Shown here one piece after another: positions 1 to 64,000 of a stretch of DNA of 64,000 bases (its first letter is position 1; every line of letters begins with the position of its first letter). The notes below the pieces were generated by a model. The model saw only the letters and a program-made list of their open reading frames with translations. It did not search any database and had not been told where the DNA came from. Made by a program: the position numbers and the translations under genes. Source of the stretch: Patescibacteria group bacterium UBA6017 (GTDB taxonomy: Bacteria; Patescibacteriota; Saccharimonadia; UBA4664). The stretch is from positions 187,073-251,072 of the forward strand of contig DIZX01000015.1 of NCBI GenBank assembly GCA_002429485.1. The letters are read 5' to 3'.

Positions 1-552
1 AATCCCGCATTCATCCCGAAAGCCCACCAGATTCACGCCGTCCATCGCCACGCACGAAAAAGCCCCTGTAAATAGAGGCCAAGCTGCTTCGATTGCGTCT
101 ACCATTGTCTTGCCGCTCTGCATATAACAAACAATACTCGCGGCCATCATATCCGAATCGTTCATACCGATCGTGGAAATACCGTGATCACCCAAAAATT
201 CTTCTAGCAAATCGGTTGTCGGCAGGTTGCCATTATGGGCAAAGGCAAAACCCGCCTCCGGGTGTACGATCGGCTGCAAATGAGCCCCATCACTATCGCC
301 GGAAGTAGCGTAACGGTTGTGGCCGAGCGACATCTTGCCCTTCAACCGAACCAAATCCGCTTCGTTATACACGTGAGCCACCAAGCCGGCTCCGGCGCGC
401 ACATGTATTCCCTGAGCATCAATACTAGCGATACCCGAACTCTCTTGACCGCGGTGCTGCAATGCCCATAACCCGTAATACGTCAGGCGGGCAGCGTCTG
501 GACTTGCCGTTACTACTCCGAACACCCCACACTTTTCACTGAGTTCTGGCAA
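1..552 (-). CDS. purF: amidophosphoribosyltransferase (PurF), N-terminal about 184 codons only; the 3' end runs off the window
   Basis: Minus-strand translation reads ...PELSEK-CGVFGVVTASPDAARLTYYGLWALQHRGQESSGIASID..., the Ntn class-II glutamine amidotransferase N-terminus with the catalytic Cys after a short propeptide (as in B. subtilis PurF). There is no in-frame ATG after the upstream stop; a TTG at 552 gives a 7-aa propeptide. Confidence 0.6.
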   Translation of the reverse strand, partial: MPELSEKCGVFGVVTASPDAARLTYYGLWALQHRGQESSGIASIDAQGIHVRAGAGLVAHVYNEADLVRLKGKMSLGHNRYATSGDSDGAHLQPIVHPEAGFAFAHNGNLPTTDLLEEFLGDHGISTIGMNDSDMMAASIVCYMQSGKTMVDAIEAAWPLFTGAFSCVAMDGVNLVGFRDECGI

Positions 553-722
553 AGCACTACTCTCTTAAGCTCTAATCTTAAAGTGCTTAGGTATAGAGTA
601 CAAGTTTTGTCACTCTCGATTAACCAATCTGAAAGCTCGACGCCGCCATCAAGCGCTCGGATTGGACTAGCCGGAGGGTATGAGCCCTCCGGCCGTACTG
701 GGTCCGGTCAGCAAGCCAGCGG

Positions 723-875
723 CTAGCGCTTTTTCTTCTTGCCGGTATCAATGTTTGCGTAGTCCTCCTCGGCCTTTTTCCTTTGCCGAGCAGTCATCGC
801 CGCGAGTTCATCGTCGGCTTGTTTTATCGCCCTTTTCAGGTCCTCGGGCAGACCTGCCTTGTTCTTATCGCTCAT
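723..875 (-). CDS. small Lys-rich hypothetical protein, 50 aa (MSDKNKAGLPEDLKRAIKQADDELAAMTARQRKKAEEDYANIDTGKKKKR)
   Basis: Not in the ORF track (under 60 aa). ATG at 875 is preceded by GGAGG with a 6-nt spacer; the reading frame is clean. Confidence 0.35.
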   Translation of the reverse strand: MSDKNKAGLPEDLKRAIKQADDELAAMTARQRKKAEEDYANIDTGKKKKR

Positions 876-1111
876 ATCAAACCTCCAGCAGATGGACTAT
901 TTGGAATCCGTAGGTTTTTTCTTCGACGAGGCCAATTCGTCGTAGCGAGCAACCGCCTTCCGTATCTGTTTCGGCGTGATGATTCGGGTGTACCGGTCTA
1001 ACTGCACATTTTTCTTCTCAGCTGACACTGGAGCTTTGCCTCGATTCGGTTGTATCGTGCGCTTCAAACTCCCGGTGGACTACAAACAAATGAACAGATC
1101 CATATAAACCT

Positions 1112-1141
1112 AAAAAGCGTACTATTTCAAGTACGCTTTTT
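1112..1141 (-). terminator. bidirectional intrinsic terminator hairpin (AAAAAGCGTACT-atttca-AGTACGCTTTTT) just downstream of the rpoD stop
   Basis: Perfect 12-bp stem flanked by an A-run and a T-run, 23 nt after the rpoD stop at 1164. Confidence 0.6.
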
Positions 1142-1163
1142 ATAGAGCTATTGCTTATCCGAC

Positions 1164-2270
1164 TTAGCGCAAGTAATCCTTGAGCTTCTTGCTCTCACGG
1201 TGCTTGCGCAACTTAGCGAGGGCTTTGGCCTCAATCTGACGAATGCGCTCACGCGTAACGCCAAATTCCTGACCTACCTCTTCAAGCGTGTGCGAGCGGC
1301 CGTCTTCGAGACCAAACCGCATGCGCAAGATCTTCTGCTCGCGAGGCGTCAGCAGTGCCAATACCTGATTCACGTGCTCCTTCAAGAGCTGGTGTGTAGC
1401 CGCCTCTTCAGGAGTCAGTGAATCCTCATCGGCAATGAAATCGCCCAGCTGAGAGTCCTCTTCCTCGCCCACCGGCGCCTCAAGACTCACGATATCCTGC
1501 TTAATCTTCAGGATGTGGTTGACCTTCTCCACATCCATTTCCATTTCAGCGGCAATTTCCTCCGGCAGCGGCTCGCGGCCTAATTCCTGCACCAAGCGGC
1601 GCTGAGTTCGAATCAGCTTGTTGATCGTCTCCACCATGTGTACCGGGATGCGAATCGTACGTGCCTGGTCGGCAATAGCACGGGTAATTGCCTGGCGAAT
1701 CCACCAGGTAGCGTAGGTCGAAAATTTATACCCCTTGGTATAGTCAAACTTCTCCACTGCCCGCAATAGTCCGGTGTTGCCCTCTTGGATGAGATCGAGC
1801 AGATCAAGCCCGCGGCCGATGTACTTCTTGGCAATCGACACCACCAGACGCATGTTGGCCTCAGCCATCGCGTCCTTAGCCGCTTTATCGCCAGATTCAA
1901 TCCGTTTGGCCAGCATTACTTCTTGCTCGCCGGTCAGCAGCGGAATTTTACCAATTTCGCGCAGATACAGCCGGACCGAGTCATCGGCAATATCTTTAAT
2001 GTAATCTTCGCTCGTATCAGGAGCATCCTCGTCTTCTTTGTCCCAAATCAATGAGTCCTTTTGGTCGGTGATCTCTACGCCCTGCTCAATCAAAGCCGCA
2101 TATAGCTCATCGAGCTCTTCGAGATTCTCTTCCGCTTCAGGTAGTACGCCGGCAATTTCCTGCTGCGTTACATAGCCCTGCTCTTTGCCTTTTGCAATCA
2201 GTCGCTCTACTTCGGGTGAGTAGCCGCCGGATCGTTCAAGTGTCTCTTCGTCAGCCGCCTTCTTCGCCAA
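1164..2270 (-). CDS. rpoD: RNA polymerase sigma-70 factor RpoD
   Basis: Region 2 to 4 motifs [61 protein letters not shown]; 368 aa. Confidence 0.95.
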
Positions 2271-2282
2271 AACTATTTTCTC

Positions 2283-4058
2283 CTAACCTTCTTCTTCGAT
2301 TACCGCCTGATATTGTTTCAACAGATTACTAACAAGCTGCACGTCGCCGTTCTTTTCGGCTTCGCGCAGTTTCCCGCTCAATATCTGTTTGATGTCTTTG
2401 TTCGATTGGATTTGCAGCCGTCTTGCCAGTCCGAATGCCTCGAAACTGCGGTCTGCGGGAGCTAGTTCAGTGAACTCCTGTTCGCCCCGTAACAGTAAGA
2501 TACTAATATAATCAGCCTGTTGTGTCAAAGCCTGAGCGATCACCGATGCCACCTCATTTCGGTTCTGCCGAATAGCCTCAAACACCTCCTGACGTTCGGG
2601 CGTCGTAAAGTCACGCGCTTCGAGATCATCGAGCGCCACTCTGGTCAACGGGTCCATCAGCGCCATCGCCAACAGCGACTCCTCAATTATCCGCCGTGCC
2701 GTCGGCTTTCCGCTCGACTGCACCACCGCCCGCCGCGTTATATCCCCGCTCCGATCCCTTTCCGCCGACCCACTGCCCGGTACAATCGCATCCGGCTTAT
2801 CGAGCTTGGCCTTCACGGCTTCTTCGCTCGTGCCGGTCTTGGCCGCCAACAGCTTCACGTAGTGATCCTGCTCCACCGGATCCCCCAGTCGTCTCAATGT
2901 CGACGCCAGCCTGTCCGTATACCCGCGCTTGCCCACGGCCGAATCCAGATCAAAATCGTGCGCAAATCTATCAAATAAATAATCCACGATGTATTTCGCC
3001 CCGTCGATAGCCTTCTTCCAGGCGTCCACGTCCTGTTGAATCAGCTCGTCCGCGTCCTTGATCCCCTCGGGCATCTCCACCATCCGCAGCGTCAGCCCCA
3101 ACTTCTGTCCGAGCTCAATCGCCCGTTCCGTCGCCGCCAACCCCGCCCGGTCCGCGTCAAATGCCAGCTTTATGTTCTTCGTGAGTTTCGAAAGAGTTCG
3201 CAGCTGCTCGAGCGTCAGCGCCGTCCCGCTAGCCGCCACCACCGCCTTCACCCCCGCTTGATGGCTCGCAACCACGTCCATATTGCCCTCGACCAGCACC
3301 ACTTCATCCCCCGCCCGAATCGCCTCTCGCGCCAATGCAAAGCCAAAAATCGCCTGCGACTTATCGTACAGCGCCGTCTGCGGAGTATTCAGATATTTCG
3401 GCAGGCTGTCATCGATCACTCGGCCCGTAAATCCCACCGGTCGGCCCTCGCGATCAGTAATCGTAAACATCACCCGTCCCCGAAACAGGTCGTAAATAGT
3501 GTTGCGGCCCTCTTTTTGACCCGCCAATCCCCCCTGCAATAATTCCTGCTGTGTGAACCCGTGCTTGGTCAAAAAATCCGTCAACGCATTCCACGAATCG
3601 GGCCCGTACCCTATCTGGAAATCCCGAATCGTTTCCCGCGTCAGCTTGCGCTTCTTGACCACGTATTCCAGCGCCTTCGGATTTTGCATCAACGACGCCT
3701 GAAAATACTTCACCGCCAACTCATGCGCCGCGTACAACCGGTCGCGCAGCCGACTCGCCTCTTTGTTATCGCCCTTCTTAGCCACCAGTTCCACCCCGGC
3801 TTTGCGCGCCAGCATCTCCAGGCACGTGCGAAAATCGACCCCCTCCATCTTCATCACAAAGCTAAAAATATCCCCGCCCTCACCACAGCCAAAACAGTGA
3901 TAAATCCCCTTCTCGGGACTCACCATAAAGCTCGCCGACTTCTCCTGATGAAACGGGCACGGCGCCTTCAGATTGCGCCCCGCCTGCTTCAACGGTACAT
4001 AGCCCCCGACCACTTCCGTGATCTCGAGCCGACTCTTTACCTCGGCAACCTCATCCAT
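2283..4058 (-). CDS. dnaG: DNA primase DnaG
   Basis: N-terminal CHC2 zinc finger CPFHQEKSASFMVSPEKGIYHCFGCGEGGD followed by TOPRIM-type regions; it lies immediately upstream of rpoD as in the classic rpsU-dnaG-rpoD arrangement. Confidence 0.95.
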   Translation of the reverse strand: MDEVAEVKSRLEITEVVGGYVPLKQAGRNLKAPCPFHQEKSASFMVSPEKGIYHCFGCGEGGDIFSFVMKMEGVDFRTCLEMLARKAGVELVAKKGDNKEASRLRDRLYAAHELAVKYFQASLMQNPKALEYVVKKRKLTRETIRDFQIGYGPDSWNALTDFLTKHGFTQQELLQGGLAGQKEGRNTIYDLFRGRVMFTITDREGRPVGFTGRVIDDSLPKYLNTPQTALYDKSQAIFGFALAREAIRAGDEVVLVEGNMDVVASHQAGVKAVVAASGTALTLEQLRTLSKLTKNIKLAFDADRAGLAATERAIELGQKLGLTLRMVEMPEGIKDADELIQQDVDAWKKAIDGAKYIVDYLFDRFAHDFDLDSAVGKRGYTDRLASTLRRLGDPVEQDHYVKLLAAKTGTSEEAVKAKLDKPDAIVPGSGSAERDRSGDITRRAVVQSSGKPTARRIIEESLLAMALMDPLTRVALDDLEARDFTTPERQEVFEAIRQNRNEVASVIAQALTQQADYISILLLRGEQEFTELAPADRSFEAFGLARRLQIQSNKDIKQILSGKLREAEKNGDVQLVSNLLKQYQAVIEEEG

Positions 4059-4099
4059 TCCTCTAGTATATACCAGTCACTACGAACAAAAGGCGAATA

Positions 4100-5098
4100 C
4101 TACGCCAAATTACTCCAGCTCAAGTCTGGCTTCACCCGTTCAATCAACTTAGCCGTCTGGCCGATACTCTTGCTCGCCACACTCTGGTCGTTCACAAAGT
4201 TCTCCATATCCTGCTCGCGGTGGCCATCGATCCCGTAGGTGGCAATACAGCCCGTGCGCTTCACCATCGCGCTCAAAGTCGGCTCCGCCCGTCGCGCCAT
4301 GCCGTTCATGGGGTTTCCCATCAGCTCCACGCCGTCAATCCGCCCGTCGCGCAGCATACCCTCGAGCATCTCGGCATCGATCTTGCGCGATGCCGTGTAC
4401 CAATGAGCCACAATCGCCACCCCGCCAGCCCCGCGGATTAACTTCACGGCACTATCGAGATCAATCGAATACAAATAATCCACATAAATCCCTGGAATAA
4501 ACGCATCATCGCTCAAAAATAATCGGTACGGATAATCGCTCGGCGGCCGCTCCATCATATGCGCGTAATCCATGGCCACCTTGGCGCTAGCCACCGCCGC
4601 CTTCTCCATTTCGGCCTTCATGACTTCAATAACTGCCGTATTTTCCACGTGAGAATTCAACGCCCGCACGATATGCGGCCGCCCGACCGTCTCGCCGCCC
4701 GAAGCCGCCAGGCAATCCGCAACGCTTATATTAAAACCAAGCCCCTTGAGATTGCCCACGATCCGCTCCATGCGTTCGATCCGCGCCGCTACCGCCTTGG
4801 TGCAATGTGCCAGTAACTCTGAATTAGTCGGATCCGTAAACAATCCCAGTATGTGCAAACTGCTCGTCACCCCGCCGCCCAATTCCACCGGCAACCCGCT
4901 CGAAATCTCGCATCCCAACAGCCACTTCACGGTGCCTTGATAGTCCTTCAAAATCTTCAGGTCAGCCGCGCTCGGCAGCGTATCGTGATCCGTAAACGCC
5001 ACCACGCTGACCTTATTGCGCCGCGCCGCCTCGAGCACTTCCAGATATGTTTGCGTACCATCCGAAGCAGTCGTGTGATTGTGTAATGATTCGTACAT
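4100..5098 (-). CDS. PHP-domain metal-dependent phosphoesterase
   Basis: N-terminus HNHTTASDGTQTYLEVLEAARRNKVSVVAFTDHD is a typical PHP (histidinol-phosphatase-like) signature. Confidence 0.75.
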   Translation of the reverse strand: MYESLHNHTTASDGTQTYLEVLEAARRNKVSVVAFTDHDTLPSAADLKILKDYQGTVKWLLGCEISSGLPVELGGGVTSSLHILGLFTDPTNSELLAHCTKAVAARIERMERIVGNLKGLGFNISVADCLAASGGETVGRPHIVRALNSHVENTAVIEVMKAEMEKAAVASAKVAMDYAHMMERPPSDYPYRLFLSDDAFIPGIYVDYLYSIDLDSAVKLIRGAGGVAIVAHWYTASRKIDAEMLEGMLRDGRIDGVELMGNPMNGMARRAEPTLSAMVKRTGCIATYGIDGHREQDMENFVNDQSVASKSIGQTAKLIERVKPDLSWSNLA

Positions 5099-5108
5099 GT
5101 GTGAGTTT

Positions 5109-5531
5109 CTACCGATCTTTTAGTCTGTAAACAAATTTCAGCCCCGACCAATCATTGGTCAGCGAGGCCACTTTAACGTCCACCAGCCCGGCTTTTAAAC
5201 CCAACTCGCGCACAATCCCCTCATTCAACCCGGTGTTCAGCCGCGAAGTCCGCTTAGCCCAGCTAATCCATAACATCCCGCTAGGCTCCAAATGTGAGGC
5301 CAAATTTGGCACCACCGCCCCGAGCTGTTCAAAGCTGGTGGCAAAGTATTGAATCACATCAAATCGGCCGCTCAGCCGGCTCGCGACATTGGCCCGCTCG
5401 CCAAGCTCCGGCATCAGCTCCATATACCCCTCGGGTGCGTGCATCACAATTAATCGGGCGCCAGATTTGACGCCCAACTTATCAATCACTTTTTGGTTCG
5501 GATTACCTGCCATCGCTGAGTATCTTATCAT
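5109..5531 (-). CDS. DUF3052-family protein
   Basis: C-terminal GMLWISWAKRTSRL...GLVDVKVASLTNDWSGLKFVYRLKDR matches my memory of DUF3052. The ORF track begins at 5639, but the N-terminal extension looks non-native; the likely start is the ATG at 5531 (MIRYSAMAGNPN...), with 5513 as an alternative. Confidence 0.55.
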   Translation of the reverse strand: MIRYSAMAGNPNQKVIDKLGVKSGARLIVMHAPEGYMELMPELGERANVASRLSGRFDVIQYFATSFEQLGAVVPNLASHLEPSGMLWISWAKRTSRLNTGLNEGIVRELGLKAGLVDVKVASLTNDWSGLKFVYRLKDR

Positions 5532-5557
5532 CTTGCCCGAGCAATCGTCGCATCCGC

Positions 5558-5875
5558 CTAGCCCTCGTTGGCGTACACCCGGGCATCTTCGCTCAATCCG
5601 CGCCAGTGACTTACGTGCACCGCCGGCACCCGCAGCCATTCCGGCAGAATCTGGCCGTTGCTCATCGCGTACGGCTCCGACCCTTTGAGCCCGCTCGCTT
5701 TATTAAATTCGAGGCTATCGAGCCGCACCACCAGATCGTCCTTCGAAAACCCAGCAAACGCTCGCCCCTGCGTGGTCAGCACCGACATCCCATACATCTT
5801 ACTCACCTTCACGTCCTCGCGGTGCGTCGTCACAAGGCGATTCACCAATTCCTGATACTGCTTTTTTGCCGACAC
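5558..5875 (-). CDS. TfoX N-terminal domain protein
   Basis: KMYGMSVLTTQGRAFAGFSKDDLVVRL...PEWLRVP resembles the TfoX/Sxy N-domain pattern (KMFGG...FA...LYLK). Confidence 0.5.
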   Translation of the reverse strand: MSAKKQYQELVNRLVTTHREDVKVSKMYGMSVLTTQGRAFAGFSKDDLVVRLDSLEFNKASGLKGSEPYAMSNGQILPEWLRVPAVHVSHWRGLSEDARVYANEG

Positions 5876-5890
5876 TATTTTGCTCCTTGG

Positions 5891-6283
5891 TTATTCTGCA
5901 CTGGTGTCGTTCTTCATCATCCCAAAAATGTTGCCTTCGGTGTCATGAAAATAGGCCAACCAGCCCACTCCCAGCACCGGCATTTTCGCCACCGCCTCGG
6001 TCCCGCCCGCCTTCAGCACCAACTCAATGGACTCATCCAGGTCATCCACCTGTATCGTGTTCACATAGCCCATCACCGGTGGCATATCGGAGGCCTTCGG
6101 GTTTTCGCCCATCCGCTTCACAATCGCGCCATCGATGCCGTCGTCATCCTCACCGGTCATCACCAGCCAATAATCCACGGGGCCATCCCACTTTTTAATT
6201 TCCCAATCAAATACGCTCTCGTAAAACATCGCTGCCCGCTCCGGATCGGCCGCGTTTATCTCGAAATGCACTACTCGTCCCAT
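5891..6283 (-). CDS. VOC-family (glyoxalase/bleomycin-resistance fold) protein
   Basis: 130 aa; VHFEINAADPERAAMFYESVFDWE...GGTEAVAKMPVLGVGWLAYFHDTEGNIFGM. Confidence 0.7.
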   Translation of the reverse strand: MGRVVHFEINAADPERAAMFYESVFDWEIKKWDGPVDYWLVMTGEDDDGIDGAIVKRMGENPKASDMPPVMGYVNTIQVDDLDESIELVLKAGGTEAVAKMPVLGVGWLAYFHDTEGNIFGMMKNDTSAE

Positions 6284-6292
6284 AAAAACCTC

Positions 6293-6601
6293 CTATTTAT
6301 GCACCAAACTATAAGAATGATCGATTAACTCTCGTACCAAATCATCAGGCAAGTCGCCATCCAGAGCAAGCGTATTCCAGTGAACTTTATTTAAATGGTA
6401 GCCTGAGGTAATTTCCGGATGTTCTTGCCGCAAGATTATTGCCCTAGTCGGCTCACATTTGAGACTAATGCTTTTCGGCGCGTCCACCGCCGGCATTATC
6501 GCGAATATCTTCCCGCCCACCTTCATCACCGTCACATCGGCCCCAAACGGATACGTTTCACGAGTGCCGGGCTTCTGCAGGCAATACTCTGCCACGTTCA
6601 T
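6293..6601 (-). CDS. MmcQ/YjbR-family DNA-binding protein
   Basis: 102 aa; [26 protein letters not shown]...LKCEP...[10 protein letters not shown]. Confidence 0.7.
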
Positions 6602-7035
6602 TTTCCGACCGTTTTAGGCGCAAAATCCAACGAGCACGAATTAATACAATACCTTTGACCCGTCTTTTCCGCCGGCCCATCTGGGAATACATGCCCCAAA
6701 TGCGCCCCGCAATTCGCACAGGTAGCCTCGGTGCGCACCATCCCAAAGCTCTTATCATCATGCAACTCCACCGTACCCGCTCTTGCCACATCATAAAAGC
6801 TCGGCCAGCCCGACCCGCTTTCAAACTTCATCTCGCTCGAGAATAGCTCCACGCCGCACGCCACGCATTTGTACGTACCGTCATCGTGATTATCTACATA
6901 TTCGCCCGTAAACGGCGCCTCAGTGCCTTTTTCCCGGACCACCCGATACTGCTCCGGCGTCAGCTTGGCCTTCCAATATTCATCCGGCTTATTCTTCAAA
7001 TCTTCTGCCATATTAGTACCTCTCATTATGCTCAC
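6598..7035 (-). CDS. msrB: peptide-methionine (R)-S-oxide reductase MsrB
   Basis: [28 protein letters not shown]...[16 protein letters not shown], the SelR zinc and catalytic motifs. Confidence 0.9.
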
Positions 7036-7066
7036 TCATCCCATTGGAAACACAATTTTACGCCCT

Positions 7067-7693
7067 TCAAAAATGATGAGCCAGTCGACGCCAGATACTG
7101 CTTAATCGATATCTCCACCCCCTCGGATAAGCGCTCAATACCGCTTCCAGAGCTGCCGGCAGCCGATCAATCGAGCTCGGGAAGCGATTTTTGCCCATAA
7201 AGTGCCCGCCCCCCATCACAATCACCTCCCGCGCCCTCAGCGCAATCGCCAACTGCTGACTTCGTTTGGGGGCAACCATGGGATCATTGTCCGAATAAAT
7301 CACTACTCGCGTTTTCGTCCGCTCAATAATCCGATCAAATTCCAGCGGCGGATCAAACAAAGCCCCGGGCTTATCCATAATCCCATCACCAAACCCCGCC
7401 ACCAGCACTAGTCCGGCAACTTTCACGTCCAACGGATAATCATTAATAAACCGCAGCGTCGTGGGCGTACCGAGAGAATAGCCCACCAAAGTCGTATTCC
7501 CGTCGAGCTCCCCCGCCGCGTCACTCAGAGTTTTTAGCCACAAGTCGAGCTTCGGCACCCGCGGGTTCGGCATAGCCGGAGTTATTACTTCAAACCCTCG
7601 CGCCTCAAGCTCGCCCGCCAACCAACTAATCCACAGATTTGCCGGGCTATCATTCCATCCGTGCGTAATTATTACTTTTCGTTTGGCTGCCAT
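7067..7693 (-). CDS. alpha/beta hydrolase, YdeN/RBBP9-like serine hydrolase
   Basis: VIITHGW...LVGYSLGT (GxSxG nucleophile elbow)...VIYSDNDPMV...GGHF. Confidence 0.65.
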   Translation of the reverse strand: MAAKRKVIITHGWNDSPANLWISWLAGELEARGFEVITPAMPNPRVPKLDLWLKTLSDAAGELDGNTTLVGYSLGTPTTLRFINDYPLDVKVAGLVLVAGFGDGIMDKPGALFDPPLEFDRIIERTKTRVVIYSDNDPMVAPKRSQQLAIALRAREVIVMGGGHFMGKNRFPSSIDRLPAALEAVLSAYPRGWRYRLSSIWRRLAHHF

Positions 7694-8239
7694 CTAATAA
7701 TTATATATGTACAACCGTGCCGCATGACTGGCGCTGCCCGCCAGCTCCATCTCTTTATCCGGCTTCCGGTTTGGTAACGGAAATTGCACGCTCACCACCC
7801 GCGCCCCTCGCGGCAGTTCAAGTTCGAACCTCGGCTCCAGCTCGGCCATCATTTTCGGCCCCAGATAGGCGAATACCCGCGTGGCCTCCTGAAGGTTCGC
7901 CTTCGAGATTTCGCCGCGTATCAGCCGAGCTTTCCCTCGTAGCCGCCGCACCGCCAGCCCCCAAACCACCCAATTGTTCTCAACGCCAATATACCGAGCC
8001 TTCGAATTACCGCTCCGCAATGCGGCAATCACCCTGCCGTCGCCGCAACCCAGATCGTAAACCACATCCCCGTCACGCACCCCAAGCTTCTCTGCCACCG
8101 TCATCGTCGCCCCGTCCGGCAGCACCACGTATGGCACTCTGTTTCGCAGCATAAAATAACCGTGAGCACCCATCACCGCCACAAACAGCGCAAGTACTAC
8201 AATCAACAATATCGTCCCGGTCGCAAGCAAAACGTTCAT
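7694..8239 (-). CDS. class I SAM-dependent methyltransferase with N-terminal TM anchor
   Basis: N-terminal hydrophobic helix, then VYDLGCGDGRV (motif I) and downstream MTase motifs. It abuts the hydrolase gene with a 0-nt gap. Confidence 0.7.
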   Translation of the reverse strand: MNVLLATGTILLIVVLALFVAVMGAHGYFMLRNRVPYVVLPDGATMTVAEKLGVRDGDVVYDLGCGDGRVIAALRSGNSKARYIGVENNWVVWGLAVRRLRGKARLIRGEISKANLQEATRVFAYLGPKMMAELEPRFELELPRGARVVSVQFPLPNRKPDKEMELAGSASHAARLYIYNY

Positions 8240-8373
8240 GCCTCTAGTGTAACTAAAAAACCAGCGCCTGGCCTGAAAATTTCAGAACAACCACAGGCAC
8301 TACAGCAAAAGTCGACCACACGTTACTAGGGGTTACTAATGTATACTCACCCTGAGGGAGTACCTCTTTTTTG

Positions 8374-9567
8374 ATGCTCAAGACCATGCCTCGTCCAACC
8401 CGTCCGAAGGAAGTGGTATCAGTGAGTGATTCCTACAGGCTCGATGGTGTGAACGTTGAAGCCGGTGACGACTTCTCGTCCCTCGTCGCGAAGGCAGCCG
8501 CTGTCACACACGGCAACTGCCCCTACCTCGAGGTCCTAGACCTCACCAGAGGAAATTTTCGCGGTCCCCGACCCTTCCGGGTTCGTGGCTTGCCGCTCGA
8601 TCAAGTTCTGTTCGACGCAGGACCAGATGGAGTAGGTACGAAGGTTCTTATGCACGATGCGCTGCTGTTGCACCGAAATGCTCCCCGTGATCTTCTCGCA
8701 ATGACATGCGGCGACATCACTCGGTTCGGTGGGCTGCCCGCGGCCTTCTGGAACGTCCTTGACGTTCGAAACCTCGGCGACCCTGGATCCGACAGCTTCA
8801 ATCTGTTTGCCGACATGCTCGGCGGACTCGTTGAGGCGGCGAATGAGCAGGGTCTCGTGATTCACAAGGGCGAAACGGCAGAACTCGGACCCTGCATTGG
8901 TTCCGACAATCCGAACCCCAGCGCTCCCTTCAACTGGGCAGGCGTGGCATTCGGCATCTTCCTGCAAGACAAGATCATCTACGGAGATCGTGTTCAACCC
9001 GGAGATACCGTTATCGCTCTCAGAGAGAACGGTTTCCGCAGCAACGGGATCAGTAGCGTTCGGAAGGCCTTCGCAATGCATTATGGCAAGGACTACTACG
9101 GCCCCGACGCACACGCGGATCTCCTTGCCGCCGCAACACCCTCAGTGCTCTACGACCGCTTCCTGGCCACCACCAACGGTTGGTACGAGGGAGACCTCCA
9201 GCCGTTAGTGGACGTTCGCCTCATCGCGCACATCACCGGAGGAGGCATCGGAAAGTTCGTTGAACTCCTCGCCCCGACTGGTCTGTCAGCTCGTCTCGAC
9301 GATCTCTTCGAACTCCCTCCAATCATGCGCAAGTGCGCCGACTGGCGCGGAATGACCGATGAAGAGGTCTATACCACCTGGAACGGTGGCCAGGGGGTCA
9401 TAGCGGTCATTTCTCCAGATGACACAACCCGATTCCTCAAGATGGCTGCTCGCTTCGGTATTGAGGCGAAAACCTGCGGAGAGATCATCAAGTCGCCCAA
9501 CACAACCGTCCAGGTCGAATCTATGTATAGAGGGGATGTTCTGACCTTCAACCACCACCAGCGTTAA
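8374..9567 (+). CDS. AIR-synthase-related (PurM-like) protein
   Basis: SYRLDGVNVEAGDDF...DAGPDGVGTKVLM plus a C-terminal HITGGGI region, the PurM/HypE/SelD superfamily signature. The ORF track starts at TTG 8371; ATG 8374 is preferred. Confidence 0.65.
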   Translation: MLKTMPRPTRPKEVVSVSDSYRLDGVNVEAGDDFSSLVAKAAAVTHGNCPYLEVLDLTRGNFRGPRPFRVRGLPLDQVLFDAGPDGVGTKVLMHDALLLHRNAPRDLLAMTCGDITRFGGLPAAFWNVLDVRNLGDPGSDSFNLFADMLGGLVEAANEQGLVIHKGETAELGPCIGSDNPNPSAPFNWAGVAFGIFLQDKIIYGDRVQPGDTVIALRENGFRSNGISSVRKAFAMHYGKDYYGPDAHADLLAAATPSVLYDRFLATTNGWYEGDLQPLVDVRLIAHITGGGIGKFVELLAPTGLSARLDDLFELPPIMRKCADWRGMTDEEVYTTWNGGQGVIAVISPDDTTRFLKMAARFGIEAKTCGEIIKSPNTTVQVESMYRGDVLTFNHHQR

Positions 9568-9596
9568 CCGGGTGTCACACCCCAACACGCAAATAC

Positions 9597-9640
9597 GGCC
9601 CTGTTGCGCACCAGTTGCGCAACAGGGCCCGCGTCTTTTC
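9597..9640 (+). terminator. intrinsic terminator (GGCCCTGTTGCGCA-ccagt-TGCGCAACAGGGCC followed by cgcgTCTTTTC)
   Basis: 14-bp perfect stem and a T-run, 30 nt after the stop of the PurM-like gene. Confidence 0.6.
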
Positions 9641-9669
9641 GTCCTAATCAATAAATTCTAAATAAATCC

Positions 9670-9759
<90 letters not shown>

Positions 9760-9849
9760 CGAACCGAGAACCTCGCCATTATACGGTGAAATGCCGCTCG
9801 AGAACAAGCTTCCGACAGATGAACTCCTTACCAGAGCAAAAAATACCCC

Positions 9850-9877
9850 TTGACATCCCGCGCAGATGTCCTATAGT
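9850..9877 (+). promoter_or_regulatory. near-consensus sigma-70 promoter, TTGACA-16 nt-TATAGT
   Basis: TTGACA at 9850-9855, 16-nt spacer, TATAGT at 9872-9877. No protein-coding gene follows before the terminator at 9941. Confidence 0.55.
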
Positions 9878-9883
9878 GGCCTT

Positions 9884-9968
9884 ACAACTAAATCAGCTAT
9901 GGTATCGAACGTCCTCCTGAACTGCATGGGTAAACCTAAAGCCCCGCAGCCGGGGGGCTTTTTGTTTT
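9884..9968 (+). ncRNA. candidate small RNA (about 85 nt) of unknown family
   Basis: Bounded by the consensus promoter and an intrinsic terminator (GCCCCGCAGCCGGGGGGC + TTTTTGTTTTT at 9941-9968). No ORF, no tRNA fold, and no SRP, 6S, tmRNA or RNase P signature recognised. Confidence 0.35.
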
Positions 9969-10124
9969 TATAGCGGCTTATCACCAGATTAGTTACCGTT
10001 CTTATCTCATGAATGTACTAGGCAGTCATGAGGTCACAACGCAAGTTTCACCTCAGGCTAGCATCCTAATGCTGGGTCGGCGACCCTTTCGCTAAGTTCT
10101 TTGACAGAAAGGTTGATCACGATC

Positions 10125-11141
10125 ATGTCCGGTTACGGAAGATCTGACGATTCAGGGCGCTCTCGCGCCTCCAGCAACATTGGAATGGCGGTCATCGCCC
10201 TCCTCGTGTTCGGCGCCATCTTCGGCATTGCCGCCTGGCTGCAATTCGACAAGACGGACGGCGGGCAGATCGCCGTTGTCCGCAACGGCGGTCCGTTCGA
10301 CAACAACAACATCCGCCAGGTCATCCAGCCCGCCTCCAGTCTCACCTGGACCGGTTGGTGGTCTTCCACCCACAAGTACCCTGCCCAGCAGCGGTTCTAC
10401 ACCATCACCGCCGACCCCAACGCCGGCGACAAGACCGGCGTGGACGTGGAGCAGATCCCGACCTCAGACGGCGTCGAGGTTGGTATCCAGGGCACCGTGT
10501 ACTTCACGCTCAACCGTGACCCTGCCACACTCAAGTCATTCGACAACAAGTATGGCACCCGGACCTACAAGGTCACGAGCGGTACCGGGGCAGACGCGAC
10601 AACGGAGTTCAAGACTGCCTGGGAAGACGAGGCCGGTTTCTCCGCGTTCCTCGATCAGATCATCCGGCCGGTCATCAGCAACGACCTCCGCCAACAGATC
10701 GGAAGCTTCCCTTGCGGCGAGCTCCAGGCCTCCTGCGCACTCGTGCAGAACGGAAACAACCCCCAGGCCGTCGCGGCCGTATCTGGAAAAAGCAACTTCA
10801 ACATTGCCAAGATCCAGAACTCGGTGAACAAATCTCTCCAGGATGACTTCAACACCACCCTGGGCGGGCCGTTCATCACCGATGTCCGTTTCAACCTGGC
10901 CAAGATCACCTTGCCCGACGCGGTGCAGACTGCGATCAACAAGGCCCAGGCCGCCTTCGCAGCAGTTGCGGAGTCGCGGGCAAAGGTGCAGCAAGCCTCG
11001 GCAGATGCCGCGGCCAACGCCCAGCGTCAGCTTGGCTACAAGAACTGCCCTGCCTGTGTCACCATCGACACGCTGAAGGCGATCCCGCCGAACGTCACCA
11101 CGTTCGCTCCGGGAGCCGGCTTCGGCATCACTTCGAAATGA
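10125..11141 (+). CDS. SPFH/band-7 (HflK/C-prohibitin-like) membrane protein
   Basis: N-terminal TM helix, GQIAVVRNGG, TSDGVEVGIQGTVYF, and a C-terminal Ala/Gln coiled-coil AAFAAVAESRAKVQQASADAAANAQRQ. The ORF track starts at TTG 10101; ATG 10125 has GAAAGG upstream. Confidence 0.75.
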   Translation: MSGYGRSDDSGRSRASSNIGMAVIALLVFGAIFGIAAWLQFDKTDGGQIAVVRNGGPFDNNNIRQVIQPASSLTWTGWWSSTHKYPAQQRFYTITADPNAGDKTGVDVEQIPTSDGVEVGIQGTVYFTLNRDPATLKSFDNKYGTRTYKVTSGTGADATTEFKTAWEDEAGFSAFLDQIIRPVISNDLRQQIGSFPCGELQASCALVQNGNNPQAVAAVSGKSNFNIAKIQNSVNKSLQDDFNTTLGGPFITDVRFNLAKITLPDAVQTAINKAQAAFAAVAESRAKVQQASADAAANAQRQLGYKNCPACVTIDTLKAIPPNVTTFAPGAGFGITSK

Positions 11142-11150
11142 GGTAAGCAG

Positions 11151-11486
11151 TTGAAAGAAATCGCTGGTTTGATCGTTGTCGCTTGCTTGGTCGGGGCGGT
11201 CTTCATGACGTTTCTCGTACTCACAAAGCGACTCGACTCCATGGTGCTCAGCCACCGGCTTCGGCGCACCAAGTGGCGCCGATACGAGTACGTCGACGAT
11301 GAGGGCGACACTCATGTCGTCCTTCGGCGCAGCGTCTACAACGGTGCCGAGGAAGTGTTCGCCGACCCAGACCGAGTGGTCTCCGTCATCTACGACCAAG
11401 ATCCGGAAGCCCGAAGAAAGCTTGCGGAAGCACGGCTCGAGGCCGACCTTCAGGTCAGCCAGACCAACTACCGCTTGCCGTCCTAG
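11151..11486 (+). CDS. small membrane-anchored hypothetical protein
   Basis: TTG start with GAGGT 7 nt upstream; one N-terminal TM helix; it immediately follows the SPFH gene. Confidence 0.4.
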   Translation: MKEIAGLIVVACLVGAVFMTFLVLTKRLDSMVLSHRLRRTKWRRYEYVDDEGDTHVVLRRSVYNGAEEVFADPDRVVSVIYDQDPEARRKLAEARLEADLQVSQTNYRLPS

Positions 11487-11638
11487 CCGAGCTAGACCAG
11501 CTCAGCCCAACCTTCCCTCATCGCGGAAGGTTGGGCACCAACCCGAGCGCTCAAATGCACTTGAGTCTTCAGGTTGAAAAGCTACCAAACCATAAGCGCT
11601 TCATGGCGTAAAACCCGCTCAAATGCTACTATTTAACA

Positions 11639-12388
11639 ATGAACGTAATCGAACTCAAGGACATCGGTATGGTCTTCACCGACCGATCCGAGCCCACCCT
11701 CGCCCTGAGCCACATCGACCTCGCTATAGGTAAAGGCGAATTCGTAGCCATTATCGGTCCTTCCGGCTCCGGCAAAAGCACCCTCATGAACGTCATCGGC
11801 CTGCTCGATACGCCTACCTCGGGCGAGTTCTATCTGGATGGCAATCTGGTGGCCAGCCTCAATGATTCCAGCCTCGCCAAGCTTCGCCGTGAGAAGATTG
11901 GCTTTGTCTTTCAGAGCTTCAATTTACTCCCGCGGCTCAGTGTGGTCCAAAACGTCGAGCTCCCGCTGGTTTACGGCGGCATACCGCCCAAGCAGCGCCG
12001 CGCCCGCGCCCTGGAGCTGCTCGGCCTCGTTGGCCTGCACGACCGCGCCAACTACAAGCCCCACCAGATCTCCGGCGGCCAAACCCAGCGCGTGGCTATC
12101 GCCCGAGCCCTCGCCAATCACCCCAGCCTCATTTTGGCCGACGAGCCCACCGGCAACCTGGACACCAAGGCCTCCAAGGCCATCATCGATGAACTCCGCC
12201 GTCTAAACCGCGACACCGGCGCCACCATCGTAATCGTCACCCACAACCCCGAAGTGGCCGTGCAGACCGATCGCACCGTGACCGTTCGCGATGGCGAAAT
12301 CGTCAACGACACCTCGCAAAAGGCCTCCAAGACTAAGTCAAAGTCCGCCCCGATCGCCGACTCACCCCACCGGAGGATAACCGTATGA
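11639..12388 (+). CDS. ABC transporter ATP-binding protein (MacB/LolD-type)
   Basis: Walker A GPSGSGKST, signature LSGGQTQRVAIARAL, Walker B ILADEPTGNLD. Confidence 0.9.
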   Translation: MNVIELKDIGMVFTDRSEPTLALSHIDLAIGKGEFVAIIGPSGSGKSTLMNVIGLLDTPTSGEFYLDGNLVASLNDSSLAKLRREKIGFVFQSFNLLPRLSVVQNVELPLVYGGIPPKQRRARALELLGLVGLHDRANYKPHQISGGQTQRVAIARALANHPSLILADEPTGNLDTKASKAIIDELRRLNRDTGATIVIVTHNPEVAVQTDRTVTVRDGEIVNDTSQKASKTKSKSAPIADSPHRRITV

Positions 12389-13608
12389 TGTTCTATGAAA
12401 ACTTCAAGATGGCTTTCGTCAGCCTCAGCAACGCGAAATTGCGCAGCTTCCTGACTATGCTGGGCATTATTATCGGTGTTGCAGCCGTCGTTTCAATCCT
12501 CGCCATCGGTGCCGGCGTCAAAAAAGCCGTCCAAGATCAGATCACCGGCGTGGTCAACGCCAACGCTATTGCCGTAGCTTCGGGTAAGATCAACCTCAAG
12601 AGTGGCGGGGGCGGCGGAGCCAGCTCAATCGGGGCTTCCACGCTCACCATCACCGACACCGATTATCTGTCCAAGCTCGATCACGTCCTAGCCGTGGCTC
12701 CCATGAGCCTCATTTCCGGTAATGTGTCCAACGGCAAAACTATCTCGAACAGTGAGCTCCTGATAGCCACCACTCCCCCGTTTAGTAAAACCCAGACCCT
12801 TAAATTCGCTTCGGGTAGGTTTATTAACGACTCCGACAAAGGCAAAGCCGTTGCAGTTCTAGGCGGCAATGCCAAACTTGATCTCTTCGGGACAGCGGAT
12901 GCCCTTGGTAAAACCATCAACATCCGCGGCACAACCTTCACCATCATCGGTTCGCTCAAAACTACCGACAGTGCCGCCTCCAGCTTTTCGGCCGGTCCCA
13001 GCCTCGAAAATGCCGTCTACCTGCCCTTCGATACTGCCACCAAAATAACCGGCAGCGTTCCTCCTATCGCCCGGCTCCTAGTTCAAGTCGATGAAGCCTC
13101 CAATGTAAACAGCGTTGCTGCAGCCATGAAATCAAAAATGATTAAGGGCCACGGCGGCCAAGAAGACTTCACCGTCCTCACCCAAAGCGATATTCTGTCG
13201 ACCGTCGACACCGTCCTTAGCCTGCTAACCACCTTTATTGTGGCCATTGCCAGCATCTCGCTTCTGGTCGGAGGCATCGGCATCATGAATATCATGCTCG
13301 TCTCCGTCACCGAACGCACCCGCGAGATCGGCCTGCGCAAAGCCATCGGCGCTTCGAGCTCCACCGTCCTGAGCCAGTTCCTGATCGAAGCGGTGGTAAT
13401 TAGCCTGGTCGGCGGAGGCATTGGCATTGCTGTAGCAATTGGGCTGGCCACTGGAGCCGGTAAACTCGCCAAAATCACTCCCGTCTTCACGCCCGAAGCC
13501 ATTGGTCTCGCCTTTGGCGTCTCCGCTGCCGTCGGAATTATCTTTGGTATTGCTCCGGCCATCAAAGCCGCCCGCAAGCGCCCCATCCAGGCCCTCAAAG
13601 CTATTTAA
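12385..13608 (+). CDS. ABC transporter permease, MacB-periplasmic-core plus FtsX domain
   Basis: N-terminal TM, large periplasmic domain, C-terminal FtsX-like 3-TM bundle. ATGA overlap with the upstream ATPase gene. Confidence 0.85.
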   Translation: MMFYENFKMAFVSLSNAKLRSFLTMLGIIIGVAAVVSILAIGAGVKKAVQDQITGVVNANAIAVASGKINLKSGGGGGASSIGASTLTITDTDYLSKLDHVLAVAPMSLISGNVSNGKTISNSELLIATTPPFSKTQTLKFASGRFINDSDKGKAVAVLGGNAKLDLFGTADALGKTINIRGTTFTIIGSLKTTDSAASSFSAGPSLENAVYLPFDTATKITGSVPPIARLLVQVDEASNVNSVAAAMKSKMIKGHGGQEDFTVLTQSDILSTVDTVLSLLTTFIVAIASISLLVGGIGIMNIMLVSVTERTREIGLRKAIGASSSTVLSQFLIEAVVISLVGGGIGIAVAIGLATGAGKLAKITPVFTPEAIGLAFGVSAAVGIIFGIAPAIKAARKRPIQALKAI

Positions 13609-13729
13609 CAAAGAAACAGCTCCCCTCGAAAATCGAGAAGAGCATGAGTGGGGGCCGAAACGGCCGGGTTCTCGACGAGAGTCGACCCCCACCACACTGT
13701 CGTGGAACCGCGCGGTTTGAGGCTTGGCC

Positions 13730-13975
13730 TCAGTCTGTTTCGGGCTGATGGGGCTTGGGAGGCTCGATCAGATCAGTCTTGTCCACGATCGTGGCACCCG
13801 CCTTTTCCAGCGCCGCCTTGTTTTTCCTGCCGTCATGAGCGCAGAAAAGCAACTCGGAACCGCCCCGGAATAGAGCCAGTACGTAGGCCCTGGCACCGCA
13901 GCCGGTGGTGTCGCAGCGGTCTGCAGCTTTGGGGAGCCATAGATCGCGGATATCGGTCGTTACGGTAGTGCTCAT
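13730..13975 (-). CDS. small Cys/His protein (MSTTVTTDIRDLWLPKAADRCDTTGCGARAYV...LLFCAHDGRK...), possibly zinc-binding; Actinobacteria-type DUF-like
   Basis: ATG at 13975 preceded by AGGAGG with a 6-nt spacer. The longer tracked ORF (to 14062) lacks an RBS. C-x4-C ... C-x-H spacing. Confidence 0.5.
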   Translation of the reverse strand: MSTTVTTDIRDLWLPKAADRCDTTGCGARAYVLALFRGGSELLFCAHDGRKNKAALEKAGATIVDKTDLIEPPKPHQPETD

Positions 13976-14234
13976 GGCAGTCCTCCTGGACATGGGCGCC
14001 GGCGAGTTCCGGACGAGCTGCTCTCGAAACCAATCGAGACCAAATCGCCCGAAACTTGCCAATCCATAGGCCCAGATACAAAAAAAGACGTACTCATTTC
14101 TAGCATTACGCTAGGAATAGAGTCGCCGCCCCTCAGGGTTTGCCCTTTTCTTTCCACGAACCAACTTGCTTAACACTTAAGGTACTAGAAATATAATGAC
14201 AGATGTAAGGCCAATGAGTCAAGCATAGCCGATA

Positions 14235-15017
14235 TTAGGCGATCGCTGGCTGAAAAAAGTGATGCGAAGCATGCAATTCTACCCTGGCATCATTGCGCAG
14301 AACCTGCCTCACTTCACCCCTCACCCGGGCCAACCCGCGGTGATTTATCTGCAGGTCCTTCGTGGCCTCGCGCGGCACCGAAATCTCCAGATGCCGATGG
14401 CCATGCTTAATCTCGGACAATGGTGGATAATAGCCCGTTTTAGCATCAATCGTCAGCAATGCTCCCTGCCATTCACCCACGAAATCATATCCCTTGAGAT
14501 CCTCCTCCACCGTGCCATATCGCACCGACCTGAGCTCAGGTAGACCCTGCAGTGCCGCGTGCAACGCCACCTCCGACGCTGCTCCGGTAATCTCCCCGCG
14601 CGCCCACTCGTCACGCCCCGAGCTGGCCGAAGCCAACCAATCCATCAAATCATCGCGCGAAAAATTATGCCCACACGATTCAATCAATCCGCGAAGCAAA
14701 TGATTGTAGCTGCATGCCTGATGGCGCAGCATTTCGTAATGGTGCCCTCGCTCCGTGAGCTCTTCATGATTCAATCCGCCGTGGTGCAGCGCCTCCCGAT
14801 CGTCATCGAGCATATCCTGAATCACCGCCTGCCGCCGAGCCAATGCCATCACCTCGCCCAATCGCTTCAATTCCGGATGATTCTCATCCTCCACAAATCG
14901 TTCCACCACTAGGTTTATAGCCTCGTGCAAGCCCAGCTTGCCGCGCTGAAGCTCAATGAGCAGGATGATGTCGTTCGCTCGTCGGGAAAAATCTTCAGCT
15001 GCCAAAGCTTTATTCAT
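14235..15017 (-). CDS. hypothetical protein (260 aa)
   Basis: Clean ORF downstream of the groEL terminator. Its C-terminal region GYDFVGEWQGALLTIDAKTG resembles a PD-(D/E)xK-like D...(D/E)xK spacing; this is weak. Confidence 0.5.
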   Translation of the reverse strand: MNKALAAEDFSRRANDIILLIELQRGKLGLHEAINLVVERFVEDENHPELKRLGEVMALARRQAVIQDMLDDDREALHHGGLNHEELTERGHHYEMLRHQACSYNHLLRGLIESCGHNFSRDDLMDWLASASSGRDEWARGEITGAASEVALHAALQGLPELRSVRYGTVEEDLKGYDFVGEWQGALLTIDAKTGYYPPLSEIKHGHRHLEISVPREATKDLQINHRGLARVRGEVRQVLRNDARVELHASHHFFQPAIA

Positions 15018-15056
15018 ACTCTAAGCCTAGCATTTTGAGCGTCACCGTACCAATTA

Positions 15057-15082
15057 AAAAGAGGCCCTAAGGCCTCTTTTTC
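15057..15082 (-). terminator. intrinsic terminator AAAAAGAGGCC-ctaa-GGCCTCTTTTT downstream of groEL
   Basis: Perfect hairpin with flanking A and T runs, 23 nt after the groEL stop. Confidence 0.65.
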
Positions 15083-15104
15083 TTGCGAGCTATTTGGGCC
15101 GGAC

Positions 15105-16775
15105 TTAGTAGTCCATGCCTCCCATACCCATGCCGCCAGGCATTCCGCCACCGCCGCCGGCTGAAGCACCCTTGTCTTCCGGAATGTCCACAATCAGCGA
15201 ACCCATCGTCATAGCAGTTCCAGCGATCGATACGGCGTTGGTGATCGCCTCACGAGTAACCTTGGCCGGGTCCACGATTCCCTTAAGCTTCATATCTACC
15301 AGTGCGTCGGGACTGTTTACATCAAAACCCTGGCCGCCCTTAGATGACAGTACTAATGGCAATTTCTCATCGGCGTTGAGGCCGGCGTTGCGCATCAATT
15401 CTCGAAAAGGCTGCACTAATGCGCGCTTGAGCACCAAGTGACCAGCCTCTTCGCTCGATCCGATCTTAGTCGGCTCAACCGTGAGTGTTTTAGACAGATC
15501 TACCAGCGTCACGCCGCCGCCAGGCACGATGCCCTCGGTCACAGCCGCTTTGGTGGCGTTCACGGCGTCATCCACGCGGAACTTCTTCTCCTCAATCTCA
15601 GTCTCGGTAGCTCCGCCGACTTTGATGACGGCCACTTTACCGGCCAAGGCGCTCAAGCGCTTCTCGAGATTCTCTTTGTCGTACTCACTCGTGGCGTTCT
15701 CGACCTGGGCGCGAATCTCATCAATCCTGCTAGCAACATCTTTTGTTTCGCCGTAGCCTTCAATAATCGTCGTACTATCTTTGCCGGCAATAATCTTGCG
15801 GGCGCCGCCGAGCATATCGAGGGTAGCATTCTCAAAGCTAAAGCCTTGCTCTTCGCTGATCACAGTTGCGCCGGTGAGAACCGCGATATCCTGCAGAGAA
15901 GCCTTGCGACGATCACCAAAGGCCGGAGCCTTGATGGCCAGGGTGCTAAACACTCCCTTGAGACGGTTCAAAATCAAGGTAGCCAGAGCCTCGCCCTCAA
16001 CGTCCTCAGCGATAATCACCAGCTCCTTCTTGCCGCCCTGAGCGATCTTCTCCAGCAACGGCAGAATGTCTTGAATGCTCGAAATCTTCTTATCGGTCAC
16101 CAAAATCAGCGGCTTCTCATAGCTAGCTTCCATCCGGGCAGTATCGGTCACCATGTATGGGCTCACGTAACCGCGATCAATCTTGAAGCCTTCCACAATC
16201 TCCGACTCAATGCCGAGAGTCTGACTTTGCTCCACCGTGACGGTCCCGTCGTTGCCGACCGCTTCGATTACATCGGCGATCAGCTCGCCAATTTCCGAAT
16301 CTCCCGCCGAAACTGTCGCCACTTGGGCAACTTTCTCGCGATTGCCGGCAATTTTCTCGGTCAATCCTTCCACGTGGTCGAGCACCTGCTTAGCCGCGTG
16401 ATCCAGACCCTTCTTGAGGTCCATTGGGTTGTGACCGGCCGCAATCAGGCGGTTGGCCTCATTAAGAATGTGATAAGTCAGCACAGTCGCGGTAGTGGTA
16501 CCGTCACCCACGGTGTCGTTGGTTTTGGAGGCGGCCTGCTTCACCAGCTCGGCACCCACACTGCGGCCCAGAGTTTCATCGTTGCGGTTCTCGATGTCCA
16601 CAGCCTTCGCTACCGTCACGCCGTCGTGAGTCACGGTCGGTCCGCCGTAGCTCTTGCTCAGCACCACGTTGCGGCCCTTAGGCCCCATCGTTACGCGCAC
16701 AGCTTCGTACAGCTCCCGCGCTCCGGCTAATACTCGCCCGCGGGCGTCATCGTCATAAAAAATCTTCTTTGCCAT
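15105..16775 (-). CDS. groL: chaperonin GroEL (60 kDa)
   Basis: AKKIFYDDDARGRVLAGAREL...GPKGRNVVL...C-terminal GGGMPGGMGMGGMDY tail. Confidence 0.97.
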   Translation of the reverse strand: MAKKIFYDDDARGRVLAGARELYEAVRVTMGPKGRNVVLSKSYGGPTVTHDGVTVAKAVDIENRNDETLGRSVGAELVKQAASKTNDTVGDGTTTATVLTYHILNEANRLIAAGHNPMDLKKGLDHAAKQVLDHVEGLTEKIAGNREKVAQVATVSAGDSEIGELIADVIEAVGNDGTVTVEQSQTLGIESEIVEGFKIDRGYVSPYMVTDTARMEASYEKPLILVTDKKISSIQDILPLLEKIAQGGKKELVIIAEDVEGEALATLILNRLKGVFSTLAIKAPAFGDRRKASLQDIAVLTGATVISEEQGFSFENATLDMLGGARKIIAGKDSTTIIEGYGETKDVASRIDEIRAQVENATSEYDKENLEKRLSALAGKVAVIKVGGATETEIEEKKFRVDDAVNATKAAVTEGIVPGGGVTLVDLSKTLTVEPTKIGSSEEAGHLVLKRALVQPFRELMRNAGLNADEKLPLVLSSKGGQGFDVNSPDALVDMKLKGIVDPAKVTREAITNAVSIAGTAMTMGSLIVDIPEDKGASAGGGGGMPGGMGMGGMDY

Positions 16776-16782
16776 AGCTGTC

Positions 16783-17046
16783 TTACCCCTTTACCACTGC
16801 GAGGACGTCTTCCTCTTTTACGATCAATAGCTCATCCGTGCCTTGCTTGAACCGGTTCGGGCCGTACTCGGTGTGCACGATTTTATCGCCCACTTTCACT
16901 TCCTTCACGTCCTTGCCCACGGCCAATACTTCGGCTATCTGCGTTTTTTCTTTGGCCTGATCCGGCAACAAAATTCCCGATGCAGTCTTAGACTCAGCTT
17001 CTACCGGTTTAGCCACGATGCGATCTGCCAATGGTTGTAGCGCCAT
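16783..17046 (-). CDS. groS: co-chaperonin GroES
   Basis: 87 aa; LQPLADRIVAKPVEAESKTASGILLPD...GDKIVHTEYG. Confidence 0.95.
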   Translation of the reverse strand: MALQPLADRIVAKPVEAESKTASGILLPDQAKEKTQIAEVLAVGKDVKEVKVGDKIVHTEYGPNRFKQGTDELLIVKEEDVLAVVKG

Positions 17047-17088
17047 GCTTTGCTCCTCATTTACGTTAAGTACACAATAAACTCTACT

Positions 17089-17115
17089 TTAGCACTCAAA
17101 GTATCCGAGTGCTAG
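17089..17115 (-). promoter_or_regulatory. CIRCE operator (HrcA-binding inverted repeat) upstream of groES
   Basis: TTAGCACTC-aaagtatcc-GAGTGCTAG, which matches TTAGCACTC-N9-GAGTGCTAA in 17 of 18 positions, 43 nt upstream of the groES start. Confidence 0.85.
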
Positions 17116-17132
17116 TATCGCACCCCTACTTA

Positions 17133-18671
17133 CTAAGAGCGCTCCATGCGCCGGAATATTCCATCCGGCTCCGCCAATGACAGCTCCACAATTTCATCGG
17201 CTCTAGCCTGCGAATCAGCCACACTATATATACGCAATTGAGGCGCATTCCCGGATGGGCGCAAATGCGCAACGTCGCCATTATCAAAATAGACTCTAAC
17301 TCCGTCGAGGGCATTAATTTCGGTCACTGAACCGAACTTAAGCTCAGCAGAAAAGAATTCTTCCAGTTCTTTACGAACTTCCGGAGTATCTTCACCAAAC
17401 TTCACCATAATTTCTTTGGACACAGCCACCGGAAAATTATCAATCAATCCTGCCTGCGAGAAGCGCTGCGGCAAACGACCAAATAGCTCCGATACCGGCA
17501 CGCCCGCCTCCAGCGCCGCGACCAGTGCCACCATTATTGGGAATGCCGCGTCACGGGTCGGCAGCGCCGTCAGCACCTTACCGCGAATTTCCATATCCGA
17601 GCCGGTCAAAAACCCGCCGTTGACCTCCCAGCCAACGACTCGTTTTGTACCTTCGGTCTCTTTCTCGGCCATCGCAGCAATCACATACGGCGAACCAATC
17701 TTCGTGTGGCTCCATCCCATACTTTTTTCGGTCAGATAACTATCAACCGCATCGCTCGTACTCACCGGATAGGCGGCAAAATCCACCTGCAGCCAATTAG
17801 CCACCACCGCACCCAGCACGTCGCCCCGATGAAACTCGCCAGTCTCATCAATCACAAATGGCCTATCGCTATCACCGTCGGTCGAAATAATCGCAAAAGC
17901 TCCCGGATTCTCCTTCGCCAACTTTCGAAAATACTCCGCATCGGACGGCTTCACGTTTTCACTGTCGATCGGCACGAATACCTCCGACCGACCCACCGGC
18001 ACCACTTCAGCACCTAGAGCTTCAAATAAAGTCAACAACAGATCGCGTCCCACCGCAGAATGCTGATATAACACCACCTTTTTGCCAGCCAGTACCCCCT
18101 CAAAAATACTCACGTATCGCTCGACGTACTCACTCGTTGCGGCAACCGCCACGTTGCCAAGCGCCGGAGACTGAACCAAAGCCCCGTCAGCATCGAATCC
18201 AGACTCACTAAACCCGGCTGAATTTTGCTGAGCTCTCACTGCGGCCACTGCCTGCTTGATAGCGCCTTCGTCGTTCTTCAGAATTTCGCCGTCGGTTTTG
18301 TAAAACTTAATCCCATTTCGATCAGCCGGAATGTGGCTGCCTGTCACCATTATGCCCGCTGCCTGTCGCTTCAGCGCATACGCCGCCAAGGCCGGAGTGG
18401 GAATTAACCCGCAGTACTCAACCCCGTACCCGCCATCAAGTATTGCCTTAGCAACGGCACCCAAAATACGAGGCGTGCTATCGCGGAGATCACCAGCCAA
18501 GTACACTTCGTCACCGGTCTTAATCTCACCGGCTTCAGCCAAAAATCGCAGAAATCCGGCTGCATTTATGTAGCATTCCAGGTCGGTCATGTCGGTGACC
18601 AACCCACGCAATCCTGATGTTCCAAAACTTAATTCTACCGGAGTGTACTTAAGCGACTGCAGTAAATTCAT
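17133..18671 (-). CDS. alpha-D-phosphohexomutase family protein (PGM/PMM-like)
   Basis: FGTSGLRG substrate loop and TGSHIPADRNGIKFY active-site Ser loop; 512 aa. Confidence 0.8.
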   Translation of the reverse strand: MNLLQSLKYTPVELSFGTSGLRGLVTDMTDLECYINAAGFLRFLAEAGEIKTGDEVYLAGDLRDSTPRILGAVAKAILDGGYGVEYCGLIPTPALAAYALKRQAAGIMVTGSHIPADRNGIKFYKTDGEILKNDEGAIKQAVAAVRAQQNSAGFSESGFDADGALVQSPALGNVAVAATSEYVERYVSIFEGVLAGKKVVLYQHSAVGRDLLLTLFEALGAEVVPVGRSEVFVPIDSENVKPSDAEYFRKLAKENPGAFAIISTDGDSDRPFVIDETGEFHRGDVLGAVVANWLQVDFAAYPVSTSDAVDSYLTEKSMGWSHTKIGSPYVIAAMAEKETEGTKRVVGWEVNGGFLTGSDMEIRGKVLTALPTRDAAFPIMVALVAALEAGVPVSELFGRLPQRFSQAGLIDNFPVAVSKEIMVKFGEDTPEVRKELEEFFSAELKFGSVTEINALDGVRVYFDNGDVAHLRPSGNAPQLRIYSVADSQARADEIVELSLAEPDGIFRRMERS

Positions 18672-18675
18672 CTAC

Positions 18676-20028
18676 CTACTCCTTGGATTCAATTATTCGG
18701 GTCAACTCCGCCAACTTCTCCTGCAGGACTGCTTCCGTATCAGCCTCAACGTTCAGTCGAACTAACGGCTCAGTATTACTCATTCGTACGTTAAACCACC
18801 AACCAGGGTAGTCCACCGTCAGCCCGTCGAGTTCATCCTGGGTGCCGTCCGAGTAAGCAACCTTGAGCTGCAAGACCTTGGCCTTGGCGTCCTCAACCTT
18901 GAAGTTCTGCTCCTCTGCAGTTGCGTATTTTTGGTACGGAATCACTAACTCGCTCAGCTTCTTGCCCGACTCTGCCAGCACGCTCACGATCGCCATCACA
19001 GCAATCAAACCCGAGTCGCTGAAGTAATTATCTTTAAAGTAATAGTGACCGGATAATTCAATCGCCAGCACCGCATCAAGTTCTCGCATCATACCCTTGA
19101 TCGCATCGCCGCCGACCTTGCTTCGTACCGCCTTACCGCCCGCGGCCTCGATCGTATCCTTCACGATGTGGCTCGTACGCACGTCGTACAAAATCGTTGC
19201 GCCCGGTTGAAGCTTCAAAAAATGCTCAGCTAAAATAGCTCCCATTATTGGCTCAGGCACGGGTACGCCCAGCTCGTCGATAATCCCGCCGCGGTCCCCA
19301 TCGCCATCAAACGCCAGCCCAAAATCGAGCTTTTTTTCGTCAATCAGCTTGCATATATCTACCAGTGTTTCAGTCAGGTGCGGATTCGCCACGTGGTTCG
19401 GAAATGTTCCGTCTAGCTCAAAGTACAGCCGGTCCACGCTAAACGGCAGCTTCTCTTCGAGCGCCGGGAATATAGCGCCCGCCATCCCGTTACCCGCATC
19501 CACTGCTATCCGTGAGGCCTCGAGCGCCGGCAAATTCACGAAAGTGAGAGTTTGCTCCACCCACTCGTTTACGATCGACCGTTGCTCTACCTTACCTATG
19601 CGATCGCTAGCCTTATAAGTGTCACTTACCACCGCCTGCTTAATATCCAGCAAACCGTTCGTCGCCCCCATCGGCACCGCGCCGCGGCCGCACAACTTAA
19701 TACCGTTATACTTACCCGGATTATGGCTGGCCGTTACCATCACCCCGCCAGCCAGCTCCTCGAATCTTCCGGCCGAAAAATACACCATATCTGTTGTAAC
19801 CAGACCAATATCCCAAACATCACGCCCTTGGCGAGTAAGCCCCAGAATTACTGCTTCTGCCAACTCAGCACTGTCGGTCCGCATGTCGCGCCCCACTACC
19901 ACGGGCCCATCTGTCGGCAAATAGTCTGCGACTGCCCGAGCGACTGCAAGCGCCACATCAGCGGTCAATTCTGTCCCGGAAATACCCCGGATATCGTACG
20001 CTTTGAAGATAGATTCTGTAATTTTCAT
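18676..20028 (-). CDS. phosphomannomutase/phosphoglucomutase (ManB/AlgC-type)
   Basis: FKAYDIRG...VTASHNPGKYNGIK. The ORF track begins at 20064, but the family N-terminus suggests ATG 20028 (MKITESIFKAYDIRG). Confidence 0.8.
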   Translation of the reverse strand: MKITESIFKAYDIRGISGTELTADVALAVARAVADYLPTDGPVVVGRDMRTDSAELAEAVILGLTRQGRDVWDIGLVTTDMVYFSAGRFEELAGGVMVTASHNPGKYNGIKLCGRGAVPMGATNGLLDIKQAVVSDTYKASDRIGKVEQRSIVNEWVEQTLTFVNLPALEASRIAVDAGNGMAGAIFPALEEKLPFSVDRLYFELDGTFPNHVANPHLTETLVDICKLIDEKKLDFGLAFDGDGDRGGIIDELGVPVPEPIMGAILAEHFLKLQPGATILYDVRTSHIVKDTIEAAGGKAVRSKVGGDAIKGMMRELDAVLAIELSGHYYFKDNYFSDSGLIAVMAIVSVLAESGKKLSELVIPYQKYATAEEQNFKVEDAKAKVLQLKVAYSDGTQDELDGLTVDYPGWWFNVRMSNTEPLVRLNVEADTEAVLQEKLAELTRIIESKE

Positions 20029-20094
20029 GCAAACATTGTAGCCCACCGACACCTGGGTAGCCAAACCGCCGAAGTTCTGCTAACTTTTTATACT

Positions 20095-20664
20095 ATGAGC
20101 AAGACAACCATCGCTATCTCCGGCATTGCCGGTTCATTCTCCGAAGAAGCCGCCCGCAAGTTTTTTCATGATGCAGCCATCGACGGCGAGATCATCTACG
20201 CCGTTACCGCCAAAGACACCTTCGAAGCCGTCGCCTCTGGTCGCACCAATTACGGCCTCATTCCGCTCGAAAACTCCAATGGCGGCATCGTACTCGAAAC
20301 CGTCCATGCTGCTGGCGACTACCTATATCACATCGAGAAAATTTTCGAAATCGACGTACACCAAAACCTTATCGTTATGCCGGGCACCAAGCGCGGCGAC
20401 ATCAAGAAGATCGTCTCGCATCAGCAAGCTCTGGCCCAATGTAAATTCTATCTGCGCCGCGAGTGGCCCAGCATCGACCACCTGGAGTACGCCGACACGG
20501 CCCTAGCCGCCAAAGACCTCGCCGAGGGCAAACTCGACCCCGACACCGCCGTCATCGCCTCGGTCGCAGCCGCCCAGATCTACCACCTCACCCTGCTCGA
20601 GCCATCAATTCAAGATCTCAAATTCAACTACACCTCGTTCATGGCCATCACCAAACATGTATAA
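20095..20664 (+). CDS. pheA: prephenate dehydratase, catalytic domain only (no ACT domain)
   Basis: IAISGIAGSFSEEAA...LIPLENSNGG...NYTSFMAI. The tracked ORF (19552..) has about 180 aa of antisense read-through before the real ATG at 20095. Confidence 0.75.
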   Translation: MSKTTIAISGIAGSFSEEAARKFFHDAAIDGEIIYAVTAKDTFEAVASGRTNYGLIPLENSNGGIVLETVHAAGDYLYHIEKIFEIDVHQNLIVMPGTKRGDIKKIVSHQQALAQCKFYLRREWPSIDHLEYADTALAAKDLAEGKLDPDTAVIASVAAAQIYHLTLLEPSIQDLKFNYTSFMAITKHV

Positions 20665-21457
20665 CCACAATCTGTTGATGTGCCGACCCGATTTTTTTCG
20701 GATCGCCTACCAGATCAACCCGTACATGGACATCTCGTTTCAACCGGACCCCGCCAAACTGGTTCCCGAATATGCCGCAATTACGTCCTCGCACGAGGCC
20801 GCTGGCCGCACCCTAAGCTTCATCGAGCCCGATCCTGCCTGGCCCGACATGGTTTATACCGCCAACGTCGCACTAGTACGCGGCAAACGAGCCGTGATGG
20901 CCAACCTGCCCAAAGAACGCGCCGGCGAGGTTAAGTTGGCCGGTGCTTGGCTGCGGGCTCATGGCTACGAGACCTTTGACTGCCCCGTAATGTTCAGCGG
21001 CCAAGGTGACGCCCTGCCGACCGGTACGGGAGCGGTGATCAAGGGCCGCGGCTGGCGCAGCCACCCCGACTCGGACCAATTCGTGGCCGACACGCTTGGC
21101 TATGAGGTTATTCCGGTCCAAAGCGTGAGCGCTGAATGGTACGACATCGATCTGTCGATTGGTATCATCAAGCCCGGCGTGATCGCAGTTTGCTTAGAAA
21201 CACTGGATCAAGCCAGCCAGGAACGCTTGTCCTCACGCTCCGATCTACGGATAATTCCCGTTAGCCTAAAAGAGGCCAGAAAAGCCGCCCTGAACCTGAT
21301 TTCAAACGGCACCACGGTAATGATCACGACGGGCGTACCAGATATGGCCGCAGCCTTGCGAGCCGAGGGCCTGATTGTAGTTGAGCTCTCAATTGAACAG
21401 TTATGGAAGGGTGGCGGCAGTATCCGCTGCAGCGCTCTGGCTCTCGACGCGAACTAA
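20657..21457 (+). CDS. amidinotransferase/DDAH-superfamily (guanidino-group modifying) enzyme
   Basis: 266 aa ending in the GGGSIRCSALAL catalytic Cys motif; fold-level call only. Confidence 0.6.
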   Translation: MYNHNLLMCRPDFFRIAYQINPYMDISFQPDPAKLVPEYAAITSSHEAAGRTLSFIEPDPAWPDMVYTANVALVRGKRAVMANLPKERAGEVKLAGAWLRAHGYETFDCPVMFSGQGDALPTGTGAVIKGRGWRSHPDSDQFVADTLGYEVIPVQSVSAEWYDIDLSIGIIKPGVIAVCLETLDQASQERLSSRSDLRIIPVSLKEARKAALNLISNGTTVMITTGVPDMAAALRAEGLIVVELSIEQLWKGGGSIRCSALALDAN

Positions 21458-22189
21458 ATCCGCCTCAATCTTGTCCAGATTCTGCGTAAATAGCTCCCGC
21501 ACCTGCGCCGCATACGGATTAAAATGCTGAATTGTCTCAAATAATTCCGGCGAATCACCCTGGACGATCCGCTTCACATCCAGCAGATGCTGATACGTCT
21601 TCGTTTTCAACGGAGTATCGGGAATATCAATTTCACCCAGCGCCTTACCCAGAAAAAAAGTTAATGCCTGCACGTATGCCATCTCCTGATCGTGCTCCTT
21701 CGGCGATATCACGCTCACTTCCAGTTCCAGCGTACCGGTCAAGAACTTCTGAATCCGATCCATCCGCGCGTCCCCTACCCGTACCGGCCACACCACCATC
21801 GGCAGCCCTTTGATCCCGCCGGACCCGCTTTGCGGGCCAAATAACGGATGCGTTGCCAAGATTTCGCACTCAGCAGGCAAAATCCGCTCCATCAGCTCCA
21901 CCGGAACCGTCTTCACACTCGATACGTCCACCACCAACGCTCCGGAGCGCAAATGCGGCACCATCCGTTCCAGCACCACCTCCAGGTTCTGTACCGGCAC
22001 ACTCGGCACCACGACCGGCTGAGACGCCGCTTCAGAAAAAGCTACCAACCTCGCGCCAGCCGCCTCCACCTCGTGCGGATTTGCCGTCCGACTGCTCACC
22101 ACCACTTCCGTGTACGGCGACAATTGCTCCGCCATAAACCGACCAAACACCCCAAATCCAATAATCCCGACTGGCCCAATACTAGCCAT
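21401..22189 (-). CDS. tyrA: prephenate (or arogenate) dehydrogenase
   Basis: Rossmann IGIIGFGVFG, THPLFGP, HDQEMAYVQALTFF. Confidence 0.8.
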   Translation of the reverse strand: MASIGPVGIIGFGVFGRFMAEQLSPYTEVVVSSRTANPHEVEAAGARLVAFSEAASQPVVVPSVPVQNLEVVLERMVPHLRSGALVVDVSSVKTVPVELMERILPAECEILATHPLFGPQSGSGGIKGLPMVVWPVRVGDARMDRIQKFLTGTLELEVSVISPKEHDQEMAYVQALTFFLGKALGEIDIPDTPLKTKTYQHLLDVKRIVQGDSPELFETIQHFNPYAAQVRELFTQNLDKIEADLVRVESQSAAADTAATLP

Positions 22190-23519
22190 GAGTTACCTGC
22201 CCGGCCGCCATCTTCATCCGTTCCCGTATCGCGGCCCGCGCACTGCCGTTCTCGTCCCACTCGTGCTCGCCATCAGCCCGCTCAATCGTCTTCTCGTGTC
22301 CTTTTCCCAGCAGCAGCACCGTGTCCCCAGCGTTGGCTTTGCCAATCGCGAACCGAATCGCCTCGGTGCGGTCATGCACCAAAAACAAATTATTATCCAC
22401 CTGCTTACCCGCACCAATCGCCCCACCCGCAATCTGCTGCATAATCATCTCACCATCGATATCCCGATCGTCTTCTTCCGTCACCACCACAATATCGGCC
22501 CACTTGCCGGCACTCGCACCCTGCTTGCCTCGCTTAGCCTCATCCCGCCGTCCGGCCGACCCAAACATCACAATCAACCTACCCTTGGCCATCGCGCGCA
22601 TTCCGCTCAATATTTTCTCAAAGCTGTCCGGCGTATGCGCAAAATCCACGATCACAGCAAAATCCTGACCCTCGTCGATCGCGTTCATCCGACCCTCAAC
22701 CGACTTCAACGCTCCCAGTCCCACCGCAATCTGATCACTATTCAAATCCAGCGCTCGCCCCACGCCCACGGCCGCCAGTGCATTAGATACATTAAAAATT
22801 CCCGGCAAATGAATCTGCACCGGATACTTCTCACCGCCCTCCACGTTCACCTCGAAATTACTGCCCGATCCAGCCCCTATTACCGTACTGGCCGTAATAT
22901 CGCCGTGTTCAAGGCTGTAAGTCAGAAAATTAGGCCCCATCACCTGCGCAAAAAACTCCGCACTCGGATCATCCGCATTAATAATCCCCCGAATCTGCAC
23001 CGTCCCAGCCGTATTCGCTACCGCGTGCTCAAACAGTAGACGCTTAGCTGCCCGATAATTCTCGAATGTACCGTGATAGTCCAGATGCTCATGCGTCACG
23101 TTCGTCATCACCGCCAGGCTATAGGGAATCCCCCACACTCGGTTCTGCGCCAGCGCGTGGCTTGTCGTCTCGAGCACCAGCCATTCAATCCCCTCAGCCC
23201 GCAGCTCCTTGATCCGCGCCAGCATCGCCCGCGTCGGCATCGTCGTCATATGCACGTGATTGTCGCGCCAGTGCTCCGGTGTCCCGTAGCCAATCGTGGT
23301 CATCAACCCAGTCTTAATACCGGCGTGATTCAACATGGTATAAATCATCGTCGAAGTCGTCGTCTTGCCATCAGTCCCGGTTACGCCGATCACCTTCATC
23401 CCCTTGGCCGGAAAGCCCATCACTACCTGCCACAATACCGACTCAGCCAAGTGCCCGTACGGCTCAATAGCCTTAAATAAACTCTTAGGGATCAACGATT
23501 TTACTAACTTACGAAACAT
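22182..23519 (-). CDS. Mur ligase family protein (MurE-like UDP-MurNAc-peptide ligase)
   Basis: P-loop GVTGTDGKTTTSTMI, TTSHAL...AVMTNVTHEHLDYHGTFENYRAAKRLLF. It is shorter than canonical MurE (445 aa), and the P-loop sits near the N-terminus. Confidence 0.7.
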   Translation of the reverse strand: MFRKLVKSLIPKSLFKAIEPYGHLAESVLWQVVMGFPAKGMKVIGVTGTDGKTTTSTMIYTMLNHAGIKTGLMTTIGYGTPEHWRDNHVHMTTMPTRAMLARIKELRAEGIEWLVLETTSHALAQNRVWGIPYSLAVMTNVTHEHLDYHGTFENYRAAKRLLFEHAVANTAGTVQIRGIINADDPSAEFFAQVMGPNFLTYSLEHGDITASTVIGAGSGSNFEVNVEGGEKYPVQIHLPGIFNVSNALAAVGVGRALDLNSDQIAVGLGALKSVEGRMNAIDEGQDFAVIVDFAHTPDSFEKILSGMRAMAKGRLIVMFGSAGRRDEAKRGKQGASAGKWADIVVVTEEDDRDIDGEMIMQQIAGGAIGAGKQVDNNLFLVHDRTEAIRFAIGKANAGDTVLLLGKGHEKTIERADGEHEWDENGSARAAIRERMKMAAGQVTHG

Positions 23520-23556
23520 AATTGCACCAACTTAATGCTTACGAGTATGCCACAAA

Positions 23557-24597
23557 CTAATACAAAAACTTTTCCGGCCTTCGGTTTGCCAGCCTCGCCG
23601 CCACACGTTCACCGGCCTTACGCCACAATTTGTACTTCAGTTCATTTAGCGGCAAATCCCATGCCCCCGCAAACTCAGTAATCTCAGGGTTAAACTTGCT
23701 CTTAAACGAGTACAATCCGTCCCGCGAATCGCCCGTGCCCACATCGGCACGGTTCGGCGTGCCCACCAAATCATATTTCGTAACACCATGCGCCATCAGC
23801 CAGCGCATCACCTCCCATTGAATCAGATATGAAGCGTTCAATTCGCGCTTCTTATCGAACGACCCGCCATCCTTGTACCAAGCTCGTTTTCCAATATACG
23901 TCGCAAACAGCCCCGCCAATACCTCACCCTCATGCCTCGCCAAAAATAATTGCGCCTGCCCAGCCACTATCTGCGACCGCCAATAGTCCAAAAAGTACGC
24001 CCGCGGCCGCAGCCCGTAATGCGCTCGCGCCTCGGTGGCCTTCATCAGTTCAAACATCACCTCGAGATTCTCGTCCGTAGACTCAGCCGCCTCCACGCTC
24101 ACCCCGCCAGCCTCGCTTTTGCGAATATTGCGCCGGGCGCTTTGATTAAACGACGCCAGCACCGTCTCCTCGCCGCCGCTCAAATCCACGAAAATCGTCG
24201 ATTTCGAACCGGGATCACGGTTCGCGCGCACCAACCCCAGTCCTATCAACTTGGCCCTATCAACCTCGTCCTCTAGGACTTCAGCCTCAAATCGTGCAAA
24301 AATCCCGGTCAAGTTGGCCGCTTTGGTCTGCCGTACAATCTCTTCCAGATCCTTCGGCGAACTCACCCCCGGCCCCTTCGGGCAATACCACATCTCTCCC
24401 TGGCCGCTTGCCTTGCGTACAAGCCACTGCACAGCCACCAACCCCGAAGCCGTCTGATACACGTATCGCACCGGCTGCCAGCCCCAACGGGCCTTAAAAT
24501 CGCCCCAGGCCAATGTCTGCAATGCGTTCCCGCCATCCGGATTAGCCACAATCAGCTCATCCCAACGGGTCAATTCTTCTTCAGTAGCCAGTCTCAT
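23557..24597 (-). CDS. FemAB-family aminoacyltransferase (peptidoglycan interpeptide-bridge formation)
   Basis: 346 aa; WDELIVANPDGGNALQTLAWGDFKA...; Fem/FemX-like length and motifs. Confidence 0.75.
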   Translation of the reverse strand: MRLATEEELTRWDELIVANPDGGNALQTLAWGDFKARWGWQPVRYVYQTASGLVAVQWLVRKASGQGEMWYCPKGPGVSSPKDLEEIVRQTKAANLTGIFARFEAEVLEDEVDRAKLIGLGLVRANRDPGSKSTIFVDLSGGEETVLASFNQSARRNIRKSEAGGVSVEAAESTDENLEVMFELMKATEARAHYGLRPRAYFLDYWRSQIVAGQAQLFLARHEGEVLAGLFATYIGKRAWYKDGGSFDKKRELNASYLIQWEVMRWLMAHGVTKYDLVGTPNRADVGTGDSRDGLYSFKSKFNPEITEFAGAWDLPLNELKYKLWRKAGERVAARLANRRPEKFLY

Positions 24598-24725
24598 GCC
24601 TGTAATTGTATGCCGAAAGACTTTTTTGAGCTAACGCTTATCATTGACGACTCGGCAATACTCACCCAGAATTATACAAATCCAGCCCCCGTGCTGGCGC
24701 TCCCCATGCCCAGAATTGAGAAATC

Positions 24726-25013
24726 ATGCCAAAGATTGAGATCGTCTACGCACGAATCGATATCGCCCGCGGCACCATCCTCCGGCTGCTCGATAACACG
24801 GTCCCGCCCGGCTGGTTCGCCGAATCTACCTTTGCCGCGCCATGGAATAGGCTCCCTCTGAACACCGAGCTTCGAGTCGGCACAGTACGCACAGGCAGAG
24901 AGGGTTTTGAGGACGATGCTGTTCTCGGCACCACCAAAGATCCTCTGGAAAACTTCGTACTGCCGTTGGAGTTCATCACCGCCGGACGCTTCCGACTCGT
25001 GTCAAACAGCTGA
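24726..25013 (+). CDS. hypothetical protein (95 aa)
   Basis: Clean ORF followed by a terminator hairpin at 25049-25090. Confidence 0.3.
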   Translation: MPKIEIVYARIDIARGTILRLLDNTVPPGWFAESTFAAPWNRLPLNTELRVGTVRTGREGFEDDAVLGTTKDPLENFVLPLEFITAGRFRLVSNS

Positions 25014-25048
25014 CCCAGTGGCCCTTCGACCCATCCGCCTCCGCGACA

Positions 25049-25090
25049 CCCCGCACCTACTTGTGCGGGGTCCCTCCGGGGGTTTAAGTT
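25049..25090 (+). terminator. intrinsic terminator (CCCCGCAC-ctactt-GTGCGGGG, then a second short GC stem and TTTAAGTTT)
   Basis: Perfect 8-bp GC stem followed by a T-rich tract. Confidence 0.5.
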
Positions 25091-25308
25091 TGCTCAACTC
25101 CGCAAGCGCAAAACCAACTTTTGAGTACGCACATTCGAGAACCTTTCTAGAGTTTAGAAACAACCATTACATTTGAGCGTGAATCATTAACAAAATTCTA
25201 AACCTTAGAACACTACTCAAAAAGTTACATCAACTTTTCGCAAACGGGGAACATCCCCTTAAAAGTAAAAAATTTAACCACCCCACAAAATTACGCTAAA
25301 CTAATCCC

Positions 25309-26106
25309 ATGAAGATCTACTCCTGGAACGTCAACGGCATCCGCGCAGTCATTCGCAAGGACGCCCTCAAACCATTCGTCCAATCCGAGCAACCCGACAT
25401 CCTTTGCCTCCAAGAAACTAAAGCCCAACCCGAAGAAATCGACCCAGGCCTGCCCGAATACCACGCCTACGTCAACTCGGCCGAGAAAAAGGGCTATTCC
25501 GGCACGGCTATTCTGTCCAAAACCGAGCCCATCACCACCAGCCACGGCCTGCCCGAAGACATTAAGCTGGGGTACGACATGACCGACAACGCCTACGGCG
25601 ACCCCAACACCGAGGGCCGCGTGCTCACAGCCGAATACGAGCAATTCTATCTCGTCACCGTCTACACCCCCAACGCCAAAGAAGACCTCAGCCGCATCCC
25701 CTTGCGCCGCGACCACTGGGACCCGGCCTTCCTCGAGTACTGCCAACTCCTCGAACTCACCAAGCCCGTCATTTTCTGCGGCGATCTCAACGTTGCCCAC
25801 ACCGAGCTTGATCTCGCCAATCCCAAGCCCAACCAAGGCAAAAAAGGCTTTACCCTCGAAGAGCGCGCCGGCTTCCAGCATTTCCTCGATGCCGGTTTCG
25901 TCGATACTTTCCGCATATTCACTCAGGGCAACGGCTTCTACACCTGGTGGAGCAACTTCGGCGGCGCCAGATCCCGCAACGTCGGTTGGCGCATCGACTA
26001 CTTCCTAGTCTCAGCCTCACTCAAGGATAAAATCACCGCCGCCGAGATCCACCCCGCCGTCATGGGCTCCGACCACTGCCCGGTAAGCATTACTCTCGAC
26101 ATATAA
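25309..26106 (+). CDS. xth: exodeoxyribonuclease III (AP endonuclease)
   Basis: MKIYSWNVNGIRA...ILCLQETK... and a C-terminal SDHCPV motif. Confidence 0.9.
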   Translation: MKIYSWNVNGIRAVIRKDALKPFVQSEQPDILCLQETKAQPEEIDPGLPEYHAYVNSAEKKGYSGTAILSKTEPITTSHGLPEDIKLGYDMTDNAYGDPNTEGRVLTAEYEQFYLVTVYTPNAKEDLSRIPLRRDHWDPAFLEYCQLLELTKPVIFCGDLNVAHTELDLANPKPNQGKKGFTLEERAGFQHFLDAGFVDTFRIFTQGNGFYTWWSNFGGARSRNVGWRIDYFLVSASLKDKITAAEIHPAVMGSDHCPVSITLDI

Positions 26107-26252
26107 ACCTCCACTTGAATCATTTCGCCGCAATATGGAATGTTGCAAAATATAGCATTACATGTTAGTCTATTTTTTATATTTGTCCCAAAACCCCATC
26201 AAGACAAGCACCTCAAAACCAGTCCACCCAACCAGTAGAAAGTGAGGCCGGC

Positions 26253-27017
26253 ATGACATTGCAAGAGCTACTTAAAGTCGCTTACGAGTCTGCCCAACAC
26301 AAGCTTCAAGCAGCCAGTGATGATAAAGACCGCGCAGTCATCGGGAAAAGCATGGAATTCAACATGCTGATTTCAACCAACCGCGCCAAGCTCGATCTTC
26401 TGGACGAGATCGAGCGCTGGCTGCGCGAACAACGGCTGATCGGCCGGAAGCCCCTCTGGTCCCGCGGTTCCTACGAACCTCACACCATGCTCTTTGAGCT
26501 GAGAAAGCCAAAAACCTACTCAAAGAGCCGGCTAACGAAAGACAGCCCTTGGGCGAAAGACCCTGATGTCAGTCTGGGCTTCAACGCAATCGGCACTTGG
26601 ATTCTTGAGCAATGTGATGCCGAACATCGGCATTGCTATAGTGGACTACTGTCCACCCTGGAAAGCCAGGAACTGCTCGCCGAGATACCGATCGAGATCA
26701 TTGTCACGGGTTTGGCCACCTACGCCGCCGAGCACAACCTCGGCGAACCGAACATCGACTTCGATCACATCACAGGAGGAAGTATGCCCGATTCCGGAAA
26801 CGAGAGTAGCTCGCCGATGGCACCCGCCGTCGAACGTGCCCCTGTCATCCCGGTTGTTGCCGTCGGCGCCGACCCCCAAGACTCGACCCGTGTTTCGGCA
26901 ACCTTCGAGATCATGGTATCAATCACCGCCAAAGATTCGGCAACCATCGATGGCCATCTTGCCGAGCTCAAGGCTATCGCCAAAGGCCTCGGATGGACTA
27001 TCCGGCCAACCAACTGA
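26253..27017 (+). CDS. hypothetical protein (254 aa)
   Basis: Clean ORF; AT-rich promoter-like region upstream (26110-26250); no recognisable domain. Confidence 0.5.
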   Translation: MTLQELLKVAYESAQHKLQAASDDKDRAVIGKSMEFNMLISTNRAKLDLLDEIERWLREQRLIGRKPLWSRGSYEPHTMLFELRKPKTYSKSRLTKDSPWAKDPDVSLGFNAIGTWILEQCDAEHRHCYSGLLSTLESQELLAEIPIEIIVTGLATYAAEHNLGEPNIDFDHITGGSMPDSGNESSSPMAPAVERAPVIPVVAVGADPQDSTRVSATFEIMVSITAKDSATIDGHLAELKAIAKGLGWTIRPTN

Positions 27018-27188
27018 CACCCGCCATCCCGGCACCCCGGCCCGGCTCCGCAACACCAGCGCAGAGCCGGGCCATCGTCATATCAAGAGGTACTAACTTC
27101 AATCCTAAGCTCGAGTTCTTTATATTGACAAGTACAGTCTTATGTCGTATAAAGAAATACCAGTCGTACCTTAAACCTAGGAGTAATA

Positions 27189-27962
27189 ATGTCAGACAGT
27201 GGCAGCTCGGCCGTCGGAACTTTTGTTGTCATGGGCGTCGCCTACTTGTTCGCTGAAGCACTCGCAACCATGTTGGTGATATCATTCATCGGCGCAGTCG
27301 TAGCAATCGCAGTTCTCGGCGTAGTTATAGTGGTCGCGATCGGCTCCTTCATTGGCAGTCTCGGCATGGCCATCGAAGAGCGCAACATACCATGGGTTCT
27401 TGACCATTTCCTAGCGCCCTTGGCCGGCGCGCTCGTAGCAACCATATTCTTTGGTCCGATACTACACTGGAGTACTGATCTCCTCGCCTCCATCAACGAG
27501 ATGGAGCATTCGAGCTTGATCGGAATCTTTGTGGGCCTGGCTTTGGGTATACTTGGCCTTGTGATCATCTTTGGAGCGCCGTGCATTGCCGTTCTGGCTT
27601 TGTACTCAGACTATGCAGTAGTGCGGCTACTCTCCTATGCGGGATTCATCGTTACGGGTGCGTACTGGGGGGATGATGGCCATCATGCTTTTCAGGTACC
27701 ACGGCTTGCCACCGATCGGCCTAGTTGTACCAGAATGCAACTGCATTCCGACCCCAAGCTAAGGTTCGTTCTACAACCCCAGTCATCCAGACACCCGCGC
27801 GTACCGTCGGTACATGCTCCCCTAGGTAAGACTGACGTACGACCGACCAACCGACCCGCACCTCTTCCGAGGGGTGCGGGTCCTTACTTTTTAAGCTCCT
27901 ACCTACCCCGCAGTCCCCGGCCAACCCGCTTGGCCACCGGCCACAAACTTTCCCAGAGCTGA
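27189..27962 (+). CDS. integral membrane protein (4 predicted TM helices); the C-terminal 90 codons are doubtful
   Basis: Residues 1-165 are hydrophobic and protein-like. The tail is Arg/Pro-rich, contains an intrinsic terminator (27853-27892), and overlaps the FemAB gene on the other strand. Confidence 0.4.
   Translation: MSDSGSSAVGTFVVMGVAYLFAEALATMLVISFIGAVVAIAVLGVVIVVAIGSFIGSLGMAIEERNIPWVLDHFLAPLAGALVATIFFGPILHWSTDLLASINEMEHSSLIGIFVGLALGILGLVIIFGAPCIAVLALYSDYAVVRLLSYAGFIVTGAYWGDDGHHAFQVPRLATDRPSCTRMQLHSDPKLRFVLQPQSSRHPRVPSVHAPLGKTDVRPTNRPAPLPRGAGPYFLSSYLPRSPRPTRLATGHKLSQS
27853..27892 (+). terminator. intrinsic terminator GACCCGCACC-tcttccgagg-GGTGCGGGTC + CTTACTTTTT
   Basis: 10-bp perfect stem plus T-run; it lies inside the 3' end of the tracked ORF 27189..27962. 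Confidence 0.55.
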
Positions 27963-28876
27963 TATCCCAACCGGTTCAAGGGAAAATCATACGTCCCGAT
28001 GTAATCGGTTTCATCCGGCCCGAAGCCGTCCTTAAACCGACTCACGCCTTCATTCAACCTTCCGTTGAAGTCATAAATTTCGTAACCCGCGGCCTTCATG
28101 GCTCGCATGGCCTCCCATTTCAAGATGTAGTTCGCCTTCATCTCCGCCCCCACCGCATTGACGCCGCCGTACAGCTCATACGCCGTCCTGCCCGCCGCCG
28201 CCAGCCACAAGAATGCTACCGGTTTACCCTCAAAATACGCGTAATACAGATAATTGCTGTCACCCAGTTCACGCTCCAGTGTCTCGTAGTATTCCTGGCT
28301 GTGAATGCCAAATCCGGCCCTCTTCGCCGTGTCGACGTACAGCTCATACATTGCCGCCGTCTCGCCCTTGCCCGCCCGAACCACGCTCACTCCGTCGCGC
28401 TCTGCCTTGCGAATGTACTGACGATGCTTGCGGCTCATCGGCTCCTGAATTTCCTCTTCGGTCTCGGTCAGATCAATCGTGTACGTGGCCGCCAGCTGCA
28501 AGCGGTTCTTAGAATGCACCCAACCACCAGGGGCGTGGCTCGTCCAAGCTGGCTCAATCCGCACATACAACCCGTTGTTTGCCCGCGCCCAGCGCGTGAG
28601 AGCATCCAGCAACTGCGCCGCCAACTCGCTCCCCGGCTCCACCACCGGCCCGCGCGGCGCATACACAATCCAGTACGACAGCCGCGGCAGCCGCCACAGC
28701 AGCACCTGCACCCCGGCTGCAATCTGGTCGCCGTCCATTAAAGCTAATCGGGTCGGAATCCACTCATTCCGGCTCTTGGTGTCGCCCCAGCCCCACAATT
28801 GCAAAGGGTGCCCCCAGGGGCTCTCCGACACAAACTTGTCCCACGCGGCTTTATCGGTAATTTCGACAAGTTCCAT
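27899..28876 (-). CDS. FemAB-family aminoacyltransferase, second paralog
   Basis: MELVEITDKAAWDKFVSESPWGHPLQLWGWGD... The tracked ORF starts at 28951, but the family N-terminus suggests ATG 28876. Confidence 0.75.
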   Translation of the reverse strand: MELVEITDKAAWDKFVSESPWGHPLQLWGWGDTKSRNEWIPTRLALMDGDQIAAGVQVLLWRLPRLSYWIVYAPRGPVVEPGSELAAQLLDALTRWARANNGLYVRIEPAWTSHAPGGWVHSKNRLQLAATYTIDLTETEEEIQEPMSRKHRQYIRKAERDGVSVVRAGKGETAAMYELYVDTAKRAGFGIHSQEYYETLERELGDSNYLYYAYFEGKPVAFLWLAAAGRTAYELYGGVNAVGAEMKANYILKWEAMRAMKAAGYEIYDFNGRLNEGVSRFKDGFGPDETDYIGTYDFPLNRLGYQLWESLWPVAKRVGRGLRGR

Positions 28877-28967
28877 ACGGGCATTGTATCTCAACTCCGT
28901 GCAAATGCGACCTTTTCGAGCGTGGTTGCACCAGCTGGACAATAAATCCACTAGACAAGCAAAATAT

Positions 28968-28981
28968 TAGGTATATACCTA
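28968..28981. promoter_or_regulatory. 14-bp perfect palindrome TAGGTATATACCTA in the divergent intergenic region (candidate operator)
   Basis: Self-complementary AT-rich palindrome between the FemAB paralog (minus) and the hypothetical gene at 29056 (plus). Confidence 0.3.
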
Positions 28982-29055
28982 TATCAGAGCAATTACAAAA
29001 AACGCTAGCACAATCCACTGTTTTATCTGGAGCTCGAGGGGAGCTGTCGTCAATA

Positions 29056-29418
29056 ATGTCCATTGAACCGCAAGCCGTAATGTGTACCGAACTGGAGCAG
29101 GTCGAGGAGCTCCCTCTTGGTCACGATGCAGTCATCGCTGGCTCCCCTCTCGATAGGTGGCTCAGGCGAACCTACACCGATAAAGGCAACGAGTGGCCGC
29201 CCATCATCTGGGTTGTCGACATCACTCGGCTCACCGAGACCGAGCTCACAACCCGATTCAAGAAAATCGGCTGGGACAAAAAGTTCGTCCTCGTTCCACT
29301 GACGAACCCCCACCTGAGAGACTACGCCCTGAACCTAGTCATGAGAGACCACCTCATGACTGTCCGTCGCCGTGGCGCACGTGTTGGCAAAGAGGCTCCT
29401 GTAGCCTCGGGCAGCTAA
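29056..29418 (+). CDS. hypothetical protein (120 aa)
   Basis: Clean ORF; no recognisable domain. Confidence 0.4.
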   Translation: MSIEPQAVMCTELEQVEELPLGHDAVIAGSPLDRWLRRTYTDKGNEWPPIIWVVDITRLTETELTTRFKKIGWDKKFVLVPLTNPHLRDYALNLVMRDHLMTVRRRGARVGKEAPVASGS

Positions 29419-29796
29419 CAACGCTCAACTCCAGCCCAATCCGTTGTTTCCTCTAGTTACAAAGGAGCAAGTCATAGACGAGCAAGACATCAGTCTGGAA
29501 CCGAACGCCGAACTGATGGCAGCAAATATGACCTGTTGGCCAAGCACCGGCTGCAAATGCGACATTTGTTGCCACAAGGGCACGCTTGAGATAAAAACGG
29601 TCCCCTCGAAGTAGATCGGACCCAACCCAACAACCCTCGCCTAGGGGCGGCCACAGATTCGAATAATGAATCGCCGGCCGCCCCACCGAGAGTCGGAATA
29701 CATCACTCTAACCGAGTCCACAAGACTCGAGCTTTACACCCTACGTGAAGCCCGAGTCTTTCGCATTTCTAGGCCAACTGAGGTAGAATCAACCAC

Positions 29797-30825
29797 ATGT
29801 TAATCCTCGGACTCGAAACATCCTGCGATGAAACCGCCGCCGCCGTGGTCAAAGACGGCCGGCACGTATTGTCGAATATCGTCGCCTCCCAAATCGATAT
29901 CCATGCGCAGTACGGCGGCGTAGTGCCCGAAATTGCCGCCCGCAGCCATATCGAGGTCATCCTGCCCGTCATCAACGAGGCCCTCTCGACCGCCGGCGTC
30001 ACTTGGGATGATATCGACGGCATCGCCGTCACGGCCGGTCCGGGACTCTTCGGCAGCCTGCTCATCGGCACCCTCACCGCCCGCACCATTGCCCACATTC
30101 GCCACAAGCCCCTCTACGCCGTCAATCACGTGGTAGCGCACACTTTCGCCAACATGCTCATCGATCCCCAACCCGAATTTCCCCTCCTGGCCCTGTCAGT
30201 ATCCGGTGGCCACTCCCACCTGCTATTATTCGAATCCCCGCTCAAATACCGCCTCCTCGGCCGCACCCGCGACGACGCCGGCGGCGAAGCCTTCGACAAG
30301 GTCGCCAAAATGATGGGCCTACCCTACCCGGGCGGCGTCAGCATCGATAAGCTTGCCCCAGAAGGCGACGACCGCGCCTACAAACTCCCCATCTCCCGCC
30401 TCGACGGTACCCTAGATTTCAGCTTCTCCGGACTCAAAACCGCCGTATTGCGCACCCTCCAAACCGAAATCGGCGGCGATTTCCGCACCCACTCCAGTGA
30501 ACTCCCCGGGCGCCTCACCGACACCCAAATCAAAAACATGGCCGCCAGCTTCCAGCGCACCATCTATGAGACTCTCGTCGGTCAGCTGCTTCGCGCCTAC
30601 AACCAATATCATCCCAAATCCGTTGTGATTGCCGGCGGCGTATCTGCCAGTCGTCGTCTCCGCGCCGAGGTCTCGCGCCAAATCCCCCTTGAAATGAACT
30701 ACGCCCCCATGCAACTGTGCACCGACAACGGTGCCATGATTGCCGCTATGGGCTACGAATTGGCCAAAGCCAAACTGACCACCAACCCCCTCGAACTCAA
30801 AACCGACCCCAGCCTGGCGATTTAG
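29797..30825 (+). CDS. tsaD: tRNA N6-adenosine threonylcarbamoyltransferase TsaD (Kae1/Gcp)
   Basis: MLILGLETSCDETAAAVV...GGVVPEIAARSH... Confidence 0.95.
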   Translation: MLILGLETSCDETAAAVVKDGRHVLSNIVASQIDIHAQYGGVVPEIAARSHIEVILPVINEALSTAGVTWDDIDGIAVTAGPGLFGSLLIGTLTARTIAHIRHKPLYAVNHVVAHTFANMLIDPQPEFPLLALSVSGGHSHLLLFESPLKYRLLGRTRDDAGGEAFDKVAKMMGLPYPGGVSIDKLAPEGDDRAYKLPISRLDGTLDFSFSGLKTAVLRTLQTEIGGDFRTHSSELPGRLTDTQIKNMAASFQRTIYETLVGQLLRAYNQYHPKSVVIAGGVSASRRLRAEVSRQIPLEMNYAPMQLCTDNGAMIAAMGYELAKAKLTTNPLELKTDPSLAI

Positions 30826-31392
30826 TTAGAGCTTCACCGCCCCTTGCCGATACACCGTAATCGCACCGTCATCCTCCACCCCGATGATCGTCGACGGCGC
30901 ACGTCCCGACAAATCACCTCCATCCACGTAGAAGTCCACCTTATTCTCGAAATAATCCTGGGCCTCACTCAGATTCACTGCCCCGGGCTCTCCCGGACGA
31001 TTTGCGCTCGTAGTCACCAATGGACCCGTTTGCTCCAATACCTTCCGTAATCCCTCATCCGCCACCACCCGAAAAGCCTGGCGGCCGGTATCCTGATGCA
31101 AATAACCCAGCTCATCCCCCAGCGGCATCTCCACGCTCAACGGACCCGGCCACCACTGCTCGACGCGACTCAAATACCGCTCCTGTAAGCCTAAATCTAA
31201 CAATTGCTGCACGCTGGCCGCAACCACCGTTCCCGGTTTGTGAGTACGCTGCTTTAAGCCGTAAAACCGCTCCACCGCCGCTTTATCCGCGGCGCGCGCC
31301 ACCAGCCCGTAGACCGTATCCGTCGGCATCACTCCCACCCCACCGTCTTGGAGGACAGTAATTACGTCATCGTAGCTATTCGAGGTCATCAT
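30826..31392 (-). CDS. tsaC: L-threonylcarbamoyladenylate synthase TsaC (YrdC/Sua5 domain)
   Basis: GGVGVMPTDTVYGLVARAADKAAVERFYGLKQR; convergent with tsaD, 0-nt gap. Confidence 0.85.
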   Translation of the reverse strand: MMTSNSYDDVITVLQDGGVGVMPTDTVYGLVARAADKAAVERFYGLKQRTHKPGTVVAASVQQLLDLGLQERYLSRVEQWWPGPLSVEMPLGDELGYLHQDTGRQAFRVVADEGLRKVLEQTGPLVTTSANRPGEPGAVNLSEAQDYFENKVDFYVDGGDLSGRAPSTIIGVEDDGAITVYRQGAVKL

Positions 31393-31579
31393 CGGCTCAG
31401 TATACGCTTGACCTAGGCTGCCGAAAAGCGTATTTTCCTCATATGCAACTGCAAAAAGTAATGATTATTGAGCTGATTATCCCCTCGCACTCCGCGCGGC
31501 TCTAGTTGTTGATCACAAAAACAAGCTCCAGCCCCGCGCCAATCGCGGGGCTTTCTAGTTCATAACGAAAGGATCTGCC

Positions 31580-32014
31580 ATGTCTACACCACACCCTCAA
31601 TCGCCCGCTCCTGAGACCGCTTACGGCCCCTACTCCCCCATTACCCGGGCGGGTGAACTTTTCTTCGTTTCAGGACAAGTTGGCATCGACCCTGCTAATA
31701 AAACCGCTCCACTTACTATCGAACAGCAAACAGCGCAGGCCATGGCTAATCTGAGCCAAGTTCTCGAAACCGCAGGCCTAACCCTTGATAATGTCGTAAA
31801 AACCACCGTCTTTCTTACCGACATGTCAGACTTTTCAGCTATGAATACCGAATATCTACGCCATTTCGATGTCCCGCGCCCTGCCCGCAGCACCGTCGGT
31901 GTTGCCGAGCTGCCCCGCCTCGGCGGCGACGTACCGTTGTTTGTCGAAATCGAAGCCATAGCCAGCACCACGGCCGCACCAAACCTCAACAGTCAGGACC
32001 TCCCCAATGCCTAG
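31580..32014 (+). CDS. ridA: RidA-family reactive-intermediate (enamine/imine) deaminase
   Basis: YjgF/chorismate-mutase-like pattern ...VKTTVFLTDMSDF...VGVAELPRLGGDVPLFVEIEAIA; overlaps ilvA by 8 nt. Confidence 0.85.
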   Translation: MSTPHPQSPAPETAYGPYSPITRAGELFFVSGQVGIDPANKTAPLTIEQQTAQAMANLSQVLETAGLTLDNVVKTTVFLTDMSDFSAMNTEYLRHFDVPRPARSTVGVAELPRLGGDVPLFVEIEAIASTTAAPNLNSQDLPNA

Positions 32015-33539
32015 CCATACCCACACCCTAGATCTGCAAAGCGCCGTCAGCGACACCCTTCTAGCCAACGTCTACGATGTCGCCATCAAAACCCCGCTCG
32101 AATCCGCCGGCAAACTCAGTGCGCGCCTAAATAGTCGGGTCTACCTCAAACGCGAAGATCTCCAACCGGTCCATTCCTTCAAGCTCCGCGGCGCCTACAA
32201 CAAAATAGTCCACCTATCAGACGAGGAGCGCGCCCGCGGCGTTATCACCGCCAGCGCCGGCAATCACGCCCAAGGAGTGGCTCTGGCAGGTCAGAAGCTC
32301 GGCCTCTCCGCCCTCATTGTCATGCCCCGCACCACCCCCGAAATCAAGATCGACGCCGTGCGCTCTTACGGTGCCGAAGTTGAGCTTGCCGGCGACAGCT
32401 ATTCCGACGCCGCCGCTCATAGCCACACCCGCGCCGTTCAAACTGGCCGCACCTACGTCCACCCCTTCGACGACCCGCTCGTCATCGCCGGCCAAGGCAC
32501 CATCGGGCGTGAGATTCTGGATCAACTGCCAAAAACTACCCACATCTTCGTCCCGGTTGGCGGCGGCGGCCTCATCTCCGGTATCGCCCAATACGTGAAG
32601 GCGCTGCGCCCAGACATCCAGATCATCGCCGTCGAACCCGAAGACAGTAACGTCCTCCAGGCCTCCCTCGATGCCGGCGAACGCGTCATCCTACCCCACG
32701 TCGGCATCTTTGCCGACGGCGTCGCCGTCAAGCAGCTCGGAACCACCACCTTCGACATCTGCCGCGAGCTGGTGGATGAGTGCCTCACCGTCTCCACCGA
32801 CGAACTCTGCGCCGCCATAAAGGCCGTCTACGAGGACACTCGCAGTATCGTGGAGCCCTCCGGCGCCCTGGCTGTCGCCGGTATCACCAAGTACGCCGCC
32901 GATCACGACCTGAAAGATGCGCGTCCTGTGGCCATCTGTTCCGGCGCCAATCTCACCTTCGAACGCCTGCAGTTCATCGCCGAACGCACCCTCCTAGGTA
33001 GTGGCAAAGAGGCCTTATTTACGGTCGAAATGCCAGAAAAACCCGGCGCCCTCCAGTATTTCTGCCAAGAAGTCGTCAACGGCCACAACATCACCCAGTT
33101 TGCCTACCGTCTCCACGACCGTGCCAAAGCTCACGTGTTCGTCGGCATCAATATCGCAGACGCCAAAGACAAAGCTGCCTTCATGGCCAAAATGACCAAA
33201 AACAGCTACAAATTCACTGACCTTTCCCTTGACGATGCCGCAAAAGAGCATCTACGCCACATGGTCGGCGGCCCAGCCCCAGAGGCCAAGTCTGAACTCC
33301 TTTACGAGATCAACTTCCCTGAAAGACCCGGCGCCCTCGGTGACTTCCTGGCCCACGTCAACAATGCCTACAACATCAGCCTCTTCCACTACCGTGGTAT
33401 GGGCGGCGACACCGGCCACGTACTCATCGGCTTCGAAACCGACGATGCCGCCATCCTCGAAGCCAAGCTCGCCCCATCCTACGACTTCACGCGCATCACG
33501 TCGCAAGCCGCCCAGGTGTTCCTGGGAATGCATAGCTAA
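32007..33539 (+). CDS. ilvA: biosynthetic threonine ammonia-lyase (threonine dehydratase) with tandem C-terminal regulatory domains
   Basis: PLP-Lys motif HSFKLRGAYNK, GGGGLISG; 510 aa. Confidence 0.9.
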   Translation: MPSHTHTLDLQSAVSDTLLANVYDVAIKTPLESAGKLSARLNSRVYLKREDLQPVHSFKLRGAYNKIVHLSDEERARGVITASAGNHAQGVALAGQKLGLSALIVMPRTTPEIKIDAVRSYGAEVELAGDSYSDAAAHSHTRAVQTGRTYVHPFDDPLVIAGQGTIGREILDQLPKTTHIFVPVGGGGLISGIAQYVKALRPDIQIIAVEPEDSNVLQASLDAGERVILPHVGIFADGVAVKQLGTTTFDICRELVDECLTVSTDELCAAIKAVYEDTRSIVEPSGALAVAGITKYAADHDLKDARPVAICSGANLTFERLQFIAERTLLGSGKEALFTVEMPEKPGALQYFCQEVVNGHNITQFAYRLHDRAKAHVFVGINIADAKDKAAFMAKMTKNSYKFTDLSLDDAAKEHLRHMVGGPAPEAKSELLYEINFPERPGALGDFLAHVNNAYNISLFHYRGMGGDTGHVLIGFETDDAAILEAKLAPSYDFTRITSQAAQVFLGMHS

Positions 33540-33710
33540 AGGCAATAGTTGACAAACACGACATTATAGCGTAGAGTATATAACCATGATTATCGATTTT
33601 TGATAATCTGAACACCCTTGAAATCTTGTGCTTCAAAAATCACCGGCTCAATGCTGGTGATTTCTCGCGAACACCCGTCCGCGAGCCACCACCACGCCCT
33701 GGAGGTCAGC

Positions 33711-34577
33711 ATGACGCTCTACGTAGCAGTCGATTGTGGCGGAACCAAGTTGGCCTTCGCGGCCTACCGCAGCCTCACCGACCAGATCCCCATCTGCCCC
33801 GGCTTTACTATCACGACCTCCGGCAACTACGCCGAAGACCTTGAGTCGCTCAAAACCGGCATCAAGCGTGCAGCGATCGAAGCCGGTTACTCACCCAAAG
33901 ACATCACCGCCATCGGCATCACCTTGCCGGGCCGCCTCAACGCAGCCCGGACGATGCTCGAAGCAGCTGGCAACGTCACGGAGTGGGTCGACAAGGAGAT
34001 CTTCCGCGATCTCCAGTCGGCCTTCGGGTGCCACATGATCCTCGGCAACGACGGCGAAGGCCAGGCCCTGGCCGAAGCCATCCTCAACCCCGAGCTCGCC
34101 GGTAAAGAGCTCCTGCTGGTTGCCCCCGGCACCGGCATTGCCATTGCTCGCATTCACGATGTGGACGGCAGAATGGTGTCCATGGCCACCGAAGGCGCCC
34201 ACCAGATCATCAACCCGCTTGGCTCCACGCCACGTATGTGCGGCTGCGGGCACAACAACTGCTGGGAAAGCTACGCGAGTGGCGACGGCATCGAGAAACG
34301 CTACGGCAAGCCCGCCTCCGAGCTCACGCTCGAAGAGTGGGACGAAGTCGCCTTCTGGATGGAAGTTGGCATCGCCAACTGCCTCAGTCTGCACATGGTT
34401 CCCATCGTGGTTCTGGGTGGCGGCGTCATCGCCGGCCAGACCCACCTAGTGGCCAATCTCGCCAAGCGTCTTGGCTCACGCCGCATGAACACACCCTCTC
34501 CAGACGTGATCCAGTCCGGATTCGGCGAACGAGCCGGCACCCTCGGTGCCCTCGCCATGTTGACGCTGGCGGCCTAG
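33711..34577 (+). CDS. ROK-family sugar kinase (glucokinase-like)
   Basis: VAVDCGGTK ATP motif, ROK zinc motif CGCGHNNCWESYASG. GGAGG lies 5 nt before ATG 33711; the tracked ORF begins earlier at 33618. Confidence 0.8.
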   Translation: MTLYVAVDCGGTKLAFAAYRSLTDQIPICPGFTITTSGNYAEDLESLKTGIKRAAIEAGYSPKDITAIGITLPGRLNAARTMLEAAGNVTEWVDKEIFRDLQSAFGCHMILGNDGEGQALAEAILNPELAGKELLLVAPGTGIAIARIHDVDGRMVSMATEGAHQIINPLGSTPRMCGCGHNNCWESYASGDGIEKRYGKPASELTLEEWDEVAFWMEVGIANCLSLHMVPIVVLGGGVIAGQTHLVANLAKRLGSRRMNTPSPDVIQSGFGERAGTLGALAMLTLAA

Positions 34578-34819
34578 TCACCAGAAGCATCACAAGAAGC
34601 ACAGTTCAAGGGCAGCGCGCGGGCAACCCCCGCGCGCTCCACCCCCTAGTTAATTAGCAAGAAAGTTAATTACCTGAGGAGCGGAAAAGCCAATTATTGC
34701 GCTTAACCTACCCAAACCGAGCCCAAACCGCTACACTTGGCCACATGATGCGCTTGCGTTTACCAAAACGCCGGCAAAATCTCTCACCACATAACGACAA
34801 CGTTTGAGAGGACAACCCT

Positions 34820-37414
34820 ATGAGCCGCGAGCTCGACAAAGCCTACGATCCATCCAAATACGAATCCGCCATTTACGCCAAGTGGGAGTCTTCCGGCGCC
34901 TTCAAGCCTAATCCCAAGGCTACCAAAGCCCCCTTTACCATCATCATGCCGCCCCCCAACGCCAACGGCGACCTCCACCTCGGCCACGCCATGTTCGTCA
35001 TCGAAGACATCATGACCCGGTACCGCCGTATGCAGGGCCACCCCACCCTCTGGCTCCCCGGCACCGACCACGCCGGTATTGAGACTCAGGTAGTCTTCGA
35101 GCGCCAGCTCGCCAAAGAGGGCAAGTCACGCTTCGACTTCACCCCTTCCGAGTTCTACGACGCCGTCATGAAGTACACCCGCGCCAACCAGCACAACATC
35201 ATCAACCAACTCCGCTCCCTCGGCTTCTCCGCCGACTGGTCCCGCCTCAAATTTACCCTCGACGACGATATCACGTCGATCGTCTATGACACCTTCATCC
35301 AGATGCACGCCGACGGCCTAGTCTACCGCGCCAACCGCATTGTCAACTGGTGCCCACGCTGCAACGCCGCCTTCGCGGACATCGAAATCAGGCACCGCGA
35401 CCAGATCGACCCACTATACTACATCAAGTACGGCCCCTTCGTGCTCGCCACCGTCCGCCCCGAAACCAAGTTCGGCGACACCGCCATCGCCGTCAATCCC
35501 AAAGACGTGCGCTACACCCAGTACGTTGGCAAGGCGATCGAGGCCGAAAGCGTCCTCGGCCACAAATTCCAGATCCAGGTCATCGCCGACAATCACGTCG
35601 ACCCCGCATTCGGCACCGGCGCAGTTAAAGTCACCCCTGCCCACGACCCCAACGACTGGGAAATGGGCCTACGCCACCACCTTCCGGTCGTACCCGTCAT
35701 AGGCACCGACGGCCGCCTCCTCGAAATCGCCGGCAAATACGCCGGCATGCCCGCCGCCGAAGCCCGCGTCGCCGTCGCCGCCGACATGGAAACCAAAGGC
35801 CTCATGGATCACATCGACCTAAGCTACTCCCACTCCATTGCCTACCATGACCGCTGCGGCACCCCCATCGAACCCCTCGTCACCGAACAATGGTGGCTAA
35901 GTGTCGATAAACTCAAAACCGCCGCCATTACGGCCGTCAAATCCAGCGAAATCAAGATTATCCCTGCTCGCTTCGAGAAAGTCTACATCGAATGGCTCGA
36001 AAACTTGCGTGACTGGAATATCTCCCGCCAAATCTGGTGGGGCATCCGCATTCCCGTGTACTACCGCGTAGGCAACTCAGCCGCCGGCAACGCCGACACC
36101 ACCAAAACCCCCTACCTCATTGCCAAGACCGAAGCCGAAGCCCGCGAATACTACGGTGAAGGCAACTACGAAGCCGAGACCGACACCTTCGACACCTGGT
36201 TCAGTTCCAGCCAATGGCCCTTTGCCACCCTCGGCTACCCCGACGGCCCCGATTTCCAGCAGTTCTACCCCACCACCGTCATGGAAACCGGCCGCGACAT
36301 CCTCTTCCAGTGGGTCTCCCGCATGGTCATGCTCGGCCTCTACCGCACCGGCCAAGTCCCCTTCCGCACCGTCTACCTCCACGGCATGATCAACGACGAA
36401 CACGGCAAGAAAATGAGCAAATCCAAGGGCAATGTAATCAACCCGCTCAAAATGACCGAGAAGTACGGCACCGACGCCCTGCGCCTGGCGCTCACCATCG
36501 GCATCACCCCCGGCAACGACGGCGCTCTCTCCGAAGCCAAAATCGAAGGCTACCGCAACTTCAACAACAAACTCTGGAACGTCGCGCGCTTCATCCTCGG
36601 CCAGCTCCCCGACGACTACTCCCCCGCCATCCCTGAGCTCCGCTCCCCCGCCGACCACTGGCTCATGTCGAGGCTAAATACCGCCGTTACCGACGTCACT
36701 GGGGCCATCAAAGACTACCGCTTCTCCGATGCCGGCCAACAGATCTACAGCCTGCTCTGGGACGACTTCGCCGACTGGTACCTCGAAGCCTCCAAGTCCT
36801 CCCCCAACCACGACCTCCTCGTGCATGCCCTAGAAACTATTCTCACGCTCGTCCACCCCATCGCCCCCTTCGTTTCCGAAGCTATCTGGGGCGAGCTCCC
36901 CGGCAGGTCCAGCCAGCTCATCACTACAGCCTGGCCCGTAGTAGACACTACAAGAACAAAAACTGTACTATCTGTTGATCAGATACGGGAATTTGATGAA
37001 GTCGTCGCCATTGTCCGCGAAATTCGCACTACCCGCGCCGAGCTGGGTCTCGACAAAGTTACCGCGGTCTACGCATCCGGTGACATGTGGAGCCTCAACG
37101 GCGATCTCATCGCTCGCTTAGCCCGCAATCTGACCATCGAATCCAGGAATGAATCGAACGGATTACTTATCCATAGCTCGTCGACCAAAGCTTGGCTCGA
37201 AGCCGACCAGAAGGCCATTGCCCAAACCATCCATCGGCTCCATAAACAGCTCGACGAAAAACGCGCCCACCTGGCCAGCCTCGAGGCCAAGCTCAGCAAC
37301 GCCAAGTACGTGCAGTCCGCCCCGGCCAAGCTAGTGGGGGAGACCCGTACTCTTCACGCCGAAACCGTAGCATCTATCACCAAGCTCGATGATCAGCTCG
37401 CCAAGCTCGGCTAA
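34820..37414 (+). CDS. valS: valine--tRNA ligase
   Basis: HIGH motif PPPNANGDLHLGHA, KMSKS motif KMSKSKGN, C-terminal coiled coil; 864 aa. Confidence 0.97.
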   Translation: MSRELDKAYDPSKYESAIYAKWESSGAFKPNPKATKAPFTIIMPPPNANGDLHLGHAMFVIEDIMTRYRRMQGHPTLWLPGTDHAGIETQVVFERQLAKEGKSRFDFTPSEFYDAVMKYTRANQHNIINQLRSLGFSADWSRLKFTLDDDITSIVYDTFIQMHADGLVYRANRIVNWCPRCNAAFADIEIRHRDQIDPLYYIKYGPFVLATVRPETKFGDTAIAVNPKDVRYTQYVGKAIEAESVLGHKFQIQVIADNHVDPAFGTGAVKVTPAHDPNDWEMGLRHHLPVVPVIGTDGRLLEIAGKYAGMPAAEARVAVAADMETKGLMDHIDLSYSHSIAYHDRCGTPIEPLVTEQWWLSVDKLKTAAITAVKSSEIKIIPARFEKVYIEWLENLRDWNISRQIWWGIRIPVYYRVGNSAAGNADTTKTPYLIAKTEAEAREYYGEGNYEAETDTFDTWFSSSQWPFATLGYPDGPDFQQFYPTTVMETGRDILFQWVSRMVMLGLYRTGQVPFRTVYLHGMINDEHGKKMSKSKGNVINPLKMTEKYGTDALRLALTIGITPGNDGALSEAKIEGYRNFNNKLWNVARFILGQLPDDYSPAIPELRSPADHWLMSRLNTAVTDVTGAIKDYRFSDAGQQIYSLLWDDFADWYLEASKSSPNHDLLVHALETILTLVHPIAPFVSEAIWGELPGRSSQLITTAWPVVDTTRTKTVLSVDQIREFDEVVAIVREIRTTRAELGLDKVTAVYASGDMWSLNGDLIARLARNLTIESRNESNGLLIHSSSTKAWLEADQKAIAQTIHRLHKQLDEKRAHLASLEAKLSNAKYVQSAPAKLVGETRTLHAETVASITKLDDQLAKLG

Positions 37415-38739
37415 TTTGGTCGCCTGAGCAGGATCGCCTGAGCATCGGCCGAAGTCACCGTCCAGCCATCAGCCTTCAGATCGCGCACAATTTCAGCGTG
37501 CTTGGGCCGAATCAATACACAGCCGATGTTGTACTGAGCAAAATCGCTATTTCGAGCCCGCACGTCGGTCAGATCTCTCATCCAATTCGCCAGATAATTC
37601 TCGCCCGCGTACTTCCAGGACGGCATGCGGCCGTCGATATAGATTTTTGTCTGCGGCAACTGCCAAATGAGATAGCCGCCAAAATCATAATCATTAAACA
37701 AATTCCCGTGGCAGGGCTGCTCGCGCAGTTGAGCCACCTGGGCGACGGGGGACTGATTGTCGGGATGTGAAATTATCGCCAATACCGGCATCGCCACCAC
37801 TACAAGCGCCAGCGTCGGCACCGCCAATGTTTGCAACCGCGATTTCAAGCTCAAATGACCCCGCAGCCGATCGTATCGCTCGCTCAGCAAGCCCAGGGCC
37901 GCTACTACAAATAGGGGAAACTGGCGCATCGAAGCCAGTGCTGTTATCAGCATCAAGCTCGGAAGTATAAATTTGCGTTGACGCCAGCCGGAAACCGAAC
38001 CAATCCCCAGATACATCACGATAAATAATCCGCTCAGCAGCCCCACCGTCATCGGCCGCCATTCCACTACATTTGTACGTAGATTTGCATCAGACAGCGT
38101 CCGCCATATTTCGACGTACACTCTCGGACCGTACGGATTCACGAATGTCGCCAGTACGCACGCAGCGAATACCCATCGGTACTTCCGGTCACGCACGGCG
38201 GCCGCCAGCAGCACCAACAAACCAATCACAAAACCCCCGTGCAAGTTCGCCCACAAGAGAAACAACGGCACCAGGGGCCAATAAATCTTCTTACTGACCG
38301 CCAGCAGTACCAGAGCAAAAAACAGCGCCGTCCATGCATTCGGCCGGGCCGTAATCGTATCCAGCACCGCCGCCACTCCCACCGCCAATACCGGCCAGCG
38401 GGCAGATCTGGACGCTACCGCCAGCGCCGCCGTCCAGATAGCCGCAAACATTACCGCCACGCCCGCGAATCCACCTACGCCGTACGCCCCCACGATAATA
38501 ATGTCGCTCAGCCATTCGTGGTTAATCCAGGGGAAACCTGCTGCCGTATAAGTGAAAATATCGTGAGCAGGTATACCGTGAGCCAAGATATCTCGCCCCG
38601 ACTGCAAATGCCAGCCAAAGTCAGGATCAAGCCGCACCCAAAACACCGTGAATATTATGCTAAACAGCCCAACGCACGGCAGCACCCAATGCGGTACCCG
38701 TCGCACCCGCACCCTCAAGCCACCCAAGAGTTTCTTCAT
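37411..38739 (-). CDS. polytopic integral membrane protein (about 11 TM), possibly a GT-C-type glycosyltransferase or O-antigen-ligase-like
   Basis: Strongly hydrophobic throughout. Its stop overlaps the valS stop convergently (CTAA). Confidence 0.6.
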   Translation of the reverse strand: MKKLLGGLRVRVRRVPHWVLPCVGLFSIIFTVFWVRLDPDFGWHLQSGRDILAHGIPAHDIFTYTAAGFPWINHEWLSDIIIVGAYGVGGFAGVAVMFAAIWTAALAVASRSARWPVLAVGVAAVLDTITARPNAWTALFFALVLLAVSKKIYWPLVPLFLLWANLHGGFVIGLLVLLAAAVRDRKYRWVFAACVLATFVNPYGPRVYVEIWRTLSDANLRTNVVEWRPMTVGLLSGLFIVMYLGIGSVSGWRQRKFILPSLMLITALASMRQFPLFVVAALGLLSERYDRLRGHLSLKSRLQTLAVPTLALVVVAMPVLAIISHPDNQSPVAQVAQLREQPCHGNLFNDYDFGGYLIWQLPQTKIYIDGRMPSWKYAGENYLANWMRDLTDVRARNSDFAQYNIGCVLIRPKHAEIVRDLKADGWTVTSADAQAILLRRPN

Positions 38740-38766
38740 CCTCTTATGCTACTATCAAATCAAATT

Positions 38767-39591
38767 ATGCACAGCTCACCAACCTCAAATACCAAGATTC
38801 TCGTCCTCGCCACAGTGGTGATTATTGCCTCTGCTGCAGCCTTAGCGGCTAGCTGGCCGGTTGCCGTAGTAGCCGCGCGCGCGCAAGCCGCCAGCCTAAT
38901 AGGGGAGGCGGGGAGTGCAAACTCAGCCGAAGCTGCCACCGATTATCAGCTCGCCACTCGGCTCGATCCATCTAACCCCGCTGGTTTCGTAGGCCTCGCC
39001 CACACGCAAATCCTCGCCGGGCACGCCGATGCTGCGCTCGTTACGCTCGATCGGGCAGGGGAGGGGAGTGAGGCGGGCAGATTGCGCCTGCGCACCCTCA
39101 TTGAGCTTGGCCGCACCAACGAAGCAGCCGACCGCGCCGCCTCATTCGCAGTTCACGGCCGCAGCGACTCCGACATCCTGCTCGCCGGCTTGGCCTACGC
39201 ATTGGCCGGCCGCACCACAGACATACCCGCACTGATACCGCTTGTGGGCTCACCAGAGGCCGCGCAGCGCCTTTCTCGGGCGTCATCCGGCGATCTACCC
39301 TTGGCCGCCGAACTCTACGCTAGCGGGCTTCCAGAGAGCTCGAGAACTTTGCTGATGAAGCAACCTACCTCATTTGAGCGTAACTTGCTCCTCGCTAAGA
39401 TCCTCTACGCCCGCCACTCGCAACCGGACCTCGCCTCTGCCGCCAATTATCTCAAAATCGCCGTCGCCCTCGATCCCAGCGGCATTGCGGCACGCCAATT
39501 GCTGGCAAGCGTGTATTCCGACAGCAGTCTCCATGCCGAAAGCGCCGCTCAAACCGTTTTAATTACCAAACTTCAGTCCGGTCGACCATAA
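38767..39591 (+). CDS. membrane-anchored TPR-like repeat protein
   Basis: The tracked ORF (38239..) is antisense read-through of the upstream gene. The real start is probably ATG 38767 (MHSSPTSNTKILVLATVVIIASAAALA...), followed by Ala/Leu-rich helical repeats. Confidence 0.55.
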   Translation: MHSSPTSNTKILVLATVVIIASAAALAASWPVAVVAARAQAASLIGEAGSANSAEAATDYQLATRLDPSNPAGFVGLAHTQILAGHADAALVTLDRAGEGSEAGRLRLRTLIELGRTNEAADRAASFAVHGRSDSDILLAGLAYALAGRTTDIPALIPLVGSPEAAQRLSRASSGDLPLAAELYASGLPESSRTLLMKQPTSFERNLLLAKILYARHSQPDLASAANYLKIAVALDPSGIAARQLLASVYSDSSLHAESAAQTVLITKLQSGRP

Positions 39592-39676
39592 GCGTTATCT
39601 GTTGAGCCGTACGGCCGCCGTACCTCAAAAATGAAAATAAGCGTTTTGAAGCAAGTTTTCATAATCGATTTAATGC

Positions 39677-39692
39677 GCTGGCGGAGAGGGAG
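39677..39692 (-). repeat. 15 to 16-nt direct repeat of the 3' end of tRNA-Ser(CGA) (TGGCGGAGAGGGAGAT on the plus strand)
   Basis: Matches 39806-39821 (the tRNA 3' end including CCA) over 15 consecutive nt, about 115 nt beyond the tRNA 3' end. Confidence 0.5.
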
Positions 39693-39771
39693 ATATCGTC
39701 GCTGCGCGACCTCCGCTCACTGCGTTCTCTACGCCGAACTAGCCTGAGTCCGAATCAACCTAGCGCCAAAG

Positions 39772-39803
39772 AAAAACCCCCAGCGCGAGGTTGGGGGTTT
39801 TTC
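39772..39803 (-). terminator. intrinsic terminator AAAAACCCCC-agcgcgaggtt-GGGGGTTTTT immediately 3' of tRNA-Ser(CGA)
   Basis: Perfect GC stem with flanking A and T runs; bidirectional geometry. Confidence 0.6.
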
Positions 39804-39805
39804 TT

Positions 39806-39895
39806 TGGCGGAGAGGGAGAGATTCGAACTCTCGGAAGCCTTGCGGCCTCACCGCATTTCGAGTGCGGCGCACTAGTCCACTATGCGACCTCTCC
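39806..39895 (-). tRNA. tRNA-Ser (anticodon CGA)
   Basis: Manual fold: acceptor GGAGAGG, anticodon loop CTCGAAA, long variable arm, T-arm GAGAG-TTCGAAT-CTCTC, CCA encoded. Confidence 0.9.
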
Positions 39896-40129
39896 AAATC
39901 CATTCCGCTTATGTTTTGGAATGAAAATAAATATAACCAACTTAAGGTAGCATATTTCACCTGATTTGTTGAGGCTAAGAAATTTGCAACAGCTCAAGCG
40001 CCGGGGTCGAATTATACTCACAACAAATTCGGTTTAGCTCAAGCGCCGGTCACACTGCCCAACCGAAATCAATTAAGACAGCCTATAAGGGGAAAATAAA
40101 AACCCCACTTTCACGTGAGGTGTTTATTT

Positions 40130-40205
40130 TGGTGCGCCCGGGAGGACTTGAACCTCCGACCCCCGCCACCGCAAGGCGATGCTCTATCCACTGAGCTACG
40201 AGCGC
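40130..40205 (-). tRNA. tRNA-Arg (anticodon read as GCG)
   Basis: 76 nt; acceptor GCGCTCG/CGGGCGC, D-arm GCTC-AGTGGATA-GAGC, anticodon arm TCGCC-TTGCGGT-GGCGG, T-arm GGAGG-TTCAAGT-CCTCC, CCA encoded. Confidence 0.8.
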
Positions 40206-40257
40206 ATGATCTGTTAGTACCGTCAGACTTTAGCACAGCTCACGGTCAAAATAAAGG

Positions 40258-40896
40258 CTAAAAGCGCACGTACCGCGTAATCCGCTCGATAACGTCGAGC
40301 GGGCGGTCTTCCCGGGGCAGGTGCAATTCGAGGTGCCCCACAATTTCATCAAAATCTACTGTGTCGAATAAAATCACCCTGCGCGGGCTCAATCGCTTTG
40401 TCGGCTCCAGGTCAATCGAATGCCATTCCTCGTCCGGGATCACGCCAAATGACCGAAACTCAGCAAACGGATACAGACTGCCGTCAATATGCACCCCCTG
40501 GTCGCTGAGTTCATACTGCATTACTCGCGGAGGCTTGTGTGCATACACCGCCAAAGCACCCCCCATGGCAATGAAAACGACTACCTCAAGCCATAAATGC
40601 AGCCAAGCGGCCAATCCGGCCAATACCGCCACGATAAGCCCGAGAGCACCATACCAGGCTTTCGATTTATGATTATGAACGTACTCGGAAGCTTGCCAGC
40701 TAAACGCCACTTCAGGCTCGGATTCAGCCGAGCTATCATCATCGGCTTCAACCGAGCCTTCATCACCCGCATCTAAGTCCGGGGCTTGTTCGTCCAGCTC
40801 AGTTACCTGAGCTGCTTCTACTTCGCTGTCATCGACGGCTTCGACCGGTTGCTGACTGAGCTCATCGCCCATAATGCTTATCCTCTTGCCAAACAT
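40258..40896 (-). CDS. hypothetical membrane protein with acidic N-terminal region
   Basis: An Asp/Glu-rich N-terminus, two TM helices, and a C-terminal domain of about 90 aa that may be a bacterial PH-like domain. An alternative start at 40872 has AAGAGGA upstream. Confidence 0.55.
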   Translation of the reverse strand: MFGKRISIMGDELSQQPVEAVDDSEVEAAQVTELDEQAPDLDAGDEGSVEADDDSSAESEPEVAFSWQASEYVHNHKSKAWYGALGLIVAVLAGLAAWLHLWLEVVVFIAMGGALAVYAHKPPRVMQYELSDQGVHIDGSLYPFAEFRSFGVIPDEEWHSIDLEPTKRLSPRRVILFDTVDFDEIVGHLELHLPREDRPLDVIERITRYVRF

Positions 40897-40943
40897 TATG
40901 GCGCAAGCAGCGCCCAGTGTACAATATGCGTGTCAGCCTACCT

Positions 40944-41031
40944 GGAGGGGTCGCATAGCGGCCGAGTGCACCGGTCTTGAAAACCGGAGACCTTCACGGG
41001 TCCGTGGGTTCGAATCCCACCCCCTCCGCCA
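40944..41031 (+). tRNA. tRNA-Ser (anticodon TGA)
   Basis: GGAGGGG-TC-GCA-TAGCGGCCGAG-TGC-A-CCGGT-CTTGAAA-ACCGG, long variable arm, TGGGTTCGAATCCCA, CCA encoded. Confidence 0.9.
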
Positions 41032-41102
41032 AGTAGCTCGACCGCGGATTCGAACGTCGCCGGTTCGGTCGACGCCCGAAAGGGCAAGAGTGGCACAGCC
41101 AC

Positions 41103-41122
41103 AATCCCACCCCCTCCGCCAA
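41103..41122 (+). repeat. 20-nt direct repeat of the 3' end of tRNA-Ser(TGA) (AATCCCACCCCCTCCGCCAA), a candidate att-site scar
   Basis: Identical to 41013-41032. The 70-nt spacer contains a T-arm-like fragment GCGGATTCGAAC. Confidence 0.6.
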
Positions 41123-41151
41123 TTTATGCACTAAACATCGAGATCACCAGT

Positions 41152-41805
41152 ATGAGCCCAGAAAATCTATCAGAAGATCAGCAACCTGATTCAGAGGAAA
41201 TACAGCGGCACGCCGACCTCACGAATGATCTGCTCAACATTCGAGCCGAGGCCGCCCAAGAAGCCGACTATGACCCCCAGCCTATGCCGGAAGCTGGCCC
41301 CGAAGCAGGGCCGGAGAGAGATCAAATCTTCGAACAGGCCAGCGCCGAACGCGGCGGCTTTCTCCGAGACACCCTCACCTCCTCGCTAGTCAGCAACGGC
41401 CTCGACCTCGTTCCGTTCGTGGGCGGCGGCAAAATGCTCGTCGAATCAATCGCCGGCCAAACACTCAACGGAGAAGAGATGACCGGCAAAAACCGGATTA
41501 TTCACGCCGCCATGGGCGCCGGCAGCCTCGGGCTGGACCTCACTGGTATCGGCGAGGCCAGGGAGAGCGCGATGCTCGCGGGTAAAAGCGTAGGCCTAGT
41601 CGGTAAACTCGCAGCCAAACTAACCGAACGCGGAGCCGTCAAATCTGGCCGAATTTTCGAGATATCGGCCGCCTTTATGGCCGCTCACCCGGATCTGACC
41701 GCAGAAGCCGAACGTGCGGCGGAATCTCAGATCAAACATCAAATTAGCAACATCAAATCCTACCGCCTGCGTAACCAGCCGCTAGACAATGCCGAGGCAG
41801 CCTAG
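41152..41805 (+). CDS. hypothetical protein (217 aa), acidic N-terminus with a Gly/Ala-rich core
   Basis: Clean ORF with no recognisable domain. Confidence 0.5.
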   Translation: MSPENLSEDQQPDSEEIQRHADLTNDLLNIRAEAAQEADYDPQPMPEAGPEAGPERDQIFEQASAERGGFLRDTLTSSLVSNGLDLVPFVGGGKMLVESIAGQTLNGEEMTGKNRIIHAAMGAGSLGLDLTGIGEARESAMLAGKSVGLVGKLAAKLTERGAVKSGRIFEISAAFMAAHPDLTAEAERAAESQIKHQISNIKSYRLRNQPLDNAEAA

Positions 41806-41985
41806 ATGACTAAACCCGAACTCGCCCAAATCATCAACCAGCTAGTCTCGCTCGGCGAAGACCAGGCTGAGCTCAATATTTGGCTGGAAATATTCGACTA
41901 CTTAGAGCCAGCGCAACAAACCGAGCTCGAATTAAACCTATCCCAAGAACTCGAGGCCCTCAAATCATCACCGCCAACCGCCTAA
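41806..41985 (+). CDS. small hypothetical protein (59 aa, MTKPELAQIINQLVSLGEDQAELNIWLEIFDYLEP...)
   Basis: Not in the ORF track (59 aa). The ATG abuts the stop of the upstream gene (TAG-ATG), and the frame is protein-like. It overlaps the 5' half of tracked ORF 41880..42236. Confidence 0.3.
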   Translation: MTKPELAQIINQLVSLGEDQAELNIWLEIFDYLEPAQQTELELNLSQELEALKSSPPTA

Positions 41986-42236
41986 AACTACCTCCGTTTA
42001 CCCTCCGCCTCAAGCTTGGCCTCGGCCTAATCTACCTTGCCGGCCTGGGCTGGGGCGCCGAATTCATCATCCCCTTCACGCACATCAGCCATAAATTCGT
42101 AATCTGGATAATCGTCCTCGTTGCGGCCGAGATCTGTTTTGTCGCCGGAGTCGCCATCCTCGGCAAGGCTCTCTACCGAGAACTCAAAACTCGCCTCAGC
42201 GCCATACTGATCTCTCGCCAACCCCCTCAAAACTAA
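41880..42236 (+). CDS. small membrane protein (2 TM in the C-terminal 80 aa); the 5' limit is unclear
   Basis: The C-terminal part is LGLGLIYLAGLGWGAEFIIPF...IWIIVLVAAEICFVAGVAILG. The N-terminal 35 codons look like off-frame translation of the 59-aa ORF, so a frameshift is possible. Confidence 0.3.
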   Translation: MAGNIRLLRASATNRARIKPIPRTRGPQIITANRLKLPPFTLRLKLGLGLIYLAGLGWGAEFIIPFTHISHKFVIWIIVLVAAEICFVAGVAILGKALYRELKTRLSAILISRQPPQN

Positions 42237-42285
42237 CCGCCTCATAGAAAAACCCCGCGGCAATCATGCCTACGGGGCTTTTCTA

Positions 42286-42378
42286 TGGCGGAGAGGGAGA
42301 GATTCGAACTCTCGCGGGGGATTACTCCCCCCTACAGGTTTAGCAAACCCGCCCCTTCAGCCACTTGGGTACCTCTCC
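42286..42378 (-). tRNA. tRNA-Ser (anticodon GCT)
   Basis: Acceptor GGAGAGG, anticodon arm CGGGT-TTGCTAA-ACCTG, long variable arm, T-arm GAGAG-TTCGAAT-CTCTC, CCA encoded. A terminator-like hairpin lies at 42250-42282. Confidence 0.9.
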
Positions 42379-42488
42379 GTGCTAGCTGAACCTGGATACT
42401 ATACCGCGCAGAAAGCTTTCACTCAAGACCCGTACGACTTTTATGTATACTAAAATCTAAGCGCGAAAAGTTAAGCCGGAGAAAGAAA

Positions 42489-43115
42489 ATGGGCGAATAC
42501 GGACCATCCAATCAAGATCCAAACCCAAATCAAGCCATAAAGTTTATTGAGTCACTCGATGACACAGAAGATGGCAACGAAATGTCCCTGAAGCGTTGGC
42601 CGAGCATCGATACATTGCATGAAGCCGAAACCTTAGCCGATAGAATCAGCCGACAATTCTTCAGAATGGATTCCGTAATGGGAATCGCCCTCAATAAATT
42701 AAGGCAGTCGGGTAAAGTTAATTTCAAGCTCGTACAAGACTCCCTTAGCGGCCAAGATGACCCCAATGGCCTCGTCCATCCGCTAATCGAAGGCACCGAA
42801 ACCGAGCGTGAAGCGGCAGCCAAGAGTATTGAAGCATTCCTTGAGCAAAATGATGAAATAATTGAAGGCTTGACCCTTCAAGACGATGGCTTCGCCAAAG
42901 CCGAAGAGCTCGAATCCGACGAAAAACTACCCTATGGCTACTCTCAACGGCTACGCGCCAGCTCCATCAAGGCTGATATAAAGTATTTCGAGGACAGCAA
43001 TCAAGGCGACAAAGCCGCGGCGGCCAAAGCTCAAATTGACCAGCTTATCGCCGAAGGATTTAGTCCATTAACCAACGAAGAAATTGCCGAATTAATCGAC
43101 GTCACAGCGATTTAG
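42489..43115 (+). CDS. hypothetical acidic protein (208 aa)
   Basis: Clean ORF in a lower-GC stretch; no recognisable domain. Confidence 0.55.
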   Translation: MGEYGPSNQDPNPNQAIKFIESLDDTEDGNEMSLKRWPSIDTLHEAETLADRISRQFFRMDSVMGIALNKLRQSGKVNFKLVQDSLSGQDDPNGLVHPLIEGTETEREAAAKSIEAFLEQNDEIIEGLTLQDDGFAKAEELESDEKLPYGYSQRLRASSIKADIKYFEDSNQGDKAAAAKAQIDQLIAEGFSPLTNEEIAELIDVTAI

Positions 43116-43176
43116 GCCTCCAACTGACCCCCCCAAAAAAATACCTACCTCCCCGTATTCTCGGTATACTAACCTT

Positions 43177-44601
43177 ATGGATTCTGAACGATCAACACCT
43201 GGCTCAAGCCCAGACTCAACCTTCAACACCGAACTATCGGACAAACTACTGAGCGCGTCCCAGCTCGATGATGCCCTGGAGCTCGCGCAGCCCCTTGTTG
43301 GCACCGACTCGCGGGAGTCACCGGAAGTAATAGACCTGGTGACCCAGACCATTACCACTGCCTCAAACCCTCTCGAACTCTCCAGACTCTTCGTCCAGAC
43401 AGCAGGCAGTCTATCCGAGCACGACATCGAGCCGGGCTCCATGGACATGCCATCGTTTGCACGCCTAACTCGCCTCATCAAAGACACGGCAGGGGACGAG
43501 CACCAAACCGCGGAAATTGAACGCTTCTGCGCCAACTGGAAAATCAATCACGAGTACGCACAGGCCTACGAACGCTACGTTGCCCCCGTCGCCGAATCCG
43601 GACCAATAAGCTCAATAAAACCCCAGCTCGAGCCCCGTCTAGAGGATGTACCCTCACTGCAGGAGGCCCTATCCAGAGCCGGCTTGTCGCCCGATGTGGC
43701 CAAGGATATTTTCGCTACCTGGAACAGCTATCCAGCGCTGTCGGCCGACCCTAGCCGACTAGGTGATCCATCGAATTCAAGCGTAAGCCCGCAGGATGTC
43801 GAAGAGGCCACCCTCAAACAACGCGCCATGATCTCAAGCCAAGTCGAGGCCTTAATCGGGTACGCTGATGAATATGGCAAAGACGAACTCGCGAGCATTA
43901 TCACCACCTTCGGCATCCATAACTTCAGCCGCTACCGACCCGGGCAGCTCCATCAACAGCTCATGGACTGGAACGATCCATCTAAGTCATTCGAAAACGT
44001 AATCGTCTCCGCGGTCGCAGACTGGAATGGCACGCTCAGCCGAGCTGGTTCTCAACTCATGAGCCAAAAGAGCGACTCGTCGATCTACTTCGAAGCCGGA
44101 GGTCCCACATCGCTCGCCAAAGACCTTGTAGCCATCGGTGACCGAGATAGAGCCTATGGCCGCGATCCGCTCAAGGACAGCTCCGTGAAAAACGTTATTA
44201 TTTACGGTCACTCAAATAGCGACATCATCCAGCTCGGCGTGAACGGCGAAGGCATTACTGTTTCTGATTATGTTGAAGTTCCCGGCAACAAGACCGGCAT
44301 CAAGACCGGCATCAAAAGTCGTCTGAATGACTACCGACGCCATCTAGGCAACGATTTCCGCCTCATCCTCAAGTCATGCTCTACTACCGGCTCGCCATCC
44401 GGCGTACGCAACATCGCTGAGACCCTTAGCGATGAACACGGGGTCAAAGTCGCCGGCTCACCCCTGCCCACTACCGGCGAAATTATCATAAATCCAGACG
44501 GCGAAGTATTTTTTCAGGTCAATAAGCAGCCCGAAAACAGCAAATCAGAAGCTGAAATTATCCCTGCCGTAGTCTACGACGGTCGAAAATTAGCAGCCTA
44601 A
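43177..44601 (+). CDS. hypothetical protein (474 aa) with a possible Cys/His-containing hydrolase-like C-terminal domain
   Basis: Clean ORF. The C-terminal 150 aa contain VIIYGHSNSD and LILKSCSTTGSPSG. No confident family assignment. Confidence 0.6.
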   Translation: MDSERSTPGSSPDSTFNTELSDKLLSASQLDDALELAQPLVGTDSRESPEVIDLVTQTITTASNPLELSRLFVQTAGSLSEHDIEPGSMDMPSFARLTRLIKDTAGDEHQTAEIERFCANWKINHEYAQAYERYVAPVAESGPISSIKPQLEPRLEDVPSLQEALSRAGLSPDVAKDIFATWNSYPALSADPSRLGDPSNSSVSPQDVEEATLKQRAMISSQVEALIGYADEYGKDELASIITTFGIHNFSRYRPGQLHQQLMDWNDPSKSFENVIVSAVADWNGTLSRAGSQLMSQKSDSSIYFEAGGPTSLAKDLVAIGDRDRAYGRDPLKDSSVKNVIIYGHSNSDIIQLGVNGEGITVSDYVEVPGNKTGIKTGIKSRLNDYRRHLGNDFRLILKSCSTTGSPSGVRNIAETLSDEHGVKVAGSPLPTTGEIIINPDGEVFFQVNKQPENSKSEAEIIPAVVYDGRKLAA

Positions 44602-44605
44602 CCTA

Positions 44606-45268
44606 CTAGTGCCGCGCTACTGCCACCGCCCACACTGATCCGGCTCCGGCAGAGCGCAGCGCATCAGCACAGGCCGACAATGTAGCGCCAGTAGTTACCA
44701 CGTCGTCCACCAGAAGCACTTTCTGGCCCTCTAAGGCGCGAATCGCATAAAAAGCTCCACTTGCCTGCTCTAGACGGTTGCGCCTGTCTAAACCGATCTG
44801 ATGAGTCGCAGTGAGCCTCCCGAGCAGAGGTTGGTAGGGGAGGCCGGCTCGCAGCGCCACCGCCTTGGCCAGTAACTCCGATTGATTGTATCCGCGCTCG
44901 CGGTGTCTCGAGGCAGCCACCGGCACACTCGTCACCAGTTGGACCTCCGGCCAGTCCTGAGCAGTCCGTAGCAGAAGCTTCGCAGCCGTTTCGGTAGCCG
45001 CCCGCAAACGATGGAATTTTAGCCTCAAAATCAGCTCCTTCACGACACCGTCATAGCGAGCCGCCACACTGACCCCCGCCAGAACAGTGCCTCGCAGACA
45101 CACCTCACAGGTACGTCCCCGCAAATTAGTCCGGCCGCAGGCATAACAAGATGTCCGGTCCGGCAGGCTCAAGGCGTCCAGGCACGTTGTACAAATTACA
45201 TCACCTTCGAATCCGCATCCCAAGCAATTAATGGGCGCAAAAATCTCCAAAATTCGGCTAAAAATCAC
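44606..45268 (-). CDS. comFC: ComF-family protein (ComFC; double zinc ribbon plus phosphoribosyltransferase domain)
   Basis: CLGCGFEGDVICTTCLDAL...CYACGR...CEVC, and the PRTase motif VLLVDDVVTTGATL. Confidence 0.8.
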   Translation of the reverse strand: MIFSRILEIFAPINCLGCGFEGDVICTTCLDALSLPDRTSCYACGRTNLRGRTCEVCLRGTVLAGVSVAARYDGVVKELILRLKFHRLRAATETAAKLLLRTAQDWPEVQLVTSVPVAASRHRERGYNQSELLAKAVALRAGLPYQPLLGRLTATHQIGLDRRNRLEQASGAFYAIRALEGQKVLLVDDVVTTGATLSACADALRSAGAGSVWAVAVARH

Positions 45269-45354
45269 CCGCTTGCTTGCCTTTCAACTCAACGTTTGGC
45301 TATAATAGGGAAAACTTACCTGCATCGCAAATTACAAAGCAGGCCTGTAAAATC

Positions 45355-45822
45355 ATGAAGTCATTAACGCGGAGGCTCACCTGCATGCCGGGCAAGAAAA
45401 ACGCTCCCCTCAACGATCAAGAAAACGTATTACAAGATGACTTCCTAGACACCTCCGTCGAGGGTGAGGAAGACTGGATGGCCGAGGCCGAAGGGCAGCT
45501 AGCCGTCGACGTCTATCAGACCAAAGAAAACGTCGTCATCAAGGCTCCCATCGCCGGAGTTACGCCGGACAAGATTGATATCGAAGTCGCCGAAGACGTC
45601 GTTACCATCCGCGGCGAGCGTATCGAAGAAAAAGAAGTCGATCGCGAGCACTACTACGTGCAGGAATGCTACTGGGGTTCATTCTCCCGCTCAGTCATTC
45701 TGCCGACCTCGACTATCGCCGAGAAGGCTGCCGCCTCCCTCAAGGACGGCGTACTTACCGTTACCATACCCAAGGTAGCTCAGGACAAGGTAAAGAAGAT
45801 CAAGGTCAAGCCGGTAGTCTAA
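45355..45822 (+). CDS. Hsp20/alpha-crystallin-family small heat-shock protein
   Basis: Alpha-crystallin domain LAVDVYQTKENVVIKAPIAGVTPDKIDIEVAEDVVTIRGER...DGVLTVTIPK. Candidate promoter TTGCCT-18-TATAAT at 45277-45306. Alternative starts at 45277 or 45385. Confidence 0.8.
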   Translation: MKSLTRRLTCMPGKKNAPLNDQENVLQDDFLDTSVEGEEDWMAEAEGQLAVDVYQTKENVVIKAPIAGVTPDKIDIEVAEDVVTIRGERIEEKEVDREHYYVQECYWGSFSRSVILPTSTIAEKAAASLKDGVLTVTIPKVAQDKVKKIKVKPVV

Positions 45823-45844
45823 GCCAGCCCCCTTTAGATCCCGA

Positions 45845-45876
45845 GAAACACCGCCTCACCGGCGGTGTTTCTATTT
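45845..45876 (+). terminator. intrinsic terminator GAAACACCGCC-tcacc-GGCGGTGTTTC + TATTT after hsp20
   Basis: 11-bp perfect stem 23 nt after the stop. Confidence 0.6.
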
Positions 45877-45897
45877 GAGGACGGCAATCCGGACAAT

Positions 45898-45926
45898 AAA
45901 AAAGGACCCTTGCGGGTCCTTTTTTG
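45898..45926 (-). terminator. bidirectional terminator AAAAAGGACCC-ttgc-GGGTCCTTTTT 3' of the pilin-like operon
   Basis: Perfect stem with flanking A and T runs, 12 nt downstream of the stop at 45939. Confidence 0.6.
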
Positions 45927-45938
45927 GTCGGAGGGTGA

Positions 45939-46388
45939 TTAGTTGGCTTTGGATAAAGCATTAATCACGAACTGGACGAGGGCGAAGGATATCACCGCCA
46001 CCACTATACCGACAATGGCATAAAGGATTGTGTCTTTGGCGGCCGTAACGTTCTTGGAGTCACCGTTCGAGACCACGTAGCGCAAGCCGCCGATGATCAA
46101 GTAGATCACCGAGATAGCACCGACGAGGAAGATCAAGGTGTTGGCAATCACGGTGAAAATACCGCCCTGTCCGAACAAGTTATCCTTCTGGCTGCCACCC
46201 TGAGAGCATGAAGCGCCAGCGGTCAGCGGATCAGTAGCGTTGCCACTCGCGTCACAGTTTGATGCAGCTCCGAAGGCCGGGGAGGCCGAAATCATCACAC
46301 CCGCAACGGATGCGGATCCTACTCCCAGCACCAGGACGAGCGCCTGGAGCGAGAGCGCAACTTTCTTTAATAATCTCTCTATACCCAT
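45939..46388 (-). CDS. T4SS pilin-like protein, paralog 1 (VirB2/TrbC-like: signal peptide plus two C-terminal hydrophobic helices)
   Basis: N-terminal signal peptide, a Cys pair (NCDAS...ASCSQ), then IFLVGAISVIYLIIGGLRYVVSNGDSKNVTAAKDTILYAIVGIVVAVISFAL. It has its own promoter (TTGCTA-17-TAATGT at 46427-46455) and an AAGGAG RBS. Confidence 0.6.
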   Translation of the reverse strand: MGIERLLKKVALSLQALVLVLGVGSASVAGVMISASPAFGAASNCDASGNATDPLTAGASCSQGGSQKDNLFGQGGIFTVIANTLIFLVGAISVIYLIIGGLRYVVSNGDSKNVTAAKDTILYAIVGIVVAVISFALVQFVINALSKAN

Positions 46389-46456
46389 TAGAATCTAATC
46401 TCCTTAATAAAATTCAATTTGATGTGACATTAGCATAAGCGTTAACGACTAGCAAT

Positions 46457-46780
46457 CTACTTTCCTATAGTAGTCGTCACGAACTGCACTATCGCATACG
46501 CTACGATTGCTACGATTACACCTATGATAGCGTACATGATGGTGTCCTTGGCGGCCGTCACGTTCTTCGAATCACCGTTGGAGGTCACGTAACGCAACCC
46601 GCCGAGAATAATCATAATGACAGATAGGGCACCGATAAGTATCGTCAAAAAGTTGGCGACATTTGCAAAGATATGAGCCAAGCTCACATTGTTGCAATTA
46701 GCCCCACTCGCACAAGCCTGATTTGCTCCGGCCGTAATATTACTCGCTGCTGTTCCCAGTAAAACAACCAAACTACTCAT
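46457..46780 (-). CDS. T4SS pilin-like protein, paralog 2
   Basis: Signal peptide, Cys pair (CASGANC), and the shared core LGGLRYVTSNGDSKNVTAAKDTIMYAIIGVIVAIVAYAI. AGGAGA lies 6 nt before the ATG. Confidence 0.6.
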   Translation of the reverse strand: MSSLVVLLGTAASNITAGANQACASGANCNNVSLAHIFANVANFLTILIGALSVIMIILGGLRYVTSNGDSKNVTAAKDTIMYAIIGVIVAIVAYAIVQFVTTTIGK

Positions 46781-46800
46781 TTACATTCTCCTAAATTATG

Positions 46801-47106
46801 CTATTTCCCGAGCGCCGCAGCGATTCCGTCCACGATCGCGTAAGCCATGATCGCCAGTATCACCCCAGCAATTGCATATTGGAGCGAATCCCGCCCCTGC
46901 TGATACCGCTTGGCATCACCAGCCGATAAAGTGATTTGCAGCCCTCCTACAATCACGAATATTACCGCCAGCATGCCAATTATTATTATAAGCGTATGCG
47001 CAATACTTGCGAACCCCGTACTCAAATTTGTAGCGGAACTCGGGCAATTGTTGATCGTTTTGCACGAAATACCGTATAGCACCGCGACCAACCAACCGCC
47101 CATCAT
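46801..47106 (-). CDS. T4SS pilin-like protein, paralog 3
   Basis: Cys pair CKTINNC; core VGGLQITLSAGDAKRYQQGRDSLQYAIAGVILAIMAYAI. Its start abuts the stop of paralog 4. Confidence 0.55.
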   Translation of the reverse strand: MMGGWLVAVLYGISCKTINNCPSSATNLSTGFASIAHTLIIIIGMLAVIFVIVGGLQITLSAGDAKRYQQGRDSLQYAIAGVILAIMAYAIVDGIAAALGK

Positions 47107-47451
47107 CTAAAAGTTCCCCGAAATAAACGTAACTGCGGCATACGACATAATAATTAATATTAGGCCCGTTACCGTATTGATGAGGATTTCTTTCGCCCGT
47201 TTCACCCTGGACGGATCTCCTGTCGAGGTAATGTAGTAAATTGCCGCCACTAATATTGCAATGATCGCCAGCGAACCGGATATCGCAATCAAAATTCGCA
47301 TTATGTTCCCGATAATCTTTGCAACCTCTGTCAGTGAGGAAATCTGAATTTCATTCTTCGAATTACACAGGCCGTCGTAAAGACTCGGAAGCACCCCGTG
47401 CGTGGTACCGCAGTCCGCGGCGGCCATATGAAATAGCTGCAAAAAGATCAT
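47107..47451 (-). CDS. T4SS pilin-like protein, paralog 4
   Basis: Cys pair (ADCG...GLCNS); core IYYITSTGDPSRVKRAKEILINTVTGLILIIMSYAAV. Its start abuts the stop of paralog 5. Confidence 0.55.
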   Translation of the reverse strand: MIFLQLFHMAAADCGTTHGVLPSLYDGLCNSKNEIQISSLTEVAKIIGNIMRILIAISGSLAIIAILVAAIYYITSTGDPSRVKRAKEILINTVTGLILIIMSYAAVTFISGNF

Positions 47452-47928
47452 CTACAGCAACCCTCCGGGTACCAGGAAGTTCAAGATCGCCACCATCATC
47501 AAGTAGAGTACCAGCGCGGTAACGGCGTTCATTATTCGTCCCTTAGCGTTCTTCACGTTCGACGGATCGCCGCCCGAAACAATGTACTGAACACCCGCGA
47601 TCACCAGGACCAATATAATTATCCCGCCAATCAGGCTGTTTACCAGAAAAAGTATCTGCTTAAGGTAAAAAATGATTGCTCCGCCGGTCTTGGGATCGTT
47701 CGGAACCTCCACCTGACCCGACTTGCATGATCCCTGAGATCCACCGGCTGCGATCGGCAGCGCTAAACAGACCGGACCGCCGCCCCCGGTAATATCGGCC
47801 GGCGCCTTTGCTGCGGCGCCCACTTCAGCTGGCACCACATACGCTTGGCTACCCAAAACAACAACGTCCAGTGGCGCCGATACAACAGCCGCAAACGCAA
47901 CAAACAGGAATAAACTTAAGCGCTTCAT
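47452..47928 (-). CDS. T4SS pilin-like protein, paralog 5 (first gene of the pilin operon)
   Basis: Signal peptide, Cys pair (PVCLAL...GSCKSG); core VQYIVSGGDPSNVKNAKGRIMNAVTALVLYLMMVAIL. Confidence 0.55.
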   Translation of the reverse strand: MKRLSLFLFVAFAAVVSAPLDVVVLGSQAYVVPAEVGAAAKAPADITGGGGPVCLALPIAAGGSQGSCKSGQVEVPNDPKTGGAIIFYLKQILFLVNSLIGGIIILVLVIAGVQYIVSGGDPSNVKNAKGRIMNAVTALVLYLMMVAILNFLVPGGLL

Positions 47929-47935
47929 TAGGTGT

Positions 47936-47965
47936 ATTGTACCGACCCGCCCACCTAAAAGTCAA
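47936..47965 (-). promoter_or_regulatory. promoter for the pilin operon: TTGACT-18 nt-TACAAT with the -10 ending 7 nt before the ATG (probably leaderless)
   Basis: On the minus strand: TTGACT tttaggtgggcgggtcgg TACAAT acaccta ATG. Confidence 0.5.
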
Positions 47966-48002
47966 AAACTCTAATGCTTTGAACGCGGAGGTTATTTAAG
48001 AT

Positions 48003-48037
48003 TTGACTTCATTTATATAGCATAAGCGTTGTACAAT
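48003..48037 (+). promoter_or_regulatory. promoter for the T4SS structural operon: extended -10 TGTACAAT ending 7 nt before ATG 48045 (probably leaderless); weak -35
   Basis: TTGACT at 48003-48008 (23-nt spacer, so a weak -35) and TGTACAAT at 48030-48037. The 13-nt motif TAGCATAAGCGTT at 48018-48030 is also present at 46431-46443. Confidence 0.45.
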
Positions 48038-48044
48038 ATGACAC

Positions 48045-51000
48045 ATGAGACGTAGGTGGTTCGGAATATTCCTCATGGCGTGGGCGTTTATGTCCCCACT
48101 GTTTGCGTTCGCCCCGGCGGCAGAAGCCGCCCCGCCCTCCGAGTGCCACTGGACTGACCCAAACCACATCGTTTGTGATGGCACCAGCACCTACACCAAG
48201 ACTGCATTCCAAAATACAACCATCTACCGATCGGATATAAGCCACTTTATTGCAAATATCAACGCCGCCCATACGGCTGGAACATTCACCGAAATCACCC
48301 AATCGCCCCAGACGGCCAATACATACCCGATGGCGCTTGGCAGCCCGGCTAATGCCACAACTACACCCAAAAATCCGCCGTCTACCTCCCTTGCCTGCTC
48401 CTGGACAGACAAAACACTCATTCAGTGCGGCACCGAACAATTTAAATTTATTCATATAGCAGCGCAAAACCAAGATCGCTGGGTCAATAGTGCCACCAGC
48501 TTCATTGCCAACGTATCGGCCAACAAGACCGCCGCCACCCATTACACCATGCTTCAATCGGGATTGCCCGGACCTACCAATCCGGTCACCCTTAGCAATC
48601 CGGCCAACGCCACCAAAAACCCAGCTGCTCCTGGCGGAGGTCCAACCGCCGATAAACCCGTCAACTGTGAAGCAGGCGCCTTCACTTGGCTCGTCTGCGG
48701 CAGCATCAAAATCCTCGTCGGTGTCGTCGACACCATTACTAACGATGTTATCGTTCCGTTCCTCAAAGAACCCCCGCTCGACAAAAACCAAAAAGAATTT
48801 GCCCCAGTCTATGCCATCTGGTCAGCATTTCGAAACGTTGCCAGCGTCTTCTTCATCCTCGTCTTCTTCCTGGTGATTATCGGCACCGCCCTCGGCTTCG
48901 ACAACTACACCATTAAGAAGGTTCTCCCGCACCTGGTAGCAGGCGCCATTTTGATGCCGTTCTCGTGGTATCTATGTGCCTTTTTGGTCGATATCGGCAA
49001 TGTGCTTGGCCAAGGCATCGTCGTACTCATGACTAATATTATTATTATCGGCACGCCCAAAGTAGATCTCACCTCGAATTTCACCACCTTATTCCTCGGT
49101 GTCGGCGGGGGAGTAGGCACTTTCGCATTAATCGGTGCCGCAACCATCCTGGGGTTCTGCGCCATAATCTCGCTGCTAATTGCCTTCGCCGGCGTATTTC
49201 TGACCCTGGTATTCCGCAAAATATTAATTCTGTTTCTGATCATCATCAGCCCGTTTGCCCTCCTGGCCTGGGTCCTGCCCAACACCGAGAAGTGGTTCAA
49301 AGAATGGTGGCAAAACTTCCTCAAGCTCGTTATGCTCTATCCCATCATCATGATGCTGATCGAGGTTGGCCGTCTGTTCTCCGCCACTGCCACCGCCGCC
49401 TCCCCCGGCGCCATCTGTGCCGCCGGCGATACGGCCTGTCAGGCGACAGCCTGGGTAGCACCATTCTTCGCCATCGCCGGACTCACCGTCCCGCTCTTTA
49501 TCATCCCGTTTGCCTTCAAGTTTGCCGGCAAGGGTCTCGCGGCGGGCAGCGGCGCCATCAACAAGCTTGGCGGCGGCATCGACAAGAAATACGGAAAGGA
49601 CAGCGCCCTCGCCAAGGACCTCGCCGAAGGGCGCCAGCGCAAGAATGTGGCAGCTGCCAAGATTGCCGAAAGCAACGCCAAGAGCGCTCATGGCCTTCAC
49701 AAGACCGCCCTGAACCGCAAAGCCGCCATGAACTGGCGCCGAGCCGGGTTGGCGGGCAGTACCGGCAGCGCCAAGCTGAGGCGCGGTGAGGCCGTCGGCA
49801 AAGCTGATAAAGAATTAAGTACGATTGATGCCGATAACCGTATGTCCAAAGAAGCAGATCCGGAAGACTTCCGGCAGCGCCGCCTCTCCACCACGCAGAG
49901 CATCCTCGACGAGAAGGCTGCCAACCGCGGTGCCCGCCAAGGTGTATTAGAAGGTTACAATGGCGCGGGCGCTCCAGGCGCACGAGACAAGCAGCACCAG
50001 GCTCGCATCAACTCCCGCGACAATTATCTGGCTGCAGCCGGAAAAGCCAAGGGCGAGATCGAAGACGACGCTCTCAACGAACGCGAACGAGTCAATCGCA
50101 CCGGCAATTACGTCAGCCCATCCATGAAAATGGCCGCCGCTCACGATACAGCCGCCCTTTCGGCCTCGGATGCTCGCGGAACAGCCAGAGGCATCGTTGA
50201 GGGCGGGGCTGAGGCTGAGCGTATCATTCAAAGTCAAACCGGCTTAAACGCCGCTGATGCCCGCGATCTTCGGCTCCGTAATGTAGCTAAAGCCAAAAGC
50301 AACATCCAAAGCGCTTCGGCAGTCACGACCCAACAAACTGCTAACACCAATGTAACCGCCAATGCCGAGCTCGATCGCCAGCAGATCGCAGCCGCCGGCG
50401 GCCATATGTCCCCCCAGCAAGCCCGCAGTCTACGTATGCAGAACCTATCCGCCGCCACTCACTCTCAAGAGCGTGAAAAGATTGGTGCCGCCGAAGGTCA
50501 GATCGATGCCCGAAATGCCATCACCGCCTCCGCCGGCCAGGAAAACATGGGCCGCCTGGTAACTGGTGAGCGGATGGCCGCCCGCGAGCAGCTCTCCAGC
50601 GCCCGGACCTTGCGCGAAGCCCGCGCCGACTTCCAAGCCACTCCCGAAGGCTATATGTCGACCGCTGACTCACTCAAGGCCAGCCGTTTGGAAGCCAACA
50701 AGCGTATAGGTGCCAGCATAGGCGCCCAAAAACAAGAGATCGCCCAGGAGCAGGAAGATATCGCCAAAGCCCTGCGCGACGGTAACCCTGCCCCCAGACT
50801 GGCCGACCACGTAATCGCCGGCACCGAAGCCGCCAAATCTAAGACCGCTCAAGACTCCGCCCAGCGCCTGGCCGCCGTCAACGCCGTCCGTACCGGCACC
50901 GCTGCCAGCACCAGACAGCACACCGACGCCGCCGTCTATACGGCCGAGCGCAGCACCGCCATCGCCGACGCCGCCGTCAAAGCCACCGCCAGCGCCGTTA

Positions 51001-52586
51001 ACGCCCAAATCGCCGCCGTTGCCGGGGAGAAGGGCTTATCTACAGCCGCCGCCGCCCAAGCCGTCCGCACCGATAATCTCAAAGTCGCTGCGCGCGCCAA
51101 AGAAATAACTACGAACGCAGAATTTGCTACTACTCCCGCAAAAGACAGAGGCGTCATCAAGGCGTATGAAGCCGCCATCGAACAGGCCCGAGAAGCCCCC
51201 CTCCGAAAAGCCAAGGTAGCAGCCTTTGAGCGTGCCGATGAAAATGCCCGCACCGACACCTATGAACAGTCCTATCAAATCGCAAAAGCCGCCAAAATGA
51301 CGGACAAGGCAGGCAAGATCGTGAAAGACGCCGCAGGCAACGAGGTTCTCAAGTTCACCGAAGGCGAAGCCCGAGACTATGCCGCAAAAGCCAGAGATAC
51401 GCTCGGCGCCGAAAGGGGCCAAAAAGCTGGTCGCGAGGCAGCCGACAAAATCACAGCCGTAGGCAAGTTGAATTCCGCAGATGCCGAACGAGCCGTGATC
51501 GCATCCTCCGCAACAGCCGCAGAAGAATTAGCCATGCGCACAGAAGCCTCCTCGCAAGCCCAAACTGCCGCCCTCAATCAGGCCGTTGAATCGTCTGCCA
51601 CAAAACTCGATGCTAGAGAGCGCCTAGCCGTCCAGACCGAAGGTTCCGTTGCAACACTAGCTGCCGAATCTGGAGCCGCCAGAGCCCGCTACGACCTTAC
51701 TCGTCCCGGACAATCGTTAAACCAATCCTATCAAGCTGCCGAAGACCACGTAGTAAAGTCCGAACGGCTAAAAATAATAGGTGATCGCGTCGAAAAAGCC
51801 GGCAATGAAGACTTTACCTTTATGGGCAAAGACGGAGTGCCACACTCCGACAGTGTCAAAAACGCCGACTTAGGCCCAGACGGCGTCAAAGCCCAGGACG
51901 ATGAAATCAGGAGGTTGCTCAAAGATGGTTACCAAGACCCCGAAAACGAAGATCGCGCCCTCGCGCTCGTAGGCAGACTGTCGTTAACGGGCAGCGGCAG
52001 AGAAAGAGTTCGCGCAATTCAACGTGACCTATTTGGAAGAACTGAAGACCAATTGATCGATCCCACCAGATTTAAGGGCCGGGCCAGTGAGCTCTGGGAG
52101 ATCGTGCAGTCAAAAAACAAATCTGATGTATCCAAGGACTTCTTCATGCCCGAACCTGCCGCCTATGACGGCTACAGCTCATCCGAGTTTGGTCGCTCTG
52201 GTTGGGGAGAAAAGAAAAATTACTTCGAATTCGCCAAAAGAGTAGACAAAGATAATATTTACGACGAATCTACTCGAAATATCCAACAAGCCCTAACCAA
52301 CGCTCAAGTTACAAAGGAACTGAATTCCGATGACTACGCTCAAATGTGGATCTATATGCAAGACCCCAAGGCCCTAACTGCTCTGGCCACACGAGACACA
52401 GACGCAGGGAAAGGCAAAACAGGCCTCGACATCGTAAAGAAGATATATGCGTCAGGTGGCGCGGCTGAAGCCGAAAAGAGATGGTTAGAAAAACAAGGCG
52501 GCGACCCAAGCAGGAATATTCTCAAACAATACGCAGATTCTGGCTTCACTGTTTTACCGCCAGTGCCACCCCCTCCGACCCCCTAG
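48045..52586 (+). CDS. VirB6/TrbL-like T4SS inner-membrane protein with an N-terminal Cys-pair repeat domain and an about 1000-aa Ala/Lys/Glu-rich C-terminal extension
   Basis: 1513 aa. It has a signal peptide; three C-x9-C motifs (CHWTDPNHIVCDG, CSWTDKTLIQCGT, CEAGAFTWLVCGS); a polytopic core of about 8 TM helices between residues 230 and 500; then a low-complexity Ala-rich helical tail. Confidence 0.7.
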   Translation: MRRRWFGIFLMAWAFMSPLFAFAPAAEAAPPSECHWTDPNHIVCDGTSTYTKTAFQNTTIYRSDISHFIANINAAHTAGTFTEITQSPQTANTYPMALGSPANATTTPKNPPSTSLACSWTDKTLIQCGTEQFKFIHIAAQNQDRWVNSATSFIANVSANKTAATHYTMLQSGLPGPTNPVTLSNPANATKNPAAPGGGPTADKPVNCEAGAFTWLVCGSIKILVGVVDTITNDVIVPFLKEPPLDKNQKEFAPVYAIWSAFRNVASVFFILVFFLVIIGTALGFDNYTIKKVLPHLVAGAILMPFSWYLCAFLVDIGNVLGQGIVVLMTNIIIIGTPKVDLTSNFTTLFLGVGGGVGTFALIGAATILGFCAIISLLIAFAGVFLTLVFRKILILFLIIISPFALLAWVLPNTEKWFKEWWQNFLKLVMLYPIIMMLIEVGRLFSATATAASPGAICAAGDTACQATAWVAPFFAIAGLTVPLFIIPFAFKFAGKGLAAGSGAINKLGGGIDKKYGKDSALAKDLAEGRQRKNVAAAKIAESNAKSAHGLHKTALNRKAAMNWRRAGLAGSTGSAKLRRGEAVGKADKELSTIDADNRMSKEADPEDFRQRRLSTTQSILDEKAANRGARQGVLEGYNGAGAPGARDKQHQARINSRDNYLAAAGKAKGEIEDDALNERERVNRTGNYVSPSMKMAAAHDTAALSASDARGTARGIVEGGAEAERIIQSQTGLNAADARDLRLRNVAKAKSNIQSASAVTTQQTANTNVTANAELDRQQIAAAGGHMSPQQARSLRMQNLSAATHSQEREKIGAAEGQIDARNAITASAGQENMGRLVTGERMAAREQLSSARTLREARADFQATPEGYMSTADSLKASRLEANKRIGASIGAQKQEIAQEQEDIAKALRDGNPAPRLADHVIAGTEAAKSKTAQDSAQRLAAVNAVRTGTAASTRQHTDAAVYTAERSTAIADAAVKATASAVNAQIAAVAGEKGLSTAAAAQAVRTDNLKVAARAKEITTNAEFATTPAKDRGVIKAYEAAIEQAREAPLRKAKVAAFERADENARTDTYEQSYQIAKAAKMTDKAGKIVKDAAGNEVLKFTEGEARDYAAKARDTLGAERGQKAGREAADKITAVGKLNSADAERAVIASSATAAEELAMRTEASSQAQTAALNQAVESSATKLDARERLAVQTEGSVATLAAESGAARARYDLTRPGQSLNQSYQAAEDHVVKSERLKIIGDRVEKAGNEDFTFMGKDGVPHSDSVKNADLGPDGVKAQDDEIRRLLKDGYQDPENEDRALALVGRLSLTGSGRERVRAIQRDLFGRTEDQLIDPTRFKGRASELWEIVQSKNKSDVSKDFFMPEPAAYDGYSSSEFGRSGWGEKKNYFEFAKRVDKDNIYDESTRNIQQALTNAQVTKELNSDDYAQMWIYMQDPKALTALATRDTDAGKGKTGLDIVKKIYASGGAAEAEKRWLEKQGGDPSRNILKQYADSGFTVLPPVPPPPTP

Positions 52587-52659
52587 CCCTCTAGCCCTCT
52601 AGCCCGCCGACCCATATTAGCGTAAGCTTAATGTGAGATAGAGGTGGAGTTCCCGAAAC

Positions 52660-53469
52660 ATGGGCCAGTATAAGGTGCCGCAAAACGTAGAGGCCGAGGA
52701 CAAGATTCTTGGCCCGTTAACTTTCAAGGAGTTTATCTACTTCTTGATGGGTTTTGGTTGGGCCGCGCTGAGCTTTGCCATCTTCCGTCAAATTCCCGTC
52801 CTCATGGTCGTCATCGGCTTTCCGCCCACCACGCTATTGCTGCTGCTGGCCTTCTACAACCGCGACGGCCAAAGCTTTGAGCAGCTCCTGGTAGCCATGG
52901 TGGGTTTCTTTGCCACCTCCCGCCGCCGCGCCTGGTCCAAAGATGACATCATCGAAACCTTCCACGTGGAGGCCACCGTCATCGCCGCCGAGGCCACCCA
53001 GCGCAATTCGGCCGAAGTCCGCGGTGAGCTCGAAAAACTCGCCAACCTCATCGATTCCCGCGGCTGGAACCACCCCCAGGAGCCCGAACCCTCACAGATC
53101 ATGCCATCTATCGCCCACACCGACCGCATCGTGCCCACGCCGCCGCCAACCCCCGGTGAAGTACCCACCGATATCCTCGACCTGCAGCAAAGTCCGCTGG
53201 CCCAAAACCTTGCCGAGCTACTACGCGCGGCAGCCGAAGACGTTCGCGAAGAGGCTATCCAGCAAATGGCCGGCAAGCCAGTCCGGCCCGTAAAAGGCGC
53301 TCCAGCCCCCACAAGCATAAGCGGCGTGACAGCCGCGTCGCCGAACGATATACTTCAATTAGCAACGCAGAGTGATGAGTTAAGTGTGACGCAGATTGCC
53401 GCCCAGGCCACCCGCCGGGTTGCGCTGCCAAACGGACAAACCTTGGAGATTCCCGTCAATGGCAGCTAA
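52660..53469 (+). CDS. PrgI-family (VirB3-like) T4SS membrane protein
   Basis: N-terminus KVPQNVEAEDKILGPLTFKEFIYFLMGFGWAALSFAIF matches the PrgI-family pattern (VPKDI..YEEK..GLT.RQ), followed by two TM helices. It overlaps the next gene by 11 nt. Confidence 0.65.
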   Translation: MGQYKVPQNVEAEDKILGPLTFKEFIYFLMGFGWAALSFAIFRQIPVLMVVIGFPPTTLLLLLAFYNRDGQSFEQLLVAMVGFFATSRRRAWSKDDIIETFHVEATVIAAEATQRNSAEVRGELEKLANLIDSRGWNHPQEPEPSQIMPSIAHTDRIVPTPPPTPGEVPTDILDLQQSPLAQNLAELLRAAAEDVREEAIQQMAGKPVRPVKGAPAPTSISGVTAASPNDILQLATQSDELSVTQIAAQATRRVALPNGQTLEIPVNGS

Positions 53470-54193
53470 CGCCAATACACATTCCGGTAAAAGCGCCCAA
53501 GATACCCTCCTGATCGCCGAGATCAAGGATGGCATCGTGGTCATGAAAGATGGCTCCCTCCGAGGCGTTATTCTCAGCAGCGCCATCAACTTCGACCTCA
53601 TGAGTCCCAGCGAGCAAGAGGCCGTCGAATCAGCCTATCAGGGCTTCCTCAACTCGCTGCATTTCCCCGTACAAATCTCCATTAAGAGCCAAAAAATCGA
53701 TATCACCGGCTACCTCGAGAAGCTCGATGCGCTCCGTGCTGAGCAACCCAATGAGCTCCTTGGCGTCCTGATGGACGACTACATCGCCAACATTCGCGCC
53801 CTCGTGGAAGAGGTCAATATTATGGACAAGCAGTTCTACGTGGTCATCCCGTATTTCCCCCCGTCCGCCGTTCAAAAAAGCAACAGCCTGATCGATAAGC
53901 TCAAAGGCGCCTTTGAATCCACCCCGATGATTACCGTCAGCGAGGAAGATTTCAAGAAGAACAAAACCGAGCTCTCGCAAAGAATGGCTCTGGCCGCCAA
54001 CGGCATGACCCAAATGGGCGTCCGCGCCATCTCGCTCGGCACCCAAGAGTTGGTTGACCTTTACTATTCCTGGTACAACCCCGACGTCGCCGTCAACCAA
54101 AAACTCATCGACACCTCACAGCTCGGCACGCCAGCCGTCACCAAGGGAGTCGGCTCCGCGCCGCGCGGCCCGCTACCGGGAGCACCACTGTAA
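53459..54193 (+). CDS. VirB4 N-terminal domain protein (split VirB4, part 1)
   Basis: IAEIKDGIVVMKDGSLRGVILSSAINFDLMSPSEQEAVESAYQGFLNSLHFPVQISIKSQKID is a typical VirB4/TraE N-domain. It ends at TAATG, which overlaps the next ATG. Confidence 0.7.
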   Translation: MAANANTHSGKSAQDTLLIAEIKDGIVVMKDGSLRGVILSSAINFDLMSPSEQEAVESAYQGFLNSLHFPVQISIKSQKIDITGYLEKLDALRAEQPNELLGVLMDDYIANIRALVEEVNIMDKQFYVVIPYFPPSAVQKSNSLIDKLKGAFESTPMITVSEEDFKKNKTELSQRMALAANGMTQMGVRAISLGTQELVDLYYSWYNPDVAVNQKLIDTSQLGTPAVTKGVGSAPRGPLPGAPL

Positions 54194-56064
54194 TGGGACT
54201 ATTTGGGAAAAAACCTGCTGCCACCGTCGACCAAGCTCAACTCGAACAGATGCAAAAATCGATGGAGTCTCGCGAAGCTGAGCTCATTTACCGTCAAGGT
54301 ATCGTCACCATGCGCGACCTCATCGCGCCGCCCTCAATCGAGGTGGAATCGGCCTATCTTCGCCTTGGCAAGCGCTACTGCAAGACTATCTATGTTTATG
54401 GCTACCCCCGCCAAGTTTTCACGGGCTGGTTATCGCCCATTATTAACCTCGACGAACTCGTCGATCTCTCGCTCTTTATCTACCCAGTCGAGAGCCAAGT
54501 GGTACTCACCAACCTCCGCCGCAAAATGGGCCAGCTCGAGGCCAGCTACAGTATCAACCAAGAAAAAGGCCTCGTTCGCGACCCTGGCCTAGAGGCCGCC
54601 ATTCAAGATGCCGAAGAACTCCGCGACAAGCTGCAAGTAGGGGAGGAGCGCTTCTTCCGTTTTGGACTTTACCTCACCATGTACGCTGACACGCTGGACA
54701 ACCTCAACCAAACCACGCGCAAGATTGAAGGTATCTTCGGTCAGTCACTGGTCTATACCAAACCCACCACTATGCAGATGGAACAGGGCTTCAACTCCAC
54801 CACCCCGCTCGGAACCGATCAGATGCAGATCAGCCGCAACATGAACACCGGCGCGCTCTCCACGAGCTTCCCCTTTACCTCCTCCGAACTCTCCCGCAAT
54901 GAAGGCATCCTTTATGGCCTCAACCGGCACAACAACGGCCTGGTACTCTTCGACCGGTTCAGCCTCGAAAACGCCAACATGGTGGTGTTCGCCAAGTCCG
55001 GCGCCGGTAAATCCTTCGCCATCAAGCTGGAGGCCCTGCGTAGCCTCATGATGGGCGTCGAATGCATCATTATTGACCCGGAAGACGAGTACAAGCCCCT
55101 CTGTGAGGCCGTCGGTGGAACCTACCTGCGCCTCAGCCTGGCCTCCAAGACTCGCATCAATCCCTTCGACCTTCCGCGCGTGTTCGACCAAGACGAGGCC
55201 GATAACGCTCTGCAGGCCAACATCATCTCGCTCCACGGCCTCCTGCGCCTCATGATGGGCGGCGCCACCGTCAATACCTCTACCGGCGCCACGCTGTCCT
55301 CGCCGCTTTCACCCGGCGAAGAAGCCGATCTGGATGCCGCCATCATCAACACCTACGCCCGCGCCGGCATCACCCGCGACCCGCTCACCCACAGCGCCAC
55401 CCCGCCCACCATGAACGACCTCTACAACACCCTCGCCTCCATGACCGGCACCGGCCCCGGCCTCGCCCAGCGCCTCCGCCAGTACACCACTGGCACCTTC
55501 TCTGGCATCTTCTCCGAACAATCCAACGTTGAGCTCGACAACCCCTTCCTGGTCTTCAACATCCGCGATCTCGAAGACGCCCTCCGCCCCGTCGGCATGT
55601 ACATTGTCCTCAACTACATCTGGAATAAAGTTAAATCCGACCGCCGCAAGCGCCTGCTCATTATTGACGAGGCCTGGCAGCTCATGAAGTACGACGATTC
55701 TGCCAACTTCATGTTCTCGCTCGCCAAACGCGCCCGCAAATACTACCTCGGCCTCACCACCATCTCGCAGGACGTCGAAGACTTCCTCGGCAGCAAGATG
55801 GGCCGCGCCGTGGTGGCCAACTCCTCCCTCCAGCTGCTGCTCAAGCAGGCCCCCAGCGCCACCGACATCATCGCCGAAACTTTCAAGCTCACCCAAGAAG
55901 AAAAGAACCGCCTCAGCCAATTCCCGGTGGGCGAGGGCCTATTCTTTGCCGGCCTCAACCATGTCATCATCCGCATCTTAGCGTCCGATACCGAGACCCA
56001 GCTCATATCAACTAATCCCGGCGGTACCAAAACCCCTCCGCCGACCGGAGGTGAGGCTCAATAA
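54193..56064 (+). CDS. VirB4-family T4SS ATPase (CagE/TrbE/VirB domain; split VirB4, part 2)
   Basis: Walker A VVFAKSGAGKSF, Walker B LLIIDEAWQLM, and the central motif YVYGYPRQVFTGWLSPII...DLSLFIYPV. Confidence 0.9.
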   Translation: MGLFGKKPAATVDQAQLEQMQKSMESREAELIYRQGIVTMRDLIAPPSIEVESAYLRLGKRYCKTIYVYGYPRQVFTGWLSPIINLDELVDLSLFIYPVESQVVLTNLRRKMGQLEASYSINQEKGLVRDPGLEAAIQDAEELRDKLQVGEERFFRFGLYLTMYADTLDNLNQTTRKIEGIFGQSLVYTKPTTMQMEQGFNSTTPLGTDQMQISRNMNTGALSTSFPFTSSELSRNEGILYGLNRHNNGLVLFDRFSLENANMVVFAKSGAGKSFAIKLEALRSLMMGVECIIIDPEDEYKPLCEAVGGTYLRLSLASKTRINPFDLPRVFDQDEADNALQANIISLHGLLRLMMGGATVNTSTGATLSSPLSPGEEADLDAAIINTYARAGITRDPLTHSATPPTMNDLYNTLASMTGTGPGLAQRLRQYTTGTFSGIFSEQSNVELDNPFLVFNIRDLEDALRPVGMYIVLNYIWNKVKSDRRKRLLIIDEAWQLMKYDDSANFMFSLAKRARKYYLGLTTISQDVEDFLGSKMGRAVVANSSLQLLLKQAPSATDIIAETFKLTQEEKNRLSQFPVGEGLFFAGLNHVIIRILASDTETQLISTNPGGTKTPPPTGGEAQ

Positions 56065-58547
56065 TGGCTACTGGTTTTAAATCTTACCGGACTAAACCTA
56101 CCGACGGTTCTGACGAACCTATAAGCAACAGTCCGCAGATGAATGACGACAACCTAACAAATGGTCCGATAGTCCCAGCCCAGCCCGACGGCGCCCCTCT
56201 CACCCCCCACGAGCAAGCCACCATTGATCAAATGGAGGCCGGTTTTGACACCGACAGCATCCCGGAGCCAGAGCAGCCAGCACAGTCCGGCTCCGAGCCG
56301 GCTTCTTCGGCCGGCCAACCCTCGGGCCAATCCGCAGCCAACCACGCTCCTCGCTCCGATGCCAAGGCCCAGCCCGACGCCAACCCGGAAAATACCGACA
56401 CCCCTAGCGCGGAAGATAAGAAACAAGCCGCCGAAGATGAGGCTGCCGACGAAAAAAAGTCCATGGCCAAACAAGCCTCCAAGGATACCGCCAGGCGAAC
56501 CGCCCTCTACGCCGGCGCCGAAATCGGTAAAGAGATCGTCAAAGACGCCGCCAAGGATGTTGCGCATGGAGCGGCCCAAAACGCCGCCAAACATGAAGCC
56601 AAAAAAGTCACGGGCGCCATGATCAAGGGCGCCGCTAAATCCGGTGTCAAAAAGGCCGCCAAGAAAACTCTCAAGCGGGCGATCTTCAAGTACATTTTTG
56701 GGTTTGGCATCCCCACGCTCGGCATTATCGGGATTCTCTTCTTCCTCCTCTTATTCAAGAGCGTCCACATCCGCAATATCTATATCGATTACGAATTCGC
56801 CAAATTCGACCGCGCCTTTAGCCGCCGCCTCCAAAAGGCCGCCAAAGAAGCTCAAGCCAAGGGCACGCCCACGACCGAAGTCGCCGCCGATGCCACCCCC
56901 GAGGAACAGCTCAAAGGCGCCAACAAGGATGCCATCGATCAGATCAAAAATGATCCGGCGGCGATGGAAAAAGAAGCTAAGGCCGGCACCGATTTTGAGC
57001 AAACCAAGGCCGGCGTCGGTGGCGAGACGGATCTAGAATTCGGCATTAAACGCAGCGTGGCTCCGGAGGACGAAACCGACCCCAGGAAAGCTCAAACCGC
57101 CGTGGAAACTGAAATTAAAGACGAAATCAGGGGTCCCAAAGGTACTACAGGTGATCCGGGGCCGTTGAAAAATGCCGTCGACGAAGCCAACAAGCAAGCC
57201 GACGCGGGAGCTACCCCCGAAGAGATCAGGGCCGGCGCCATTAAAAACGTCGGCAGCCTGCTGTCGGGTGTCACCGGTAAGGCCGCCGCCGCCCTTTTCA
57301 TCGCCACCATGGGCTGTATTGCCCGCGATATCTATGTCACAAGCGTCGACTTATTTTCCCAAATTAAACTCAGCGCTTTGGCTCGTACTGCCGCCTCCAT
57401 CGCCAAGCACGCCGACTGCCATCGCGAAGTCGACAACCATTGCGGCCTCGCCAGTGAAGCGGCCGTTTCCCAGATGTTCGATTCCGCCACCGAATCATTC
57501 ATCAATACTGCCGGCTACCAACGCGCCACCAACCAACCCGTCAGCTACGCCAAGTCCAACCGTGACCTCGATCCGGCCATGGAACCAGTAAATCATGGTA
57601 CCGGGCTCGCCGGCGAGCTTATGGGTATCATCAATAGCGTCAATAGCGTCGCCAACTTTCCCGGCCTAGGCTCGGTCTGCACCATAGTGCTAACCCCGGC
57701 CTTCCAGATCACCGCCACCATCTCCCTCGTCCTCGCCCAGGTCGCCCTGGCCATTAGTGGTGTTGCCGACTTTGGCCTCAGCGATGTTGTTCTAGCTGCC
57801 GTTACTACTGCAGCCCAAATCCTCGCCACCAAGGCGGGCACTGCCCTCGCCGTCGATGCCGTCCTTCATTATTCGGGCCTCATTTTCCGCGGCCCCTTCA
57901 CGCCCACCCAAATGGGCAACATGATGGATGCCGGCTCCAAGGTCATGAGCTCCGACGCCTGCATGCGCAGCGGCTGCCACCAGCTCACCCCCGCCCAAAA
58001 CCAGCAGCTCTCCGACTCCATCCACCACGACCAGGTCGAGTACGCCCAGCGCCAAGGCATAGCCTACCGCCTCTTCAGCCCCGAAAACCCCAACTCGGTC
58101 CTTGGTCTCGTCGCCGACCGTGTTCCTTCCCACGTCGGCAGCGCCGTCACCATGGTCCAAACCGCCATCATCAACAACGCCGTACCCGGCCGATGGCTCA
58201 AGATGCTTGGCCAGCTGGCCGCTGCCAGCCCCACCACGGCCTATGCCGCCACGGCCGAATACCAAACCTACAACCTGCCGGATTGGGGCGTCCCGGACAG
58301 CGAAGCTGACAAATACGGCGTTATCGAAAACAGCCGCTGGGTAGAGGCCAATATCGATGCCGCTACCAAGACCAAATTCGAAGACTGCTTCAATACCCCG
58401 ATGAACAAAATGCTTACCAAACCCGGACTGACTGACCTTGCCTTCTGCAACGACATTACCGAACCTATTACTCGCTACCGCATCTTCAAGCTCGATCAGC
58501 GCGCCTCCCACGCCCTTGTAGTTCTCAATAATAATCAGGCCAAATAA
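56064..58547 (+). CDS. T4SS-embedded membrane protein of unknown function (827 aa)
   Basis: An about 200-aa disordered Pro/Gln/Ala/Lys-rich N-terminal region, a TM helix (IFGFGIPTLGIIGILFFLLLF), then a large Cys-containing domain with further hydrophobic segments. TAATG overlap with the VirB4 gene. Confidence 0.5.
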   Translation: MATGFKSYRTKPTDGSDEPISNSPQMNDDNLTNGPIVPAQPDGAPLTPHEQATIDQMEAGFDTDSIPEPEQPAQSGSEPASSAGQPSGQSAANHAPRSDAKAQPDANPENTDTPSAEDKKQAAEDEAADEKKSMAKQASKDTARRTALYAGAEIGKEIVKDAAKDVAHGAAQNAAKHEAKKVTGAMIKGAAKSGVKKAAKKTLKRAIFKYIFGFGIPTLGIIGILFFLLLFKSVHIRNIYIDYEFAKFDRAFSRRLQKAAKEAQAKGTPTTEVAADATPEEQLKGANKDAIDQIKNDPAAMEKEAKAGTDFEQTKAGVGGETDLEFGIKRSVAPEDETDPRKAQTAVETEIKDEIRGPKGTTGDPGPLKNAVDEANKQADAGATPEEIRAGAIKNVGSLLSGVTGKAAAALFIATMGCIARDIYVTSVDLFSQIKLSALARTAASIAKHADCHREVDNHCGLASEAAVSQMFDSATESFINTAGYQRATNQPVSYAKSNRDLDPAMEPVNHGTGLAGELMGIINSVNSVANFPGLGSVCTIVLTPAFQITATISLVLAQVALAISGVADFGLSDVVLAAVTTAAQILATKAGTALAVDAVLHYSGLIFRGPFTPTQMGNMMDAGSKVMSSDACMRSGCHQLTPAQNQQLSDSIHHDQVEYAQRQGIAYRLFSPENPNSVLGLVADRVPSHVGSAVTMVQTAIINNAVPGRWLKMLGQLAAASPTTAYAATAEYQTYNLPDWGVPDSEADKYGVIENSRWVEANIDAATKTKFEDCFNTPMNKMLTKPGLTDLAFCNDITEPITRYRIFKLDQRASHALVVLNNNQAK

Positions 58548-58549
58548 CA

Positions 58550-59842
58550 ATGCGACGCTTACTACTCATCCTTTCCCTCGCCCTTGTTCCGTTTCAGGCG
58601 CTAGCCGTCACGCCCGCCACCAGCCATATCCTCAACTATCAATCTACCTTCTACGACCCCGCCGACACTGGCCAAACTTGCGGCAGCCCCACGAGCGGTG
58701 GCGCTCCCGCTGGCAGCGGCAACCCCAGCGGTACGCAAGTTCAACACGCTCAATCCATCATCGGTATTGCGAAAACCTTAAACATGGGCAAGCAAGGCGC
58801 TCTCATTGGGCTTATGGTTGCCCTAGCCGAATCCAGTCTTCAAAATTACGCCAATGACGGCTCATTTCAACCCAGCTATGCACCTTTAAAGGCAATTTCT
58901 GAAGCCCTTCCGCACGACGCCGTCGGCAGAGATCATGACTCCGTCGGCTTGTTTCAGCAGCGCGCGGTTGATGGCAGCTGGGGGCCAGTGAGCCCCTCCA
59001 AGGACCTGGCCGGAAACGTTAAATGGCTCATGACCCCAACCTATTCCGCCGAGGCCTTCTTTGCCATGCCGGCCGGGAAAGGTGACACCAAAGCCCTGAC
59101 GAACGTCTCTGGGTGGCAGACCATGGACCCTGCAGTCGCTGCCCAAAAAGTCCAGGCGTCAGGCGACCCTAGTGGCGGCAACTACCGACGTCAGCAGTCC
59201 GCCGCCGAAGCCCTATTAACTAAATACTATGACTCTTCGCCCGCCATAGCGCTCCCAGTACCATTGGCTAAGGGTGGCGGCGGTGGCGGTGGCGGCAACG
59301 GGGGATCGAGCGGAGGGACTGCGAACAGCTCATGCCCCGATACCTCAGCTCCTACCACCGGAGGCCCGATCTCGGGCTGCACCAACCCCATCACCGATCA
59401 TCGCTGGCAGCCCGCCCGAACAGATCAGGGCGTCGACTACGTCGAGAACGCCAACATCCCCGTCCGTGCCATCTGCGACGGCACCATAGTGGAAACCGAT
59501 GGCGGCGGCTGGCCGGGCGGATACTTTGTAATCATAAAAATGTCGGCCGGCCCTTACATAGGAAAATGCACCTTTGTTGCCGAACATCTCAGTAATGTAT
59601 TGCCCAAGGGCACAAAAGTGAAAGCCGGACAACAAATTGCCACCACCCTGCCGGGTTACCCCTGGACTGAATGGGGCTGGGCCGCCGGACCTCAGACCCC
59701 TAGCACGACGTATAATGGCGCCGCAGATGGGTCCTCTATGCCGGGAGGAAAAGCCTTTGCCCGTTTCCTCCGCCACCTCGGAGCCAAAACCCAACAAGAC
59801 CCCGGTCCTGGCCCCGAATACGCCGGCAGCAATTGTAATTAA
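58550..59842 (+). CDS. secreted two-domain cell-wall hydrolase (SLT/lysozyme-like N-domain, poly-Gly linker, M23/LytM-like C-domain); functional analogue of VirB1/PrgK/TcpG
   Basis: Signal peptide; ALAESSLQNYANDG...DHDSVGLFQQR (E-S...GLxQ transglycosylase-like); G8-NGGSSGG linker; C-domain DQGVDYV...GKCTFVAEHLSNV...KAGQQIATT (M23-like, but the canonical HxH is not obvious). Confidence 0.6.
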   Translation: MRRLLLILSLALVPFQALAVTPATSHILNYQSTFYDPADTGQTCGSPTSGGAPAGSGNPSGTQVQHAQSIIGIAKTLNMGKQGALIGLMVALAESSLQNYANDGSFQPSYAPLKAISEALPHDAVGRDHDSVGLFQQRAVDGSWGPVSPSKDLAGNVKWLMTPTYSAEAFFAMPAGKGDTKALTNVSGWQTMDPAVAAQKVQASGDPSGGNYRRQQSAAEALLTKYYDSSPAIALPVPLAKGGGGGGGGNGGSSGGTANSSCPDTSAPTTGGPISGCTNPITDHRWQPARTDQGVDYVENANIPVRAICDGTIVETDGGGWPGGYFVIIKMSAGPYIGKCTFVAEHLSNVLPKGTKVKAGQQIATTLPGYPWTEWGWAAGPQTPSTTYNGAADGSSMPGGKAFARFLRHLGAKTQQDPGPGPEYAGSNCN

Positions 59843-59879
59843 CGTTTACTAATTTTCATTACGGAAAGGCCACAACACC

Positions 59880-60554
59880 ATGAATCCAGACTTCCCAGAC
59901 CAAACCAGCCCAGATCCAATGAAGCCAGCTTCAAGCCGCAAAAAAATAATCATCCTTGTAGCCCTCGGGGTAATCTGTCTAATCGGCCTATTAACCTTCA
60001 CGCAAAATCGATCCAAAAAAGTCTCTCAAACCTCGACAAGCCCACAACCGTCCAGCGTCGCTCACGCCACCTCCACCCCGCTTCCCGACCCTCATCCCGC
60101 TCGAGACGTTATTGCCTTAGTCACCAACTACGTACAAGCCCGAGAGAATTCCGTAGGAGCAGATCAGGCGACTCCGAATTCCTGGCTGGCCTCGGTTAAA
60201 CCAATTTCAACAACGGCCTGGTTTGCCGAGCTCCAACCCGGACAAAAAGGATCCGCCGGAAGCGCAACTGCCGAATTTAACCTGGCACACAACAACGACT
60301 ACATTGTCTCGGCCAATCTTAGTAAATGTATCTGGAATTTTAAGCTCGGCCTTCCCACCCCCAACGCCGGCGATATCTATTGCGAGCTCACCGACAGCAC
60401 CCTCTCCCGTTCCACGCAAGCCGTCATACCCGACGAGTCCCTACCGTTTGGCTGGAGCCACAACGGCGCACAAGCAGCGGTAACCCTCAAATTAATCAAA
60501 CAAAATGGCACTTGGCTCATCAACGACGACACTAGTGGCGCCGATCAGGATTAA
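59880..60554 (+). CDS. bitopic membrane protein, possible VirB8/PrgL-like (NTF2-fold) T4SS component
   Basis: Short cytoplasmic N-terminus, one TM helix, Ser/Pro linker, and an about 150-aa C-terminal domain. Both its position (last gene, after the hydrolase) and its topology match PrgL/TcpC. No sequence motif was recognised. Confidence 0.35.
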   Translation: MNPDFPDQTSPDPMKPASSRKKIIILVALGVICLIGLLTFTQNRSKKVSQTSTSPQPSSVAHATSTPLPDPHPARDVIALVTNYVQARENSVGADQATPNSWLASVKPISTTAWFAELQPGQKGSAGSATAEFNLAHNNDYIVSANLSKCIWNFKLGLPTPNAGDIYCELTDSTLSRSTQAVIPDESLPFGWSHNGAQAAVTLKLIKQNGTWLINDDTSGADQD

Positions 60555-60558
60555 CTTT

Positions 60559-60834
60559 CTACCCTCGCAGCTGTCCGATACTGATTGCCAGCCGCTTCGG
60601 CCGCTCACCAGCCAAATTCTCTACAAGGTTTAGCAGTTCCACCTGCCGCATCCGCAGCTCTCCCGCCACCCCCGCGCTGGGCGTCTCCAGCCGCAGTGTT
60701 CCCTGGTGCAGCTGCCGGGCCCGCACCTTCTGTGGGTACCAGTCGTCCAACACCTTTTGGATCCCCACCAGCACATCCTCACGGTCCATCCCCAGCTTCG
60801 CCCTCAAGCGTGCAAAATAATCCGGCTCAAGCAT
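60559..60834 (-). CDS. DUF721 (DciA-like) protein
   Basis: About 92 aa; LVGIQKVLDDWYPQKVRARQL...LRLETPSAGVAGELRMRQVELLNLVENLAGERPKRLAISIG. It overlaps recF (ATGCTTGA). The tracked ORF extends to 60897. Confidence 0.55.
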   Translation of the reverse strand: MLEPDYFARLRAKLGMDREDVLVGIQKVLDDWYPQKVRARQLHQGTLRLETPSAGVAGELRMRQVELLNLVENLAGERPKRLAISIGQLRG

Positions 60835-61894
60835 GTGCTGCCTCCGTAGAAATAATTTTGTGAGCGGTCTTAAACTCCCGTGCGATAGCGTCAGCATCGG
60901 TCGTCGTCACCATCGTCTGATAACCTTCCAGCCGGTTGAGCAGGTACCCGCGCCGATATTTATCGAGCTCGCTAAACACATCGTCGAGCAATAGTAGGGG
61001 ACGCACCCCCGTGTGCTCCTCGGCATACCCCAGCTCCGCCAGCTTCATCGCCAGCACCAACGTGCGAGTCTCACCCCGTGAGGCCACCTTGGTAATGTCA
61101 TTATTTTTAAAGTAAATCCGAAAATCTTCCCGGTGTGGCCCAATCGTGGTAAATCCCGCCCCCAAATCCCGCGTGAGATTACGCGCCAATGCCTCCAGAA
61201 ATTCATCTTCATACACCCCCTGAACGCTTGGAATATACTCAAACCCCACCTCCACCGTCTCACCTGCAATATCCCGGTAGAGCAGGGGAGTGGCCCCCGA
61301 CAGTACCCGCAGCAGCTCTTGACGCTGACGGTATATTTCCACCGCCAATTCAGCCAACTTAATGTCCCAGGTAAATATTTGCTGCCGAATCCGCTCCATG
61401 TCGAAACCGTCCAGCAATGCGTTGCGTTGCTTCAGTACCCGCCGGTATTGCTGCAAAGTCGTCAAATAAGTCCGATCCGTTTGACTCAATAAAAAGTCCA
61501 GATACCGCCGCCGGGCCTCGGGCGCGCCCGCTACCAACTCCAAGTCGGTCGGTTCAAACAGTGTCACCTGGATCTGGCCTACGTGCCCCACCAGAGTACG
61601 TTTCACCCCGTCGTGAGTAATCTTTTTTTCAGTTGTTTCGCCGGCCGCGTAGCCAATCGCATACTCCGTGACGTCGGTATGAGCCACCACCCGAAAATGA
61701 TCCTGCCCGTGCCGCACCAGATCACGGTCCTTGGCTCGAAAGCTCTTCGTCGAGGCCAGCACGTACAAACTCTCCAGTAAATTGGTCTTGCCGCTGGCAT
61801 TCGGGCCCACCACTAACGTCACATCCGGATGCAGCTCAAACTGAGCCGTGTCGTACGAGCGAAAATTTGTCAGCTCCAAGCTCTGTATCCTCAT
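60827..61894 (-). CDS. recF: DNA replication and repair protein RecF
   Basis: MRIQSLELTNFRSYD...VGPNASGKTNLLESL (Walker A) and a C-terminal signature and Walker B region. Confidence 0.95.
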   Translation of the reverse strand: MRIQSLELTNFRSYDTAQFELHPDVTLVVGPNASGKTNLLESLYVLASTKSFRAKDRDLVRHGQDHFRVVAHTDVTEYAIGYAAGETTEKKITHDGVKRTLVGHVGQIQVTLFEPTDLELVAGAPEARRRYLDFLLSQTDRTYLTTLQQYRRVLKQRNALLDGFDMERIRQQIFTWDIKLAELAVEIYRQRQELLRVLSGATPLLYRDIAGETVEVGFEYIPSVQGVYEDEFLEALARNLTRDLGAGFTTIGPHREDFRIYFKNNDITKVASRGETRTLVLAMKLAELGYAEEHTGVRPLLLLDDVFSELDKYRRGYLLNRLEGYQTMVTTTDADAIAREFKTAHKIISTEAAHA

Positions 61895-62054
61895 AGACTC
61901 ATTGTATCTGATTCAGATTTGTTTACCTCCCCAAGCATAACCTTGACAGAATTGTACATTTAAACTATTATATAACTTGAACGAGCGTGCGCCGGTACGC
62001 CATTCGTTATCTCACCCGAGATTGACAACCCAGTTCCCATTGGAGGGAAGAATC

Positions 62055-62672
62055 ATGACGCTCAGGTCGTTTTTTCGCACTCTGAAGCTTGTTGCAGCGA
62101 TCGGCGTCATCGCGACGCTAGCTGCTGCTTGTGCATCAGGTACCACCAAGTCTGTCGCGCCCTCACCGGCGCGATCAACTTCGGCTGCATCCGCCGAACC
62201 AGCTGCGTCGATTCCCAACCTCGCCCAGCTCCCGACGGATCGCGAGTGCCGCTTCATCTCCCAAGATGATGCAGCCAAGGCCCTCGGATACAACCCAGGA
62301 CTCCCGCACATCGACAAGTCTGGGGTCATCTCAGGCACCGCCAAACGGTGTGCGTTCGGGTCTCCGGCGTACTTCAACCCCAGGCCGTACCTCGACATCA
62401 GCTTCATGAAGTTCGCCTCACCGATGGTTGCCAACCTGACCCTCGGCCTGATTCGCGAAAATCTGATCGCGACCTACGTTCCCGGTACCGTCAAAGATGT
62501 CGCAATCGGAGATTCCTCCGTGTACATGCCCTTCACCGATGGTGGTACCAGCTACGTCTCCAGCCACGGCATGATCGTCATGATCCTGTACTACCGACGC
62601 GGCACTACCGCCGAAGGTAACAAGACCGTGCTCAACGACCTCGCACGAGCGGTGGTACGCCATCTCTCATAG
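62055..62672 (+). CDS. lipoprotein (DUF3558-like, Actinobacteria-type)
   Basis: GGAGGG lies 6 nt before ATG 62055. Signal peptide plus lipobox LAAAC-ASG, two conserved-looking Cys (DRECRF, AKRCAF). Clearly GC-richer than the flanking genes. The tracked ORF starts earlier at 61977. Confidence 0.6.
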   Translation: MTLRSFFRTLKLVAAIGVIATLAAACASGTTKSVAPSPARSTSAASAEPAASIPNLAQLPTDRECRFISQDDAAKALGYNPGLPHIDKSGVISGTAKRCAFGSPAYFNPRPYLDISFMKFASPMVANLTLGLIRENLIATYVPGTVKDVAIGDSSVYMPFTDGGTSYVSSHGMIVMILYYRRGTTAEGNKTVLNDLARAVVRHLS

Positions 62673-62775
62673 CTCCAACTACGCCCCCGACGGGGCCCCC
62701 ACCCATCACAAGAAAGTGAGGCCACGTCGGGGGCCTCACCATGTCAACGCAATTATTTCGAATATTTAGTGGGTT

Positions 62776-63885
62776 TTAAGTCCGCAACGGCATCACAATG
62801 TGAAGATAATCATCCGTCGCATTTTCACCGGCCGGCGATATCACGCACGGGCTCAGCTTGCCGCTGATTGCCACCGTCACCATCGGGCTCTTCACCGCCG
62901 CCAACGCGTCCGTGAGGTATCGGGCATTCAGCGAAATTTCGCCGTCCTCACCATTAACTTCACATTCGGCCGACGACTTATTGCCGCCCACCTCGGAATC
63001 ATTCGACACCACACTCACTTCGCCCTCAGATTTGATTTCCAACCGAATACTGCCGGCGCTTTCCCTGGCAAATAAACTTGCCACCTTGGTAATTCGTGCC
63101 AGCTCTGCCGTGGCAATATCGAACGATGTCTCGGCGCTCTCGGGGATAATTCTCCGGTAAGGGGGAAACTGCCCCTCGATCAATCTCGACACTACCTCGA
63201 CGTCAGCGATTCTAAACATCACCTGGTTCTCATCCACGTAAACTTCCACGTCACCCTCTGCGTCGCCTAGAAGCTTCACCAGCTCTTGCATCGTGCGAGC
63301 TGGCACGAGGACTGAAAACTCCTTAGGAGCACCCTGGGGCAGCTCTATGCGCTTCTCAGCTAAGCGGTAAGAGTCGGTTGCCACAATAAACAATGATTCA
63401 TCTTCGATATACATATACACCCCGGCCAATACCGGCCTGGCCTCGTCCGCCGATGCCGCCACCACTACCTGGGCCAGCGCATCCCGAAATATCACCGCAT
63501 CCAGTGTCAGCGCGGGGTCGCTCGTGAGTGTCGGGATCAAGGGAAACTCTTCCGCCGAGATCCCGTTGATCTTCGACTCGTAATGAGGGCTCTTGACCGT
63601 CAATACGCTATCCAGCCCATGCAACTCAATATTGCCGTGGGGGAGACTTGATACAAACTCCGCGAATAGGCGAGCAGGCACGGTCAATGATCCCTGCTCC
63701 TCCACCTTCGAACCAATCCAATAATTAATCCCGATCTCGAGATTGGTCGCCGACAATCTCAATCGATTGCCGTCAGTAGCCAATAAAACATTCGCGAGTA
63801 CCGGTAGGCTAGCTCTGGTTGACACTACCCGACCAACGCTGGCGAGAGCTCGAGAGAGATTCTCCTGGGTTAAACTGAGTCTCAA
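62776..63885 (-). CDS. dnaN: DNA polymerase III beta sliding clamp
   Basis: MRLSLTQENLSRALASVGRVVSTRASLPVLANVLLATDGNRLRLSATNLEIGI...; 369 aa. An AT-rich region lies upstream (63886-64000). Confidence 0.95.
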   Translation of the reverse strand: MRLSLTQENLSRALASVGRVVSTRASLPVLANVLLATDGNRLRLSATNLEIGINYWIGSKVEEQGSLTVPARLFAEFVSSLPHGNIELHGLDSVLTVKSPHYESKINGISAEEFPLIPTLTSDPALTLDAVIFRDALAQVVVAASADEARPVLAGVYMYIEDESLFIVATDSYRLAEKRIELPQGAPKEFSVLVPARTMQELVKLLGDAEGDVEVYVDENQVMFRIADVEVVSRLIEGQFPPYRRIIPESAETSFDIATAELARITKVASLFARESAGSIRLEIKSEGEVSVVSNDSEVGGNKSSAECEVNGEDGEISLNARYLTDALAAVKSPMVTVAISGKLSPCVISPAGENATDDYLHIVMPLRT

Positions 63886-64000
63886 AACTTTTCCTCCCCT
63901 TACGAGCTTTTCTTCATTATACAGATATTAATTAAAAGTAATCGTAGTAATCATAAGGGCTGTGGAAGATGGGTATAAGTCAGTTTATGGCTTACTGCTG

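Follow-up and report, generated by a model that had tools for sequence, protein, structure and literature searches.

A putative lipoprotein gene in a gene-turnover hotspot between dnaN and recF of Ca. Saccharimonadia

The window, that is, the whole stretch of 64,000 nucleotides analysed here, comes from a Ca. Saccharimonadia MAG. Its DnaN is 98% identical to that of the Ca. Saccharimonadia MAG JBBRSS010000005, and Saccharimonadia relatives form a graded series. The genes dnaN and recF both lie on the minus strand, and the gap between them is occupied by a gene of 205 codons on the opposite strand, as an earlier note on this DNA had described. The neighbours in the window are housekeeping genes and an origin-proximal T4SS cluster. 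The features referred to below are:

47452-47928: pilin gene of the T4SS cluster, which also includes a PrgI-like gene
54193-56064: VirB4-like ATPase gene of the T4SS cluster
58550-59842: M23 peptidase gene of the T4SS cluster
60559-60897, minus strand: DciA-like (DUF721) gene following recF; PF05258 match at E=4.5e-4, under the family cut-off; annotated as 91 aa in the public contig
60827-61894, minus strand: recF, 355 aa; TIGR00611 match at 2e-95
61895-62775: dnaN-recF gap of 881 bp
61943-61971, plus strand: sigma-70-type promoter-like site (TTGACA, 17 nt, TATTAT) that matches the consensus at 11 of 12 positions and precedes the ATG by about 84 nt
61972-62054, plus strand: 5' leader, conserved in sequence, for which three small hairpins are predicted, the one at 61985-62000 among them
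62042-62047, plus strand: Shine-Dalgarno sequence GGAGGG, spaced 7 nt from the ATG
62055-62672, plus strand: lipoprotein gene, 205 aa plus stop codon, the single convincing ORF in the gap
62055-62132, plus strand: signal peptide and lipobox L-A-A-A-C, with Cys26 encoded by TGT at 62130-62132
62133-62234, plus strand: linker with predicted disorder, rich in Ala, Ser, Pro and Thr, from residue 27 to about residue 60
62235-62669, plus strand: predicted globular alpha/beta domain, residues 61-205, with Cys65 at 62247-62249 and Cys99 at 62349-62351
62683-62734, both strands: GC-rich hairpin where the lipoprotein gene and dnaN converge, with outer stem GCCCCCGACG / CGTCGGGGGC
62715-62740, minus strand: intrinsic-terminator-like stem just downstream of dnaN, 9 pairs of which 6 are G-C, with the T-rich tail TTCTTGTGAT
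62776-63885, minus strand: dnaN (DNA polymerase III beta clamp), 369 aa; TIGR00663 match at 1e-86

The ORF is a real gene. It has ten homologues with dN/dS below 1, its main domain is confidently modelled by AF2, and both the Shine-Dalgarno sequence and the start codon are conserved; a spurious ORF is ruled out by the same observations. A longer version starting at a TTG at 61977 (231 aa) is also ruled out, as every homologue begins at a Shine-Dalgarno-preceded ATG (MT...). No oriC or DnaA boxes were found in the dnaN-recF gap.

With the signals around it, the gene looks as if it were well expressed. The promoter-like element is also present in the related loci L004 and L050, and its -10 part aligns in L051 and L048; it may well act as the promoter of the lipoprotein gene. 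For recF, a minus-strand scan of 61895-62054 yielded no promoter site, and the gene has no clear promoter of its own. The GGAGGG ribosome-binding site reported earlier is in place, and AGGAGGGAAGAATCATG is conserved in most family loci. The UCCC of the last leader hairpin is predicted to pair with part of this Shine-Dalgarno sequence. Leader sequence is conserved in five loci of differing context; only 2 of 21 pairs show covariation, so the predicted structure is tentative. Neither the leader nor the GC-rich hairpin has an Rfam match at E≤1, and a riboswitch or other known RNA was rejected on this ground.

The GC-rich hairpin after the gene, also noted earlier, folds better than shuffled sequences on both strands (plus strand, MFE -38.1 kcal/mol, z=-3.4; minus strand, -43.2 kcal/mol, z=-2.1). 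Its outer stem is invariant in six of seven family loci. It is a probable two-way transcription terminator, a role read from its position since covariation is absent.

The encoded protein has three parts: an N-terminal signal, a linker and a globular domain. Read from the translation, the N-terminus MTLRSFFRTLKLVAAIGVIATLAAAC matches the lipoprotein signal pattern, with the lipobox that had been recognised earlier and Cys26 at its end. The rule (PROSITE PS51257-type) demands no D/E/R/K at positions -10 to -5, then [LIVMFWSTAG]x2-[LIVMFYSTAGCQ]-[AGS]-C, with the Cys at residue 15-35 and a K or R within the first seven residues. On inspection, the protein conforms to it, with R4 and R8, the h-region LVAAIGVIATLAAA and the lipobox L22-A23-A24-A25-C26. 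Both A25 and C26 are invariant among all members, and the canonical L-T-A-C is found in most relatives. The product is thus a putative lipoprotein that would be lipidated at Cys26. Among window ORFs of at least 150 aa there is no Pfam match to Lgt or LspA, which is uninformative for a stretch of 64 kb, a small fraction of the genome.

The linker is the least alignable segment across the family, and AF2 pLDDT is below 50 over residues 1-56. In residues 61-205, pLDDT is mostly 83-97, with 71 at residues 91-110. Cys65 and Cys99 are invariant in ten of ten family members. The only Pfam family matched by the window protein is DUF3558 (PF12079), at E=1.1e-6 and 29.1 bits, short of the gathering score of 34.1; the alignment spans model positions 2-101 of 173. 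The two-cysteine pattern described earlier as DUF3558-like is borne out as a conserved feature; formal membership of the family is not. DUF3558 is likewise the only Pfam match for all ten members (E from 1e-6 to a best value of 2.4e-9), several of which have an unmarked precomputed match.

A Foldseek search of the PDB with AF2 residues 57-205 gave Dip2269 (3v7b), TiME (7cu8, 7cu9) and the PknH sensor domain (4esq) as best matches. These have E-values of 7.5e-4 to 1.8e-3 and a probability of 1.00, but identities of 6-14% and TM-scores of just 0.39-0.58. The same fold class also takes in PsbP, Mog1 and DcrB from other phyla. A profile search of PDB sequences gave nothing at E≤1. The mature domain can be described as remotely DUF3558-like in sequence, with a predicted PknH-sensor-like fold. 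PknH, TiME and Dip2269 supply extracytoplasmic alpha/beta domains of monoderm-type bacteria, as is predicted here. In PknH, disulfide bonding stabilises the sensor domain, which contains a cleft for a ligand. No kinase or transmembrane module accompanies the domain described here, which is predicted to be tethered by a lipid anchor instead.

These resemblances raise the question of origin. It is possible, though on the whole unlikely, that a DUF3558-type lipoprotein was acquired long ago from an actinobacterial host by a Saccharimonadia ancestor living on mycolic-acid actinomycetes, and was then adapted and diversified. DUF3558 is described as occurring throughout Actinomycetes (PMC13491425), it is the sole family matched by all ten members, and each of the top three PDB fold matches comes from Corynebacterium or Mycobacterium. 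Saccharibacteria in culture live as epibionts on Actinobacteria, their hosts (PMC12102498), and the family is missing from the other Saccharimonadia loci examined. Against this, PDB content is skewed towards Mycobacterium, the fold class extends to the other phyla named above, and, with a cut-off as loose as E≤10, neither 1.8 billion representatives nor 5.8 billion clusters yielded an actinobacterial protein. Any such transfer is therefore too old for sequence tracing. The label 'Actinobacteria-type', offered earlier as an origin, falls with the same searches and with the identity of the genome, a Ca. Saccharimonadia MAG.

DUF3558 lipoproteins of Mycobacteriales and other actinomycetes resemble the window protein in size (about 180-210 aa) and in having an N-terminal lipoprotein signal. 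They differ in their actinomycete hosts, the slot-bearing genomes here being Saccharimonadia (CPR); the window protein stays under the gathering score, covers the N-terminal 100 of 173 model positions only, and its family leads to no actinobacterial member by sequence search. In M. abscessus, DUF3558 genes are tied to the SigM/ESX-4 regulon (PMC13491425), whereas no type VII secretion genes are seen at the window locus.

The earlier note had interpreted the gene as a recent insertion of foreign, markedly GC-richer actinobacterial DNA into the origin-proximal dnaN-recF operon. In favour of this are the opposite orientation, the gene's own promoter and terminator signals, the adjacency of dnaN and recF in outgroup genomes and the DUF3558 resemblance. 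The composition does not fit. The GC content of the ORF is 59.3%, compared with a mean of 56.6% (sd 2.8) for the 45 other window ORFs (z=+0.99), 18% of which match or exceed it. GC3 is 0.70 against 0.66 (z=+0.55), and the synonymous-codon cross-entropy has z=+0.38. GC, GC3 and codon use are all within one sd of the window genes; the composition is native, and a compositional anomaly was rejected. Within the window, no mobile-element genes, target duplications or tRNA adjoin the gene, and no integrase, transposase or direct-repeat scars mark the site. The only flanking direct repeat (61976-62003 / 62640-62663) was rejected as an insertion scar and is treated as chance, since its conservation does not extend to L004 or L050. 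No close donor sequence was found anywhere searched. The remaining evidence comes from related genomes.

Gap contents of 24 related loci were mapped on a DnaN+RecF tree (neighbour-joining, without support values). The pair was said earlier to be almost universally contiguous, which is overstated: gaps of at least 270 bp occur in 11 of these loci. Thirteen of the 24, among them all basal lineages, have no insert. In the basal Saccharimonadia the gap measures 1-114 bp and contains no ORF, and cargo is confined to a derived clade, where it may be a PadR regulator, the present lipoprotein, a different one, or a surface protein accompanied by sortase; sister lineages there can also be empty. The tree supports the view that dnaN and recF were ancestrally contiguous and that the lipoprotein gene was added later. 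The interval is a gene-turnover hotspot that arose in the derived Saccharimonadia clade.

In two or three related genomes, a homologue is found in the same slot with homologous flanks. These include L004 (DnaN 98%, RecF 94% aa identity) and L050 (RecF 92%), in which promoter, 5'UTR, signal peptide and hairpin DNA are all homologous to those of the window. DNA homology runs from recF through promoter, UTR and signal peptide, ends at 62080 (L004) or 62149 (L050), and restarts at 62640 (L004) or 62678 (L050), continuing through the hairpin into dnaN. The slot orthologues share 30% identity, which is explicable because the flanking genes have dS of about 1 and dN/dS is about 0.5; relaxed in-place divergence alone suffices, and cassette swapping is not needed as a cause.

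The idea of an insertion into a core pair is thus right in part, and that of a recent one fails: slot gene and non-coding flanks are common to genomes whose flanking genes differ from those of the window by dS of about 0.9-1.3. The locus also does not resemble a recently transferred islet, with compositional z-scores from +0.4 to +1.0 and the gene in the same slot in L004 and L050. The earlier note had said that the gene's presence in all orthologous genomes, together with native composition, would speak against its view; the composition is native, and only the nearest relatives carry the gene in the slot. Recent insertion of foreign DNA is largely refuted, and we regard it as very improbable; as a framing, foreign DNA in a core operon is ordinary and mostly wrong.

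Sequence searches yield only ten proteins of this family, most of them from contigs of 1-6 kb. A metagenome scan with a family sub-alignment recovered only one already known contig and a fragment thereof. Pairwise dN/dS is 0.26-0.55, and the family evolves fast (dN/dS about 0.45-0.5). It is also mosaic. The signal peptide and linker of P0008 are 81-88% identical to those of P0005 and P0009, but the mature domains share 32-34%; conversely, P0006 and P0010 have mature domains with 80% identity and signal peptides with 32%. Between L049 and L045, homologous DNA ends after the linker, and L048 carries two copies in tandem. Signal-peptide/linker and mature-domain modules have thus been recombined among members, which applies to the family and not to the window copy.

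Some copies lie outside the slot, and these invite the proposal that 5'UTR, ORF and hairpin form a mobile cassette, moved through a recombination site in the hairpin or by a neighbouring IS, with dnaN-recF as one landing site among several. The slot copy in L050 is 92% identical in nucleotide sequence to the non-slot copies L045-47/L053 (four independent assemblies) over exactly the ORF, 54 bp upstream and 36 bp downstream, and the ORF dS is 0.19. The non-slot copies adjoin ISL3 fragments, an IS1595 transposase or a resolvase, and the hairpin outer stem is invariant while ORFs are 60-70% diverged. The copies in L044 and L048 bear a remnant of the dnaN 3' end, but these contigs of about 2 kb could be mis-assembled at a shared repeat. 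The window copy, L004 and L050 have no recombinase or IS beside them, and termination accounts for the position of the hairpin between convergent genes. By inspection, the integron-type core site GTTRRRY is absent from 62683-62734 and its flanks, and there is no integrase among the window ORFs scanned. No relatives were found in plasmid, phage and viral collections, on which basis a phage, plasmid or viral origin was rejected. We consider a mobile cassette doubtful for this locus.

The elements beside the non-slot copies also bear on an actinobacterial source. The ISL3 fragments have 66-68% nucleotide identity to Rhodococcus and Mycobacterium plasmids. The resolvase beside one non-slot copy is 80-83% identical (aa) to Mycobacterium plasmid recombinases, which would suit ancient acquisition, but it is equally close (79% nt) to plasmids of Variovorax and Citricoccus and so cannot be tied to one taxon. 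The non-slot contigs could themselves be actinobacterial, which would imply recent inter-phylum transfer.

The T4SS cluster offers another context. Origin-proximal T4SS clusters are typical for Patescibacteria (PMC12102498), and the one in the window, with its pilin, PrgI-like, VirB4-like ATPase and M23 peptidase genes, ends about 2 kb from the lipoprotein gene. The protein could then be an accessory T4SS lipoprotein, such as an adhesin or a VirB7-like fast-evolving lipoprotein. However, recF and the DciA-like gene intervene, and the lipoprotein gene appears to be transcribed independently. Relatives with the same T4SS neighbours lack the gene (for example L009, which has the M23 and 224-aa genes and an empty slot), and other family copies are not adjacent to T4SS genes. 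A lack of co-occurrence is already indicated among relatives, and there is little chance that this explanation is right.

The reading that we favour, and consider rather probable, is that the window carries a resident, lineage-restricted gene of soil-type Ca. Saccharimonadia (CPR/Patescibacteria) for a small variable surface lipoprotein, located in a turnover hotspot. Ancient acquisition is compatible with it, because that proposal is about origin only. The gene would be transcribed from its own near-consensus promoter, head-on to dnaN; the GC-rich hairpin would stop this transcript and may also end dnaN transcription. Judging from signal and lipobox, the precursor would be exported, lipidated at Cys26 and tethered outside the cytoplasmic membrane, where a disordered linker of about 30 residues would hold out the 145-residue alpha/beta domain with its two invariant cysteines. 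This domain probably binds an envelope or extracellular ligand; that the ligand is on a bacterial host cell is speculative.

A bolder version, to which we give little credence, is that soil Saccharimonadia took a DUF3558/PknH-sensor-type family from their mycolic-acid actinomycete hosts and now diversify it, through recombination of modules and movement linked to IS elements, as a variable factor for host-envelope recognition or evasion, with the dnaN-recF slot beside the origin-proximal T4SS as a preferred expression site. The family is tiny, fast-evolving and mosaic; its only detectable kin are actinomycete envelope proteins, and cultivated Saccharibacteria live on actinomycetes. If the protein did mediate host recognition, which is speculative in a family of only about ten sequences so far, it would offer a way into the host specificity of uncultured Saccharibacteria from soil.

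Variable surface lipoproteins are known from Mycoplasma, where Vlp and Vsa proteins combine a conserved 5'UTR and signal peptide with divergent mature regions. The present family is similar in that leader, Shine-Dalgarno sequence and signal peptide are conserved beside a mature domain that diverges strongly, members have recombined their N-terminal and mature modules, and the L048 copies form a tandem pair. It differs in that variation is found between genomes and not within one. No phase-variation switch was found at the window locus: inverted repeats do not bracket the promoter, and 57-64 kb contains neither a repeat tract nor a site-specific recombinase.

The locus clearly illustrates how, in a reduced CPR genome, the origin-proximal dnaA-dnaN-recF cluster can contain a hotspot of gene turnover. 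Unrelated genes between dnaN and recF occur elsewhere: Bacillus subtilis, for example, has yaaA/rlbA there, and Streptomyces and some mycobacteria have gnd. As here, the dnaA-dnaN-recF-gyrB origin cluster houses an unrelated gene and is not disrupted by it. In those bacteria the insert has the same orientation as its neighbours and is conserved over large groups, whereas the cargo here is oriented the opposite way and varies from one close relative to the next.

Between recF and dnaN lies a gap of 881 bp, exactly the interval named in an earlier note, and it contains one convincing open reading frame (ORF). The gene is real and carries expression signals of its own. The earlier note's description of a lipoprotein gene on the opposite strand, with a GGAGGG ribosome-binding site, a lipobox and a hairpin, is borne out.

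Features at the recF-dnaN junction
60827-61894, minus strand: recF (TIGR00611 match, 2e-95), followed by a DciA-like ORF
61895-62775: recF-dnaN gap, 881 bp
61943-61971, plus strand: promoter-like site TTGACA-17-TATTAT, matching at 11/12 positions
62042-62047, plus strand: Shine-Dalgarno GGAGGG, with the ATG 7 nt further on
62055-62672, plus strand: lipoprotein ORF, 205 aa
62683-62734, both strands: GC-rich hairpin, 3' of the lipoprotein stop codon
62776-63885, minus strand: dnaN (TIGR00663 match, 1e-86)

The hairpin folds far better than shuffled sequences (z=-3.4 and -2.1 for the two strands), and part of it precedes a T-rich tail on the minus strand, immediately downstream of dnaN. With the lipoprotein gene and dnaN converging at this point, the position of the hairpin suggests a two-way terminator. 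The 5' leader (61972-62054) is kept across loci of differing genomic context. Three small hairpins are predicted in it, the last pairing UCCC with GGGA of the Shine-Dalgarno sequence, and this predicted hairpin could exert translational control; covariation is seen for only 2 of the 21 predicted pairs, and an Rfam search with the leader gave no match. In the window, recF is no longer directly linked to dnaN. No obvious Shine-Dalgarno sequence is seen in the 15 nt ahead of its ATG, and a scan of 61895-62054 gave no minus-strand promoter-like site.

Loci of dnaN were taken from 38 genomes, and recF and the gap were located in 24.

Content of the dnaN-recF gap (the slot) in 24 loci
1-114 bp, no ORF: 13/24
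About 270-285 bp, no real ORF: 2/24
PadR-family regulator, opposite strand: 6/24, two of these with an extra ORF
Unrelated 180-aa lipoprotein: 1/24 (L010)
561-aa surface protein and sortase: 1/24 (L017)
Homologue of the window lipoprotein, opposite strand: 1/24 (L004)

The PadR-family regulators are winged-helix proteins of about 100-130 aa (L006, L007, L008, L011, L014 and L031; in L007, for example, at 7961-8269, minus strand). The metagenome contig L050 has the same recF-lipoprotein order, with a 92% identical RecF, and on contig L044 a lipoprotein gene adjoins a dnaN 3' fragment. In a neighbour-joining tree of DnaN+RecF, drawn without support values, basal lineages are all contiguous, slot cargo is confined to a derived clade, and the window and L004 together are sister to a PadR-bearing genome. 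Because the basal lineages are contiguous and the derived clade carries varied cargo, the lipoprotein gene has been added to a pair that was contiguous in the ancestor, and the slot is a gene-turnover hotspot. Many more distant Patescibacteria in this sample have no recF within 6 kb of dnaN. A gene between dnaN and recF is not unprecedented; B. subtilis has yaaA/rlbA there, and Streptomyces has gnd.

The earlier note took the gene for a recent insertion of foreign DNA. The insertion stands, and the interval in relatives gives a mixed answer, with 1-114-bp gaps in 13 of 24 loci and a homologue in L004 and also in L050; neither the recency nor the foreignness holds. DNA homology of the window to L004 and L050 runs from recF through promoter and leader into the signal peptide, ends at 62080 (L004) or 62149 (L050), and starts again at 62640 or 62678, respectively, before continuing through the hairpin into dnaN. 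The flanking genes differ from those of the window by dS of about 0.9-1.3, with proteins 92-98% identical. Because the slot flanks are homologous at such divergence, the addition is not recent. Nor is the GC content markedly higher, as had been claimed: it is 59.3%, and the 45 other long ORFs of the window average 56.6% (sd 2.8; z=+0.99), with 18% of them equalling or exceeding the lipoprotein gene. For GC3 the values are 0.70 and 0.66 (z=+0.55), and codon use gives a leave-one-out synonymous-codon cross-entropy of z=+0.38. With flanks of this age and a native composition, a recent foreign insertion is very improbable. An imperfect direct repeat (61976-62003 and 62640-62663; ~83% identity, one gap) has one copy in the leader and one at the 3' end of the ORF, the second falling where L004 homology starts again. 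As a scar it was rejected; the repeat is probably due to chance, since neither L004 nor L050 conserves it.

The window DnaN is 98% identical to that of a Candidatus Saccharimonadia MAG, followed by graded Saccharimonadia and Patescibacteria relatives; judged by sequence, the genome is not actinobacterial. The exact lipoprotein gene is present on public metagenome contigs running on into dnaA, rnpA, yidC and jag, which places the locus in the origin region of the chromosome. The remainder of the window carries housekeeping genes (rpoD, dnaG, groEL, Mur ligase, FemAB, tsaD and valS).

The N-terminus of the protein, MTLRSFFRTLKLVAAIGVIATLAAAC, conforms to the signal rule for lipoproteins, and Cys26 is the residue predicted to be lipidated. 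Using phmmer, 7 family proteins were found among 1.84 billion representatives; a further 3 came from word-indexed profile searches over 5.8 billion clusters, giving 10 in total, and no more even at E<=10. All ten share the lipobox, a low-complexity Ala/Pro/Ser/Thr linker, a conserved C-terminal helix and the invariant Cys65 and Cys99, and in all ten the sole Pfam match is DUF3558 (best E=2.4e-9). This uncharacterised domain occurs throughout Actinomycetes and is enriched in the M. abscessus SigM/ESX-4 regulon (PMC13491425). At 29.1 bits the window protein falls short of the gathering score, 34.1, and its match takes in just the first 100 of the model's 173 positions. The DUF3558-like pattern with two cysteines noted earlier is present, but membership is not established for this protein; the most fitting label is a divergent DUF3558-like lipoprotein, newly added to a known but uncharacterised kind. 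In an AlphaFold2 model based on the ten aligned sequences, residues 57-205 are placed with confidence and residues 1-56 are disordered. The best PDB matches of the model are C. diphtheriae Dip2269, the TiME soluble domain and the mycobacterial PknH extracellular sensor domain (E around 1e-3, TM 0.4-0.6), followed by PsbP, Mog1 and DcrB-type folds. The label 'Actinobacteria-type' therefore applies only as a remote resemblance of family and fold, within a Saccharimonadia genome. An ancient actinobacterial origin is possible, if doubtful; it would be compatible with the main reading, which is rather probable, of a variable, resident surface lipoprotein whose gene sits in a turnover hotspot.

Slot orthologues share only 30-35% identity, and dN/dS is about 0.45-0.5 for the lipoprotein vs 0.01-0.05 for dnaN and recF. 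Because flank dS is near saturation and the lipoprotein dN/dS this high, relaxed or diversifying divergence in place is enough to account for such identities. The family is also demonstrably mosaic in sequence comparisons. P0008 shares 81-88% identity with P0005 and P0009 over signal peptide and linker, but only 32-34% over the mature domain. The slot copy of L004, P0006, is close to P0010 in the mature domain (80%) and distant from it in the signal peptide (32%); with P0007 the figures are 36% and 70%, respectively. Between loci L049 and L045, DNA homology ends past the linker. The leader (motif ...CCTCACCCGAGGTTGACAACCC...AGGAGGGAAGAATCATG) and the outer stem of the hairpin (GCCCCCGACG / CGTCGGGGGC) are conserved across loci far above the coding sequence. 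A conserved leader and signal peptide beside a variable mature domain is reminiscent of variable lipoprotein families, but no switch element was found at the window locus.

Four independent assemblies place a relative of the L050 slot copy (90% aa and 92% nt identity, dS 0.19) in a context other than the slot; homology is limited to the ORF, 54 bp upstream and 36 bp downstream. Non-slot copies adjoin ISL3 transposase fragments, IS1595 transposase or Tn3-type resolvase, and GC3 is 0.77-0.88 in these mobility genes vs 0.60-0.72 in lipoprotein genes. On two short contigs (L044, L048), the cassette of leader, ORF and hairpin has a remnant of the dnaN 3' end next to it. The L050-like non-slot copies, these neighbours and the dnaN remnants, all on short contigs, suggest that the cassette may move occasionally. 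An actively mobile cassette, with the same neighbours on its side, is improbable; plasmid, phage and viral collections gave no match to the family.

L048 (1-2309) has an IS1595 transposase, then two tandem family copies with the dnaN 3'-end remnant between them. In L044, a 52-aa dnaN C-terminal fragment (1785-1976) directly follows the cassette, with no dnaN homology in the ~210 bp past it. Two explanations offer themselves: duplication of slot copies to other sites together with part of dnaN, or mis-assembly of these ~2-kb contigs. On contig L051, a serine recombinase (resolvase; 553-1173, minus strand; GC3 0.86) adjoins P0010. It is 80-83% identical in amino acids to plasmid recombinases of Mycobacterium avium, M. 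intracellulare and M. paragordonae, and 79% in nucleotides to Variovorax and Citricoccus plasmids as well; because all of these match, it is a promiscuous mobile gene. Broken ISL3-family fragments (Zn-ribbon, HTH; GC3 0.84-0.88) flank non-slot copies on L045 (2128-2805, minus strand), L046, L047, L053 and L043 (1380-1808), with nearest plasmid matches in Rhodococcus and Mycobacterium (66-68% nt identity). Genes for a DUF6247 protein and a SHOCT-domain protein lie nearby.

A type IV secretion system (T4SS) cluster (47452-59842) adjoins recF and the DciA-like gene.

Components of the T4SS cluster
47452-47928, minus strand: T4SS pilin
48045-52586: 1513-aa protein, no Pfam match
52660-53469: PrgI-like gene
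54193-56064: VirB4-like ATPase
Within the cluster: 827-aa membrane protein
58550-59842: M23 peptidase

Origin-proximal T4SS have been reported in Patescibacteria (PMC12102498), and the window cluster agrees. That the neighbouring lipoprotein is a T4SS accessory is nonetheless most unlikely.

The protein thus combines a lipoprotein-type signal, a disordered linker and a compact alpha/beta domain in which two cysteines are invariant; it evolves fast and as a mosaic, in a variable slot beside the origin and a T4SS. It would be exported and lipid-anchored at Cys26 on the outside of the membrane of a monoderm-type cell, displaying the domain on a flexible tether, where it would bind a ligand outside the cell or in the envelope. 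Cultivated Saccharibacteria live on Actinobacteria (PMC12102498), and the domain's only kin are actinomycete envelope proteins, so this ligand might, speculatively, belong to a bacterial host. The finding is real but mostly ordinary; its remaining interest lies in the slot hotspot and the possible link to host interaction.

Elsewhere, the window carries two genes for FemAB-family peptidoglycan-bridge transferases (23557-24597, 27899-28951) and two adjacent phosphoglucomutase/phosphomannomutase paralogues (17133-18671, 18676-20064). A 217-aa ORF (41152-41805) has a weak match to the PT-TG (pre-toxin TG) domain (E=2.7e-4, below cut-off) and could be a polymorphic toxin fragment. GC skew is negative over the whole 64 kb, and dnaA, dnaN and recF are all minus-strand genes, which would fit a fork moving leftward from an origin beyond 64000. 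In that case the lipoprotein gene and all opposite-strand slot inserts of the relatives would be transcribed head-on to replication.
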